A DNA stretch of 64,000 bases from Mustelus asterias (Eukaryota). How positions within the stretch are numbered: the first letter of the stretch is position 1; each line of letters opens with the position of its first letter. Location: the NCBI RefSeq assembly GCF_964213995.1, contig NW_027590121.1:2604001-2668000 (forward strand), in the 5' to 3' direction. This document shows positions 1 to 64,000 of the stretch, one piece after another. A program made the position numbers and the translations under genes. The notes below the pieces were generated by a model, which saw nothing but the letters and a program-made list of their open reading frames with translations, did not search any database and was not told where the DNA came from.

Positions 1-1443
1 TCAGTTTCTGCTCAGCGACTCTGCGCCGTCGTGTGTCGCGAAGGCCGCCTTGGAGAACGCTTACCCGAATATCAGAGGCCGAATGCCCGTGACCGCTGAA
101 GTGCTCCCCAACAGGAAGAGAACAGTCTTGCCTGGTGATTATTGAGCGGTGTTCATTCATCCGTTGTCGCGGCGTCTGCATGGTTTCCCCAATGTACCAT
201 GCCTCGGGACATCCTTTCTTGCAGCGTATCAGGTAGACAACGTTGGCCGAGTTGCAAGAGTATGTACCGTGTACCTGGTGGATGGTGTCCTCACGTGAGA
301 TGATGGCATCTGTGTCGATGATCCGGCACGTCTTGCAGAGGTTGCTGTGGCAGGGTTGTGTGGTGTCATGGTCACTGTTCTACTGAAGGCTGGGTAGTTT
401 GCTGCGGACAATGGTCTGTTTGAGGTTGTGTGGTTGTTTGAAGGCAAGAAGTGGGGGTGTGGGGATGGCCTTGGTGAGATGTTCGTCTTCGTCAATGACA
501 TGTTGAAGGCTCCGGAGGAGATGCCGTAGCTTCTCCGCTCCGGGGAAGTACTGGACAACGAAGGGTACTCTGTCCACTGTGTCCCGTGTTTGTCTTCTGA
601 GGAGGTCGGTGCGGTTTTTCGCTGTGGCGCGTTGGAACTGTTGATCAATGAGTTGAGCGCCATATCCTGTTCTTATGAGGGCATCTTTCAGCGTCTGGAG
701 GTGTCTGTTGCGATCCTCCTCATCTGAGCAGATCCTGTGTATACGGAGGGCTTGTCCGTAGGGGATGGCTTCTTTAACGTGTTTAGGGTGGAAGCTGGAG
801 AAGTGGAGCATCGTGAGGTTATCTGTGGGCTTGCGGTACAGTGAGGTGCTGAGGTGACCGTCCTTAATGGAGATGCGTGTGTCCAAGAATGCAACCGATT
901 CCGGAGAGTAATCTATGGTGAGTCTGATGGTGGGATGGAACTTGTTGATGTCATCATATAGTTGTTTCAGTGATTGCTCACCATGAGTCCAAAGGAAGAA
1001 AATGTCATCGATGTATCTAGTGTATAGCATCAGTTGAAGGTCCCGTGCGGTGAAGAAGTCTTGTTCGAACCTGTGCATGAAGATGTTGGCATATTGAGGT
1101 GCGAATTTGGTCCCCATGGCTGTTCCATGTGTCTGGATGAAGAACTGGTTGTTGAAGGTGAAGATATTGTGGTCCAGGATGAAGTGGATGAGATGTAAAA
1201 TTGCATCTGGAAACTGGCAGTTGTCGGCGTTGAGTACTGAGGCTGTTGCAGCAATGCCATCGTCATGGGGGATGCTGGTGTAGAGTGCCGAGACATCCAT
1301 TGTGACGAGGAGCGCTCCTGGTTCAACTGCTCCATGTGCGCTGAGTTTCTGTAGGAATTCCGTTGTGTCGCGACAAAAGCTGGGGGTTCTTTGTACAATG
1401 GGTTTCAGGATGCCCTCGACATAGCCGGAGAGGTTCTCGCACC
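1..1443 (-). mobile_element. Penelope-like retroelement, 5'-truncated: RT plus GIY-YIG endonuclease, with one premature stop at 380-382
   Basis: ORF 380..1456 has PLE RT motifs (LVTMDVSALYTSIP, GTAMGTKFAPQYANIFM, RYIDDIF, YRKPT). The same frame continues past the TAG into PCHSNLCKTC...NVVYLIRC...WYIGET...RMNEH, the GIY-YIG domain. Confidence 0.93.
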
Positions 1444-2045
1444 GCTCGACAATCACCAGGCAAGACTGTTCTCTTCCTGTTGGGGAGCACTTCAGCGGTC
1501 ACGGGCATTCGGCCTCTGATATTCGGATAAGCGTTCTCCAAGGCGGCCTTCGCGACACACAACGGCGCAGAGTCGCTGAACAGAAACTGATAGCCAAGTT
1601 CCACACACACGAGGACGGCCTCAACCGGGATATTGGGTTCATGTCACACTATTTGTAACCCCCACAGAGTTTCACTGGCTGTCTTGTCTGGAGACAATAC
1701 ACATCTTTTTAGCCTGTTTTGATGCTCTCTCCACTCACGTTGTTTTGTTTCTTAAAGACTTGATTAGTTGTAAGTATTTGCATTCCAACCATTATTCATG
1801 TAAATTGAGTCTGTGTCTTTATCTGCTCTGTTTGTGAACAGAATTCCCACTCACCTGAAGAAGGGGCTTGGAGCTCCGAAAGCTTGTGTGGCTTTTGCTA
1901 CCAAATAAACCTGTTGGACTTTAACCTGGTGTTGTTAAACTTCTAACTGAACTACAACATCTTTACTCCTGTGTTCAATTTAACCTGGTGTTGTTAAAAC
2001 GCTTACTGTGTTTACCCCAGTCCAACGCCGGCATCTCCACATCAT
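1440..2045 (+). mobile_element. Inverted Penelope 3' end (pseudo-LTR): endonuclease C-terminus, 3' UTR and tail
   Basis: 1440..1590 is the near-exact reverse complement of 1..151. It reads on to a stop at about 1658, then UTR, AATAAA at about 1904, and the tail ...ccaacgccggcatctccacatcat. Confidence 0.88.
1852..1888 (+). ncRNA. Minimal type I hammerhead ribozyme motif (Penelope pLTR)
   Basis: cac-CTGAAGA-a-ggggc(ttgga)gctcc-GAAA-gc-TT-gtg: the CUGANGA and GAAA cores, stem II, a palindromic AGCT mini-stem III, and stem I cac/gtg. Confidence 0.75.
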
Positions 2046-2957
2046 AACTGAAGTACAACATCTTTACTCCTATGTTCAATTTCTCTCATAATAAAGGATA
2101 GCATTCCATTTGTCAGTTCTTTGATTTATTTGTACTAAGATTTATGGGGGTTCTCTTGTTTACAATAACCTCCCCAATCGTAAATCACACCAGGTTCCAG
2201 TGTCTTAACCATATGGCAAGAAAGAATACTTTAAATGGTGAATTCAGAAAGTTTATTAACCATTAAAAATGTAACAAGTCAGAAAGATAAAAAGCAGAGT
2301 GTCGATTAACAGTTAATAGAGAAAGTTTAACATTAACAATTGAACAGACTTCTCTCTATCCCTCTCAGACCAGGACATGAAGTGACGGCTCTGAAAACGT
2401 GGATAACTTGTAAAACCAACAGCTCTCAACACCTCTCTGTAAACATCTCTCCCTCCACCTCTCTCTACCAAATTACCTTCTCAAGATCACTTTTTTATGC
2501 TTTAAAAATGTCAAAAGCCCATCTTAGCCAATTCCCATAAATCTTCAATTATGAACTAAAATAGACACGAGTTTTCGGGCGATTTAAAAACAAATGAACT
2601 GTCGGCTGAAAGGGTTAACTTTTCTACAGAACCTAAAGGGGCGGGGAGTGAGCAGAAAAAACTTGGCACACAATTACATCACTTTACACAAGTTTAAAAC
2701 AAAACAAATGATTTTAAACTTCATCTATTAATTTTTTTTGTTATATTCCTCAACCTATTTAATTTGATCAGTTTTTGTTGGGGATGGGTAACTTCTGTTC
2801 TTTATAAACTGATTCACTCGTTTTGTTTATTCTACATGGGCTCGGAGAATCAGAACCCAGACTTTATCATCCTTATCCTTTTTCTCCCTTTGCCACCACT
2901 CCCTCTGTTTTGCGGGAGGATCGTGGGGATTCCAATCAGAACTAATCATTTTATCAT

Positions 2958-3116
2958 AAAAGTAAAATACTGCGGATGCTGGAATCTGAAACAAAAAGAG
3001 AAAATGCTGGAAAATCTCAGCAGGTCTGACAGCATCTGTGGAGAGAGAATAGAGCCAATGTTTCGAATCTGGATGACCCTTTATAAGAGCTCTCGAAAGG
3101 TTGGCTCTATTCTCTC
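2958..3116 (-). mobile_element. Short Penelope-type terminal fragment (second family) with a decayed hammerhead and an inverted end
   Basis: Homologous to 38590..38690 and 51010..51140. gagagaatagagccaa (3043-3058) is inverted at 3101-3116. Confidence 0.55.
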
Positions 3117-3478
3117 ATAATTTTAATCGATAAGTTTCTTGTTCTTAGTTTCCAAATGGCAGGTAAGACCTGTCCGGTCCCCACTCTGATTTTTCACTGG
3201 CCATGCTTGGGTAAGATTATAACCATTAGAATCTACTCTCAGAGGTCTGCTTTTCAGTCCAGTGCTACTTGGAGTATACCGTCACTTCACCAACTATCAG
3301 GTCACAAGTCCCTCACAGTTCTTATCACAAATTTATGATAAAATAATTTAAACATGCCTGAGAACACTTCTTAACTTCTTAGTCAGCTACCTACCCCCGT
3401 TTGTTGATTAGTCAGACCCCATTTTTACAGATTCCAGGTTTCTCAGCCGCTGAACACCAGCTGTTCCTGCAATAATCT

Positions 3479-3801
3479 CATAGAATCTCTACAGTGCAGA
3501 AGGAGGCCATTCGGCCCATCAAGTCTGCACCAACCACAATCCCACCAACGCTATCTCCATTACCCCATTCATTTACGCTAGCTAGTCCCCCTGACACAAA
3601 GGGGCAATTTAGCATGGCCAATCCACCTAACCTGCACTTCTTTGTACTGTGCGAGGAAACCGGAGCACCCGGAGGAAACCTACACAGACACTTGAAGAAT
3701 GTGCAAACTCTACACAGACAGTGACCCAAGGTGGGAATCAAACCCGGGTCCCTGGTGCTGTGAGCCAGCAGTGCTAACGACTGTACCACCGTGCCGCCCC
3801 A
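3479..3801 (-). mobile_element. HE1-type tRNA-derived V-SINE
   Basis: tRNA-like head with A/B boxes, V-domain (gggtttcctccgggtgctccggtttcctc), and LINE-derived tail (gggccgaatggcctccttctgcactgtag..tctatga). Confidence 0.88.
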
Positions 3802-4292
3802 GTTTAATTTCAGCTCATTCTGAGTAAATATTCTCACCAGGTCCTCTGTTGGAGCCCTGCGAAGCAGCTTTAATAGTCCGTGATTGCAGAAACTGAGCAG
3901 TCACAGGAATGTGGTCAAGATAGTCCAGTCCCACAATGCCTCACATTCAATCTGCTGTCCTTCAATTATAACAGAATATGTGGCTGTATGTAGCTGCCTC
4001 GGCCGTGGTCAACCCCAACACTGCCTTCCTGAACTGCTACAATGCCTGAGGTGTAAGTACACCCACAGTGCTGTTAGGGAGGGATTTCCAGCTACACATT
4101 CCAGACTTTCACTGGACTGTAGGTGGATATCAGATTGATATATTCCATTCAACCACTCCCAAGGTGAGTTATTCCAATTCCTTTATTGTCCAGGACAATA
4201 TATTCTCAATATCTTTAAAACAGAAATTAAACATTCCCATTTGATTTCAGGTATTAACATATTCTGTTCGATTGATCTTTATTGTCAATGTC

Positions 4293-4582
4293 AGGCTGGG
4301 GTTGTTCCCCTTGGAGCAAAGGAGGTTGAAGGGAGATTTGGTAGAGGTGGACAAGATTCTGACAGGTTTAGATAAGGTGGACCAAGAAAAGCTGTTCCCA
4401 TTCGCTGAAGGGACAAGGATGAGGAGGTCACAGATTTATGGTTTTGGGTCAGAGATGCCGGAGGGGATGTGAGGAAGAATATTTTGATGCAGCGAATGGT
4501 AATGATCTGGAACTCGCTGCCTACGAGGGTGGAGGAAGTGGAGACAATAAACAATTACAAAGGAAATTGGATGGGCATTTGA
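4293..4582 (+). mobile_element. CR1/HER1 LINE 3' fragment
   Basis: Translates to RLGLFPLEQRRLKGDLVEVDKILTGLDKVD, the CR1-clade ORF2 C-terminus. Confidence 0.8.
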
Positions 4583-4841
4583 GAGGGTTTCAAACAAAAA
4601 TAGTGACTCTAAATCTCCCAACACCCTGTCACTCTGTGATCCGTGTGAAATCTGAAACCGGGGGTATTCGCAACAAGACTCAAAGAGCATCAGTCCACTG
4701 GAGGCAAAGTCATGAGACCGGGCAGTCCAGCAGAAAGAAACCCTCCGTCCCTCCCCAAAGACCAACTGTGAGAATGAACAAAATGCAGTCCTGGATGTAA
4801 TTGAGAGCAGAAACAATAACAGCAGAATCCAACCCCTGGAA

Positions 4842-6188
4842 TCACTCGTGAACTTGCTGGTGTCTCCGCAGCCGGGATGAAAGACTGAATCTTTTCTCAC
4901 ACACAGAGCAGCTGAATGGTCTCTCCCAAGTGTGAACTCGCTGGTGTATCCGCAGGTGGGAGGACCGAGTGAATCCCTTCCCACATTGAGAGCAGGTGAA
5001 CGGCCTCTCCCCAGTGTGAACTCGCTGGTGTCTCAGCAGCCTGGATGAATCACAGAATCCCTTCCCACACTGACAGCAGGTGAATGGCCTCTCCCCAGTG
5101 TGAACTCGTTGGTGTATCTGCAGGCTGGATAATCGAGTAAATCCCTTCCCACACTGAGGGCAGGTGAACGGTCTCTCCCCAGTGTGAACTCGCTGGTGTG
5201 TCAGCAAGCTGGATGACTGAGTGAATCCCTTCCCACACTGAGAGCAGGTGAATGGCCTCTCCCCAGTGTGAACTCGCTGATGTATCTGCAGCTGGGATGA
5301 CTGAGTGAATCCCTCCCCACATTGAGAGCAGGTGAATGGTCTCTCCCCAGTGTGAACTCGCTGGTGTATCTGCAGGTGGGATGACTGAGTGAATCCCTTC
5401 CCACACTGAGAGCAGGTGAATGGCCTCTCCCCAGTGTGAACTCGCTGGTGTCTCCGCAGGTGGGATGACAGAGTGAATCCCTTCCCACACTGAGAGCAGG
5501 TGAATGGCCTCTCTCCAGTGTGAACTCGCTGGTGTGCCCGCAGGTTGAATGACTGAGTGAATCCCTTCCCACACTGAGGGCAGGTGAATGGCCTCTCCCC
5601 AGTGTGAACTCGCTGGTGTGTCCGCAGGTTGGATAATCGGGTAAATCCCTTGCCACACTGAGAGCAGGTGAACGGTCTCTCCCCAGTGTGAACTCGCTGG
5701 TGTGCCTGCAGGCTGGATGACTGAGTGAATCCCTTCCCACACTGAGAGCAGGTGAATGGCCTCTCCCCAGTGTGAACTCGCTGATGTATCTGCAGCTGGG
5801 ATGACTGAGTGAATCCCTCCCCACATTGAGAGCAGGTGAATGGCCTCTCCCCAGTGTGAACTCGCTGGTGTATCTGCAGGTGGGATGACTGAGTGAATCC
5901 CTCCCCACATTGAGAGCAGGTGAATGGCCTCTCCCCAGTGTGAACTCGCTGGTGTCTCCGCAGGTGGGATGAGTGAGTGAATCCCTTCCCACACTGAGAG
6001 CAGGTGAACGGTCTCTCCCCAGTGTGAACTCGCTGGTGTGACTGCAGGTTGAATGACCGAGTGAATCCCTTCCCACACTGAGAGCAGGTGAATGGCCTCT
6101 CCCCAATGTGGCTGCGCTGATGAGCTTCCAGCAGAGATGGGGCTCTGTACCTCTTCCCACAGTCCCCACATTTCGACGGTTTCTCCAT
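4842..6188 (-). CDS. C2H2 zinc-finger protein A, 448 aa, 16 fingers, no effector domain visible
   Basis: Open tandem CX2CX12HX3H array with TGERPF linkers. First ATG is in accATGG context at 6188 (the ORF-track start at 6224 is TTG). Acceptor ttttatag|G at 6540/6539. Confidence 0.92.
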
Positions 6189-6539
6189 GGTGTAGGTGTC
6201 CTTGCTGCTCTCTTTGGTGGACAATCAGTTGAAGCCTCGTCCACACACACAACACGTGTACAGTCTCTCCCCGCTGTGAATGGTGTGATATTTATTCAGG
6301 CTGTGTGACTGGTTAAAGCTCTTTAGTCAGTGCACTGGTAGACTCTCACTCAAGTGTGGCCGTGTGTTGGTGCTTTTCCAGTCACACTGATGTTTGAAAT
6401 CTTTTCAAATCAACAGACTGTACAATCATTTCTCCTTCTAGATTCAAAGTCCGATGATATTCAGCTCCCAAGGAATATGACTCTGTCAGATCTCGACGTG
6501 ATGTTTGAGATTTCGGCCTGTGATTCCTCTTTCAATATC

Positions 6540-6790
6540 CTATAAAACGAGTTTACAAAAGTCATCAGTGTCAGTACAGGATAGAAATTCAGAACAGACA
6601 ATTCTAGTTTCTATGGAACATTCTTTCCTCTCTCATTCCCCAAAAAGCTGTGAATCTCCATCCCACACACTCTCCCTCCATTCTCACTCTGCTGTATCTA
6701 ATATTCACCCACCCAATTCTCCTGAAGGTGCTGATTGAGGCTGATTGACAGATCCATGCTCACTGCTTCCTGTCCTGGACACAGAGACCA
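6540..6790 (-). repeat. Conserved pre-acceptor intron module of the ZNF cassette (copies also at 9955-10178, 18128-18560 interrupted, 39318-39556, 57950-58191; diverged at 31290-31444)
   Basis: Near-identical ~200-bp block gaagcagtgagcatggatctgtcaatcagcc...tactgac...ttttacag placed directly before the finger exons. Confidence 0.85.
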
Positions 6791-7862
6791 GAACAAATAG
6801 GAGCTGCAGTCGGCCATTTGGCTCATCGAGTCTTTTAAACTATTCAATGAGATAATTCGTTCATCTACCTCAGCATCATTCTCCCCACACTAAACCCATA
6901 TCCCTTGATATCTTCAATATCTAGAAATCAATCAATCTCTCTCTTGAAAATAGTTGATGACTGAGGCTTCACTGTCCTCAGGGGTTGAGAATTCCAAAGC
7001 TTTCCCACATCCTTGAGTGAAGAAATCCCCCCACATCTTAGCTTTTGCTCCATCTTCTTGTCTGTTCCCCATAACCCTTGACACCATTGTCAGTCAAAGA
7101 TCTGTCTAACTGGAATATATTCAATGATCCTCAGCCTCCACTGGTCCCTGTGGAAGAGAAATCCAAAAGACTAACAACCCTCTGAGGGAAGAGATGTCTG
7201 GAAATATATAACGTAGCTACAGTTCTATATTACAAGATATTCAGATCCCAAGGAATATGACTCTTTCTCGATGTGACGGTTGAGATTTTTGCCTGTGATT
7301 CCTCATTCAAAATCCTGTGAAATGAGTTTGCAAAAGTCATCACAGTCAGTATAGGATAGAAATTCAGAGCAGACAATTCTAGTTTCTATGGAATGTTGTT
7401 TCCTATTTCATTCCCAAAATGTTGTAACTCTCCATCCATATCTATGGATTCTATTTAAAAATGAAAGTGGATGGGCACTTGAAGGAAATAAACTTTCAGG
7501 AGAATGGGGATATCGAGTGGGAATGGGACTGGAATGTTATCCAGAGAGTCAGCATGGACTTGAGTTACCGAATGGATTCCTTCTGTGCTGTAATGACTTT
7601 ATGACTGGAAATGTATAACATCGCTGCAGCATTATATTATAATGCAAGAAATAATAAATGTATTTTACTACAGAAACATAAATAATATATCTAATCTGGG
7701 TACCTTATAATAACACTCGACATATCTCTGTCCTATATTAATTTACTGTCCCCTTAAATGTCAGCCATCTCCTGGGGAAAGCTGCCCTTTAATGTGAACA
7801 TGAGGAAAAAGACCATCCTTTTCGACAGACAAATAAATGTGTCAAGCTGAGGGAGCAAAGGA

Positions 7863-8340
7863 TGTTCACCAGGCTGATTCAGGGAATCGCGGGACTGATG
7901 TATGAGGAGAGACTGACTGGGTTAGAATTGTTTTCATTGGAGTTCAGATGAATGAGGGGGGAATCTCAAAGAGACTTATAAAATTCTAAGGGTCGAGACA
8001 GGATAGATGCAGGGAGGATGTTCCCGATGGAGTCCAGAACCGGGGGTCACAGTCTGAGGATTCAGGGCAGACCATTTAGGACGGATTTGAGGAGACATTT
8101 CTTCACCCAAAGAATAGTGACCCTGTGGAATTTATTACCACAGGAAGTGTTTGATGCCAAAACATTGAATGTATTCAAGAGGCGGCTGGATAAAGCACTT
8201 GGAGCGAATGGGATCAAAGGTTATGGGGCAAAAGCAGGATTAGGCTATTGAGTTGGATGATTAGCCATGATTGTAATGAATGGCGGAGCAGGCTCGAAGG
8301 GCAAATGGCCTCCTCCTGCTCCTATCTTCTATGTTTCTAT
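7863..8340 (+). mobile_element. CR1/HER1 LINE 3' fragment inserted in intron 1 of ZNF-A
   Basis: Translates to SRTGGHSLRIQGRPFRTDLRRHFFTQRIVTLWNLLP, followed by a 3' UTR with a tctatgtt tail. It splits a block that is contiguous at about 9630 and 19920. Confidence 0.85.
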
Positions 8341-8568
8341 ATCAATGTCTTTAAGAGAGAGAGAGACCTGGGCCAACCTTTCCAGAGTCTGCACCCTCCC
8401 TGGATTCACTTCCTTTCCCTTCAGTTGCTGCAAGTCCCCAATTTCCCCCAGAATGAGAAAAGAAATGGAAAGGGGGAGAAAAGAAAGTGTTTTACTCACA
8501 GATGTTGGCCTCTTTAAAGGAATGCAGTGCCAATTTGCAGATAGCACAGAAAGCCAGCAAAGGGGCCC

Positions 8569-8619
8569 TGCTGAAACCCGGGATTGAACCAGGGATCTTT
8601 AGATCTTCAGTCTAACGCT
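8569..8619 (-). pseudogene. tRNA-Phe(GAA) relic, 5'-truncated (anticodon arm, T arm and 3' acceptor strand only)
   Basis: Reverse complement agcgttagactGAAgatctaaagatccctggttcaatcccgggtttcagca matches the 3' two-thirds of vertebrate tRNA-Phe with about 3 substitutions. The D arm is missing. Confidence 0.88.
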
Positions 8620-8679
8620 GTTAATTGCTTGCACTTAATTGAAACAGGAGGAAGTTTGAATCTGCCTGAAGCTCAATCG

Positions 8680-9100
8680 TCAATCACACAAGGCCCGCGC
8701 TCTGATTGGCTGGAGGACCAGAATCCTTCCGGTCCTCCAACTCTTCCCATTGGCCAGAGCTGGTGAGGAGCAGTGAATCAAAAGTGCGCATGTGTGGGTT
8801 TTTAGGAGGAATGCGCATGTGCGAGTGTGGGGCGGGGCCCGGGACAAAGCCGGCGCACTGACCACTGTCTGTCCGGATCTTCCAGCCTTTTCCAATGGAC
8901 AACATCTCAGCGCGGCTGGAGGGCAAAGTCCCGCCCACCCCCACGAGGGGCTCCGCCCCTCATTGTCTGTCTGCAGGGGATTGACCAATGGGAACTCTGG
9001 AGGACCGGAAGGACTCTGGTTCAGCTGCTCATTCCTGCCCAGCAAAACTGCTGCTGCTCTCTGTCTGAATGAAGATTGAGCTTTCGACAGACTCAAGGAA
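8680..9100. promoter_or_regulatory. Bidirectional CpG-rich promoter between ZNF-A (-) and ZNF-B (+)
   Basis: Mirror-image ccaatggga..ggaggaccggaagga modules at about 8690-8755 (-) and 8981-9020 (+), tgcgcatg (NRF1-like) motifs, GC boxes, and a donor GTGAGT on the - strand at about 8498. Confidence 0.7.
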
Positions 9101-9119
9101 GTGAAAAGGATCAGCCAAT

Positions 9120-9230
9120 GCCTACGACAATACCAGTCTGAAAACGCCTGACCTCGGAAGCTAAGCAGACTCAGGCCTGGTTAGTACTTGAATAGGAGAC
9201 CTCCTGGGAATACTAGGTGTAGTAGACTTT
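9120..9230 (+). pseudogene. 5S rRNA pseudogene (about 10-nt internal deletion)
   Basis: gcctacgacaataccagtctgaaaacgcc-tgacctcggaagctaagcag...ggttagtacttgaataggagacctcctgggaatactaggtgtagtagacttt aligns end to end with 5S rRNA, including box A; box C is mutated. Confidence 0.9.
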
Positions 9231-9558
9231 AGGATGGCATGGTGGCACAGTGGTTAGCACTGCTGCCTCACAGCGTCAGGGACTTGGGTCAATTCCTGTT
9301 TTGAGTCACTGTCTGTGTGGACTTTGCATGTTCTCTCCCCATGTGGGTTTCCCCCGGGTGCTCCGGTTTCCTCCCACGGTCCAAAAGATGTGCGGGTCGG
9401 GTGGATTGGCCATGTTAAATTGCCCCTTAGTGCCAGGGGGACAAGTTAGGGTAAATGCACAGAGGTACGGGGATAGGGCCCGAGTGGGATTGTGGTTGGT
9501 GCAGACTCGATGGGACGAATGGCCTCCTTCTACACTATAGGATTGTATGATTCTATGA
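9231..9558 (+). mobile_element. HE1-type V-SINE directly abutting the 5S relic
   Basis: Full head, V-domain and tail. It starts immediately after the 5S terminal CTTT. Confidence 0.88.
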
Positions 9559-10537
9559 AGTGAATCCAGAGAGGGTGCAGACTCTGGAAAGGTTGGCCCA
9601 GGTCTCTCTCCCTCTCTTAAAGACATTGACGTTCTTTGCTCCCTCAGCTTGACACATTGATTTGCTTGGTTAAGAGGATGTTCTCTTTCCTAATGTTCAG
9701 AATTAAAGGGCTGCTTTCCCCAGGAGATGGCTGACATTTAAGGGGACAGTAAATTAATATAGGACAGAGATATATCTTGTGATTTTTTTTGTCACAGATT
9801 TGATAAATTATTTATGGTTCTGCAATGAAGTAATTTATTCTTATTTATATTCTTGTAATATTGTTCTGTACCTCTGTTATATACTTCCAGTTATGGAGTC
9901 ATTACAGCAAAGGGGTCCTTTCAGCCACACACGTCCATCCTGACTCTTGGTCAAAGTGAAGCAGTGAACATGGATCTGTCAATCAGCCTCAATCAGCACC
10001 TTCAGGAGAATTGGGAGGGTGAGTATTAGATACAGCAGAGTGAGAATGGAGGGAGAGTGTGTGGGATGGAGATTCACAGGAATGAGAGAGGAAAGAATGT
10101 TCCATAGAAACTAGAATTGTCTGTTCTGAATTTCTATCCTGTACTGACACTGATGCATTTTGTAAACTCCTTTTACAGGATATCTGAAGGTGATGATTTG
10201 CAGGCAGAAATATCAAACCAAATGTCACACTAAGATCTCACAAATTCACTCTATTTATCGGAACCTGAATATCATCAGTCTTTCAATTTAGAAGGATAAA
10301 TATTTGTCTGTTCTGTCTTTTTCAGGAGATCTTCAATATCAGTGTGCCTGGAAAAGCACTGAAACACACACACACCTGAGTGAGCGTGTTCCAGTGCACG
10401 GACTGTGGAAAGAGCTTTAACACAGTCTGAAAAAACATTGCATCATTCACATCAGGGAGAGAAATTAATTGTGTTCTGTGTGTGGACGAGGCTTCAGCAG
10501 ATCGTGAAACCAGCAGAGTCACAAGGACACCTGCACC

Positions 10538-11212
10538 ATGGAGAAACGGTGGAAATGTGGGGACTGTGGGAAGGGATTCAATTACCCATCAAAGCTGGAA
10601 ACTCATCGACGCAGTCACACTGGGGAGAGACCATTCACCTGCTCTCAGTATGGGAAGGGATTTAGTCAATTCTCCCTTCTGCTTACACACCAGCGAGTTC
10701 ACACCGGGGAGAGGCCGTTCACCTGTTCGGAGTGTGGGAAGGGATTCAGCGATTTACCCACACTGCGGAGACACCAGCGAGTTCACACTGGGGAGAGACC
10801 ATTCACCTGCCCTGTTTGTGGAAATGTTTTCAGCAATTCATCCACACTACTGACACACCAGCGAGTTCACACTGGAGACAGACCGTTCAATTGCTCTGAC
10901 TGTGGAAAGGGATTCATTCAGTCATCCCACTTGCTGACACACCAGCGGGTCCACAGAGGGGAAAAGCCATTCACCTGCTCTGAGTGTGGGAGAGGATTCA
11001 GTGATTCATCAAACCTGCTGACACACCAGCGAGTTCACACTGAGAAGAAGCCATTCAACTGCTCTGTGTGTGGAAGGGGATTCAAACATTCAGCAACCGT
11101 GATGAAACACCAGCGAGTTCACACCAGGGAGAGGCCGTTCATCTGCTCCATGTGTGGGAAGGGATTCACATTGTTCTGCAACTTGCAGAGACACCAGCGA
11201 GTTCACAAATGA
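10538..11212 (+). CDS. C2H2 zinc-finger protein B, 224 aa, 8 fingers (finger 2 has C->Y)
   Basis: accATGG start, tandem fingers, acceptor ttttacag|G at 10178/10179, AATAAA at about 11626. Confidence 0.9.
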
Positions 11213-12074
11213 TGACAGGGTTGGATTCTGCGGTTATTGCTGTGGTTAATCACATCCAGGACTGAACCATGTTCATTCTGACAGGAGGTGAAGTGGGAGG
11301 GTCGGAGGGTTTCTTTCTCGTGGACTGGCCGGTCCCACAACTTTGCTTCCAGTGGGCTGATGCTCTTTGAGCCTGGGAGAGCACATTTCCACTGAAATGA
11401 TCCACATTTGATGGCAGGATTAGAGGATACATGTGAAGCTTCTTGTAGTTTAATTGTGAATGTCAGTGCTGGAGAAATACTATTTCTTAAATTGTATTCG
11501 CTTTTTAACTTAAAGAGAAATAGTCACTTTCCTTCAACATACACACAGGTTAGTGTGGGTTTGATTATCAGTTTCTGTAATGGTGATGTTGTGATGTATT
11601 TTCTGTTACTTTTATTTCTTATGAAAATAAAATAAAAATGGTATTTTGTAATGTGTATGTTGCTTCCTGAGCTTTAGCACACCTGTCACCTTTCTGCGTA
11701 GATTTTCTATGTTCTGTAATAATTGTATTAGTTTAAGTTTGTGTAGCTCTTGTACTTTTAGTTATTTGTCTTTAAGTAACTTGCTTCAGGCGTCGGCAGT
11801 CACTAAGAAATGAAACATCACACCTCAGATGTAGCAGTTAGGTCGATGAGCCTGAGGAACATCAATCATCAGGAAGTGACACCACACGTCCTTTTATTAC
11901 AAAGAAGCAGACACACAAATGACCTTGTGCTGCCTTGTTATCTCAGTGGAAAAGCTTTAAACTTACTACAGCAGCAGGGAAAAGCAATAAAGAAAAGGAT
12001 GTTGCTGCAAGTGACTGAGATCCTGGATTAACTCAGTTAGGAGTTAATGGGAAGTGATATCAGCAAGGTGACCC

Positions 12075-12397
12075 GGGCAGCACGGTGGCACAGTGGTTAG
12101 CACTGCTGCCGCACAGTGCCAGGAACCTGGGTTCAATTCCGGCCTTGAGCAACTGTGTGGAGTGAGTACGTTCTCCCCGTGTCCGCATGGGTTTTCTTCA
12201 GGTGCTCCGGTTTCCTCCCACACTCCAAAGATGTGCAGGTTAGATTGATTGTGTTAAATTGCCCCTTAGTGTCAGGGGAATTAGTTGGGTGAATACGTGG
12301 GGTTACGGGAATAGGTACTGGGTGGGATTGTGGTCAGTGCAGACTCGATGGGCCGAATGGCCTCCTTCTGCACTGTAGGGATTCGATGATTTCTATG
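12075..12397 (+). mobile_element. HE1-type V-SINE with a 33-bp flanking direct repeat
   Basis: Full-length SINE. gagttaatgggaagtga[t/c]atcagcaag[g/a]tgacc occurs at 12041-12073 and 12397-12429. Confidence 0.9.
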
Positions 12398-13734
12398 AGT
12401 TAATGGGAAGTGACATCAGCAAGATGACCAATATCCTTCAGGGACCAATCAGACATTGATCATGCACCATTTTATCAATCAGGGATTGATCATGTGCTGC
12501 TTGGGCCACTCAGAACCACAGCAGATGAGCGACAAAGCTGAATGAGCGAATACCACACAGAGATAGTTGTGAGCGAGGGTTAATGAGCGACAATTTTCCG
12601 GAGCTCGGTGCGCAACACAACACAACATGAAGTAAGAAGATAGACTTTGGTCAACAGAACAGCCGACAGCCACAGTCAACCAGAAGCCGAGAGCTGGTGT
12701 TCCAGAGTGAGTGGACTGATCCACTGTGTTTAAATATTGTGATTTTGTACTGATTACAATTAATAAATTCTGTGACAACATTCTTGTACCCGGAATGGTC
12801 TGTAACTAGTCAGGAGCTGCAGATTCCTTTCACAACTTATTCCAATGGGTAACTGACTTCAGGATTACAATTGAGATTGGAGCTAAACCCATATCTGACA
12901 ACAGGATAGAATTGAAGGGAGAAGTGTGGGTCTAAGACCAGTGTTTTAAACCAAAATAAAGGGACTGAAGGCAGAGCTGGCAAAGCCATACAAAGTAAGG
13001 GAAATTATATTGTTTGATCTTTGATTTGTTTGACACATTTTCTGTGTATTTCGATGATCCTGGTTGGGACAGTTAATGTTTAAAGAGAAATTCAAAAAGC
13101 TGGTAATTTACTGTAAGAATTATACCACAAGATTTTATGCATTTAACCGAAAACAAACTTTATTGGATATATGAAACAAAAGAAAATTAAAAATCAACAC
13201 TACAAACTTAACACTGTAGTTTAGAAATACTTATGTTATAAACTCAGTTCTACTTTTTAACTTCTACCCCTAGGTTTCCCTAATACTTCATGATATCTTG
13301 AAGGTTCATTCACTTCTGTTCCTGTGAACATATGGAAAGTATGTCAAAGCTCCCCAGAATTCACTTTTAATTCTCCGTGTTCCAGCTATTCTCCAAGATT
13401 TTATGAGGTCCTTCCATTAGTTTCCCACTAAACAACCTTCTAACTTTCCTCTAAGATCCCAAAACTGTGGACTCCTCAGTCCAAACCTGAGCTTCACTGC
13501 CTTCTTGTGGAGGGATTTAAACATGAGGAACAGCCCTGGTTCCTCATGGCCCTCTGGGCTTCTAGTCCCACAGCTGGTTCACAGCTCCTGCTCCCACAGC
13601 TGGTTCACAGCTCCTGGATCCACAGCTGACAGCTTCCAGGCTAACTGCAGACTGCCTGATTTCTGTGAAACGTCAAAACCTCTCTCGTTTCTCCTTCCCG
13701 TTTAACTCAGGGTCTGCGGAATATTCCATTCAGG

Positions 13735-14127
13735 GGGAGGTGGTGGGATAGTGGGAATGTCTCTGGCCGAGTAATGCAGAGACCCAGCAAAGGATCCGGG
13801 GACAGGCAGCTGGTAGGATTTGAATTCAGTGAATCAATCTGGAATTATATAAAGTTAGTTTCATGGTCACCGTTACGAGACTATCATTGATTGTTGTAAA
13901 AACCTGTCCAGTTCACCCTATTAATGCTCCCTATTAGGGAGGGAAATCTGCCATCCTTACCCGGTCTGGCCGACATGTGAATCCAGACCCACACAGCAAT
14001 GTGGGTGACTCTTAACTGCCCCTCTGAAATGGCCGAGCAAGTCACTCCGTTCAGGGGCAATTAGGAGCTGAGCAACGTGTGCTGGGGCTTTGCCAGCAGT
14101 GTCCACATCCCAGGAAAGAATAAAGAA
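13735..14127 (+). mobile_element. SacSINE1-like DeuSINE (diverged)
   Basis: Core agggaaatctgccatccttacccggtctggcc..atgtga..ccagacccacacagcaatgtgg and tail gtccacatcccaggaaagaataaa. Confidence 0.75.
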
Positions 14128-14769
14128 TATTCCATGGAAAGTGATGGGTGATTTGAAATGAATTGAAAGTAGGTCAGGAGGTGCTCGTATCATCCAGAGC
14201 TGCTTTTCAATGGATCCTCCTGTTTAAAATAAAAACACATCAGTGTGCCCCTTTCCCAGACACACTGACCTTGGAATATCACAATGCTGTTTTTAAACAT
14301 TCCTTTGTTAAAGAATCAGTCATTTAGAATTGTGAAACAGACAGAAATTAAATGTCCCGTTTTTCCTGGGATCCTCCTGTGCCTGGCACCGGTGTCCTGA
14401 ACAAGGTTATTAACATTCTCTGGGTTAAAGGTTCCTCCTGGTTCTTGCTGTCTGTTGTGTCCTTTGTCACAGTCGGTACCAGGACATTTCTATTGAAAGG
14501 TTGTTAAGAAATTCCAGTGAATTCCAGTCCCTTGTGTAACGTTCCATTTGGTGTGTGTCAGATTCAGAGATGTCCACGTGTGTGTGAAAAGGGTTCTGGG
14601 TAAGGGTTTTAACCCTTCTTTCCCCGTTAGTAACAATGAGCCCTTTATTCAATTCTAAAGTATAAAGTCCTCATTAGATATCAATTCTACCTGTTATCTA
14701 CATTTCACCAACCAGTCTATATTTTCATCACAGGACTGCAGTGGGAGCACCGTCAACATCTTACTAACT

Positions 14770-15945
14770 TGATCGATTTTATCGAGGGGATGACGAAGGT
14801 GATCGATGAGGGTAGAGCAGTGGATGTTGTGAACATGGATTTTAGTGAGGCTTTCAACAAGGTCCCTCATGGTCGGCTCATCCAGAAGATTAAGATGCAT
14901 GGGATTCACGGTGACTTGGCCGCTTGGATTCAGAATTGACTTGCCCATAGAAGTCAGGGAGTAGTGGTGGAGGGTGTTTTTCTGACTGGAGGTCCATGAC
15001 TCGTGGTGTTCTGCAGGGATCCGTACTGGGACCTGCGCTATTTGTGATATATATAAATGACTTGATGAAAACGTGGATGGGTGGGTTGGTAAGCTTGCAG
15101 ATGACACAAAACTAGATGGAGTTGTAGATAATGTAGAAGGTTGTCAAAGGATACAGTGGGATGTAGATCAGCTGCAGATATGAGCGGAGAAATGGCAGAT
15201 GGATTTTAATTCGGGCAAGTGTGAGGTGCTGCACTTTGGGAGATCAAATATTAAGGATAAGTATACAGTTCATGTACAGAGGTCTTGGGGTTCAAGTCCA
15301 TAGCTTCCTGAAATTAGCCACACAAATATTTATCGGTAAAGAAGGCATATGGCATGCTGGCCTTTATTGAGTACAAGAGTCAGCGTGTCATGTTGCAGCT
15401 TTATAAAACTTTGTTTGGGCTGCACTTAGAATATTGTGTTCAATTCTGGTCACCACATTACAGAAAGGATGGAGAGGTTTTGATGAAGATGCAGAAGAGG
15501 TTTTCAGGATGCTGCCTGGATTGGAGGGTGTGAGCGACTGACAAACGAGGGTTGTTTTCTCGATAGCGGTGGAGGGTGAGGGGAGACCTGATAGCAGTCT
15601 ATAAAATGAGAGACATAGAATCTTTTCCCTCAGAATTGATATGTCTAATACCAGGGAGCATGCACTTAAGGTGAGACGGGGAAAGTTCAAAGGAGATGTG
15701 AGAGGTAAGGTTTTTTACACAGAGAGTGGTAGGTGTCTGGGATGCGCTGCTAGGAGTGGTGGTGGAGGCAGATACGATAGGGGCGTTTAAGGGGGTTTTA
15801 AATAAGCACATGAATATGCAAGGAATAGAGGAATATGGACCAAGGGCAGGCAGAAAGGAATAGTTTAATTTGGCATCATGTTCGACACAACATGGTGGGC
15901 TGAAGGGTCTGTTCCTGTGCTGTACTGTTCTACGTTCTATTTGTG
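14770..15945 (+). mobile_element. CR1/HER1 LINE ORF2 3' fragment, degenerate
   Basis: Remnants of AVDVVNMDFSEAFNKVPH, GVLQGSVLGPALF and KLADDTKL, plus 3' UTR tgtactgttctacgttcta. Confidence 0.88.
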
Positions 15946-16404
15946 ATCTCCATTTAGAAAAAGGAAATAGAGGCACTGGAGAAGGGGCAAGAAAGATTCA
16001 CAAGAATAATCCCAGAACTGTCATCACTTGTGAACTCACTGGTGTTTCACCAAGTTTGCTGACTGAGTGAATCCCTTCCCAGTCAGAGCAGGTGACCAGC
16101 CTCTGCCTGGTGTGAACTCACTGGTGGGACATTAGTTCCCGAGAGCTTTTGAAGCCACGCCCACATTTAAAGGGTCTCTCCTGGGTGTGATGATGTTGTG
16201 TTTGGGCAGGCTGGATAACCGAGTAAATCCTTTCGCACACACCGAGCAGGTGAATGGTTTCTCCCTGGTGTGAACTCACTGGCGTTTCAGCAGTGTTGAT
16301 GATATTCTAAACCTCCCTGAACAGTGAGAGCAGCTGAACGGCCTCTCCCCGGTGTGAATGTGCTCGGGGATCATCAGTTCCTGAGAGCTTTTGAAGCCGG
16401 CCTC

Positions 16405-17778
16405 TCAGGCAGAGCATTTAAAGGGGCTCTCCTTGGGGTGAGTGGCTTTGTGTTTCTGCAGGCTGGATGACTGAGTGAATCCCTTCCCACACACAGAGCA
16501 GGGGAATGGTCTCTCCCCAGTGTGAACTCGCTGATGTTCCCACAGGCTGGATGACCTTTTAAACCTCTTTGTGCAGTGAGAGCAGCTGAACGGTCTCTCC
16601 TCAGTGTGAATGCGCTGGTGGGACACCAGGTCCTGAGAGCTTTTGAATCCGCTCCCACAGTCAGAGCATTTAAACGGTCTCTCATTAGTGTGAGTGACTT
16701 TGTGTCTGCGCAGGTGGGATGAAGTAGTGAATCCCTTCCCACACACCGAGCAGGTGAATGGTCTCTCCCCGGTGTGAACTCGATGGTGTTTCAGCAGGTT
16801 GTATGATGTTCTAAATCTCTTTGTGCAGAGAGAGCAGCTGAACGGTCTCTCCTCAGTGTGAATGCGCTGGTGGGACATCAGATCCTGAGAGCTTTTGAAG
16901 CCATTCCCACAGTCAGAGCATTTAAATGGTCGCTCACTGGTGTGAGTGGCTTTGTGTTTCTGCAAGCTGCATGACTGAGTGAATCCCTTCTCACACACAG
17001 AGCAGGTGAATGGCCTCTCCCCGGTGTGAACTCGCTGGTGAATCTGCAGATTGGATGAAGTTCTAAATCTCATTGAGCAGTGAGAGCAGCTGAACGGTCT
17101 CTCCTCAGTGTGAATGCGCTGGTGAATCATCAGTTCCCGAGAACTTTTGAAACCACTCCCACAGTCAGAGCATTTAAATGGTCTCTCATTGGTGTGAGAG
17201 AGATTGTGTTTCTGCAGGCTGGATAACTGAGCGAATCCCTTCCCACACACAGAGCAGGTGAACGGCCTCTCCCCAGTGTGAACTCCCTGGTGTGTTTGTA
17301 AATGGGATGACTGAGTGAATCCCTTCCCGCACACAGAGCAGGTGAATGGTCTCTCCCCAGTGTGAACTCGCTGGTGTATCTTCAGGTTGGATGAAGTTCT
17401 AAATCTCTTTGTGCAGTGAGAGCAGCTGAACGGTCTCTCCTCAATGTGAGCGCGCTGGTGGGACAGCAGTTCCCCAGAGCTTTTGAAACCGCTCCCACAG
17501 TCAGAGTATTTAAATGGTCTCTCATTGGTGTGAGTGAGATTGTGTTTCTGCAGGCTGGATAACTGACTGAATCCCTTCCCACACACACAGCAGGTGAATG
17601 GCCTCTCCCCAGTGTGAACTCGTTGGTGTCTCTGCAGATTAGGTAAGTCAGTGAATCCCTTCCCACACACAGAGCAGGTGAACGGCCTCTCCCCAGTGTG
17701 ACTGCGTTGATGAATTTCCAGTAGAGATGGGAACCTGAATCCCTTCCCACATTTCCCACATTTCCACGGTTTCTCCAT
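16405..17778 (-). CDS. C2H2 zinc-finger protein C, 457 aa, 16 fingers (finger 4 has C->Y); decayed fingers continue past the stop to about 16030
   Basis: accATGG at 17778, three-finger periodic array, acceptor cttacag|G at 18128/18127. Confidence 0.9.
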   Translation of the reverse strand: MEKPWKCGKCGKGFRFPSLLEIHQRSHTGERPFTCSVCGKGFTDLPNLQRHQRVHTGERPFTCCVCGKGFSQLSSLQKHNLTHTNERPFKYSDCGSGFKSSGELLSHQRAHIEERPFSCSHCTKRFRTSSNLKIHQRVHTGERPFTCSVCGKGFTQSSHLQTHQGVHTGERPFTCSVCGKGFAQLSSLQKHNLSHTNERPFKCSDCGSGFKSSRELMIHQRIHTEERPFSCSHCSMRFRTSSNLQIHQRVHTGERPFTCSVCEKGFTQSCSLQKHKATHTSERPFKCSDCGNGFKSSQDLMSHQRIHTEERPFSCSLCTKRFRTSYNLLKHHRVHTGERPFTCSVCGKGFTTSSHLRRHKVTHTNERPFKCSDCGSGFKSSQDLVSHQRIHTEERPFSCSHCTKRFKRSSSLWEHQRVHTGERPFPCSVCGKGFTQSSSLQKHKATHPKESPFKCSA

Positions 17779-19077
17779 GGTTCGGGTGTCCTTGTGACTC
17801 TCCAGGTTAAACAATCAGTTAAATCTCACACAGAACACAGGTACAGTCTCTCCCGCTGTGAATGCTGCGATGTATTTTCAGGCTGTGTAACTGGTTAAAG
17901 CTCTTTCCACACTCAGTGCACTGGAACACTCTCACTCGGGTGTGTGTATCTCAGTGCATTCCTAGTCACAGCGATGTTTACAATCTTTTGAAGCCAAGAG
18001 GCCAAACAAACATTTCTCCTGCTAGCTTCAAAAGCCGATGATATTCAGGTCCCAAGAAATCAAGTCACTCTGTCAGATCTCGATGTGATGTTGGAGATTT
18101 CTGTCTGATTTCTCCTTGTCTAATATCCTGTAAGTCAATTTAGAAAAAAAGAAATCGCAATTCAGAATATGATCGAAATTCAAATCTACATTTCTAGTTT
18201 ATGGAGCATTCATTAAAGACACAGTCATGGAGCATTAAACTTGCCCAGCAGGGCCTCCCGTATCAGCACACAGGCAGCTGCTTTGTGAGACTGCCAGCAG
18301 TACAGACAAGTCAGAGATAAGGGTGTCCTCAGAAGTGGGATTCATTGTGAAAGCTCAGGGACGGTTGATAAGATGCAGCAATTCTGTGATTCTAATGAAC
18401 GTTCTTTCCTCTCCCATTCCCCAAAAGACGTGAGCCTCCATCCCACACACTCTCCCTCCATTCTCACTCTGCTGTATCTAATATTCACCCTCCCAATTCT
18501 CCTGAAGGTGCTGATTGAGGCTGATTGACAGATCCATGCTCACTGCTTCCTGTCCAGCACAGAAATCAGAACAAATAGGAGCTGCAGTCAGCATTCGGCC
18601 CATCGAGTCTGCTCAACCATTCATTCAGATTATTGGTTGATCTACCTCTGCATTATTTTCCCCACACTGTCCCCCATATACATCGATATCTTCAATATCT
18701 AGAAACCTATCAATCCCTCTCTTGAAAATTCTTGATGACTGAGGCTCTATAGTCCTCTGGGGTAGAGAATCCAAAACATCACCACATCCTTGAGTGAAGA
18801 AATCCTTCCTCATCTGAGCTTTCTCTCCATTTTCCAGCCTGTTCCCAATAATTATTGACTCCCTTGTCATTCAAAAACTGTCTAACTCATCCTTGAATAC
18901 ATTCAATCCCTCCACTGGTCCCTATGGAAGAGAAATCTTGATACTAACAATTCTCTGAGGGAAGAGATTGTTGGAAATATATAATATAGCTGTCGTCCAA
19001 AATTACACAGCCAGATATAATAAGTGTATTTTATTACAGAGCTATAAATAATATATCTAATCTGTACCATATAACAG

Positions 19078-19468
19078 GGAAGCGGATAGCCTCGTGGTAT
19101 TATCGCTAGACTATTAATCCAGAAATTTAGCTGATGTTCTGGGGACCCAGGTTTGAATCCTGCCACGGCAGATGGTGGAATTTGAATTTAAAAACAAAAT
19201 CTAGAACTAAGAATCTACTGATGACCATGAAATCATTGTTGATTGACCAGAAAAACCCATTTGGTTCATTAATGTGCTTTAGGGAAGGAAATCTGCCGTC
19301 CTTACCCAGTCTGGCCTACATGTGACTCCAGAGCCACAGTAATGTGGTTGACTCTCAACCATCCTCCGAAATGGCCCAGCGAGCCATTCAGTTCAAGGGG
19401 CAATTAGGGATGGGCAATAAATGCTGGCCCAGCCGGCAATGCCCGTGTCCCAAGGATGAATAAAAAAA
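19078..19468 (+). mobile_element. SacSINE1-like DeuSINE
   Basis: tRNA-like head (ggtttgaatcc B box), Deu core, and tail gggcaattagggatgggcaataaatgctggcc...gaataaaaaaa. Confidence 0.82.
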
Positions 19469-19995
19469 CATCAGACGTGTCTCTGTCCGATATTAGTTTA
19501 CTGTCCCCTTTAATATATATCAGAAATTAGATGGGCACATGAAGGAAATAAACTCGCAGGGGAAAGGGAATATAGAAAGGGAATGGGACTGACTGGATTG
19601 TTCTACAGAGAGTCGGCATGGATTCGAGTTACTGAATGGACTCCTTCTGCGCTGTAATGACTCAATGAGTGGAAATATATAACATTGCTTCAGTGTTACA
19701 TTACAAGATGAGAAATAATGATAAATGTACTTTGTTACAGAACCATAAATAATATACCAAATCTACAATATAACAACACTAAGCATATCTCTGTCCTATA
19801 TTAATTTATTGTTCTTTTAAATGTCAGCCATCTCCTCAGGAAACCAGCCCTTTAATTGTGAACATTAGGAAAGGGACTTTTTAGCCAGAAATCAATGTGT
19901 CAAGCTGAGGGAGCAAAGGATCTCAATGTCTTTAAGAGAAATTGCAGTGTTAATATAAGCCTTACTTGAGACTAATAAATAAACTTTAAACTTTA

Positions 19996-20327
19996 GGGGC
20001 GGCACGGTAGCACAGTGGTTAGCACTGCTGCTTCACAGCTCCAGGGTCCCGGGTTCGATTCCCGGCTCGGGTCACTGTCTGTGTGGAGTTTGCACATTCT
20101 CCTCGTGTCTGCGTGGGTTTCCTCCGGGTGCTCCGGTTTCCTCCCACAGTCCAAAGATGTGTGGGTTAGGTTGATTGGCCAGGTTAAAAATTGCCCCTTA
20201 GAGTTCTGAGATGCGTGGATTAGCGGGTAAATATGTGGGGGTAGGGCCTGGGTGGGATTGTGGTCGGTGCAGACTCGATGGGCCGAATGGCCTCCTTCTG
20301 CACTGTAGGGTTTCTATGAGTTCTATA
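19996..20327 (+). mobile_element. HE1-type V-SINE, young
   Basis: Intact A box (tagcacagtgg) and B box (ggttcgattcc), V-domain and tail; CpGs are retained. Confidence 0.92.
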
Positions 20328-20446
20328 ATATAAACTACCCAATTCTCCTGAAGGTGCTAATTAATGCTGATCGACACTCACCATTTCATGTTCCTGACAG
20401 ATCATAAGAAATAGTTAGAAATTCAGCCCACCAAGCTGTTCAATTG

Positions 20447-20887
20447 AATTTTTTTTATTCATTCATGGGACATGGATGTTGCTGGCTGGCCAGCATTTAT
20501 TACCCATCCCCAGTAGCCCTTGGAGGGCAGTTGAGAGTCAACCACATTGTTGTGGCTTTGGAGTCACATGAAGGCCAGACCAGTTAAGGATGGCAGATTT
20601 CATTCCCTGAAGCACATTAGTGAACCAGATAGGTTTTTCCGACAATCGAAAGGGTTTCATGGTCATCAGGAATTTCTTAATTCCAGATATTTTTAATTGA
20701 ATTCAAATTCCACCAGCTGCTGTGGGGTGGGATTGTTGTCGGTGCAGACTCGATGGGCTGAATGGCCTCCTTCTGTACTGTAGGATTTCTATGATTCTAT
20801 GGCAGGATTCAAACCCGGGTCCCCAGAACATTAGCTGAGTTTCTGAATTAATAGTCCAGCAATAATACCACAAGGCCATCGTCTCCC
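20447..20887 (-). mobile_element. SacSINE1-like DeuSINE interrupted by an HE1 tail fragment (about 20725-20800, +)
   Basis: Reverse-complement homology to 19078..19468 on both sides of the inserted tail. Confidence 0.82.
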
Positions 20888-21699
20888 CATCAAGATCATG
20901 GCTGATCTGATTGTGATCTTAACTCCACTTTTCTTCCTGTCACCCTTGACTCCCTTTTCGATCAGAATTCTCTGTATTTTGAGTATATTTAATGATGCAG
21001 CCTCCACTGCTCTCTGGGGAAGAGAATTGCAAAGACTAACGGCCCTCTGAGGGAAGACATTTCTCCTCCTCGCCATCAGAAATGGGGGACCCTTTATTTT
21101 GACAATCTGCCGACTAATTCTGGAATCCCCAACATTGGAAACATCCTCTCTTCATCTATACTAATCACTACCTCACAATCTGATGTCAATACTATGATCA
21201 CCTCTAAACTCCAGTCAATACAGGCCCAAACTTTCCTCACAAAACAATCCCTTCATCCCAGCTATCAGCCTGCAGATCCTTCTCTGAACTGACAATGACA
21301 GAGAGGTGATCAGGGAGGGCAGAGGTGAAACAAAGCAATGGATGGACATGGATTCAGATCCACAGTAACGGAGTCACACCAGCCCCAGAGACGTGGAACG
21401 AGAGTACAGATAACAGAGCACAGGACGAAAATTCAAAATTATAGGTAAATGTTCAATAATACTCACCTCTGAAACAATTTCACTATTTTCTCATTTAAAA
21501 CCTGCGGCTGGAAAGATGTCAGAAGCACTGGAATCAGAGAAAAATTGCAATCTTCAAATGTTCCAACTCCCTGCAAAAGGAGATTACAAGAGTCATGTGT
21601 CAATTGTGGCTTGAAATTAAGAAACACACATTTTTTGGGGGGTTTGAGATTGCTGTAAAAATCCTCTTCTTCTAACCATCTGTAAAAGGAGATTCCAAA

Positions 21700-22032
21700 A
21701 TCACAGAATCTCTGCAGTGCAGAAGGAGACCTTTTAGCCCATCGAGTCTGCACCAAGTTTCTAACAGAGCTCCTTTACTCAGGCCCTATCCCTGTAACCT
21801 GATGTACATACATCACTAATCTTTTCCTTCCCGCTCATCTTGGGACACAAAGGGACAATTTAGCATGGTCGACCAACCCACTCTTTGGAGTGTGGGAGGA
21901 AACGAGAGCACCCAGAGGAAACCCACACAGACAGAGGGAGAATGTGCAAACTCCATACAGCCAATTACCCGAGGCTGGAATTGAACCGGGTCTCTGGCGC
22001 TATGAGACAGAAGTGCTAACCACTGTGTCACC
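21700..22032 (-). mobile_element. HE1-related V-SINE, diverged
   Basis: Head, V-domain and tail are recognisable on the reverse strand. Confidence 0.8.
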
Positions 22033-22699
22033 TCCAACAATCCTTTGTCAATCCTGAATCCACATAACATTCTCCCCTCCTGTTTTCTGGCATAAGATTA
22101 CTTAAGATGGAAAATACTTGCATTGGAAGCAATTCAGACAAGGTTCACTCGCTGATTTCGGGCATGAAGGGGTCTGTTTTATGAGGAAAGTTTAGGAGGG
22201 GTGCATCTGTGCTCATTAGATTTTAGATAAATGAGATTTGATTTTTGGAGTGAAATTAAGACTGTGACCTTTGAAAGTTAATGCGTACATGACTACAGGG
22301 CTGTGCCCAGCAGTTATCCTGTGGTTAACAAAGATCATTCTGTTGCTGACTAAATAACGAACTAACCTTTGAGCTACATCCTGTTATTGTATAAAAAATA
22401 CGGAACAGACAAAAAAAACCAGACCGCGAGGTCCTGATGGTCAGCTTAGCTTAAGATAAAGGGGAACCGAAACAAAAAGTTGTGGGTTTTTGTTAACAGT
22501 TGTTTTTGAAGGAATGTGATTGGAGGTCAATTATTGCGAGGGGAGCCCAATTGGCTAAGTACAGGTAACCACCCAAAGCTAATGACGAAGTAACCGCTAA
22601 TGTCTGTATGATCAAAGTGTATAAAAGACGGCGAGCCGCCGCTGCAAATTGAGAAGGTGAAAGGCAGCATCCATTAACCCGGCCTGTCAGTCAATGACT

Positions 22700-23110
22700 C
22701 AAACATTGTCTCTCCTGGTCACCCAAATCCTGAAGCTCTGCCCACTGACCGCGCATGCGCTCTGGTCCCCGCTAAACAAAGATGGCGGCCGCGGCACTGG
22801 GCCTGGTCCCGGATAAAATCCACGGAGCTGCAAACCCGGGACCGGAAGGCTCTTATTCAGACCTTGCGGCCTACAGCAGATGTTTGTGAAGCCTCTGTTT
22901 CCTCCCCACCCCGACTCCCGGCTCCATTCCTCCCTCCGCCCCACCGATTCCCACCCCTTGAAATAAGCGTCTCCAGCACTCGCAGGGCTCCGAGCAAAGT
23001 GACACTGCGCATGCGCCAGATACAGCACTGCGCTTGCGCACCGGGCTCCTGTGCAGTGAATAGGGCACTGTCACAGCCGCAACGAATGCTGGGTAATAAC
23101 CGCCATTGAA
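22700..23110 (-). promoter_or_regulatory. CpG-rich promoter and first exon, probably of ZNF-C
   Basis: NRF1 palindromes gcgcatgcgc (about 22751 and 23007), YY1 motif aagatggcggc (about 22779), and gtttgcagct..ccaggcccag shared with other first exons. Confidence 0.62.
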
Positions 23111-23938
23111 ACCTCATGCAATTAATTCATAATAACGTTGTAAGCATTTGAGGTAAATTAATGAAATATTGAGAATTGGTACATTGCTGTGCTCCATTTC
23201 TCAAAGTTCTGCTGCAGGACCATGCAATGGTTTCAAAGCTTTTATACCGTTTCCCCTCTCACTCCTCCTTTTATGGTGCTGATTCTGGCTGGGTTCAATC
23301 GCACATTCACTGGTTCTTCTCTCTCTCCCTGATACTGAATATTCACTGTTTTAGAGAATGATACAGCATAAATAGAAACCATTTGGCCCATTATGTCTCT
23401 GCTGGCTCTCTGGAAGATCTATCCAATTAATTCCACAGCCCAGCTCGTCGAGTCAGAACAATGCATATCTGCTGTAGTAATCTGAGACCTTAATGGAAAA
23501 GGGTTTCCACAGTTAAGCATACCAGGTGGCTGGTAGAATGTAATTAAATGTTTCTGCAGATCCCATATACTGCAGTGACATTATCCTAAAGGGCCAAGGG
23601 AGTATTCCAGTGTGTTAACCGGAATACTACAGGGCACAACCTCAGGCTAAAGGGACGATCCTTTAAAACAGAGATTAGGAGGAATTTCTTCAGCCAGAGA
23701 GTGGTGAATCTGTTGGAACTCTTTGCCACAGAAGACTGATGTGACTGTGCAATATTTCACTTCTTTGTTTCGCTTCCTTTCATCATTTAATTTCATAATG
23801 GACACGGCACTGCGAAGAAGTCAGTAAGAATTGTCAGCAAGGATTAATCAGCACTTTTTAATTGGAGATGTTAATCAGTGGAACATTTCAGACACTGAAT
23901 TGTACATTTTGTATCAAAGATCAATTTAGGACTGAATT

Positions 23939-24282
23939 TGGGCGGCACGGTAGCACAGTGGTTAGCACTGCTGCTTCACAGCTCCAGGGACCTGGGTTCG
24001 ATTCCCGTCTTGGGTCACTGTCTGTGTGGAGTTTGCACATTCTCCTTGTGTCTGCGTGGGTTTCCTCCGGGTGCTCCGGTTTCCTCCCACAGTCCAAAGA
24101 TGTGTGGGTTAGGTTGATTGGCTATGCTAAAAATTGCCCTTAGTGTCCTGGGATGCGTAGGTTAGAGAGATTAGTGGGTAAATATGTAGGGATATGGGGG
24201 TAGGGCCTGGGTGGGATTGTGGTCGGTGCAGACTCGATGGGCCGAATGGCCTCTTTCTGTGCTGTAGGATTTCTAAGATTCT
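23939..24282 (+). mobile_element. HE1-type V-SINE, young
   Basis: Nearly identical to 19996..20327. Confidence 0.92.
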
Positions 24283-24496
24283 GAAAACTTCATAACTTTT
24301 CTTGCAACTAAACTTCTGCTGAGGGTTCTTGAATTGAGGAGAAAGATCACAGATGGCGATTTTAAAAAGGGACAAAACAGCCCAAAAATCGTGACATCTC
24401 CAGATTCTAGCGAGTTATCGGATTGTTAACATCAGCAGAATCAAACCAGATATTGTCAGACTATCGATCCTGAATGTTTTTAACAGCAGCAAACAG

Positions 24497-25087
24497 TCAC
24501 TTGTGAATTTGCTGGTGTCTCAACAGACGTTGTGACTGAGTGAACCCCTCCCCACACAATGAGCAGGTGAACGGTCTCCCCCCGGTGTGAACTCGCCGAT
24601 GTGACAGCAGTTGGGATGACCAAGGGAATCCCTTCCCACACACGGAGCAGGTGAACGGCTTCTCCCCAGTGTGAGTGTGTTGGTGTTTATTGAGGTCGGT
24701 TGACTGCCTGAAACTTTCTCCACAGGTGGTGCACCTGAATGGATCCTCCTTCGTGTGCATTCGGTGGTGTGACTGGATAGCGAATATCTGAGTGAATCCC
24801 ATCCCACACACAAAGCAAATGAATGGTTTGGCACCCGTGTGAATCCGCTGGTGTTCAGTGAGAAGGGATGAAGTCTGGAATTTCTCTCCACAGGTTGTGC
24901 AGCTGAATGGCTTCTTCACAGCGTGAAGCCGCTGGTGTAACCGAAGGGCAGATGACTGAGTGAATCTCCTCTCACACACGGAACAGCTGAATGGCTTCTC
25001 CCCAGTGTGAACGCGTCGATGGATTTCCAGCCGGGATGAAGAATTGTATCCTTTACCACAGTCCTCACATTTCCATGATTTCTCCAT
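24497..25087 (-). CDS. C2H2 zinc-finger protein D, 196 aa, 7 fingers
   Basis: accATGG start, 7 intact and mutually divergent fingers, acceptor tttccag|G at 25426/25425. Confidence 0.9.
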   Translation of the reverse strand: MEKSWKCEDCGKGYNSSSRLEIHRRVHTGEKPFSCSVCERRFTQSSALRLHQRLHAVKKPFSCTTCGEKFQTSSLLTEHQRIHTGAKPFICFVCGMGFTQIFAIQSHHRMHTKEDPFRCTTCGESFRQSTDLNKHQHTHTGEKPFTCSVCGKGFPWSSQLLSHRRVHTGGRPFTCSLCGEGFTQSQRLLRHQQIHK

Positions 25088-25842
25088 GGTGCCAGTTTCC
25101 TTGTCCCTCTCCAGGTTGCAGAATCAGTTGAACACACACAGAGTACGTGTAGTTACTCCCCGCTGCGAGCGGTCTGATGTTTTTACAGGCTGTTTAACGA
25201 GTTAAAGATCTTTCACGGTTAGTGCTCTGCAGCACTCTCATTCCAGGATGTGTTTTGATGCTTTTCCTGTCACACTGATGTTTGAAATGGTCTCACAGAC
25301 AAACATTGCTCCTTCCAAATTCAAACACTGATGATGATGGCTGTGGTGAACTGAGTGATTCTGTCAGATCATTCTGTGATGTTCAGTTTGAGCTTACTGT
25401 CCATAAATCCACACACTCTAATTTCCTGGAAAAAGGAGTTTACAAAATTTATAAATAGAGAAATTCTGAACAGAATTACATTTTTCATGATACATCTGTC
25501 TTTATTTGTGCCTTGAAAACAGTGACTCCTCATCCCACACACTCTTCCCAGGCTAACTGTCTGTCCCATATTTAACAGGATTAATCTGTATTTGAGTCCA
25601 CTGTCCCAGGCTTTCTCATTGCATACAACCCCATCCCTCACTGTTTCCATGTTCCCACAACTCTGGCAGACGCCACTTCCACACAGCCTGACCTCAGTTC
25701 TGGCAAGACCCATCCACCATTCATTTGGACTCCAGGGCAGGCTGTACCATAATTTTCACCATGAGAGTTGATCAGCCTGCTAAATCCATCACACCATCTT
25801 CACAATTCCTTTCCTTACTTGCAGATTCCACCCCCTCCCTCT

Positions 25843-26000
25843 GGGGTGGCACAGTGTTTAGCACTGCTGCCTCACAGCGCCAGGGACCCAGGTTTGATTC
25901 CTGGCTTGGGTCACTCTCTGTATGGAGTCTGCATGTTCTCCCCATGTCTGTGTGGGTTTCCTCCGGGTGCTCCAGTTTCCTCCCACAGTCCAAAGATGTG
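25843..26000 (+). mobile_element. HE1-type V-SINE, 3'-truncated
   Basis: Head and V-domain only, joined directly to a Rex-Babar 3' end. Confidence 0.82.
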
Positions 26001-26363
26001 CCTCCAATCCATTGACTCTGCTACACTTCCTGCTGCCTCGGCAAAGCAGCCAGCATAATTAAGGACCTCATGCATCCCGGACATTCTCTCTTCCATCTTT
26101 ATCGGTCGGGAAAAAGATACAGAAGTCTGAGGTCACGTACCAACCGACTCAAGAACAACTTCTTCCCTGCTGTTGTCGGACTTTTGAATGGACTTACCTT
26201 GCATTAAGTTGATTTTTCTCTACACCCTAGCTGTAACTGTAACACTACATTCTGCACCCTCTCATTTCCTTCTCTATGAACGGTATGTTTTGTCTGTATA
26301 GTGCGCAAGAAACAATACTTTTCACTGTATGATAATACACGTGACAATAATAAATCAAATCAA
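26001..26363 (+). mobile_element. Rex1/Babar LINE 3' end
   Basis: KAASIIKDLMHPGHSLFH...GKRYRSLRSRTNRLKNNFFP-type C-terminus and tail aataaatcaaatcaaa. Confidence 0.8.
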
Positions 26364-26519
26364 AGAATGGTGAATGGGTCTTGCCAGAACTGAGGTCAGG
26401 CTGTGTGAGGCTGTCTTCTCCCAGAGTTGTGGGAACATACAAACAGTGAGGGATGGGGTTGTGGTCGGTGCAGACTCACTGGGCCGAATGGTCTCCTTCT
26501 ACACTGTAGGGATTCGATG

Positions 26520-27120
26520 ATTTATTGTCCCCCTCCCCCATCCTCTGATGTGAACCATCCTCCAGTGGCTGAGCCAGGATGGGGCCGTTAACCTGGGTCT
26601 GTTCCCGGGAGGGAGGGAGTGAGAAGCCCCGCAGCTGCAAACCAGGGAGCTGACAATGATTCTGAAGGGTTTGTTCCAGCTCACAATGCCCAGGGGCTGA
26701 TTGACGGCAGCTCGGACCAATAGGAAGAGGAGGCGGGGCCGGATGACCGAGCGGGAGACGCTGGTCCTCCAACCAATCAGATTCAATCGGGATCTGGAAT
26801 GAGCCTGGAACTCCCTCTGTCTGCGCACGCGCTCCGCCGCAAGCTGTGCCCGTCTCAAGATGGCGGCCGTTCACCCGGGCCTGTCTGAGGGTAAAGGCCG
26901 AGCAGCTGTCATCCGTTTAAATACCGAATCCGAGCTTCGTATGAGGACTTGGGGCCTATACAGCATGTCTTATGAAGCCTCCAAACCAACCCACCCACCG
27001 GCTCCGTCTCTCGTTCCTGATTTATCCGGCGGTATCTCCCGGGCTGATAATTCCCACAACCGCCTCAATCCTCAACTGTGAGCGGCAATGCGCATGCTCC
27101 AGATCACAATGGGGGTCCGC
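26520..27120 (-). promoter_or_regulatory. Two tandem first-exon/promoter modules of ZNF-D
   Basis: 26520-26790 is an inverted, internally deleted homolog of 30460-30845 (putative donor CAG|GTTAAC). The second module has CGG|GTGAAC followed by the YY1 motif gccgccatcttg at about 26856. Confidence 0.65.
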
Positions 27121-27123
27121 ACT

Positions 27124-27451
27124 CAGCCCCGCCCCTCATTCACTCCCATTGGCTGGAGGACCAGGCTCTCCCGTACGGTCCTGCAGCCCCTCCCCTCATT
27201 CACTCCGATTGGCTGGAGGACCAGGCTGTCCCGCCCCGTCCACCAGCCCCGCCCCTCATTCACTCCCATTGGCTGGAGGACCAGACTGTCCCCCTCGGTC
27301 CTCCAGTCCCGCCCTTCATTCACTCCTATTGGCTGGAGGACCAGGCTGTCCCGCTTGGTCCTCCCGCCCCGCCCCTTATTCACTCCGATTGGCTAGAGGA
27401 CCAGGCTGTCCCGCTCAGTCCTCCAGCCCCGCCCCTCATTCACTCCGATTG
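27124..27451. repeat. 60-bp tandem repeat, about 5.5 units, each a GC box plus CCAAT box promoter unit
   Basis: cagccccgcccctcattcactcc[c/g]attggctggaggaccaggctgtcccgcNNggtcctc starts at 27124, 27184, 27244, 27304, 27364 and 27424. Confidence 0.95.
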
Positions 27452-27499
27452 TCTGGTCACTGGAGATAAATCAGCAGGGGAAACAAAACAGGATTTTAA

Positions 27500-27765
27500 C
27501 CTCCTGAAGCCAATTCAAGTCTGAGATGAAGAGGAATTTCTTCTCTCAGGGCGTTGTGAGTCTTTGGAATTCCTTGCCAGAGAGAGCTATGGGAGCAAAA
27601 TCCTTGTGGTATATTTAAGGCTGAGTTAGATTTTTGATCAATAAGGGAATCAGGGGTTATGGGGAAAGGGCAGGAAAGTGGATGTGAGGAATGTTGGGTC
27701 AGCCATGATCCTATTGAATGCTGGAGCAGGCCTGAGGGGCCGATCTGCCTTCTCCTGTTCTTATT
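27500..27765 (+). mobile_element. CR1/HER1 LINE 3' fragment
   Basis: gagatgaagaggaatttcttctctcagggcgttgtgagtctttggaattcc plus 3' UTR. Confidence 0.8.
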
Positions 27766-27779
27766 TCTTTTTGTCTTAA

Positions 27780-28083
27780 TCATAGAATCCTACGTACAGA
27801 AGGAGGCCATTCGGCCCATCGAGTCTTCACTGACCACATTCCCACCTAGGTCCTATCCCCATAACCCCATGCATTTACCCTAGTAGTCCCCTGATACTAA
27901 GGGGCAATTTAGCATGGCCAATCCACCTAACCCGCACATCTTTGTAGTGTGGGAGGAAACCGGAGCGCCCAGAGGAAACCCACACGGAGAGAATGTGCAA
28001 ATGACACATAGACAGTTACCCAAGCTGGGAATTGAATCCAGGTCCCTGGCGCTGAGGCAGCCGTGCTAACCACTGTGCCACCC
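27780..28083 (-). mobile_element. HE1-type V-SINE
   Basis: Head, V-domain and tail on the reverse strand. Confidence 0.85.
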
Positions 28084-28139
28084 GAGGATTCTGAGGTCAA
28101 TTATAGCATGCGTGTTGATGTCTACCTGTCATGTGTCAA

Positions 28140-29075
28140 ATTTTTCCGCACAGTCATAGGTGTATCAGGAGTATAGTAGGGGGCTGAGAACACAGCCTTG
28201 TGGGGCACTAATGTTGAGGATGATCATGGAGTAGGTGTTGTTGCCTATCCTTGCTGATTGTGGTCTATGAATTAGGAAGTTCAGGATCCAGTCAGAGAAG
28301 GAGGTGCCAAGGCCCAGGCCATGGAGTTTGGAGAGGAGTTTCTTGGGAATAATAGTGTTGAAAGCTGAGCTGTAGTCAATAAATAGGAGCCTGACATAGG
28401 TGTCCTTGTTATCTAGGTGTTCCAGGGTTGAGTGCAGGGCCAGGGAAATGGCGTCTGCTGTGGACCTGTTGCAGTGGTAGGCAAACTGTAGTGGATCCAG
28501 GTAGTCCGGGAGGCTGGAATTGACTTGTGCCATGACTAACCTTTCGAAGCACTTCATAATGATGGATGTCAGAGCCACCGCCGATAGTCATTAAGGCATG
28601 CTGCTTGATTTTTCTTAGGTACCGGGATGATGGTCATCTTCTTGAAGCAGATAGGGACCTCAGATTCTTGTAAAGAGAGGTTGAAGATGTCTGTGAATAC
28701 CTCTGCCAGCTAATCCGCGCAGGATCTGAGTGCATTTCCAGGTACCCCATCTGGGTCAGTTGCTTTCCGTGGGTTGACCTTCAACAAAGCTGCTCTGACA
28801 TCTGAAGTGGTGACCCCAGATACAGGTTCATCCAGGGCTTCCAGGGTGGAGGGCATGCTCTTGCTGACCACTTTCTCAAAACGGGCGTAGAATGCATTGA
28901 GCTCATCAGGGAGGGGTGCGTTGGAGCTGGCAATTTTATATGCCTTCATCTTGTAGCCTGTTATGTCTTGCAGACCTTGCCATAATTGGGGTCGGTGTGG
29001 CTTGCCTGGGACTCTAGCTTGGTCTGGTATTGTCTTTTGGCATCTTTCGATTGTATCTGGCTTTCTTGTGTAGGT
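28140..29075 (-). mobile_element. Rex1/Babar LINE RT fragment (inverted part of a bipartite insertion)
   Basis: [48 protein letters not shown], and upstream LWQGLQDITGYK...KVNPRKATDPDGVPG. Confidence 0.9.
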
Positions 29076-29079
29076 CAAT

Positions 29080-29362
29080 GTCCACCTTCCACCTTCTTCT
29101 GTCGGGAAAAAGATATAAAATCTTGAAGTCACATACCAACCAACTCAAGAACATCTTCTTCTCTGCTGCCATCAGATTTTTGAATGGACTTACGTCGCAC
29201 TAAGTTGATCTTTCTCTACACCCTAGCTATGACTGTAACACTACATTCTGCACTCTCTCCTTTCCTTCTCCATGAATGTTATGCTTTGTCTGTATAGCAC
29301 GCAAGAAACAATACTTTTCACTGTATATATTTGACAATAATAAATCCAATCAAATCAAAACA
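29080..29362 (+). mobile_element. Rex1/Babar LINE 3' end
   Basis: Homologous to 26090..26363; tail aataaatccaatcaaatcaaa. Confidence 0.82.
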
Positions 29363-30454
29363 AATTTGGATGTGAATGTACAATGCATGGTTAGTAAGTT
29401 TGTGGATGATACTAAGTTAGGAGTATTATTGATAACGAAGATGTACAATGTCAATGGCACCTGCTAGGTATTGTGCAATACATCTAATCCTATCAGATTA
29501 GAGCAGCAAGGATTAGGGCCAAGGGAATATTGGACTGCAGAGTTACAATAACATTAGATTTTTTTTCTCCTTCTAACCTGTCTTAGAATTTCCTTCAATA
29601 ACGAGACGATCAATATTTCCTTCAACAACTCGATGATCAATATGAGAGGATGAGCATTTCTGTAATTACAAAAGGAAAATGAGTGGCTGCAATTATCCTG
29701 AGATATTCTGCATTGTCTACTATCTCCAAATGGGCCTGATAACATAGGGTGGGAACGGAATGTTTAATGTTAGTGTTTGTTGTTGTTTCTGTGCTGAATG
29801 TAAGATTCTGTTTCAGAGAAGAAGGTCGAATATTGGATGGTCAAGACTGCTCGTTGTCCTTGGAGGGTCATTTTTCCCGAAATTTCTTGAACTTTGTGGC
29901 TTTATCCCGAATATTAGACAGGTGGGTGAGCGTTGTCCGCCCCAAAGGACAGTAAGTGTCCCGTGTGTATATTTGTGTGTGAGTAAGTGTATCCATGTGT
30001 GTATCATGGAGTAAATCTGCGTATATCCTCTGTGCATGTACCTGTTGATATACGTGGGTTTCTGTGCGTTGAGAAGATGTCCGTTTGTGTGTGACTGCGG
30101 GAGAGAATGTGTGGGCCTCTGTGTTTAGCTGTGTGCTGCTTTTCATTAACTGTACTACAAGCCTTCCTCTCCAAACAAACAATGTGGTTCCTGAGAATTC
30201 CATGGAGTGATTTGAATGATGCAATTCGGAGATTCTCCATCCAGGGTGAAACCACAGGCTGCCCGTGTGCTGTGTAAAACTTGACATTGCAGAGGTCCTA
30301 TTTCTCCCAGAATAACCTGGTGTCTGCTGCTTTCCAGATCCCTTCCTTTCCGCTCATCTGTTTGAAGCCACAAACAGAAAGGTCCAGTTTTCTCCTGGAG
30401 TTTGACACAAAGCAGCTTTCACAATGATGCAGAGTTTCAGCCAATGAGGGAGAT

Positions 30455-30790
30455 CCGGGCTCAGCCCCGCCTCTCATTCACTCTGATTGGTTGGAGGACC
30501 AGCCGCTCCCGCTCGGTCCCCCAGCCCCGCCCCCTCTTCCTATTGGTCCGGAGCTGCCGTCAATCAGTGCCCGGGCATTGTGATGTGGAGCATGCGCAGT
30601 GTCATTGCTGGCCTTGGTGCTTGTTTGTCCCGGAGAAGCGGAGTCAGCGTTAGGCGGTGTCTGGGAGGATTTGGAAACACTTTGTGGATCCGCAAACCCT
30701 TCAGAATCATTGTCAGCTCCCTGGTTTGCAGCTGCGGGGCTTCTCCCTCCCTCCCTCCCGGGAACAGGCCCAGGTTAACGGCCCCATCCT
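30455..30790 (+). promoter_or_regulatory. Promoter and first exon of ZNF-E
   Basis: About 1.5 copies of the GC/CCAAT unit, gcatgcgca, and a putative donor CAG|GTTAAC at 30773/30774. Confidence 0.68.
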
Positions 30791-31018
30791 GGCTCAACCA
30801 CTGGAGGATGGTTCACATCAGAGGATGGGGGAGGGGGACAATAAATAAGAGGTTACACTTTGGCCTCAAATCAATGAGGACTCTGATCTCTGGGAAGGAA
30901 GGAAACCCTGGGAGGTGGGCGGGGAGGATTCACAACCACCCGCTGGAGGCTCCAACACCCCCAATAAGATCCATTGGTTTTATTGTCAGTCTGCAGACAG
31001 GAGCTGGAGAACTGAACC

Positions 31019-31212
31019 CAGTAAGAAGTTTAACAACACCAGGTTAAAGTACAACAGGTTTATTTGGTCGCAAAAGCCACAAGCTTTCGGAGCGCTGCTC
31101 CTTCATCAGGTGAGTGGGAATTCTGTTCACAAACAGGGCATATAAAGACACAAACTCAATTTACAGAATAATGGTTGGAATGCGAATACTTACAGCTCAT
31201 CAAGTCTTAAAA
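31019..31212 (-). mobile_element. Penelope pLTR fragment in intron 1 of ZNF-E
   Basis: Reverse complement of about 1750..1948. Confidence 0.87.
31078..31112 (-). ncRNA. Minimal hammerhead ribozyme motif with a perfect core
   Basis: cac-CTGATGA-a-ggagc(agc)gctcc-GAAA-gc-TT-gtg on the - strand. Confidence 0.8.
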
Positions 31213-31804
31213 CCACATCATGAACTGAACCCAGACAGAGGAGAGGGAGGGAGAAAACTGGGAGTGGAGGAAAAAAATGGTGGAGATGGGTTTGGATTTC
31301 AGCCCAGGGAGGAGGGAGAGTGTGTGGGACGGGGATTTACAGATTTGGGGGAACAAGAGAGGAAAAAATGTTCCAGAGAAACTGGAATTGTTCAGAATTT
31401 TTATCCAGTTCTGACAGTGATGACTTTTCTAAACTTTTTTACAGGATATTCGAAGTGAAGGAACGGCAGTCGGAAAACTCAAACCGGACATCACATCTGA
31501 CAAAGTTATTCAGTTCCTTAGGAGCTGAATATCATCGGCCTTTGAATGTGGAAGGAGAAATATTTGTCTGTTCTGCCTGTGGGCAAAGAAATTTAACATC
31601 AGTGTGACCGGAAAAGTATCGGGACAAACCCACACCCGAGTGAGAGTGTTCCAGCGAACTGACTGTGGAAAGATCTTTAACCAGTTACACAGCCTGAAGA
31701 AACATAACACTTTTCACAGCAGGGTGAAACTATATGTATGTTGTGTGTGTGGACCAGGCTTTAACTGATCATCCAACTTGGAGAAGCACAAGGACACCAG
31801 CACC

Positions 31805-33129
31805 ATGGAGAAACCGTGGGAATGTGTGGATTGTGGGAAGGGATTCGGTTTCCCATCACAATTGGAAGTTCATCGGCGCAGTCACACTGGGGAGAGACCG
31901 TTCACCTGCTCCGTCTGTGGGAAGGGATTCACCCATTCATACAATCTTCTGACTCACCAACGGGTTCACACTGGGGAGAGGCCGTTCACCTGCCCTGTGT
32001 GTGGGAAGGGATTCACTCGCTCATCCCACATTGTGACACACCAACTTGTTCACACTGATGAGAAACTGTTTACATGTTCTGACTGTGAGAAGAGTTTTAA
32101 ATGCAAAAAAGATCTGCTGACACACCAACGAATTCACACTGGGGAGAGACCGTTCACCTGCTCTGTGTGTGGGAAAGGATTCATTCAGTCATCCCACTTG
32201 CAGACACATCAACTTGTTCACTCTGATAACAAACTTTTTAATTGTTCTGACTGTGCGAAGAGCTTTAAAAACAAAAAGGATCTGCTGACGCACCAATATA
32301 CTCACACTGGGGAGAGGCCATTCACCTGCTGTGTGTGTGGGAAGGGATTCAGCTGCCCATCTGCCCTACTGAACCACCAGAGAATTCACACTGGGGAGAG
32401 GCCCTTGTGGGGGTAGGGCCTGGGTGGGATTGTGGTCGGTGCAGACTCGATGGGCCGAATGGCCTCCTTCTGCACTGTAGGGTTTCTATGATTTCTATGA
32501 CCTGCTCAGACTGTGGGAAGGGATTTATTAATTCATCCAACCTTCTGATACACCAGCAGTTCCACACAGGGGATCGACCGTTCACCTGCTCTGAATGTGG
32601 GAAGGGATTCACCCATTCATACAACCTTCTGACACACCAGCAGGTTCACAGTGAGGAGAGGCCATTCACTTGCTCCGTGTGTGGGAAGGGATTCACCCGT
32701 TCATACAACCTTCTGACACACCAGCAGGTTCACAGTGAGGAAAGGCCATTCACTTGCTCCGTTTGTGGGAAGGGATTCACTCGTTCATCCAACTTATTGA
32801 ATCACCAGCGAGTTCACACTGGGGAAAGGCCGTTCACCTGCTCCACATGTGGGAAGGGATTCAGTCAGTCATCCAACGTGCTGACACATCAGAGAATTCA
32901 CAGTGGGGAGAGGCCATTTACCTGCTCTGTCTGTGGGAAGGGATTTTCTCATTTATCTTATCTTCTGAAACACCAGCGAGTTCACACTGGGGAGAGGCCG
33001 TTCACCTGTAATGTCTGTGGAAAGGGATTTATTCAGTCATCCCACCTGCTAACACACCGGCGAGTTCACAAGGGACTGCAAGGTTTGGATTCTACACTTA
33101 TTGATGCTGTTAATCATATCCAGGTCTGA
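31805..33129 (+). CDS. C2H2 zinc-finger gene E, 14 fingers (7+7), interrupted by a SINE tail at about 32405-32500; truncated, split or splice-rescued
   Basis: accATGG at 31805. Seven fingers end in HTGERPLWG* at 32416; seven more run in another frame from about 32500 to 33129. Acceptor at 31444/31445. Confidence 0.8.
32405..32500 (+). mobile_element. HE1 SINE 3' tail inserted in a finger linker
   Basis: Matches the tail of 19996..20327 (tgtgggggtagggcctgggtgggattg...gggtttctatga); no target-site duplication. Confidence 0.93.
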
Positions 33130-34039
33130 ATCATCTTCACTCTGACTTTTTTCTTCTGTTTGAGGTTTGATATTCTGAATAAATGTGAAATAGACATTTG
33201 ATTGAATCATTGTTGTAGATTTTTGTCTTTTCCATTTGAGTGTTTAACGTCACCAGGCTGGAGCTCAGAAAGGGCAATCTGAGGGAGGATCATACAGTAG
33301 GAACAGAACTTCATTCTTGACCCAGTCCTTCAGGGTCACGCTGAGAGGGTCACACAGCACTTTGGTCTTTTTCGTCACTTTTCACTGACAGCAAAGTCCC
33401 CGTGTGGGTGAATCCTGAGGTGTGTAAGAAATGTGTCCCAGTCGTTCTTTTCCATGGTTCAGAGCTCCGAGACACGGAACAGAAGCTCCTTTACAACTGT
33501 GTTTAGAGTCAGGAAGAACAATGGTGAATGCTGGAAACGTGTGTCAAAGATTGGTGTAAAACTGGGATCTATTCCTGACTGAGAGTGAAACGGCAGGTTT
33601 AGGTTTCCAGACTAAAAATGAAAAAAAGTGTAAAACATTTTAATGTGTGTGTTTCAGTCCTGGTTTATTGAACAGAAACTGGCTTCAAATAAATTGGTTG
33701 AAGTCTGCATTAAAGTAGCAGCTGGAGACGTTCAAAGGAGCCTGTTAACTGCTGGGACAATGAGACAACAATTTGATTCCCAGATAGAGAAGGAGCTGCA
33801 GTGTGTGTCCAAGAATTCTCAGTTTTGTTGTGTGCTTCCCATCCACTATCCTTCTAAATAAACCTCACTCCTATCAGCCTTTAACCATTATAAACAGAAC
33901 AGAGAGAAGCTGAGCAGCACCAGAGCCCTGACTGACCATTTAAGAATGAGTGATGTGTTCAGCTGAAGTTTCCTGTTGGTAGTTTTCTGGGTGATCTCCT
34001 TATTTTGATTATTCTCAGTGACCCCTGGGTGTGAACCTG

Positions 34040-34545
34040 CTCTCCTCTCTTTCAGACATTCACTCACTTAACATCTCCTCTCTCTCAGAAACTCAATCGC
34101 TCAACATCTCTCATCTCTCTAACACTCACTGAACGTCTCTCTTTCTCCAGGCATTCACTCACACTTACCTCACCTTCCACCTCTCTTACACTCTAACCTC
34201 GCTCCTCTCTCATTTTCACTTAATCTCTCTCCTCTCAGAAACTGTCTTCGTCACTTAATGTCTCTCTATCGTTCTTTCAAACACTCACTCATTTAACCTT
34301 CCTATTTCAGATAATGCTTAAACTTATTCATTGTTTTCTCTCTCTCATTACCTCTCTCTGAAAAAGCACAAACACACTTCATCTCTCTTCGCTGTCTGAG
34401 AAAACATTTAATTGATGGAGATTCAATCCTCTCTGTTTCTCTCTCCCACTTCCTCTGACAGGCCTTGACTCACTTTAAATCTCCTCTTTTCTAATAACCC
34501 TCTTTGGGAAAACTCATTTGTTCTCTAATTCCTCCTCATTTCTCC
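34040..34545. repeat. CT-rich low-complexity region
   Basis: Degenerate cactcact..aacatctctcctctctc units with strong pyrimidine bias. Confidence 0.6.
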
Positions 34546-34866
34546 CACTGATGACCCTCAGTCCATCTCCCAATTCAGTGAATGTGTTAAAAGTCCAAAT
34601 AATCTCCTTTATTGTTTAAAATGGGAATGGAGGTGACTGTAATGCTGAGACTGGCAGCAATCTGTGTGGTTGTTCTTGATGCTGTCAGAGTGAGTTCACC
34701 CTCACAGACAGGAAGACTGTTCACGGTGATAACATCAAACTGACGCCGGCTGTTTCATTCTCAGGTAACACAACTTCCTGTTTCTCTGCTGCCGGTTCCA
34801 AACCTCACATCTCACTTCTGAGCAGAAAATAAATCCAGGGACCACAATCTGGTGAGAACATCTGTC

Positions 34867-35785
34867 AATGCGGCCTGTATCGTGAATCGTGTGGAGGACG
34901 GAGAAGATCTGCAGAGAGATTTGGACAGGCTGAGTGAGTGGGCGAGGATATGGCAAATGGAGTATAACGTTGAGAAATGCGAGGTTATACACTTTGGAGG
35001 AAATAATAACAAATGGGATTACTATCTCAATGGAAACAAATTAAAACATGCTACCGTGCAAAGGGACCTGGGGGTCCTTGTGCATGAGACGCAAAAGCCC
35101 AGTCTGCAGGTACAACAGGTGATCAAGAAGGCAAATGGGATGTTGGCCTATATTGCGAGGGGGATAGAATATAAAAGCAGAGATGTCTTGATGCACCTGT
35201 ACAGGGCATTGGTGAGGCCGCAGCTGGAATACTGTGTGCAGTATTGGTCCCCTTATATGAGGAAGGATATATTGGCATTGGAGGGAGTGCAGAGAAGGTT
35301 CACCAGGTTGATACCGGAGATGAGGGGTTTGGATTATGAGGAGAGGCTGAGGAGATTGGGTTTGTACTCGTTGGAGTTTAGAAGGATGAGGGGGGATCTT
35401 ATGGAGACTTATAAGATAATGCGGGGGCTGGATAGGGTGGAGGCGGAGAGATTCTTTCCACTTAGTAAGGAAGTTAAAACTAGAGGACACAGCCTCAAAA
35501 TAAAGGGGGTTCGGTTTAAGACAGAGTTGAGGAGGAACTTCTTCTCCCAGAGGGTGGTGAATCTCTGGAATTCTCTGCCCACTGAGGTGGTGGAGGCTAC
35601 CTCGCTGAATATGTTTAAAGCGCGGATGGATGGATTCTTGATCGGTAAGGGAATTAAGGGTTATGGGGATCAGGCGGGTAAGTGGTACTGATCCACGTCA
35701 GATCAGCCATGATCTTATTGAATGGCGGGGCAGGCTCGAGGGGCTAGATGGCCTACTCCTGCTCCTATTTCTTATGTTCTTATGT
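34867..35785 (+). mobile_element. Young 5'-truncated CR1/HER1 LINE with open ORF2 C-terminus and 7-bp TSD
   Basis: Uninterrupted ORF to 35691 (LQRDLDRLSEWA..RDLGV..LYRALVRPQLEYC..QRVVNLWNSLP), tail cttatgttcttatgt, and atctgtc at 34860-34866 and 35786-35792. Confidence 0.93.
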
Positions 35786-35914
35786 ATCTGTCCAGAGAGT
35801 CAGGGCAGAGTCACAAAGGTCACATTGTGGTGACATTTACAAATGAGTCAGTTATTTCTGTTCAGAGTTTCCATTTGCAGATAAAACCAGCTGTGTCTGT
35901 GGATCAGTTTCTGA

Positions 35915-36265
35915 ATCATAGAATCACAGAAACCCTACAGTGCAGGAGGAGGCCATTCGGCCCATCGAGTCTGCACCGACCACAATCCCACCCAGGCCCT
36001 ACCCCCATATCCCTACATATATTTACCCGCTAATCCCTCTAACCTACACATCTCAGAACACTAAGCGGCAATTTTAGCATGGCCAATCAACATAACCCAC
36101 ACATCTTTGGACTGTGGAAGGAAACCAGAGCACCCGGAGGAAACGCACGCAGACACGAGGAGAATGTGCAAACTCCACACAGACAGTGACCCGAGCCGGG
36201 AATCGAGCCCAGGTCCCTGGAGCTGTGAAGAAGCAGTGCTAACCACTGTGCTATCGTGCCGCCCA
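35915..36265 (-). mobile_element. HE1-type V-SINE, young
   Basis: Full length on the reverse strand. Confidence 0.9.
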
Positions 36266-37805
36266 CTGAGTTCCCTCTGCTCTGATGTGGAGATGCCGAC
36301 TCTGCTCCCCATAGCTGGGAACTGATAGCCTGCTCCCTTAAATTCTAGATCATTCTCTCTGTATTGCTTGTTTCCTCTGTTTCTCAGCTTTTATCTTTGA
36401 CCGTCTCATCTTTCTGCTTTTTAAAATCTTTCTCAATTTTTCTCTGTCTTTCTGTCTCTCCCTTCCTCTGTATCTTTCTCAGGCTTTGTGTGTTCCTATT
36501 TGATCAAGATGTTCAAAATCATGAAGAGTTTCTGATTGATTATAGAAGGATAAACAGGGAGAAAAGCAGAAAAACCCGGCAGGTCCGGCGGCATCTGTTC
36601 AGAGAGTTAACATTTTGAGTCCATGTAATTCTTCAGGGCAGGAAAAACATGGGTTATCCATCTTAGATTAGGGAATGTGATGGGGAGATTTAATAGAGGT
36701 GTTTAAAATGACAAATGATTTATGATAGTGTCAATGGAGAGAAATTATCTCCCAGGAGCAGGAAGTCTGTCGATGGAGAGAATCGATTTCCTCGGTGCAG
36801 GAGGGTCTGTAAGCAGAGGACACAGAGATTTAATATAATTGACAACAGAACTGAAGGGGGTGATAAGGAGAATTTTTTGCACAATAACTTGATATGATCT
36901 GGAATGCACAAACTGACAGGTGCTCGAAGCAGGTTTAATAGTAGCTTTCAAAGGGAATTGGATAAATACTTGCAGAAGGTAAATTGGCAGAGTTATGGTG
37001 AATGGGATTAATTGGACAGTTCACTCATCTTTGTGACATTCTGAATGTTTCTCTCCTAAGGTTTTAATGTTTGATCTTTTCAGTTATAATGTGTCTCAAA
37101 CAGAAGATTAAAATATTGGGTTTGATGAGCTGTCAGATCTCTTTCCTGTGTGTCTGTGTAACTTGCGAACTGGAGATAACCATGAGGAGGAACTGATTAT
37201 TTTCAGTTCCTCTAACAGATACACCTCAGATATCAGAAATCTCAGGAGATCCACATGTCCTCATTATTCTCGCCTCGAGTATAACAGCTCTCAGTCAGGC
37301 CGAGTCAGTCACATGTGTCTCTGTCATGATGTTTCCACTTGTATTTTATCACTCACCTCCCAGTGACACTCACCATAACACAGACACCTTAAAATATCAT
37401 TGTTCCCTTACACTTTGTCCTCCTATTATAATCAAATGTTTGTTGGGCCTCTTGTCTCCCTTAATGTCAGATTACCTGCAGTTAAAATGACCTCAGAGAC
37501 ACTGAAACCGACCTTTGTGATTATTATACCAGACTCCAATCAGCCCCAGGAGCTGCAGTTGTAAAATACAGCAGAATTGGAATAACAGACAGGTTATTGT
37601 TTGATACTGACAATGGGAGAGTAACACACATCGAAATTTAAATACATTATATCAATATACCATGACTCACTCACAGTATCAAATGAAACTTAAACTTTGG
37701 TGAGGGTGCACTAGATACTGACTGTATTACCATTACATTGGATCAAATGATGTGTTCACTAACATACTGCAACGTGACTCTTATTATTTGATCAAACATT
37801 GTATT

Positions 37806-37992
37806 TGTTACACTCAGAGTAAGTCAGTGCTTTGCTGTGTTGTCTCTGTGCTCCATCCCCACTCTGATTGTATTGGAGCCTGTGTGTGTCATTGTTACAC
37901 TCAGAGTAAGTCAGTGCTTTGCTGTGTTGTCTCTGTGCTCCATCCCCACTCTGATTGTATTGGAGCCTGTGTGTGTCATTGTTACACTCAGA
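37806..37992. repeat. 87-bp perfect tandem duplication
   Basis: tgttacactcagagtaagtcagtgc...gtgtgtcat at 37806 and 37893, with a third start at 37980. Confidence 0.92.
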
Positions 37993-38019
37993 CTCTGTCA
38001 CTGATTATTGGACAAGCAG

Positions 38020-38460
38020 CAAGTCACCATCACAATGCCCAGCTGATTGACGGCAGCGTGGACCAATGGGAAGAGGGGGCAGACCTGGAGGACCGATCTG
38101 GAGCCGTTGGTCCTCCAACCAATAGGAGCGAACGAGGGGCGGGGCCACCTTTGACTCGAGCATGCGCAGTGTGAGTAATGGCGATGGAAAACGGTTTTTA
38201 TTTTGGGCCCGGAAATCTGTTCGAGGTGATTGGCGTTACGGAGAGAGCAATGGATCGTCCAGGTGGGTGGAAACGCTGCGTAAGCATGTTGTGAGAGTCG
38301 CAAAATGCGGAAGAGAGCTTCCCGGACCCAGTTTGCACCGAGCAGGCCTGCAGTTCCTCATGTTCGTCCCGGGTTAACGTTCGCCATTTTTATTGGGGGC
38401 AATAGGCAGCAGTGCGCATGTGCGGCCGCCATGTCTGTAGAGGGCAATGCTGTCAATCAG
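38020..38460 (+). promoter_or_regulatory. CpG-rich promoter and first exon, probably of ZNF-G
   Basis: CCAAT x2, GC box, gcatgcgca, ETS-like ccggaa, and CGG|GTTAAC followed by cgccatttt (YY1) at about 38372-38390. Confidence 0.68.
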
Positions 38461-38589
38461 TGGGAGGCGCTTGTTCCCCAGTGTTCAGAATGGAGACAAC
38501 TTGGCCATCAAACTGCATCAACCCTCTGAGTCCCAATGTCTTATTGATGAGGCAGAGCGGTGACAGAGAAGGAAATAGAAAGGGAAATA

Positions 38590-38690
38590 AAAACAATAAA
38601 TGCTGGAAAATCTCAGCAGATCTGACATCATCTGTGGAGAGAGAATAGAACCAACGTTTCGAGACTGGATGACCCATAGTCAGAGCTTGT
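38590..38690 (-). mobile_element. Penelope-type terminal fragment with a degenerate hammerhead
   Basis: Reverse complement CTGACTA-t-gggtc(atcca)gtctc-GAAA-cg-TT; a core G is mutated. Confidence 0.55.
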
Positions 38691-38794
38691 ACACGTGTAA
38701 ACAGAGCATGTAAACTTTGACACCTCCATGTACCCTTGTACACCTCAATCAATCTACTTTGCTCCAAGGAGAACAACCTCAAGTTATCCAGCCT

Positions 38795-39162
38795 AACATT
38801 GAGGTGTATAAAATTCTGAGGGGCACAGATAGGGGGGAGAGGAAGGAACTTTTCTCTTTAGTAGAGAGGTCAATAACCAGGGGCCTGGATTTAAGTTCAG
38901 GGGCAGGAGGTTTATAGGAGATGAGAGGGAAAGCTTTTCCACTCAGATGGTGGTGGGAATCTGGAACTCACTGCCTGAAAGGGTGGTAGAGGTGGGAATC
39001 ATCATCACATTTAAGAAGAATTTAGATAAACTCTTGCAATGCCATAATATGCAAGGTTACACATCACGTGTGGAAAATGGGATTAGAATAGAACGGTGCT
39101 TGATGGCCGGCACAAACACGATGGGCCGAAGGGCCTCTTTCCATGCTGTAAAACTCTATGAT
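38795..39162 (+). mobile_element. CR1/HER1 LINE 3' fragment
   Basis: IEVYKILRGTDR...VVGIWNSLPERVVE plus 3' UTR. Confidence 0.8.
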
Positions 39163-39905
39163 CACCCACGTTGGCAGCAAGTTCAATATCATCATCAATC
39201 ACAACCCCCCCTGTATCTTCACTCACTGAAACAATCCAGTTAAAACATTCTTAGTCGAGAATGTAGCCATATTTCTTTTGGACTGGCAGCCTGCATGGAG
39301 ACTTTCAGCTCTCTATGTCCAGGACAGGAAGCAGTGAGCGTGGATCTGTCAATCAGCCTCAATCAGCACCTTCAGGAGAATTGGGAGGGTGAATATTAGA
39401 TACAGCAGAGTGAGAATGGAGGGAGAGTGTGTGGGATGGAGATTTACAGCTTTTGGGGAATGAGAGAGGAAAGAATGTTCCATAGAAACTAGAATTGTCT
39501 GTTCTGAATTTCTATCCTGTACTGACACTGATGAATTTTGTAAATTGTTTTCACAGGATATTAGAGGAATCACACCGATAAATCTTAACGATCACATCTC
39601 GATCTGACAGAGTCACTCGATTCCTTGGAAACTAAATATCCTTAGCCTCTGAATGGGAAGGAGAAATGTTTGACCGGTCTGTCGACTGCAAGATTTTAAG
39701 CAGCAGTGTGACTGGAAAAACACCAGGACACAAACACACACCCGAGTGAGAGTGTTCCAGTGCATTGAGTGTGGAAAGAGCTTTAACCAGTTACACAGCC
39801 TGAAAAAAACATCGCTGCATTCACAGTGGGGAGAGACTGTACCCGTGTTCTGTGTGGACAAGGCTTCAAATGATTGACCTCCAATGATACAAGGAGACCG
39901 ACAAT

Positions 39906-40640
39906 ATGGAAAAACCGTGGAAATGTGAAGACTGTGGGAAGAGATACAAAGCGCCCTCTCTACTGGAAGTTCATCGGCGCAGCCACACTGGGGAGAGGCC
40001 GTTCGCCTGCTGGGTGTGTGGGAAGGGATTCACTGATTCATCCACTCTGCAGAGACACCAGCAAGTTCACACTGGTGAGAGTGCATTCACCTGCTGTCAG
40101 TGTGGGAAGGGATTTACTCAGATATCAAGCCTGCAGACACACCAGCGAGTTCACACTGGGGAGAGGCCATTCACCTGCTCTCAGTGTGGGAAGGGATTCA
40201 GTAAGTCATCCAACCTACAGAAACACCAGCGTGTTCACACAGGCGAGAGGCCATTCAGCTGCTCTGCATGTGGGAAAAGATTCACTCAGTTATCTCACCT
40301 GCAGACACACCAGCGAGTTCACACTGGGGAGAGACCATTCACTTGCTCTCAGTGTGGGAAGGGATTCACTCAGTTGTACACCCTGCAGACACACCAGCAA
40401 GTTCACACTGGGGAGAGGCCATTCACCTGCTCTCAGTGTGGAACGGGATTCACTCAGTTATCTAATCTGCGGAGACACCAGCGAGTTCACTCTGGAGAGA
40501 GGCCGTTCACCTGCCCTGTGTGTGGGAAGGGATTCACTCGGTTACCCATCCTGCAATCACACCAGCAAGTTCACACCGGGAGAGACTGTTCATCTGCTCT
40601 CAGTGTGGGAAGGGATTCTGTGATTCATCCACCCTGCTGA
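39906..40640 (+). CDS. C2H2 zinc-finger protein G, 244 aa, 8 fingers; a 1-nt deletion at about 40578 puts the ninth finger out of frame
   Basis: ATG at 39906, acceptor tcacag|G at 39556/39557; linker caccgggagagactg lacks one G. Confidence 0.85.
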
Positions 40641-40929
40641 CACACCAACAAGTTCACTAGTGAATATGGGGATTAGATTCTGCTGTTATTGTTTCTGCTC
40701 TCAATTACACCAGGACTGCATTTTGTTCATTCTCACAGTTGGTCAATGGGGAGGGTCGGAGGGTTTCTTTCTGCTGGACTGGCCGGTCTCACAACTTTGC
40801 CTCCAGTGGACCGATGCTCTTTCAGTCTTGTTGCAAATACCTGGTTTTAAATTTCACAAGGATCACAGAGTGACCGGGTGTTAGGAAGTTCAGAGATATT
40901 TAGTCAGAATTTCTGTTTGAAACCCCCCA

Positions 40930-41225
40930 AATGTCCATCCAATTTCCTTTGTAATTGTTTATTGTCTCCACTTCCTCCACCCTCGTCGGCAGCGAGTTCC
41001 AGGTCATTACCATTCGCTGCATCAAAATATTCTTCCTCACATCCCCCCCTCCCCCCCCGCATCTCTGACCCAAAACCATAAATCTATGTCCCCCTCATCC
41101 TTGTCCCATCAGCTAATAGGAACAGCTTTTCTTTGTCCACCTTATCTAAACCTGTCAGAATCTTGTCCACCTCTATCAAATCTCCCCTCAATATCCTTTG
41201 GTCCAGGGGGGACAACCCCAGCCTG
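40930..41225 (-). mobile_element. CR1/HER1 LINE fragment at the same position as the one at 4293-4582 (co-duplicated with the gene)
   Basis: Reverse-complement homology of 40660..41362 to 4157..4845. Confidence 0.82.
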
Positions 41226-41449
41226 ACATCGACAATAAAGAACAAACTCACAGAATATGTTACTGTCTGAAATCAAATGTGCAGGTCGAATTTCTGTTTT
41301 GAAAATATTGCAAACATATTGTCCTGGACAATAAAGGAATTTGAATAACTCACCTTGGGTGTGGGTGAAATGTGTTATGATCCAGGTCAGAAATCCAAGG
41401 TGTTTTACAAAGACAGCCTGGCCATAAGATTTGTAATTGTTTATTGTCA

Positions 41450-41785
41450 GCGGCACGGTAGCTCAGTGGTTAGCACTGCTGCTTCACAGCTCCAGGGACC
41501 TGGGTTCGATTCCGGCTTCAGTCACTGTCTGTGTGGAGTTTGCACATTCTCCTCGTGTCTGCGTGGGTTTCCTCCGGGTGCTCTGGTTTCCTCCCACAGT
41601 CCAAAGATGTGCGAGTTAGGTTGATTGGCCATGCTAAAATTGCCCCTTAGTGTCCTGAGATGTGTAGGTTAGAGGATTAGCAGGTAAATATGTGGGGGTA
41701 TGGGGGTAGGGCCTGGGTGGGATTGTGGTCAGTGCAGACTCGATCGGCCGAATGGCCTCTTTCTGCACTGTAGGGTTTCTATGAT
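41450..41785 (+). mobile_element. HE1-type V-SINE
   Basis: Full head, V-domain and tail. Confidence 0.9.
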
Positions 41786-42122
41786 TTGTACTCGAGTGAG
41801 TGTAAGATGGTTCACTCCAGGTACGATTCAAGTGACCCACTAGGAAGCTTTTATCAAACAAAGTTAATTTAAGAACACAGTTAAAATATAATTAGAAAAA
41901 ATAACCTTTACCAATTGCAATAAAAAGCAACCATTATCTTTCTTATATCAATCAGTACAGCTTGGTGTTTCAAATCAAATAATCCCTACAAAGGGATTCG
42001 CACAGAAAGGAAGTATGCTCACGTGATGCTGGATTTGGCAGCTTTTTAAAACCTGCTGTGAATTAGCCCTTAAAATGTTGAATTCAAACTCTGCCTTCCC
42101 AGTCCTGGAACTTCCAAAACCT

Positions 42123-42123
<1 letters not shown>

Positions 42124-42154
<31 letters not shown>
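42124..42154. repeat. (GA)n microsatellite
   Basis: About 15 perfect GA units. Confidence 0.95.
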
Positions 42155-42158
<4 letters not shown>

Positions 42159-42431
42159 CTTGCTTCTATCTTCCAGCTGGCAATTCAGAGGCAGCAGAAT
42201 CTTCACTCTAGAGAGAGAGAGACGAAAAACACTGCTTTCAGTTTGCAGTCCAGACAGCTTGTGACAAAATGAAACTAAACCTTTCTCTTGTAAAAAAAAC
42301 TGTCCAAAGACAGCACCTGACTTTCAATCAGGCTCCATCCAACAATACCAAAAGGATCATAAAACCCCAGGTCACTGTATTAGCCCAGGCTCAAAATAAA
42401 CAAGATGCACATTATATTAGCTTCATTATAT

Positions 42432-43156
42432 TCATAGAATAGAATCCCAACAGTGCAGAAGGAGGCCATTCAGCCTATCGAGCCTGCACTGACAATAATC
42501 CCAGCCTTTCTCCGTAACACCACCTGTTTACCCTGCTAATCCCCCAGAAACTAGGGTCAATTTAGCATGGCCAATCAACCCAACCCACACATCTTTGGAC
42601 TGTGGGAGGAAACCGGAGCATCTGGAAGAAACTCATGCAGACACGGGGAGAACGTGCAAACTCCGCACAGACAGTGACCCAAGCCAGGAATCAAACCTGG
42701 ATCCCTGGCACTGTGAGACAGCAGTGCTAACCACTACATCCTTGTTCTCCTTGGAATGACGGAGAATGAGGGGAGATCTAATAGAGGTGTACAAGATTAT
42801 GAAGTGTATAGATAGGGTGAACAGTGGGAAGCTTTTTCCCAGGTCGGAGATGACGATCACTAGGGGTCACGGGCTCAAGGTGAGAGGGGCGAAGTATAAC
42901 TCAGATATCAGAGGGACGTTTTTTACACAGAGGGTGGTGGGGGCCTGGAATGCGCTGCCAAGTAGGGTGGTGGAGGCAGGCACGCTGACATCGTTCAAGA
43001 CTTACCTGGATAGTCACATGAGCAGCCTGGGAATGGAGGGATACAAACGATTGGTCTAGTTGGACCAAGGAGCGGCACAGGCTTGGAGGGCCGAAGGGCC
43101 TGTTTCCTGTGCTGTACTGTTCTTTGTTCTTTGTTCACTGTGCCACGATGCCGCCA
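42432..43156 (-). mobile_element. HE1-type V-SINE interrupted in its tRNA head by a CR1 LINE
   Basis: SINE body at 42432-42735; the head resumes as cactgtgccacgatgccgcc at about 43136-43156, with cact duplicated. Confidence 0.85.
42738..43135 (+). mobile_element. 5'-truncated CR1/HER1 LINE nested in the SINE
   Basis: MRGDLIEVYKIMK...FFTQRVVGAWNALP and tail tgttctttgttctttgtt. Confidence 0.9.
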
Positions 43157-44933
43157 TATTGTTCTTTGTATTAGCTGAGTTGTAAATCAGTGAAAGCCAG
43201 CATAATACTTGGTCTGTGAAACACTCCGACATCCATGAACTTTGTTTTAAAGAAATCTACATTTGAAAGCCCAGTCATTGCATGAAATATCAGACAATAA
43301 CGGGGAAATAAGAAAGACAGACACTCACTTTGATCCTTTCGTCAGCACATCTGAGAGTTAAGAATGTGTGACATGATTTTGGGACACCGGAGTGAGTGTG
43401 CAGATGTGATTTGTTACGTGTGAAAAATAGCAAGCCTAAATTCATGGTGAGATGGAGTGAAGAGCGGGTCCCAAACACACACAGCTACTTGAGACACAGC
43501 AGGAGATGAAATGGTTAATGTGGCCAGGGGATTGAGACAACATTGTGACATCATCAAGGCACTGACACACACTCCAGAGAAACTGAGTTCAAAACAATCA
43601 GGATCCAATTAAACACACTGCACATGCTCACAAAGTGAGGAAAATTAAAGTAAAATGAATAATATTATAGATTGGGACAATTAAGGGCTTGGGGGAAATA
43701 ACACAGAGTAAGAACTGTCCACAACTTAGGGGTAAAGAGAGAGCTGGAGAATCTTTTACATCCATGTTTGATCTGTTGCTTGAAGCATCTGTCCTTATGT
43801 ACAAGTAACGTAGAACTCACAGCGCTTCTTCAGGAGAAGAAAAGATCGAGTAGATGTTACCCCAGGCGGGACCAGAACAGAACTGGAAAATAACGGAGTG
43901 AAGTTGAGTGAGGGGTCAGAGAGAGAGCATGTTTAACAGCTCTCTTGAAAGCCCAGCATGTTAAAGAGCCTGCCAACCCCTCTCACCCACTTTCCCTAAA
44001 GTGCATCAATCTCATCAGGAAATGTCCAGAAAAATCAAATATTTTTACTGATAAAAGTTTATTAATGAAACAGAACATGGTTAAAACAAACAGAAAATGA
44101 CTTGAGGATCAAAGACAACCAGAGTAAAAGGATGTTCACAATGTTCTGGACACAAATGGTTTCTCTTCAGCTCCTCTGTACCCTGTTCCCGCGACTCCCC
44201 GCTTTGGATACAGGGACACTGAACCCCGGGGGTCACCCCACCATCAGCCTCGGTCACCCCCTCCCATGTCCTGATTGGTTGGAGGCCCATTTCCCACTCC
44301 AGTACCTTCCCATCTCTCTACCAGTGCAGTATCCCAACTGGGGCCCAGGCCCCGTTATTCTCAGCTAAGTTCAGCCCTCAGCTCCGTTGCCTGGCTGTCA
44401 TTGACACGAGCAACAGAGAGACAGAAAGGTGCCCCAGGCTCAAATGGGAAGTCGAAACTTGTGTCCCTAAACCAACGTTTCAACATTTGTCAGCCAAATC
44501 CATGTTATTGACACTGGGGAGTTTTTATGATGAGATTAATTGAAGTGTTCGGCTCGTCAGCAAGCTCGAGAAGCACTGATTCCAGATTGTTCAATACTTC
44601 TGTCTTGAATCACAAAAGCTTCTCACTTTATCCCCTTCCTGAACTGAATTCCATCATCCTGAGCAGCTGTGGGTGTCACCTCTCTGTGTAAACTCCTGCC
44701 CCTTTTTATAAGGCTCTCTCATCCTTATTGTGGGTCAATTCTTTAATGGTTGAGGATCACTCTGTGATGCAGTGTGTGTTTATCCGGTCAATCAATGTTT
44801 CTGATGTCAGTCAGAATGTCCATCGTTACTTTTCACCTGTTTCTTACTCTGTGTTTTATAAAAATAAAGTTTATAAACTTTTACAGAATGGTCAGCTTTA
44901 AGGTTTCTGTAGGTGGTGATTAGGTCATCCAAA

Positions 44934-47900
44934 GGTCAAAGCCTCTCTCTTTTCTCCTTCCCGTTTAACTAAGGGGTTGTGTGGAATATTCCATTCAGGG
45001 GGAGGTGGTGGGAATGTCTCTGGCCGAGTAATGCAGAGACGCAGCAAAGGATCCGGGGACAGGCAGCTGGTGGGATTTGAATTCAGTGAATCAATCTGGA
45101 ATTATATAAAGTTAGTGTCAGAAACGGTGACCATGAAACTTTCATAGATTGTTGTAAAAACCTGTCCAGTTCACCCTATTAATGCTCCCTATTAGGGAAG
45201 GAAATCTGCCATCCTTACCCGGTCTGGCCTACATGTGAATCCAGACCCACACAGCGATGTGGGTGACTCTTAACTGTCCCTCTGAAATGGCTGAGCAAGT
45301 CACTCCATTCAGGGGCAATTAGGAGCTGAGCAACGTGTGCTGGGGCTTTGCCAGCAGTGTCCACATCCCAGGAAAGAATAAAGAATATTCCACAGAAAGT
45401 GATGGGTGATTTGAAATGAATTGAAAGTAGGTCAGGAGGTGCTCGTATCGTCCAGAGCTGCTTTTCAATGGATCCTCCTGTTTAAAATAAAAACACATCA
45501 GTGTGCCCCTTTCCCAGACACACTGACCTTGGAATATCACAATGCTGTTTTTAAACATTCCTTTGTTAAAGAATCAGTCATTTAGAATTGTGAAACAGAC
45601 AGAAATTAAATGTTCCGTTTTTCCTGGGATCCTCCTGTGCCTGGCACCGGTGTCCTGAACAAGGTTATTAACATTCTCTGGGTTAAAGGTTCCTCCTGGT
45701 TCTTGCTGTCTGTTGTGTCCTTTGTCACAGTCGGTACCAGGACATTTCTATTGAAAGGTTGTTAAGAAATTCCAGTGAATTCCAGCCCCTTGTGTAACGT
45801 TCCATTTGGTGTGCGTCAGATTCAGAGATGTCCACGTGTGTGTGAAAAGGGTTCTGGGTAAGGGTTTTAACCCTTCTTTCCCCGTTAGTAACAATGAGCC
45901 CTGTATTCAATTCTAAAGTATAAAGTCCTCATTAGATATCAATTCTACCTGTTATCTACATTTCACCAACCAGTCTATATTTTCATCACAGGACTGCAGT
46001 GGGAGCACCGTCAACATCTTACTGACTGGATCGATTTTATCGAGGAGGTGACGAAGGTGATCGATGAGGATAGAGCAGTGGATGTTGTGAACATGGATTT
46101 TAGTGAGGCTTTCGACAAGGTCCCTCATGGTCGGCTCATCCAGAAGATTAAGATGCATGGGATTCACGGTGACTTGGCCACTTGGATTCAGAATTGACTT
46201 GCCCATAGAAGTCAGAGAATAGCGGTGGAGGGTGTTTTTCTGACTGGAGGTCCATGACTAGTGGTGTTCCACAGGGATCCATACTGGGACCTGCGCTATT
46301 TGTGACAGATATAAATGACTTGGATGAAAACGTGGATGGGTGGGTTAGTAAGCTTGCAGACGACACAAAGCTAGATGGAGTTGTAGATAATGTCGAAGGT
46401 TGTCAAAGGATACAGTGGGATGTAGATCAGCTGCAGATATGAGCGGAGAAATGGCAGATGGATTTCAATCCGGGCAAGTGTGAGGTGCTGCACTTTGGGA
46501 GATCAAATATTAAGGATAAGTATACAGTTAATGTACAGAGGGATCTTGGGGTTCAAGTCCATAGCTTCCTGAAATTAATCACACAAATATTTAGTCGGTA
46601 AAGAAGGCATATGGCATACTTGCCTTTATTGAGTACAAGAGTCAGCATGCCATGTTGCAGCTTTATAAAACTTTGTTTGGGCCGCGCTTAGAATATTGCG
46701 ATCAGTTCTGGTCGCCACATTACAGAAAGGATGCAGAGGTTTTGATGAGGGTGCAGAAGAGGTTTCCCAGGATGCTGCCTGGATTGGAGGGTGTGAGCGA
46801 CTGACAAACGAGGGTTGTTTTCTCGATAGCGGTGGAGGGTGAGGGGAGACCTGATAGCAGTCTATAAAATGAGAGACATAGAATCTTTTCCCTCAGAGTT
46901 GATATGTCGAATACCAGGGAGCATGCACTTAAGGTGAGACGGGGAAAGTTCAAAGGAGATGTGAGAGGTAAGGTTTTTTACACAGAGAGTGGTAGGTGTC
47001 TGGAATGCGCTGCTAGGAGTGGGGGTGGAGGCAGATACGATAGGGGCATTTAAGGAGGTTTTAAATAAGCACATGAATATGCAAGGAATAGAGGAATATG
47101 GACCAAGGGCAGGCAGAAAGGAATAGTTTAATTTGGCATCATGTTCGACACAACATGGTGGGCTGAAGGGTCTGTTCCTGTGCTGTGCTGTTCTACGTTC
47201 TATTTGTGATCTCCATTTAGAAAAAGGAAATAGAGACACTGGAGAAGGGGCAAGAAAGATTCACAAGAATAATCCCAGAACTGTAATCACTTGTGAACTC
47301 ACTGGTGTTTCACCAAGTTTGTTGAGTGAATCCCTTCCCAGTCAGAGCAGGTGACCAGCCTCTGCCTGGTGTGAACTCACTGGTAGGACATTAGTTCCCG
47401 AGAGCTTTTGAAGCCACGCCCACATTTAAAGGGTCTCTCCTGGGTGTGATGATGTTGTGTCTGGGCAGGCTGGATAACTGAGTAAATCCTTTCGCACACA
47501 CCAAGCAGGTGAATGGTTTCTCCCCGGTGTGAACTCACTGGTGTTTCAGCAGTGTTGATGATATTCTAAACCTCCTTGAAAAGTGAGAGCAGCTGAACGG
47601 CCTCTCCCCGGTGTGAATGTGCTCGGGGATCATCAGTTCCTGAGAGCTTTTGAAGCCGGCCTCTCAGGCAGAGCATTTAAAGGGTCTCTCCTTGGAGTGA
47701 GCGGCTTTGTGTTTCTGCAGGCTGGTTGACTGAGTGAATCCCTTCCCACACACAGAGCAGGTGAACGGTCTCTCCCCGGTGTGAACTCGCTGATGTTCCC
47801 ACAGGCTGGATGACCTTTTAAACCTCTTTGTGCAGTGAGAGCAGCTGAACGGTCTGTCCTCAGTGTGAATGCGCTGGTGGGACACCAGGTCCTGAGAGCT

Positions 47901-49336
47901 TTTGAATCCGCTCCCACAGTCAGAGCATTTAAACGGTCTCTCATTAGTGTGAGTGACTTTGTGTCTGCGCAGGTGGGATGAAGTAGTGAATCCCTTCCCA
48001 CACACAGAGCAGGTGAACGGTCTCTCTCCAGTGTGAACTTGCCGGTGCACTCGCAGGTTGGATGATGTTCTAAACCTCTTTGTGCAGTGAGAGCAGCTGA
48101 ACGGTCTCTCCTCAGTGTGAATGCGCTGGTGGGACATCAGATCCTGAGAGTCTTTGAAGCCACTCCCACAGTCAGAGCATTTAAATGGTCTCTCATTGGT
48201 GTGAGTGGCTTTGTGTTTCTGCAAGCTGGATGAAGTTGTGAATCCCTTCCCACACACAGAGCAGGTGAACGGCCTTTCCCCGGTGTGAACCCGCTGGTGT
48301 ATCTGCAGGTTGGATGAAGTTCTAAACCTCTTTGTGCAGTGAGAGCAGCTGAACGGTCTCTCCTCAGTGTGAATGCGCTGGTGGTCCCTAAGTACCTGAG
48401 AGCTTTTGAATCTGCTCCCACAGTCAGAGCATTTAAATGGTCTCTCATTGGTGTGAGTGGCTTTGTGTTTCTGCAGGCTGGATAACTGAATGAATCCCTT
48501 CCCACACACAGAGCAGGTGAATGGTCTCTCCCCAGTGTGAACTCGCTGGTGTATCTGCAGGTTGGATGAAGTTCTAAATGTCTTTGTGCAGTGAGAGCAG
48601 CTGAACGGTCTCTCCTCAGTGTGAATGCGCTGGTGGGACATCAGATACTGAGAGCTTTTATAACCACTCCCACAATCACAGCATTTAAATGGTCTCTCAT
48701 TGGTGTGAGTGAGATTGTGTTTCTGCAGGCTGGAACACTGAGTGAATCCCTTCCCACACACAGAGCAGGTGAACGGCCTCTCCCCAGTGTGACTGCGTTT
48801 ATGAATTTCCAGCTCAGATGGGAACCCGAATCTCTTCCCACAGTCCCCACATTTGCACGGTTTCTCCATGGTGCGGGTGTCCTTGTGACTCTCTAGGTTA
48901 AACAATCAGTTAAATCTCACACAGAACACAGGTACAGTCTCTCCCCGCTGTGAATGCTGCGATGCATTTTCAGGCTGTGTAACTGGTTAAAGCTCTTTCC
49001 ACACTCAGTGCACTGGAACACTCTCACTCGGGTGTGTGTGTCTCAATGCATTTCTGGTCACAGCGATGTTTACAATCTTTTGAACCCAACAGGCCAAACA
49101 AACATTTCTCCTGCTAGATTCAAAGGTCGATGATATTCAGGTCCCAAGAAATCGAGTCACTCTGTCAGATCTCGATGTGATGTTGGAGATTTCTGTCTGA
49201 TTTCTCCTTGTCTAATATCCTGTAAGTCAATTTAGAAAAAAAATCGCAATTCAGAATACGATCGAAATTCAAATCTACATTTCTAGTTTCTATGGAGCAT
49301 TCATTAAAAACACAGTCATGGAGCATTAAACTTGCC
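44934..49336. repeat. Segmental duplication copy 2 (contains a DeuSINE at about 44999-45386 and CR1 at about 46030-47205)
   Basis: Colinear with 13672..18245. Confidence 0.93.
47664..48869 (-). CDS. C2H2 zinc-finger protein F, 401 aa, 14 fingers; recent paralog of C
   Basis: accATGG at 48869, the same KCSA* terminus as C, acceptor at 49220/49219. Confidence 0.9.
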
Positions 49337-50100
49337 GAGGCCTGTTCCCGGGAGGGAGGGAGAAGCCCCACAGCTGCAAACCAGGGAGCTGACAATGATT
49401 CTGAAGGGTTTGCGGATCCACAAAGTGTTTCCAAATCCTCCCAGCCACCGCCTAACGCTGACTCCGCTTCTCCGGGACAAACAAGCGCCAAGGACAGCAA
49501 TGACACTGCGCATGCTCCACATCACAATGCCCGGGGGCTGATTGACGGCAGCTCCGGACCAATAGGAAGGGGCGGGGCTGGAGGACCGAGCAGGAGCGGC
49601 TGGTCCTCCAACCAATCGGAGTGAATGAGGGGCGGGGCTGGAGGACCGAGCAGGAGCGGCTGGTCCTCTAACCAATCGGAGTGAATGAGGGGCGGGGCTG
49701 AGGCGTCCCCATACAACGCACGGGAAGTAGTTCGCATGCGCAGTAATGTTACAGTCTGGAGCATGCGCAGTAAGCAACGGCGTTTGCAGTACGCACAGTG
49801 TGGGTGGTAGCAATCGGAGAGAAGTTCCTCTGTCATCAGCAGCCGGTAAGGATGCGGAAACATAGAGGGAGCAATGGAACCGGCGGATGGACGTAGAGGG
49901 TTTCTAAATACCTGGTCAAGGCCTCAAATCTCGAAAATGAGCCCGTCGGTCTGTGTTTGCAGCTTCCGGTCTTTTTCCCGAGGCGAGGTTAACGGCCGCC
50001 ATCTTGATTCAGCAGGGAGGAGAGCGCATGCGCGGTGTCTTGGTGACGCAACAGCGAGTGGGCGGGACTTCATGTTTCTGCTTCCCCTCCAGGTCCTAAC
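49337..50100. promoter_or_regulatory. Bidirectional CpG-island promoter for ZNF-F (-) and ZNF-H (+)
   Basis: About 2.5 copies of the 60-bp GC/CCAAT unit (49555-49702), several gcatgcgc motifs, and GAG|GTTAAC plus YY1 gccgccatcttg at 49988-50006. 49337-49700 is an inverted homolog of 30455-30770. Confidence 0.75.
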
Positions 50101-50300
50101 TCCCGGTCCAATAGCACAATGAGCAATAGGTTTCGAAACAGCTTCACCCACCCAGGCTGCAGCTGCTGTTTGCAGCCTTGATGAGTCCATGGGCCATGTC
50201 CATATTCAGTGTGAGAGTTGAAAACCCTGTATAGTTCCCTAAAGCGGTTACACAGCTTTTGGTTACACTTCAGCCCCGGGCTCCTCATGTTTACATAGAA

Positions 50301-50387
50301 ACATGATGTGGAGATGCCGGCGTTGGACTGGGGTGAACACAGTAAGAAGTCTCACAACACCAGGTTAAAGTCCAACAGGTTTATTTT
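50301..50387 (-). mobile_element. Penelope tail fragment
   Basis: Reverse-complement match to 1905-1935 and 1981-2045. Confidence 0.8.
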
Positions 50388-50719
50388 GTATTTGCTACCA
50401 AGTAAACCTGGTGAGACTCCTTACATAGAAACATACACAGAAAATAGAAGCTGGGAGTCGGCCGTTCGGCCCTTCGAGCATGCGCCGCCATTCATTATTG
50501 TCATGGCTGATTATCAAATTCAATACCCTGATCCCTGTCGCCCCAAGAGATTTATCGAATTGAAATCAGACTCTACTTCCACTTTTGAAGAACGTGAATC
50601 CAAAGATTCATGACCCTCTGAGAGAAAAACATCTCATCTCTGTTTTCAATGGGCAAGGCTGTTTTTTAAAACAGCGACTCCCTAGATTCTCCCCTGAGAG
50701 TAAACATCCTCTCCAGATC

Positions 50720-51141
50720 CAAAACAGAAAATGCTGGAAAATCTCAGCAGGTCAGGCAGCACCTTTTCTCCCCCTTTGCTTCGCCTTTCCCCCTTTTTCT
50801 CAATTTGTCCTCCCTCCAATCCACCCCCCCCCCCTCCCCCACATCTTCATCCATCACAACTTCTTCAGCTTCTCTGCTGTTTGGCCATTCACACTTTCGA
50901 TTCTCTCTATGGACTGCCATTAGCATCCTTTCCTCTGGTTCCTGTGGCTTGGACCCATCTTTCATTCCCTCACAGTGTAAATATCTCCCACTTTCTATGC
51001 CTTTTTTATGCTTTGACAAAAGGTCATCTGGACTCGAAGCTTCAACTCTTTTCTCTTCTCACAGATGCTGCCAGACCTCATGAGATTTTCCAGCATTTTC
51101 TCTTTTGGTTTCAGATTCCAGCATCCGCAGTAATTTGCTTT
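50720..51141 (+). mobile_element. Penelope-type (second family) terminal fragment with an inverted arm, nested in a decayed CR1
   Basis: aaaatgctggaaaatctcagcaggtc (about 50728) is inverted at about 51074-51100; decayed hammerhead tgacaaaaggtcatctggactcgaagct at about 51014. Confidence 0.55.
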
Positions 51142-51956
51142 AACCCTTCTCTCCATATCCACCCTGTCAAGAGTTTTCAGAATCTTGAAGGTTTAAATTA
51201 AGTTGCCTCTTACTCTTTTGAAGTCGAGCAGAAGCTAAACTCAAGCAGAGACTGTCTCACTGCTCCTCATCAGACAATCCACCTATTCCAAGTATTAATC
51301 TACTAAACCTTCTATGAACTGCTTCTCATAAAGCAGTTAAGGAATAATATGCACTCATATTCTTTCTTAAATAAGGAAACCAATAATGTACACACTGCTC
51401 CAGATATGTCTAACCAATGCCCTGTGCAACTGAAACATAACTTCCCTGCTTTTACTCAATTCCCCTCATAATAAATAATAGTTTTCTGAATTACTTGTAC
51501 CTGAGACAATATTGCGATTTTCTATCGTGATGCATTTTGGACACTTTTTCTTAAACAGGGGGTTAGAAAGGGAGGATTTACACACAACAAGCTCAAACCA
51601 AGAGTTGTCTCTTCTGATGTAGGCTTTCTGAATGGGATAAGTAGGTAGATGTGAATGGAATGTTTCCACTTGTTGGTGTTTCCAATACTGGGAACCATGA
51701 ACAGACAACAGAGACGAATAAATCAACAGGAGGAGATATTTATTTCTTCAGACAGTTGTTAGAATATGGAACTCACCGCGACTGGAAGTGGTTGAGACAA
51801 ATACTTGAGATGCTTTAAAAAGGAAACCAGATGAGAACATGAGAGAAAAGGGATTAAAAAGTTGAGCTGAAAAGCTGAGTTGAGGTGAGCAGAATGAGAG
51901 GAGATTTGTGTGGATTAGAAATTCCAATACAGATCAGGGGTGGGGGTGGGGGGTGG

Positions 51957-52306
51957 TGGAAGCAGTGGCACAGTGGAACTATCACTGGACTAGCAACCCA
52001 GAGACCCAGGATAATGTTCTGGGGACCAAGGTTCGAATCCCACCACAGCAGATGGTGAAATTTAAATTCAATTAAAAGTCTGATGATGACCATGAAACCA
52101 TTGTTGATTGTCGTAAAAACCCATCTGGTTCACTGGTTTCCTTTAAGGATGGAAATCTGCCGTCCTTACCTGGTCTGGCCTACATGTAACCCACAGCAAT
52201 GTGGTTGACTCTCAAATGCCCTGTGAAATGGAGGGCAGTTGGGGATGGGCAGTAAATGCTGTCCCCGTCGGCGATGCCCACACCCCGTAAAAATGAATTA
52301 AAAAAA
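51957..52306 (+). mobile_element. SacSINE1-like DeuSINE
   Basis: Head with ggttcgaatcc, Deu core and tail. Confidence 0.8.
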
Positions 52307-52344
52307 TTAGACTGGCCTGTTTGTGTTTTGTGTATCTCATGTAT

Positions 52345-52640
52345 TCATAGAATCCCTACAGTGCAGAAGGAGGCCTTTCAGACCACCCCACCCAGGCTAT
52401 TCCCGTAACCCCACATATTTACCCCGCTAATCTCCCTAACCTACACATCTTGGGACAGAAAGGGGCAACCACCTAACCTGAACATCTTTGGAGAGTGGGA
52501 GGAAACTGGAGCGCCCGGAGGAAACCCACACAGACATGAGGAGAATGTGCAAACTCCATACAGACAGGTAACCAAGGCTACAATCGAACCCAGGTCCCTG
52601 GTGCTGTGAGGCAGGAGTACTAACCACTCTGCCATCCATG
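52345..52640 (-). mobile_element. HE1-type V-SINE ending about 25 nt before the ZNF-H acceptor
   Basis: Head, V-domain and tail on the reverse strand; acceptor ttgcag|G at 52666/52667. Confidence 0.82.
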
Positions 52641-52849
52641 TAATTCTTTGTAAACTTACTTTGCAGGAAATTGAAGAGAAGGATCTGCAGTCTGGATGAT
52701 CGAATCTCACGTCTGACAGAGTCAATCGGTTCATCGGGATCTGAAAATTTGTGCATCTGAAGGGATTTAATTGACCATCTCAGTTGGAAACTGGTGAGAA
52801 TCCGTTCATCTGCTCCTCCTGTGGGAAGGGATTGAAACAGCTGGAAAAC

Positions 52850-54211
52850 ATGCTGACACGACAGCGAACTCGCAATAGTGAGAGTTCATTCACCTGCTCC
52901 GTGTGTGGGAAGAAATTCATGTGTTCGTCCAACCTGCTGGCTCACCAACTCGATCACATTGATCAGAGGCCTCTTCAAAGCTCTGACTCTGGGGACAGTG
53001 TCGAGACATCTGAGGAACAGGCCCAACACCAGCTCCTTCACACTGACGAGAGACCGTTCAGCTGCTCCCACTGCGGGAAGAGGTTCAGCCAGTCCTCCCG
53101 CCTTGCAGAGCACCAGCTCCTTCACACACACGAGAGACCGTTCAGCTGCTCTCACTGTGGGGAGTCGTTCAGCGACTCAGTGCATCTCACTGAGCACCAA
53201 CAAGTTCACACCAAGGACAGGCCATTCAGCTGCTCCCAGTGTGGGAAGAGATTCACTCAGTCCTCCCACTGCACCGTTCACCAACAGGTTCATTCTCAGA
53301 AGAGACATTTTAAATGTTTTAAATGTGAGAAGACCTTCAAAAGAAGGATTAGTCTGCTGAGACACCAGGACACTCACACCGGGGAGAAGCCGTACCCCTG
53401 TTCTGTTTGTGGGAAGAGATTCGCTCATTCATCTCATCGTCTGACACACAAGCGAGTTCACACTGGGGAGAGGCCTTTCCTCTGCTCCCTGTGTGGGAAG
53501 AGATTCACTCGATTTTCACACCTTTTGACACACAAGAGTATTCACACTGGAGGGAAACCATTCACCTCCTCAATGTGTAGAAAGGAAGAAGTTCAATCAA
53601 CTGACCAGCTGACACACCAGCGAGTTCACACTGGGGAGAAGCTGTTCACCTGCTCGGTGTGTGGGAAGGAATTCACACGGTCTCACTATCTTCTGAGGCA
53701 CCGGCGAGTTCACACTGGGGAGAGGCCATTCCTCTGCTCCGTGTGTGGGAAGATGTTTCCTCGTTCATCCCAGCTTGTGATACACGAGCGTGTTCACACA
53801 GGGGAGAGGCCTTACGCTTGCCCTGTGTGCGGGAAAGCATTTGCTTCTTTACAACACCTGCTGAAACATCGGCCTGTTCACACCGGGGAGAGGGCATTCA
53901 TCTGCTCCGAGTGTGGGAAGGCTTTCACGGAGTCATCCAGCCTCCGGACACACCGCCGCACTCACACAGGGGAGAAGCTATTCTCTTGCTCCATTTGTGG
54001 CAAGAGATTCACTCAGTCGTCTGACCTGCTGAGACACCAATACATTCACACAGGGGACAGGCCGTTCACCTGCTCTGTGTGTGGGAAGGGATTCATTGAT
54101 TCATCCTGCCTGCAGACACACCAGCGAGTTCACACCGGGGAGAGACCGTTCACCTGCTCTGTGTGTGGGAAGGGATACACTCAGGTATCCAGCCTGCAGA
54201 GACACCAGTGA
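52850..54211 (+). CDS. Divergent C2H2 zinc-finger gene H: about 13 intact fingers, nonsense codon at 54209, three more finger units to 54475; start codon uncertain
   Basis: The open frame 52784..54211 begins with TTG; the first in-frame ATG is at about 52850. cag TGA gtt replaces cag CGA gtt. Confidence 0.72.
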   Translation: MLTRQRTRNSESSFTCSVCGKKFMCSSNLLAHQLDHIDQRPLQSSDSGDSVETSEEQAQHQLLHTDERPFSCSHCGKRFSQSSRLAEHQLLHTHERPFSCSHCGESFSDSVHLTEHQQVHTKDRPFSCSQCGKRFTQSSHCTVHQQVHSQKRHFKCFKCEKTFKRRISLLRHQDTHTGEKPYPCSVCGKRFAHSSHRLTHKRVHTGERPFLCSLCGKRFTRFSHLLTHKSIHTGGKPFTSSMCRKEEVQSTDQLTHQRVHTGEKLFTCSVCGKEFTRSHYLLRHRRVHTGERPFLCSVCGKMFPRSSQLVIHERVHTGERPYACPVCGKAFASLQHLLKHRPVHTGERAFICSECGKAFTESSSLRTHRRTHTGEKLFSCSICGKRFTQSSDLLRHQYIHTGDRPFTCSVCGKGFIDSSCLQTHQRVHTGERPFTCSVCGKGYTQVSSLQRHQ

Positions 54212-54537
54212 GTTCACACCGGGGAGAAGCCGTTCACCAGCTCTGTGTGTGGGAAGGGATTCACTCAGGTATCCAACCTGCAGAGACACCAGCGAGTTCA
54301 CACCGGGGAGAAGCCGTTCACCGGCTCTGTGTGTGGGAAGGGATTCACTGATCCATCCAGCCTGCAGAGACACCAGCGAGTTCACACTGGGGCAAAACCG
54401 TTCAACTGCTCCATGTGTGGGAAGGGATTTACTCAGTATTACAGCCTGCTGAAACATAGACGACTTCATGTGTGACCGGCAACGTTGGATTCTGTTGTTT
54501 CTGCGCCCTGAGATAAACAATAACAATTGGATGAATA

Positions 54538-54890
54538 GGGGAGGCAGCGGCACAGTGGAATTATCACAGGACTCAGGGTAAGGCTCTGGGGACCCAGGTT
54601 CGAATCCCACCACAGGCAATGGTGAAATTTGAATTCAATTAAAATCTCGAATTAAAAGTCTAATGACAAACCTTAACCATTGTTGATCGTCGTCAAAACC
54701 ACTCTGGTTCAGTCATGTCCTTTAAGAAAGGAACCCTGCTGTCCTTACCTCGTCTGGCCTACATGTGACTCCAGACCCACAGCAATGTGGTTGACTCTCA
54801 AATGCCTTCTGAAATGGAGGCAGTTAGAGATGGGCAAGAAATGCTGGCCCAGCCAGTGACGTCTACATCCAGTAAAAATTAATTTTAAAA
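54538..54890 (+). mobile_element. SacSINE1-like DeuSINE
   Basis: Head, Deu core and tail. Confidence 0.8.
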
Positions 54891-55900
54891 AGATCCTCAG
54901 TATCTCAGTAACCTCCTCCAGTCCCACAACACTCTGTGTAAATACAAGTTGTTGATGATTATGCCCTGAGATAGAAAATGTGAACCCGATTCCCCTCGTC
55001 CACCAACACAGCAACTTCTTCACAAAAATTGAAGCACATGGGATTGGGGCGAATGTATTGAGATTGAAAACTTTTTGGCAGACAGTAAATAGAGTAAGAT
55101 TAAACAGGTCTTTTTCCAACTGGCAGGCAGTGATTATTGGGGTAATGCAGGATCAGTGCTAAGACCCCAGCCAGTCACCTGCCATGGGTCTTCTGTTTTT
55201 TTCCCCCCGTTTACAATGCATCATTTTTAAATTGTTGCTTCTTAATATTCTAATTTAAAACCATGGATAAGCTCAAACCACTTTTGGATAACCTGTGACT
55301 CCCTGATCAAGAATCTTACCGACCACTGCATGCCATCCTGGTCACCGTATTATAAAAAAGATATCTCTGCACTGGAGAAGGGTACAGAGATTATTTTTAA
55401 TGATGATACCAGAAATGTAGAAAGCAGCTCACCACCACCTTCTCAAGGTCAATCTGAGGTTAGCAATAAATGCTGGCCAAGCTCGCGATGTCCACATCCC
55501 ATAAATGATTTTTAAACTGTGTATTTGGTTATCCATCAGGAAAGGATTGACACGCTCACGCTTTCTTGAAAAATTAAGGCTGAGGGGGAACCTAATAGAG
55601 GGCTTCAAAATTATAAAAGGTTTTGAAATAATGTTTCTTCTTTTGGAGAAAGGCAAAACTGGAGACCATCAATACAAGACAGTCGCCAAGAAACCCAATA
55701 GGAAATCCAAGATAAATTTCTCCACCTAAAGAATGGTGAGAATATGGAAATCATGACCACAGGGAGTGAAATGAACAGTATCGATGTCTTTCAGGGGAAG
55801 CTCAACAAGTATTTGTGTGTGATTTTATAATTCATTCAGGATTTACATCAAAAAAACTGAGAACAGTAAGGTAACAGGAGATATTTTGAGGCATCTGAGA

Positions 55901-55980
55901 GTCTGTGTGTGTGTGAGGGTGTCTGTGTGTGTGTGTGAGGGTGTCTGTGAGTGTGTGAGGGTGTCTGTGAGTGTGTGTGT
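55901..55980. repeat. GT-rich compound microsatellite
   Basis: Repeated gtgtgtgagggtgtctgt units. Confidence 0.85.
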
Positions 55981-56519
55981 TACTTCTCATTGGTTTCACA
56001 CCAACATTCCTCTTTCTGAGCAGACATTCTGGCTCCTGATAAACCCATTGAGTGATTTGAATGGTACAATTCAGAGATTCTTCATCCAGGGTGAAACCAC
56101 AGGCTGACTGTGTGCTGTGTAAAACCAGACATCTACACAACCTAATCCCACTTCTCCTGGAACAACGTGAAGTGACTACAATTTTCCAGATTGATTTCTT
56201 TGCTCTCAATATTATTTCAGATAGTTCATAAATTCCATGAGTATGTTATCCTTTAACACACCTGTGGTGTCCAGTTTAAAAACTTCCCTCAGTCTGACCA
56301 ACATATAGCAATGGGATTGCTGCTATTACAGGAATCCATTCTGTAAATCTGATTCCTGGCTCTCTGGAGTAATGCATTGATCCAGACTTTCCCACTTAAC
56401 ACCAATCCATACCCCATCTGAGTTCCAGATTTTAATATGATTTCTCAAAACACAGGCAGCAAAGTGGCACAGTGATCAGCAGTGCCAGGGACCTGAGTTC
56501 AATTCTGGCCTCAGGTGTT

Positions 56520-57190
56520 ACAAGGAAGCTTACATTAACACTGCAATGAAGTTACTGTGAAAATCCCCTAGTCGTCACGCTTGGCGCCTGTTCAGGTGCA
56601 CTGAAGGAGAATTTAGCACGGCCAATGCAGCTAAGCAGCATGTCTTTCGGACTGTGGGAGGAAACCTGAGCACCCAGAGGAAACCCATGCAGCTACAGAG
56701 AGAACGTGCAAACTCCACACAGTCACCCAAGACTGGAATTGAACCGGATCCCTGGCACTCTGAGGTAGCAGTGCTAACCACTGTGCCACAGCTCTCTGTG
56801 TGGAGTTTGCACGTTCTCCCTGTGTCTGCATGAGGTTGCTCAGAGTGCTCCAATTTCATCCCACACTCCAAAGATGTGCAGGTTAGGTGGATTGGCCATG
56901 GCAAATTGCCTCTTCGTGTATGGGTTGGGGGAATTAATGGGGTAAATACATGTCACACAAAATCCTTCTTCATCTCAAACTATAAATCTCTGTCCCCACA
57001 GACTCCCTCCTTCCTAAAGTAAAGTTTATTTATAAGTCACAAGTAAGGCTTACATTAACACTGCAATGAAGTTACTGTGAAAGTCCCCTAATTGCCACAT
57101 TCCGGCGCCTGTTCGGGTCAATGCACCTTACCAGCATGTCTTTCAGATTGTGGGAGGAAACTGGAGCACCTGGAGGAAACTCATGCAGGC
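56520..57190. mobile_element. Cluster of V-SINE pieces in alternating orientation, including a subfamily with a different tail
   Basis: A - copy at 56525-56790, a + fragment at 56794-56950, and a - fragment at 57018-57190 whose tail (gtaagccttacttgtgact..ataaataaacttt) also appears at 19944-19993. Confidence 0.75.
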
Positions 57191-57489
57191 CTATTGATAC
57201 GATTGATTGTAACACTAATTTATCCGACTATCCTCCTCCTTTTTCCCCAGTTCTCCTCCCCTGAAGGTGCTGACTCTCGGGATCAGTTTCACACTCACCT
57301 GCTGCCTTCCCCAATGTCACCCAAGTATCTAAATCTTTCCACCTGAAGTTAACAAACTGTTTTGTAAAGGGGACATCCCAATCCAATCCAGTGACTCCCC
57401 ACATGTACTTTGTGTCAGGGTGGGGTCACTGCGCTCCCCACTCCCACTTTCCATCACAGTCCCAGGAGTTTAGAGACTGGGTTCCGGAT

Positions 57490-57780
57490 GAGTAATGGCG
57501 GCCGCAGCTCCCACAATCGCCCACGATGGAGAAACCGCTCTATCCACCACGCGGGCGGGCCACATTGGGCTGCGCATGTCCAGAGGAGAGGGGAAGCCGC
57601 GCATGTGCAAAGAGAGCTCACCTCCTGACCGTCATGCTGAAGTGTTGACCAATGGAAAGAGTTGGAGGACCGGAAGGACTCTGGTCCTCCAGTCAATCAG
57701 AGTGCGGGCGTTTTGTGAATGAACATGGAGATGCAGTCAGACAAAATCTTCCTGCTCTCCCTAATATCTGTGAGTAAAAC
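57490..57780 (+). promoter_or_regulatory. Promoter and first exon of ZNF-I
   Basis: atggcggc (YY1 core), gcgcatgt x2, CCAAT module homologous to 8690-8755, and donor CT|GTGAGT at about 57770 as in ZNF-A. Confidence 0.68.
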
Positions 57781-58538
57781 ACTTTCTTTTCTCCCCCTTT
57801 CAATTTATTTTCTCATTCTGGGGAAAATTGGGGACTTGCAGCAACTGAAGGGAATGAAGTGAATCCAGTCTGTACATTCCACACATTTTTACTCCAGTAA
57901 TGTAGACATTTATCTGTCTGGCAGCCTGCATGGAGGTTTTCAGCTCTCTGTGTCCAGGACAGGAAGCAGTGAGCATGGATCTGTCAATCAGCCTCAATCA
58001 GCACCTTCAGGAGAATTGGGAGGGTGAATATTAGATACAGCGGAGTGAGAATGGAGGGAGAGTGTGTGGGATGGAGATTCACAGCTTTTGGAGAATGAGG
58101 GAGGAAAGAATGTTCCATAGAAACTAGAACTGTCTGTTCTGAATTTCTAACCTGTACTGACAGTGATGAATTTAATAAATTCCTTTTACAGAATATCAGA
58201 AGGTGAGGATTTACAGACAGTAATCTCAAAGCAAATGTCACATCAATATCTGACAGAGTCATTCAATTCATCATGTCCTGAACATCATGAGCCTTTGTAT
58301 CTAGAAGGATAAATATTTCTCTGTTCTTTTTGCTTCTGGAGATTTTAAACATCAGCGTGACTGAGAATTTACCAAGTCTCACGCACACACCCGAGTGAGA
58401 GTGTTCCAGTGCACTGACTCTGGAAAGAGCTTTAACCAGGGACACAGTCTGAAAAAAACATTGCGGCATTCACAGTGGGGAGAGACTGTACCCGTGTTCT
58501 GTGTGAGATTTAACTGATTGTTTAACCTGGAGAGTCAC

Positions 58539-59312
58539 ATGGACACCCGAACCATAGAGAAACCGTGGAAATGTGGGGACTGTGGGAAGGGATTCAGGTT
58601 CCCATCTGAGCTGGAAATTCATCGACGCAGTCACACTGGGGAGCGGCCGTTCACCTGCTCTGTGTGTGGGAAGGGATTCTATGATTCATCCAACCTGCAT
58701 ACACACCAATGAATTCACACGGGGAAGTGACCATTCACCTGTTCTGATTGTGGTACTGGATTTACTCAGTTATGTCATCTGCAGACACACCAGCAAATTC
58801 ACACTGCGGAGAGACCGTTTACCTGTCCTGTGTGTGGGAAGGGATTCACTGACTTATCCAGCCTGCGGATACACCAGCGAGTACATTCCGGGGAGAGGCC
58901 GTTCAACTGTCCTGTGTGTGGGGAAGGATTCACTTGGTTATCCAGCATGCGCAGACACAGAGTCACTCACAGCAATGAGAGACCCTTTAAATGCTCTGAA
59001 TGTGGGAGCGACTTCAAAAGCTCTCAGGTTCTGATGTCCCACCAGCGCATTCACACTGAGGAGAGACCGTTCAGTTGCTCTCACTGCTCAAAGAGATTTA
59101 GAATGTCATCCTATCTGCGGGTACACCAGCGAGATCACACTGGGGAGAAACAATTCACTTGCTCTGCCTGTGGAAAGGGATTCACTCAGTTAACCAATCT
59201 GCAGAGACACCAGCGAGTTCATACTGGGGAGAGGCTATTCACCTGCACCGTATGTGGGAACGGGTTCACTCAGTCATCCCACCTGCAGACACACCAGCGA
59301 GTTCACAAGTGA
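58539..59312 (+). pseudogene. ZNF-I, 9-finger gene with the family start codon lost (ATG->ATA at 58554) and two in-frame stops (58710, 58728)
   Basis: accATAgag, caa TGA att and aag TGA cca; the downstream fingers stay in the same frame. Confidence 0.82.
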
Positions 59313-59884
59313 TTACAGGGGTTGAATTCTGCTGTTATTGCTGCTGTTAATCACATCCGGGACTGGGCTCATTGGCAGGCTCTTTAACAGAAAGTGAGTC
59401 CCTCTGAGGTAATTGGCAAAAGAGCCAGAGGGGGAGATGAGATTTTATTTTTGACACAGCGATGTTAGAAAATGGGGTTCCGGGAGTCAATTAGCTCTTT
59501 CTCCCCTTTTCCCAAACTCTGAAATGATTGCCAGTGATAACCCTTATTGGTGACGGTGGTTAGATTTTATTCAGTATCAATAAGAGCTGACACAGGCTAA
59601 TGTCTGAGCAGTCGTATCAAAGTGCAGCAGCATTACCATTACACTCTGGGTAGAAGCAGCATCTCCACGGAAATGCTCCCTGCTCTGCCCCAGATGCCAT
59701 GGCACCAGTCAATGCAATATGTAAAACCTCGACTAATCTCTGTGCTCGGGGAATCCCTTCTTATACTTTTTTACATCACAAAGTCTATGGAGACTGATTT
59801 AACCCAATCATTGCCGAGCCAACATTTGAACGGACCAATTAAAAAACCAAATGGTGCAAAGGGACAAGAGGGATATGAGTCCCT

Positions 59885-60270
59885 GGAAGGTGTTGAAGAT
59901 AATTTTCTGCAGCAGTGTGTTTCTGCTCCAGTGAGAGGGCAGGCACTGCTGGACCTGGTTCTGGGGAATGAGTTGGCCCAAGTGGATCAAATATCAGTGG
60001 GAGAGCATTGAGGGGAGAGTGACCATTGTATCATAAGGTTCAGGTTGGCCATGGAAAAGGACAAGGAATGATCCAGAACGGGGATCATTAATTGAGGGAA
60101 AGCCTCAACTTCGATAGGATGAGAATGGATCTGAGTCGAGTGAGTTGGAATCAAATGTTGGCAGAAAAGCCGCTGGCTGAACAATGGGTCACCTTTAAGG
60201 AAAATCTATTGCAGGCAATGTCAGGGTATATTCCCTTCAAGGGGAAGGTTGGAGAACTAAATCCAGGGAG
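59885..60270 (+). mobile_element. CR1 LINE endonuclease-region fragment
   Basis: EDNFLQQCVSAPVRGQALLDLVLGNE...VGEH*GESDHCIIRF. Confidence 0.82.
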
Positions 60271-60277
60271 CGAAATC

Positions 60278-61015
60278 GTCAAACCTGGAGAGTCACAAGG
60301 CCGTCCATACCCTGAAGATATGGTGGAAATGTGGGGCTGTGGGAAAGGACTCCATGCCCCCTGTGAACTGGAAACCCATCGACCCACGCACAGCAGAAAG
60401 AAGCTGTTCATCTGCTCTGTGTGTGGGAAGGGATTCATTGATTCATCCACTCTGCAGCGACACCAGCGAGTTCACACTAGGGAGAGGCCATTCACCTGCT
60501 CTGTGTGGGGGAAGAGATTCAGTAATTCCTCCAATCTGCTGATATACCAGCAAGTTCCCACTGGGGAGAAACCGTTCACTTGTTCTGAGTGTGGGAAGGG
60601 ACCCAATGACTCATCAACCCTGCTGATACACCAGCGCGTTCACACGGGAGAGAGGCCATTCCCCTACTCTGAGTGTAGGAAGGGATTCACTCAGTTATCC
60701 AATCTGCTGAGACACCAGTGCACTCCCACCAATGAGAAAGCCTTTAAATGCTCTGATTGTGGGAGTTGCTTCAGAAACTCTGCCGACCTGAAGATCCACC
60801 AGTGCATTCACACTGAGGAGAGACCGTTCTGCTGCTCTCACTGCACAAGGAGGTTTCGAACATCATCCAAGCGACTGAGCCATTGGCGAGTTCACACTGG
60901 GGAGAAGCCATTCTCCTGCCCCGTGTGTGGGAAGGGATTCACTTCGTCATCGGAGCTGCTGGGACACTAGGGCAGTCACACTGATTGGAGCCTTTCTTGA
61001 TGCTCTGACTGTGGG
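60278..61015 (+). pseudogene. ZNF-J, decayed finger array lacking its own promoter and acceptor
   Basis: About 8-9 finger units with many Cys/His substitutions (CSVW, QQVP, YSEC, QCTP) and a stop at 60968. Confidence 0.8.
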
Positions 61016-62119
61016 TGTTAATTGTATCGATTAAGGTGAACTACATGGAGGTTATTGATTGGATCTATAAAGGGACAGTTAGTGACGGTGCCTGGAGTTA
61101 GGAGGTATACACCTGTAATGTTTCACTCTGTGAATAAATCTGCACCAAATAAAGATTGACTCCACCCTAAAGCTGTCAGGATTATCACAGTCATTGCAGC
61201 GCAGGTTTCTTTCCTCAACTCCAGTAGATGTTCCGACAGTTTCAGGATCCACTTCTTGTTGGGAAGCAGCACCTCAGTAAGTTTCCCTTTGGATCATCGG
61301 TTATCCTCACCCGCTCTGTTGCGGGGTATTTTGAGATGGCCAATTATGTTTTAACTTAATGTAAAACTCATGAGGCAGGTATCTCTGTATAAAGATGTAA
61401 CATTTATTTTAAAAAGACAAACAAACAAGCAGCTGCCCGGAGACCATCAAAGGGTTAAGTAGCTCCAGAGCGGCAAAACATCTCAGCTGGTTCTGACATG
61501 TACAATCAAAAACAGATCAATTATAGATTTTCTTATCAATAATTCCTGCCTTATATTAGCTTAAAATCAATTACATTTAGTATACACACATCAATATAAA
61601 TCTCTATCAAGTACCCCAGACAACCACATTCTGCCAGTCAGCATAATGATATCTCATTAGCCATTCAATGCCAGGTGCTCACATCCATCTTGGCTGAACT
61701 CATCCCTATTGCTAAGTAACTATAACCGCTCATCATAGAGGTCAAAGTGAATGTTCCCACCGGCTCATTGCCAAACTGAACAGACATGTGTTCCTGTGTC
61801 CAGATACATATCTATTCTATGTCCAGACAATGAATATCTCTTTTCATAAAGTTTCAATGTGTGTTCCCTCATAAGAAACTTTCTGATATAAATTCTGCGA
61901 ACTAAAGGGATCCCAGGCCTTTGGCTCTGAACTTTTAGCTGATACCATCATACTTTGCAGCATCTTTGCTTTTGGGTGATGTGAGCAATACTTAGAACAT
62001 TTTCAAAATACATTTAGAAATATCAGCATATGTTTTCAAATTGTAATTGTTTAATCTTCTTACTGCATACACATATGTCTAGTCTATTCCCCTGTTAGCT
62101 ATCAACTAGTTTCAAGAAT

Positions 62120-62478
62120 CATTCTGAGGGGCTTGGATAGAGTGGACGTGGAGAGGATGTTTCCAAGAGTGGGAGAGACTAGAACTCGAGGGCACAATCT
62201 CAGGGTTAAGGGACGCTCCTTTAAAACTGAGATGAGAAGGAATTTCTTCAGTCAGAGAGTGGTGAATCTGTGGAATTCATTGCCACATAGGGCTGTGGAG
62301 GCCGGGTCATTGAGTGTCTTTAAGACAGAGATAGATAGGTTCTTGATCAATAAGGGGATCAAGGGTTACAGGGAGAAGGTAGGAGAATGGGGATGAGAAT
62401 CATATCAGCCATGATTGAATGGTGGAGCAGACTCGATGGGGAAACGGCCTATTTCTGCTCCTATATCTTATGGTCTTA
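62120..62478 (+). mobile_element. CR1/HER1 LINE 3' fragment
   Basis: DRVDVERMFP...FFSQRVVNLWNSLP and tail tcttatggtctta. Confidence 0.88.
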
Positions 62479-63184
62479 TTTAACTCTTTATTACTATTCT
62501 GTCTGAAAATCTTATGAGCTGGTCCGGAATCCCCCTCTACCCGCTCCCTGTGAGGAGGCCGGATGTGGATTATTACCAAAAGTCTGATTGTCGGTGGGGG
62601 GTCTGGTGGGTGGAAGCAGAACCTGGAGTTGGGCAGTGGGTGTTACCGTACTGGTATTGAGGCTCCTGGGTGGTCACACTGTGTTCCCCTTCTCCATGGG
62701 ATGCCACCTGTGTGGGTTCATGTTGGGCACTGGAAATTTCCAGTGTACAGTTTAGTGTGGGGTTACATCCCCCTCCCTACAGGGTGTGGGCGGACAACAT
62801 TCCTCCCTTTCTCCCGACACTCCACAAACAAGATTCCCGGAGAGAGGGATCCACTCTGAGTTATAGTCAGTACATTTAATCAATGCAGTAGATTGTGTGG
62901 ACATAAAAGATTCTCCAGCTCTCCATTCACCTGGATCCATCTTGTGGATAAATGTTATGAAGTATTATTTCTCCCGAGCCTTCAATTGTCCCAATCCAAA
63001 ATTCCTTTAAGCTTTAGTCCATCTTCATTGTCTTAAAGTCCGTTTGTCTCTGGAGTTTGTGTCAGTGCCTTGATCATTTCAAAATGTTTTCTTACTCTTC
63101 AGGCCATGTTAGCCATTGCACGCCGCATATTCTGAGGGAGTCTGCATCAGTGTCCTGTACACCCTGTCTGACTGGTAACTACTG

Positions 63185-63410
63185 TGAGGAGGCTGAGGGA
63201 CCACTCCCACCTCTTTCCTGTGCTATTTCTCATCTCAACCCAGTCTGATTCTTTGTGTTGCTCTTTCAGGCTAAGGACATCTCTCACTACTGTACTAATA
63301 TCATCCTTCATTAACAGAGCTACCCCACCTCCTTTTCCAAGCTTCCTATCTTTTGAAAGTGTCAAATACTCTGCAATATTTAGTTCCCAGCCTTAGTCAC
63401 TCTGTAACCA
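63185..63410 (-). mobile_element. CR1 LINE endonuclease fragment
   Basis: KDRKLGKGGGVALLMKD...ESDWVEMRN. Confidence 0.75.
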
Positions 63411-63707
63411 TTGTTAGGATACCAGGCCGGAACTCCAAGTTATATTAGGAAGCCAGACGAGACCTCAACATTTATCTTTTTGGGAAAAATGTGAGGAGAG
63501 GAGACTTTGCTCCAGGAGTGATGAGAAAATAGAGATTTTTAAAATATTAAAATAAACTTTATTCACAACTGTTTAAATACAACACTAACAACGTAAACAA
63601 TTAACCGCTGAACAATACTTAAAATGAAAGGAATCAATTTAATTTCTAACTTAGCAACATCCGTTCAGAGGTTCAAATCCCAATTTAAATACAGTTAACA
63701 AGCACAG

Positions 63708-64000
63708 ATCATAGAGTCATCAAGGTTTACAGCATGGAAACAGTGTCTTCAGCTCAACTTGTCCATGGCGCCCTTATCTTTTTAACCATCAAGCTAGTCC
63801 TAATTGCCCATGTTTGGCCCATATCTCTCTATACCCACCTTACACATGTAACTGTCTAAACGTTTTTTAAAAGTCAAAATTGTGCCTGCCTCTACTACTA
63901 CCTCTGGCAGCTTGTTCCAGACACTCATCACCTTCTGTGTGAAAAAATTGCCCCTCTGGACCCTTTTTATCTCCCCTCCCACCTTAAACCTATGCCCTCT
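63708..64000 (-). mobile_element. CR1/HER1 LINE 3' end (continues beyond the window)
   Basis: RGNFFTQKVMSVWNKLPEVVVEAGT plus 3' UTR. Confidence 0.85.

Follow-up and report, generated by a model that had tools for sequence, protein, structure and literature searches.

Our analysis suggests that a very large family of shark C2H2 zinc-finger genes stems from a founder whose first three fingers held two stop codons, with an ATG where the third linker has its glycine, and that the tandem genes of this family probably make finger-only proteins. The window, that is, the whole 64-kb stretch of DNA that was analysed (G000:C89:2604001-2668000, part of a 3.68-Gb assembly), contains ten tandem C2H2 arrays, and sharks are the source of the closest annotated proteins. 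Three fossil fingers, F1 to F3, lie in a leader between a predicted splice acceptor and the start codon; we call stop 1 the upstream TGA (SV*LEKH, in F1) and stop 2 the TGA at -39 (in F3). An earlier note on the window had proposed finger-only DNA binders, and our data agree with it in that the leaders are closed and the frames are fingers end to end, an argument drawn from sequence.

Closed leaders in the window and across the genome

Features of the window, with strand:
4842..6188 (-): gene A coding frame, 448 aa, 16 C2H2 fingers, ATG 6186-6188 in ACCATGG; stop two residues past the last His
6189..6539 (-): gene A fossil leader, 351 nt, a 41-codon spacer remnant plus F1-F3, frameshifted, recognised by homology to intact paralogs
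6225..6227 (-): gene A stop 2, TGA at -39, helix position -1 of F3
6327..6390 (-): slowest-changing leader segment, a potential 13-pair hairpin containing stop 1
6382..6384 (-): gene A stop 1, TGA in F1, where the two intact paralogs have TGG (Trp)
6427..6429 (-): gene A upstream ATG, before F1, family position -245; opens a short uORF
6540..6570 (-): predicted splice acceptor, with a T-rich tract, AG and a CTGAC branch-like word
8651..8950 (no strand): CpG island that separates A from B, which stand head to head
10179..11212 (+): gene B, leader 10179-10537, 224 aa, 7 strict fingers; TGC at stop 1, AGA at -39, TGA at -33 (10505-10507)
16405..18127 (-): gene C, TGA 17966-17968 and 17815-17817, ATG 17778, 457 aa, 15 fingers
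24497..25425 (-): gene D, decayed leader, TGA 25270-25272 and 25124-25126, ATG 25087, 196 aa, 7 fingers
31445..33129 (+): gene E, TGA 31605-31607 and 31766-31768, ATG 31805, 203 aa, 7 fingers; frame break after these, then 7 more fingers into an open C-terminal tail
39557..40640 (+): gene G, TGA 39709-39711, ATG 39906, 244 aa, 8 fingers; aligned TGA 39871-39873, out of frame, at -35
47664..49219 (-): gene F, TGA 49058-49060 and 48906-48908, ATG 48869, 401 aa, 14 fingers
52620..54211 (+): gene H, acceptor and spacer remnant as in the other genes, fingers different, without a TMEKP start
58192..59312 (+): gene I, TGA 58358-58360 and 58515-58517, ATA at 58554, stops within the array

The arrays are of Kruppel type (C-x2-C-x12-H-x3-H fingers, TGE[KR]P linkers, PF00096), gene A reaching 8e-107 with PF00096. 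The CpG island is likely a promoter common to A and B, gene I is likely a pseudogene, and gene H reads as a third start type. H-type genes also occur at L043, L109 and C71 near 10.316 Mb, with a possible start within a decayed finger. A second, truncated copy of acceptor and spacer lies at 7240-7400 (-), 780 bases upstream of gene A's acceptor, and the decayed array J at 60092-60970 (+) has CR1-like sequence in place of a leader. Going by their motifs, positions 1-1500 (-) presumably hold a Penelope-like reverse transcriptase with a GIY-YIG remnant, and 34822-35691 (+) a CR1-like reverse transcriptase fragment.

A promoter and first-exon module recurs at 30560-30860 (+), 49340-49680 (-) and 26500-26800 (-) of the window. 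It stands upstream of 18 (sense) and 10 (antisense) of 95 genes and is 95-100% identical between genes with strongly different leaders, which suggests that promoters were recently swapped or copied between genes.

The earlier note had placed a TGA exactly 39 nt upstream of the start in A, C, D, E, F and I, a displaced TGA in G and a stop 33 nt upstream in B, and every one of these positions was confirmed, the TGA of G being shifted by a 4-nt deletion. Stop 1 is TGA in 7/8 window leaders, the exception being B. The three decayed fingers that it described in all eight leaders are clear in the family majority, but every individual copy has frameshifts in them, most heavily D. All three frames read from the acceptor stop within 53 codons in 8/8 window leaders, with the start at about codon 117; a coding exon spliced upstream would thus terminate before the array, as had been proposed.

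Genome-wide, the 25-letter start word has 798 exact copies, of which 631 carry TGA at -39 and 30 more TAA or TAG (661/798 with any stop). Since TGA makes up 3.1% of leader positions, its presence at -39 is not due to chance. Stop 1 is TGA in 722/788 places with exact stop-1 flanks. An unbiased sample of 47 full copies, from tiles chosen without any leader word, gave TGA at stop 1 in 42, TGA at stop 2 in 39 and TAA in 3, and ATG in 39; the -39 stop is common in the family, not fixed as had been claimed. None of the 47 is open back to the acceptor, and fully open leaders were found in two genes among the best 150 protein matches. The exact words are present in 13 and 12 of the 47 copies, which scales up to an estimated 2,800 or so loci (95% about 1,800-5,200), a figure probably inflated by haplotype duplicates, as identical pairs occur.

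Our leader samples (59, later 100 copies) required that most of the leader model be matched, with a score >150, and strongly deleted leaders were excluded. In the first sample 22/80 arrays had no leader-model match: 5 lay at tile edges, 7 were of the sister type described below, 4 of H type, and 6 had deleted or interrupted leaders that retain the start word or its remnant. A subfamily with the start MGKPWKC, found at L091:7478 (-) and G000:C71 near 10.327 Mb (+), has lost F2-F3 via a deletion that joined the end of F1 to the similar end of F3, so that stop 1 adjoins the start.

The leader behaves as non-coding sequence. Frameshifting indels occur in 85/100 copies in the spacer and F1 and in 92/100 in F2-F3, compared with 17/100 in fingers 4-6; alignment noise raises these counts somewhat and leaves the contrast unaffected. 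In the leader, simple dN/dS lies at 0.66-0.98, shifted frames give similar values, and there is no codon periodicity; in fingers 4-6 it is 0.35-0.47, and shifted frames there reach 0.7-1.6. We rejected selection on the -39 stop, which changes no more slowly than its surroundings: its three bases take 7, 11 and 5 tree steps, the leader median being 7, and stop and sense interchange about 14 times on a tree of 99 copies. The stop thus appears inherited from the founder without special conservation.

One part of the leader, from -206 to -106, does change slowly (2.6 steps/site, 2.1-3.0; the intron farther out has 5.1, and fourfold sites of finger 4 have 6.2), again without codon periodicity; gene conversion or the choice of copies by leader match could account for this rate. 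A consensus fold of the whole leader gave no structure, and 120-nt windows gave no folding excess. The 13-pair hairpin from -206 to -143, which holds stop 1, has a mean z of about -1.3, with 5-6/20 copies below -2, almost no double changes and no compensatory changes, and the coding C1 gene folds likewise; with this marginal z, the lack of compensation and its presence in a coding gene, we did not accept it as a selected structure.

Intact paralogs and the origin of the start codon

Two single-copy genes, traced via variant codons at stop 1 and a protein search, have the whole leader open:
G000:C1:169139898-169142817 (near 169.14 Mb; L144): C1 intact gene, TGG at stop 1, CAA at stop 2, GGG at the ATG; 12 fingers
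G000:C857:4330-5587 (L216): C857 intact gene, TGG at stop 1, GGC at stop 2, GGC at the ATG; 11 strict fingers

The best 150 protein matches include six stop-free ones, of which these two are truly intact; the four others (C71:20.2 Mb, C2706, C112, C183) were discarded, being closed or frameshifted farther on. F1-F3 of the two genes agree in 54/84 residues, with a pN of 0.19 against a pS of 0.80, which marks them as real fingers, past and present, and the fourth finger of the intact genes matches the first finger of the closed family. In a tree rooted on C857, C1 branches off outside a clade comprising the remaining 118 sequences (local support 0.93), and copies lacking a stop nest among closed copies; the basal nodes of the tree give no order of events within the family. 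From the codons in these two paralogs (stop 2 falls on Gln in C1 and on Gly in C857) and from their place outside the closed clade, stop 1 appears to be one change from Trp, stop 2 to occupy a former Gln or Arg codon and the ATG to occupy the linker Gly. L159 (G000:C23 near 12.398 Mb) retains stop 1 and the ATG, has CAA at -39 and groups weakly with the sister family (support 0.89), as an intermediate or a recombinant.

Both intact paralogs read Gly at the position of the ATG, in line with the proposal that the start codon arose from a linker Gly. GGG to ATG takes two changes and the sister family has AGG, AAG and GAG at this site, so the direct precursor of the ATG was not necessarily Gly; the exact Gly-linker form of the start word has 0 copies genome-wide. 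The accATGG context described earlier holds in gene A, and ATG in 39/47 unbiased copies, gene I beginning instead with ATA. Where letters are present, A stands at -3 in 46/46 copies and G at +4 in 45/45, and both positions show zero tree changes, where 6% of leader columns are unchanged; the start context is under constraint. An upstream ATG before F1 is found in 31/47 copies, mostly opening 11-15 codons, and an upstream frame overruns the main ATG in 17/47, which could lower translation.

For the C1 gene, the predicted structure runs from a CpG island and an ATG through 38 coding bases to a phase-2 GTGAG donor; an intron of 1,753 bases then ends at the family acceptor, and the joined frame has 389 residues and no stop. 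Its N-terminus (13 + 41 residues) has no Pfam match and no atlas match above 0.8, so the ancestor likewise shows no known effector. The spacer is weakly kept between C1 and C857 (11/37 residues; pN 0.45, pS 0.77). Truncation would have cost the family three fingers along with about 40 residues of spacer. The view that the family expanded from an ancestor whose N-terminus was cut off gains from the sense codons that the intact paralogs read at both stops; what was lost includes no recognisable effector. Upstream of C857 a simple repeat runs to the contig start, with no second copy, and an upstream exon would lie beyond the contig; the gene has very GC-rich third positions and kilobases of simple repeat in front. 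No orthologue of the intact genes turned up in the protein collections of other species, where matches were generic (18/20 candidates) or below 0.9, and one search was swamped by long finger arrays.

The MEGKS sister family, with 440 exact copies, has the acceptor and spacer in common with the TMEKP family; F1-F2 are deleted and F3 is open. Its start corresponds to the Met just before F1 in the intact C1 gene, and in-frame stops precede this Met in most of the 34 copies examined. It thus resembles the TMEKP family in being closed by in-frame stops and, as far as its frames tell, finger-only. MEGKS relatives are annotated in Cetorhinus, Scyliorhinus, Stegostoma and Heterodontus, and the literature searched does not describe them as a family. 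Annotated proteins with the TMEKP start or its leader occur in Heterodontus, Chiloscyllium, Carcharodon, Cetorhinus and Scyliorhinus, genera that together cover all four galeomorph orders, which implies that the start word is roughly 200 million years old or more. The few ray proteins examined begin differently.

Maintenance of the arrays and competing explanations

The fingers downstream of the start are under purifying selection. Ten disjoint close pairs show 0 changes in 992 non-synonymous sites of the Cys/His codons (pS 0.028), and the DNA-contact codons have a pN/pS of 0.61 (95% 0.17-1.14), with no excess of amino-acid change and no positive selection in these ten pairs. The 812 fingers compared contain 351 distinct contact words, and the arrays appear both maintained and varied. 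About a third of copies are broken: 8/47 have no ATG and 16/47 have fewer than five in-frame fingers. The C-terminus has been trimmed too. A stop lies within two residues of the last His in 66/92 ATG frames with four or more fingers, and the bases past it still read as a common tail that is open in few copies, E among them, so that this tail resembles a second fossil at the other end. The shared tail spans about 20 codons, as at window 4780-4844 (-) and 33060-33129 (+), and is open in the second frame of E and in L146.

KRAB models gave 0 matches in the assembly (76 candidates scored, in a search without a positive control), and the KRAB domain has been reported as lost in cartilaginous fishes in the whale shark paper (PMC8455134). 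SCAN models gave none on C71, C87, C89, C90 or the C12/C23 cluster stretches; the 146 matches in 150 scored of 604 candidates are scattered. Such scattered SCAN matches would presumably fit retroelement gag. No Pfam match over cut-off, KRAB, SCAN and BTB included, was obtained in 14 promoter-region frames of the window or in the two intact-gene spacers. The frames are closed behind the acceptor, so a KRAB-A exon could not be joined to the array in frame there as in a KRAB-ZNF gene, and with 0/47 copies open neither could a FiNZ exon through the conserved acceptor. Nor did a shared coding first exon emerge: a YY1-like ATG word stands sense-upstream of only 2/93 genes.

An effector exon might still enter through a cryptic acceptor that lies past the -39 stop, or be joined to the C-terminus, and the proteins would then not be finger-only. 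Four NCBI models (P0009, P0010, P0151, P0157; Heterodontus, Carcharodon) do join upstream sequence past the stop, AGs are available at -21, -19, -12 and +6 in 75-82 of 99 copies, and, as FiNZ illustrates (PMC10547256), a short effector can escape Pfam. These AGs are, however, GAG or AAG behind purine-rich sequence with a T fraction of 0.09-0.31, whereas the main acceptor, whose AG is present in 95/99 copies, is CAG in 93/95 with T 0.54, and they look like poor acceptors. The four models differ in their junction points and have unrelated N-termini, as do the 17 annotated N-terminal stretches of related proteins, among which no similarity was found; moreover, A-3 and G+4 are invariant and the promoter modules contain no conserved coding frame. 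We consider such an exon unlikely. Contigs give a weak hint that leader and array are transcribed: in four runs from four studies, guessed to be RNA though none is labelled so, contigs with 80% likeness cover both. Among the pieces listed, those from 3/4 runs span the ATG together with leader sequence upstream of -39, and one piece ends within two bases of the acceptor. The hint is weak because these contigs are possibly DNA and only part of the matches is listed; the pieces listed show no acceptor junction and no difference at the stops.

Recoding of the TGAs (by readthrough, selenocysteine or A-to-I editing to Trp), with the leader translated as fingers, is very improbable, even though both stops and the usual C-terminal stop are all TGA and stop 1 derives from TGG inside a possible hairpin. 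The frameshifts in 85-92/100 leaders largely refute it; in addition, stop 2 is free to change (20 codon changes on the tree, 6 with TAA), and the majority sequence of the family has Arg in place of the last His of F3. Most of the family could also be non-functional, a cassette that spreads neutrally or selfishly with leader and start carried along. The broken copies just counted, many near-identical short-contig copies that are maybe haplotype duplicates, the lack of positive selection and promoter modules that are alike despite divergent leaders would all fit, yet the unchanged Cys/His codons, a dN/dS in fingers 4-6 that is lost in shifted frames as expected and the same start word annotated in four shark orders speak against it, and we judge it quite unlikely.

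The preferred reading, a truncated founder with a linker-born start, can be put as a sequence of steps. After the founder gained its two stops and its ATG, transcription would begin at a CpG-island promoter, and a first exon would be spliced to the conserved acceptor. Ribosomes would pass the short upstream frames or reinitiate, and then start at the strong ACCATGG. Tandem and segmental duplication would have multiplied the unit in a birth-and-death process. By analogy with KRAB and FiNZ genes, the proteins may bind varied DNA, plausibly repeats or transposons, and may act by occupying sites or through partners recruited by the fingers themselves; that transposons are the targets is a tentative idea, somewhat doubtful on present grounds.

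Comparison with known zinc-finger systems

In the literature searched, with subscription journals outside the search, we found no description of this family and no paper with the start word MEKPWKC, and the family is not described in the accessible parts of PMC11603059 and PMC13047888. New here are the genome-wide counts, the two intact paralogs, the unselected -39 stop and the sister-family comparison. The leader serves as a lineage marker and, together with the intact paralogs, offers a rare before-and-after view of a linker-born start codon that preceded a very large expansion. Should the proteins act without an effector, they would provide a direct test of whether DNA binding alone, or the binding of partners through the fingers, can drive ZNF expansions. 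Automatic gene models that add N-terminal exons to genes of this family are probably wrong. A broader idea, which we hold to be rather unlikely, is that the largest part of the ZNF repertoire of galeomorph sharks, some thousands of genes, is effector-less and goes back to one ancestral gene type cut at either end, with starts gained at least twice and dead fingers kept as a constrained RNA or DNA control element; through its bare finger arrays vertebrates would have, next to KRAB and FiNZ, a third way of recognising transposon sequences on a mass scale.

The KRAB and SCAN clusters of lobe-finned fish and tetrapods share with the shark family dense tandem C2H2 arrays, TGEKP-type linkers and one last exon, as well as CpG-island and head-to-head promoters and birth-and-death turnover. 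Unlike them, the shark family has no KRAB match, no exon that could be joined via the conserved acceptor and a start in a finger linker.

The supplement of PMC10547256, in the rows listed, gives 1,106-3,586 zinc-finger frames in five shark assemblies; these counts are among the highest in animals. Sharks lack KRAB, and the literature searched gives no account of what their many ZNF genes are. The main text of that paper contains no "shark", "cartilaginous" or "chondrich". In cyprinid fish, FiNZ-ZNF genes carry a conserved acidic coding exon of 28 residues, show positive selection and repress transposons (Wells et al. 2023, PMC10547256). The contact residues of the shark family, in the ten close pairs compared, have a pN/pS of 0.61 (0.17-1.14). 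As described there, FiNZ-ZNF genes resemble the shark family in having expanded within one lineage to hundreds or thousands of clustered genes that lack KRAB, and in a two-part plan with the array in the second exon. They differ in that the N-terminus of the shark family is closed by stops.

Follow-up and report, generated by a model that had tools for sequence, protein, structure and literature searches.

HE1 is a tRNA-derived V-SINE of sharks and rays, and HER1 is its LINE partner (PMC3747384, PMC2911107). SINEs have also been described as sources of introns, in rice catalase A and, by Alu intronization, in SS18L1, PDZD7, C14orf111, and CWF19L1 (PMC2394776). Introners are transposons that carry their own GT and AG, about 5% of the classified ones being non-LTR elements (PMC12130899), while exitrons are segments whose retained form has the features of a coding exon (PMC4484396). 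Introns have been gained by vertebrates before, as the 342 events reported for humans show, 3 of them by intronization (PMC12124190); recent intron gain in vertebrates is described as apparently lacking in PMC12130899. Our literature search, which covered mostly non-subscription papers without their supplements, found no report of an intron made from a shark SINE tail.

We analyzed a shark zinc-finger gene that is interrupted by such a tail, within a 64-kb stretch of DNA (the window) that contains ten C2H2 zinc-finger genes (A–J), CR1-type LINE pieces, and SINE pieces. The initial annotation read the tail in this gene, gene E, as a newborn intron or as a point of gene fission. In our assessment the interruption is probably an ordinary insertional truncation of a redundant gene, from 14 fingers to 7, an unremarkable event in a redundant zinc-finger cluster. 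The gene comprises the following parts:

30440..30773, plus strand: promoter-like region (CCAAT and GC boxes) and putative non-coding exon 1, judged from its sequence and from near copies ahead of other cluster genes
30774, plus strand: candidate donor of intron 1, CAG/GTTAAC, from its sequence
31400..31444, plus strand: 3′ splice site of the host gene's intron, with a U-rich tract and CAG; homologues of this site occur at 10 positions of the window
31805..32416, plus strand: coding part 1, from the MEKPW start through fingers 1–7 to the TAG of the insert (203 aa; Pfam zf-C2H2)
32500..33129, plus strand: coding part 2, an ORF with undamaged fingers 8–14, which the insert has put downstream of a stop and in another frame (Pfam zf-C2H2)
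33178..33183, plus strand: candidate AATAAA poly(A) signal

The fingers are tandem C-x2-C-x12-H-x3-H units joined by TGERP linkers, as in C2H2 (Kruppel-type) proteins, and the insertion point is the linker between fingers 7 and 8. As first annotated, the insert creates a TAG at 32414–32416 in the frame of the ATG at 31805, and all seven downstream fingers are intact, each keeping its C-C-H-H. The closest named proteins among the matches listed are shark and ray zinc-finger proteins with 64–75% identity; no orthologue was found among the best 120 of 4661, 120 of 203, and 120 of 554 matches (best 73–75%). Neither the truncated protein nor the two downstream proteins had an exact match in the protein collection (0 of 3), and five-residue words derived from the tail occurred in none of the 240 homologous proteins examined.

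The extent and the source of the insert were defined by comparison with other SINE copies in the window:

32406..32500, plus strand: SINE tail, sense orientation, 5′-truncated, 93–95 nt, without target-site duplication; 92 of 93 positions identical to 20234–20326
19996..20326, plus strand: full-length copy (331 nt) of the same SINE subfamily, outside the gene, used as reference in the sequence comparison
32481..32500, plus strand: terminal short repeats of the SINE, which would remain in the exon after excision and carry the ATGs at 32488 and 32497

The annotated element (32399–32505) is indeed a SINE tail, with bounds that need correction: it starts at 32406/32407, with 32399–32405 belonging to the host GERP linker outside the insert, and ends at 32499/32500. 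Contigs of sequencing runs from related organisms have loose SINE ends at 32406/32408 and 32493/32500, which mark the insert edges. The insert consists of the last (3′) 93 nt of a tRNA-type SINE, so placed that the net gain is 92 nt with 1–4 host nucleotides lost; the longest repeat flanking it is 3 nt. Its single difference from the full copy lies inside the terminal repeats, and its first 86 nt match that copy without a mismatch, three CpGs included. Because of this identity and the intact CpGs the insert is taken to be young, and the insertion would be very recent; the identity data favor low divergence and still allow up to about 3.4%.

The window holds 18 pieces of this one tRNA-type SINE, only one of which lies inside a ZNF coding span, a depletion that is not significant (P = 0.19). 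Since the insert is a near-perfect repeat piece whose junctions are read from the assembly, a repeat mis-joined into the gene during assembly has to be considered. We find such an artefact hardly credible, because the junctions have the look of retroposition, with the short repeats at the 3′ end complete, the 5′ end truncated, overlaps of 1 nt, and little target sequence lost, and two other short tail-only copies occur elsewhere in the window.

The name HE1 comes from the initial annotation; the SINE fits the published description of HE1, beside which it is set by that description and not by a deposited consensus. The full copy has A/B-box-like motifs in a possibly tRNA-like head, as in HE1, where the Rfam match (19.3 bits, E = 0.26) is weak and below threshold. 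It resembles HE1/HER1 in the LINE-like 3′ stem-loop, in the short terminal repeats, in having no poly(A), and in its high copy number. It differs in that the full copy here measures 331 nt versus the 402 nt quoted for zebrafish HE1, and the insert is the tail only.

Within the tail lies a predicted hairpin that bears on the candidate splice acceptor:

32438..32476, plus strand: LINE-type 3′ stem-loop that pairs the candidate pyrimidine tract (32438–32445 with 32469–32476; 32452–32456 with 32461–32465)

The pair probabilities of this stem-loop are 0.76–1.0 in three contexts, and the same fold, in different letters, stands behind several CR1 LINE ORF ends in the window. CR1-type LINE 3′ ends that differ in sequence but have the stem-loop geometry of the SINE tail, with compensatory changes, lie at 35724–35786, 43071–43133, 8282–8343, 62421–62482, 27720–27785, and 39106–39168. 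In a set of eight hand-picked SINE and LINE tails, which are related sequences, 95% of the cells are paired and nine cells are changed on both sides, a result reached by none of 500 shuffles. Counted by column, three column pairs show two-sided change, a measure that 175 of 500 shuffles reach, and the SINE copies alone, with 95% paired cells and zero two-sided change, do not beat their shuffles. The stem-loop behind the LINE ORF ends and the covariation tie the 3′ tail of the SINE to the ends of CR1-type LINEs. For other LINE/SINE pairs of fish, a hairpin in the tail is described as the site that the LINE recognizes, and the stringent LINE/SINE pairs UnaL2 and HAmo likewise have a conserved hairpin followed by short tandem repeats, an arrangement common to SINE and LINE ends (PMC2653535). 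Their loop sequence and LINE partner differ from those of the shark SINE, in which the hairpin is a candidate recognition site for the reverse transcriptase. The pyrimidine run forms the 3′ arm of a stem-loop common to SINE and CR1 LINE tails, which would account for it without splicing.

The segment proposed as an intron, together with its donor, is located as follows:

32413..32480, plus strand: candidate GT-AG intron, 68 nt, 40% G, four GGG runs
32410..32418, plus strand: candidate donor GGG/GTAGGG, which includes the TAG stop; U1 duplex −9.4 kcal/mol

We confirmed the GT at 32413–32414 and the AG at 32479–32480, 68 nt from end to end, so that the segment has intron-like ends and is longer than about 65 nt, the threshold described for human introns. 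Its computed excision yields, as proposed, a single open frame from the ATG at 31805 to the stop at 33127–33129, encoding 418 aa with 14 C2H2 fingers. The GT is found in 5 of 14 aligned SINE tail copies and the AG in 12 of 14; both are letters of the SINE consensus. The GT is a subfamily variant present in the tails at 20234, 36007 (minus strand), 41701, 24195, and 32406, which form the group of five closest to the insert. In several more diverged tails an A replaces it (the copies compared are at 12312, 9469, 27861 on the minus strand, and 21754 on the minus strand). We infer that the GT and AG are passengers inherited from the SINE and were not made at the insertion site.

How much weight frame restoration can bear was estimated from simulated sense insertions given the same cut. 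The frame was open in 22% of 3000 trials with 0–10 nt of SINE residue 5′ of the GT, in a fraction of 0.15 with 11–30 nt, 0.015 with 31–100 nt, and 0 with over 100 nt; a full-length copy, which has 245 nt 5′ of the GT and 18 nt 3′ of the AG, gave no open frame in 3000 trials. Restoration of the frame is not much beyond chance, roughly a 1-in-5 event for an insertion truncated so near the GT. Of the 27 GT-AG pairs around the insert whose removal brings the frame back, 2 leave all 14 fingers in place. In the spliced product the inter-finger gap would be 15 residues, compared with 7 in 92 of 99 gaps, and finger 8 would carry Met at a position that is aromatic (F/W/Y) in 110 of 113 fingers.

These numbers bear directly on true intron birth, by which we mean efficient splicing that makes the 14-finger protein with a long central linker the main product, with selection keeping fingers 8–14. 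The exact frame restoration by one of the only two finger-preserving pairs, the preservation of the downstream half together with the 3′ end and the poly(A) signal, and the rice catalase A precedent (as cited in PMC2394776) all speak for it. We nevertheless regard it as very improbable: no site-specific change improves the splice signals over the parent SINE, the acceptor is buried and U-poor, an open frame has a chance of 0.22, finger 8 loses its aromatic residue, and broken genes are common in the cluster: in five of ten (E, F, H, I, and J) the break falls within the array of fingers.

Described systems match the candidate only in part. Like the rice catalase A and Alu introns, it would derive from a SINE that was inserted in an exon, here the last one, and that supplies or activates splice sites, with retention expected as one form; those introns have transcript support and the four human cases lie in 3′ UTRs, whereas the present site is coding and its 68-nt intron is a candidate from sequence. 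It shares with introners its own GT and AG, but introners are families of introns, and the window shows one such site, at which about 25 nt would be left in the exon. It also departs from introners in that these are removed nearly whole, and most of a full element would stay behind here. With exitrons the segment has in common that it is a GT-AG segment within a single coding exon. It departs from exitrons too, as the 68-nt segment includes a stop codon, has a length not divisible by 3, and comes from a transposon; regarded as an exitron-like excision, it has a retained form that is not coding (in-frame TAG at 32414, net +92 nt).

The splice sites themselves were compared with those of the cluster, using U1 and folding scores that are predictions. 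The donor had been called weak; on the contrary, its U1 pairing of −9.4 kcal/mol lies in the top 1% of the 7325 GTs of the window, is the best of exon 2, and is stronger than that of the gene's own inferred intron-1 donor (−5.6). Simple counting of consensus matches makes it an average site (5 of 9 matches, a level reached by 23% of GTs). The scoring used the U1 end and the donor consensus as motifs. The predicted U1 complementarity points to a usable 5′ site. In addition, 32414–32424 matches the enhancer described for human ultra-short introns (PMC4463651) at 9 of 11 positions, as do 47 such sites in the window.

The acceptor compares less well with 10 cluster acceptors, which are themselves inferred by homology. 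The pyrimidine tract claimed for it is real, with 12 of 17 pyrimidines (11–13 at the cluster acceptors), yet it is weaker than claimed, being U-poor (5 of 17 U versus 7–11) and mostly paired in the predicted hairpin. The predicted probability that the tract is unpaired is 0.16, compared with 0.35–0.60 at the cluster acceptors. Shuffling the middle of the segment raised accessibility to a mean of 0.29, with 8 of 200 shuffles as low as the real segment. The branch point is weak, as had been noted: no yUnAy lies at −15 to −50 of the AG, while 8 of the 10 cluster acceptors have one, and the sole unpaired candidate branch As (32458/32459) sit in a 4-nt loop 46–47 nt from the donor. The candidate intron thus has neither a consensus branch point nor a single-stranded U-rich tract. 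A review describes 3′ splice sites as attenuated where RNA structure conceals the pyrimidine tract and branch site (PMC11802352). Fish introns can also gain from structure, through AC/GT repeats that bridge the intron ends (PMC4691745), and such repeats are absent from the 68-nt segment.

Signals of this kind could sustain leaky splicing, in which the 68 nt would be removed from a few per cent of transcripts to give a minor 7+7-finger isoform, a proto-intron of the retained-intron type. The good predicted donor, an adequate pyrimidine count, the four GGG runs, the 40% G content, and the enhancer-like 11-mer are compatible with it. Human introns of 43–65 nt are spliced, the G-rich ultra-short ones despite poor sites, and 68 nt lies above the 65-nt threshold of that study (PMC4463651); Alu-derived alternative introns are known in last exons (PMC2394776). 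We still consider such leakage unlikely: the tract is predicted to be paired with a probability of 0.9–1.0 at 15, 25, and 37°C, the consensus branch motif is missing, canonical human introns become scarce below 70 nt (PMC5435141), and sense HE1 exonization in zebrafish draws on sites in the 5′ region and not on the tail (PMC2911107).

What the gene would lose by remaining unspliced is limited. The genes of the cluster begin at an MEKPW-like ATG within the last exon. The whole CDS lies in the last exon, with no downstream junction, and junction-dependent NMD spares an mRNA without an exon junction downstream of its stop. The unspliced mRNA should therefore escape junction-dependent NMD. Its expected product is a 7-finger protein of ordinary size, so that splicing is not required to save the gene; a neighbour in the cluster, gene D, is intact and has 7 fingers. 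The intron-birth interpretation of the initial annotation keeps its SINE tail, its in-frame GT-AG pair, and its recent insertion; it is undercut by the buried acceptor, the missing consensus branch point, the commonness of the frame coincidence, and the absence of a need for rescue. In insertional truncation, the reading that we prefer, a young, 5′-truncated, tRNA-derived shark SINE landed in sense orientation in the finger 7/8 linker of a member of a fast-turnover C2H2 cluster, and this step is shown by the sequence. The TAG of the insert ends translation after finger 7 in the unspliced frame, where it is seen directly, and the unspliced mRNA would give the 203-aa, 7-finger protein, unless the locus is already silent. 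The 68-nt segment, with its tract mostly paired, would be retained in nearly all transcripts, its pyrimidine run existing as the 3′ arm of a stem-loop presumably read by LINE machinery, and the downstream fingers would be intact since little time has elapsed. The caution that intact fingers 8–14 may reflect nothing but a recent insertion is well founded: the probability that the half stays undamaged is 0.74 for a divergence of 0.2% and 0.49 for one of 0.5%. The corresponding values are 0.21 at 1% and 0.05 at 2%, and for an insertion 2% old or more an intact half would be unlikely without selection on fingers 8–14; with identity data that allow up to about 3.4%, such selection may play a part.

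The proposal that the tail's ATGs start a separate 7-finger gene holds insofar as those at 32488 and 32497 are both in frame, opening ORFs of 213 and 210 aa with seven fingers. As gene fission it is poorly supported. The context of the ATGs is weak (T at −3, A at +4) compared with ACC ATG G at 31805, exon 2 has 10 upstream ATGs, out-of-frame ATGs at 32450 and 32459 intervene between the stop and 32488, and the promoter head of the SINE is missing from the insert. Reinitiation would have to follow a 203-codon ORF, after which it is poor. We regard fission as the least probable of the readings considered here.

Contigs from sequencing runs (X1, X3, X9, and X5 of 24 runs, from related organisms) cover the promoter and the intron and so behave like DNA; the run search listed no RNA run for this sequence, and its best share of words was 0.52. 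The joint 32412/32481 is not among the 15 contig joints listed (207 further), which weighs neither way, the contigs being DNA-like, the bins over the insert swamped by SINE contigs, and run X1 partly counted. Record 29 of run X9 matches 32500–32610 apart from three differences, whereas the remaining 22 letters disagree with the insert. As a bridging record requires 31 letters, this is no more than a hint that a near copy without the interruption exists.

A broader version of the intron idea is that the youngest SINE subfamily gained the GT, that with the conserved AG its tail is a latent 68-nt G-rich intron, and that at this locus we see the birth of an intron within vertebrate coding sequence. 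We judge this to be quite improbable. Were it true, coding exons could be rid by splicing of any copy whose 5′ end lies no more than about 30 nt from the GT, splicing would proceed even though the pyrimidine tract doubles as the LINE recognition stem, and an identical internal junction would be expected in all young copies that are transcribed, a prediction testable genome-wide. Junction reads, if they exist, would establish that a vertebrate has gained a datable intron in coding sequence from a SINE, and would reveal a single RNA element serving both retroposition and splicing.

Several minor observations concern the cluster around the gene. Genes C and G stop ahead of decayed fingers; they are close paralogues with a common early stop (17778–16405 and about 48870–47660, both on the minus strand). 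Upstream of the MEKPW start, 31445–31804 and its equivalents in other cluster genes consist of decayed fingers with shared stops, and the 5′ UTR would thus derive from fingers that once were coding. The gene's intron contains another repeat of very high copy number at 31000–31230, where contig depths are 5e4 to 8e6. In run X1, near-identical contigs at 33103–33300 and 31990–32121 have depths of 1170 and 1346, where the lowest contigs in the list have 12 and 34; this hints at many near-identical paralogues in a related organism, the depth not being a copy number. The promoter and exon 1 recur on the minus strand at 49640–49339 and 26817–26566 with 94% and in part 97% identity, while the coding exons share only about 75%, and the difference is read as a putative recent promoter duplication or conversion in the cluster. 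Beside a minus-strand promoter copy, several tandem CCAAT/GC-box promoter units lie on the plus strand at 27107–27451.
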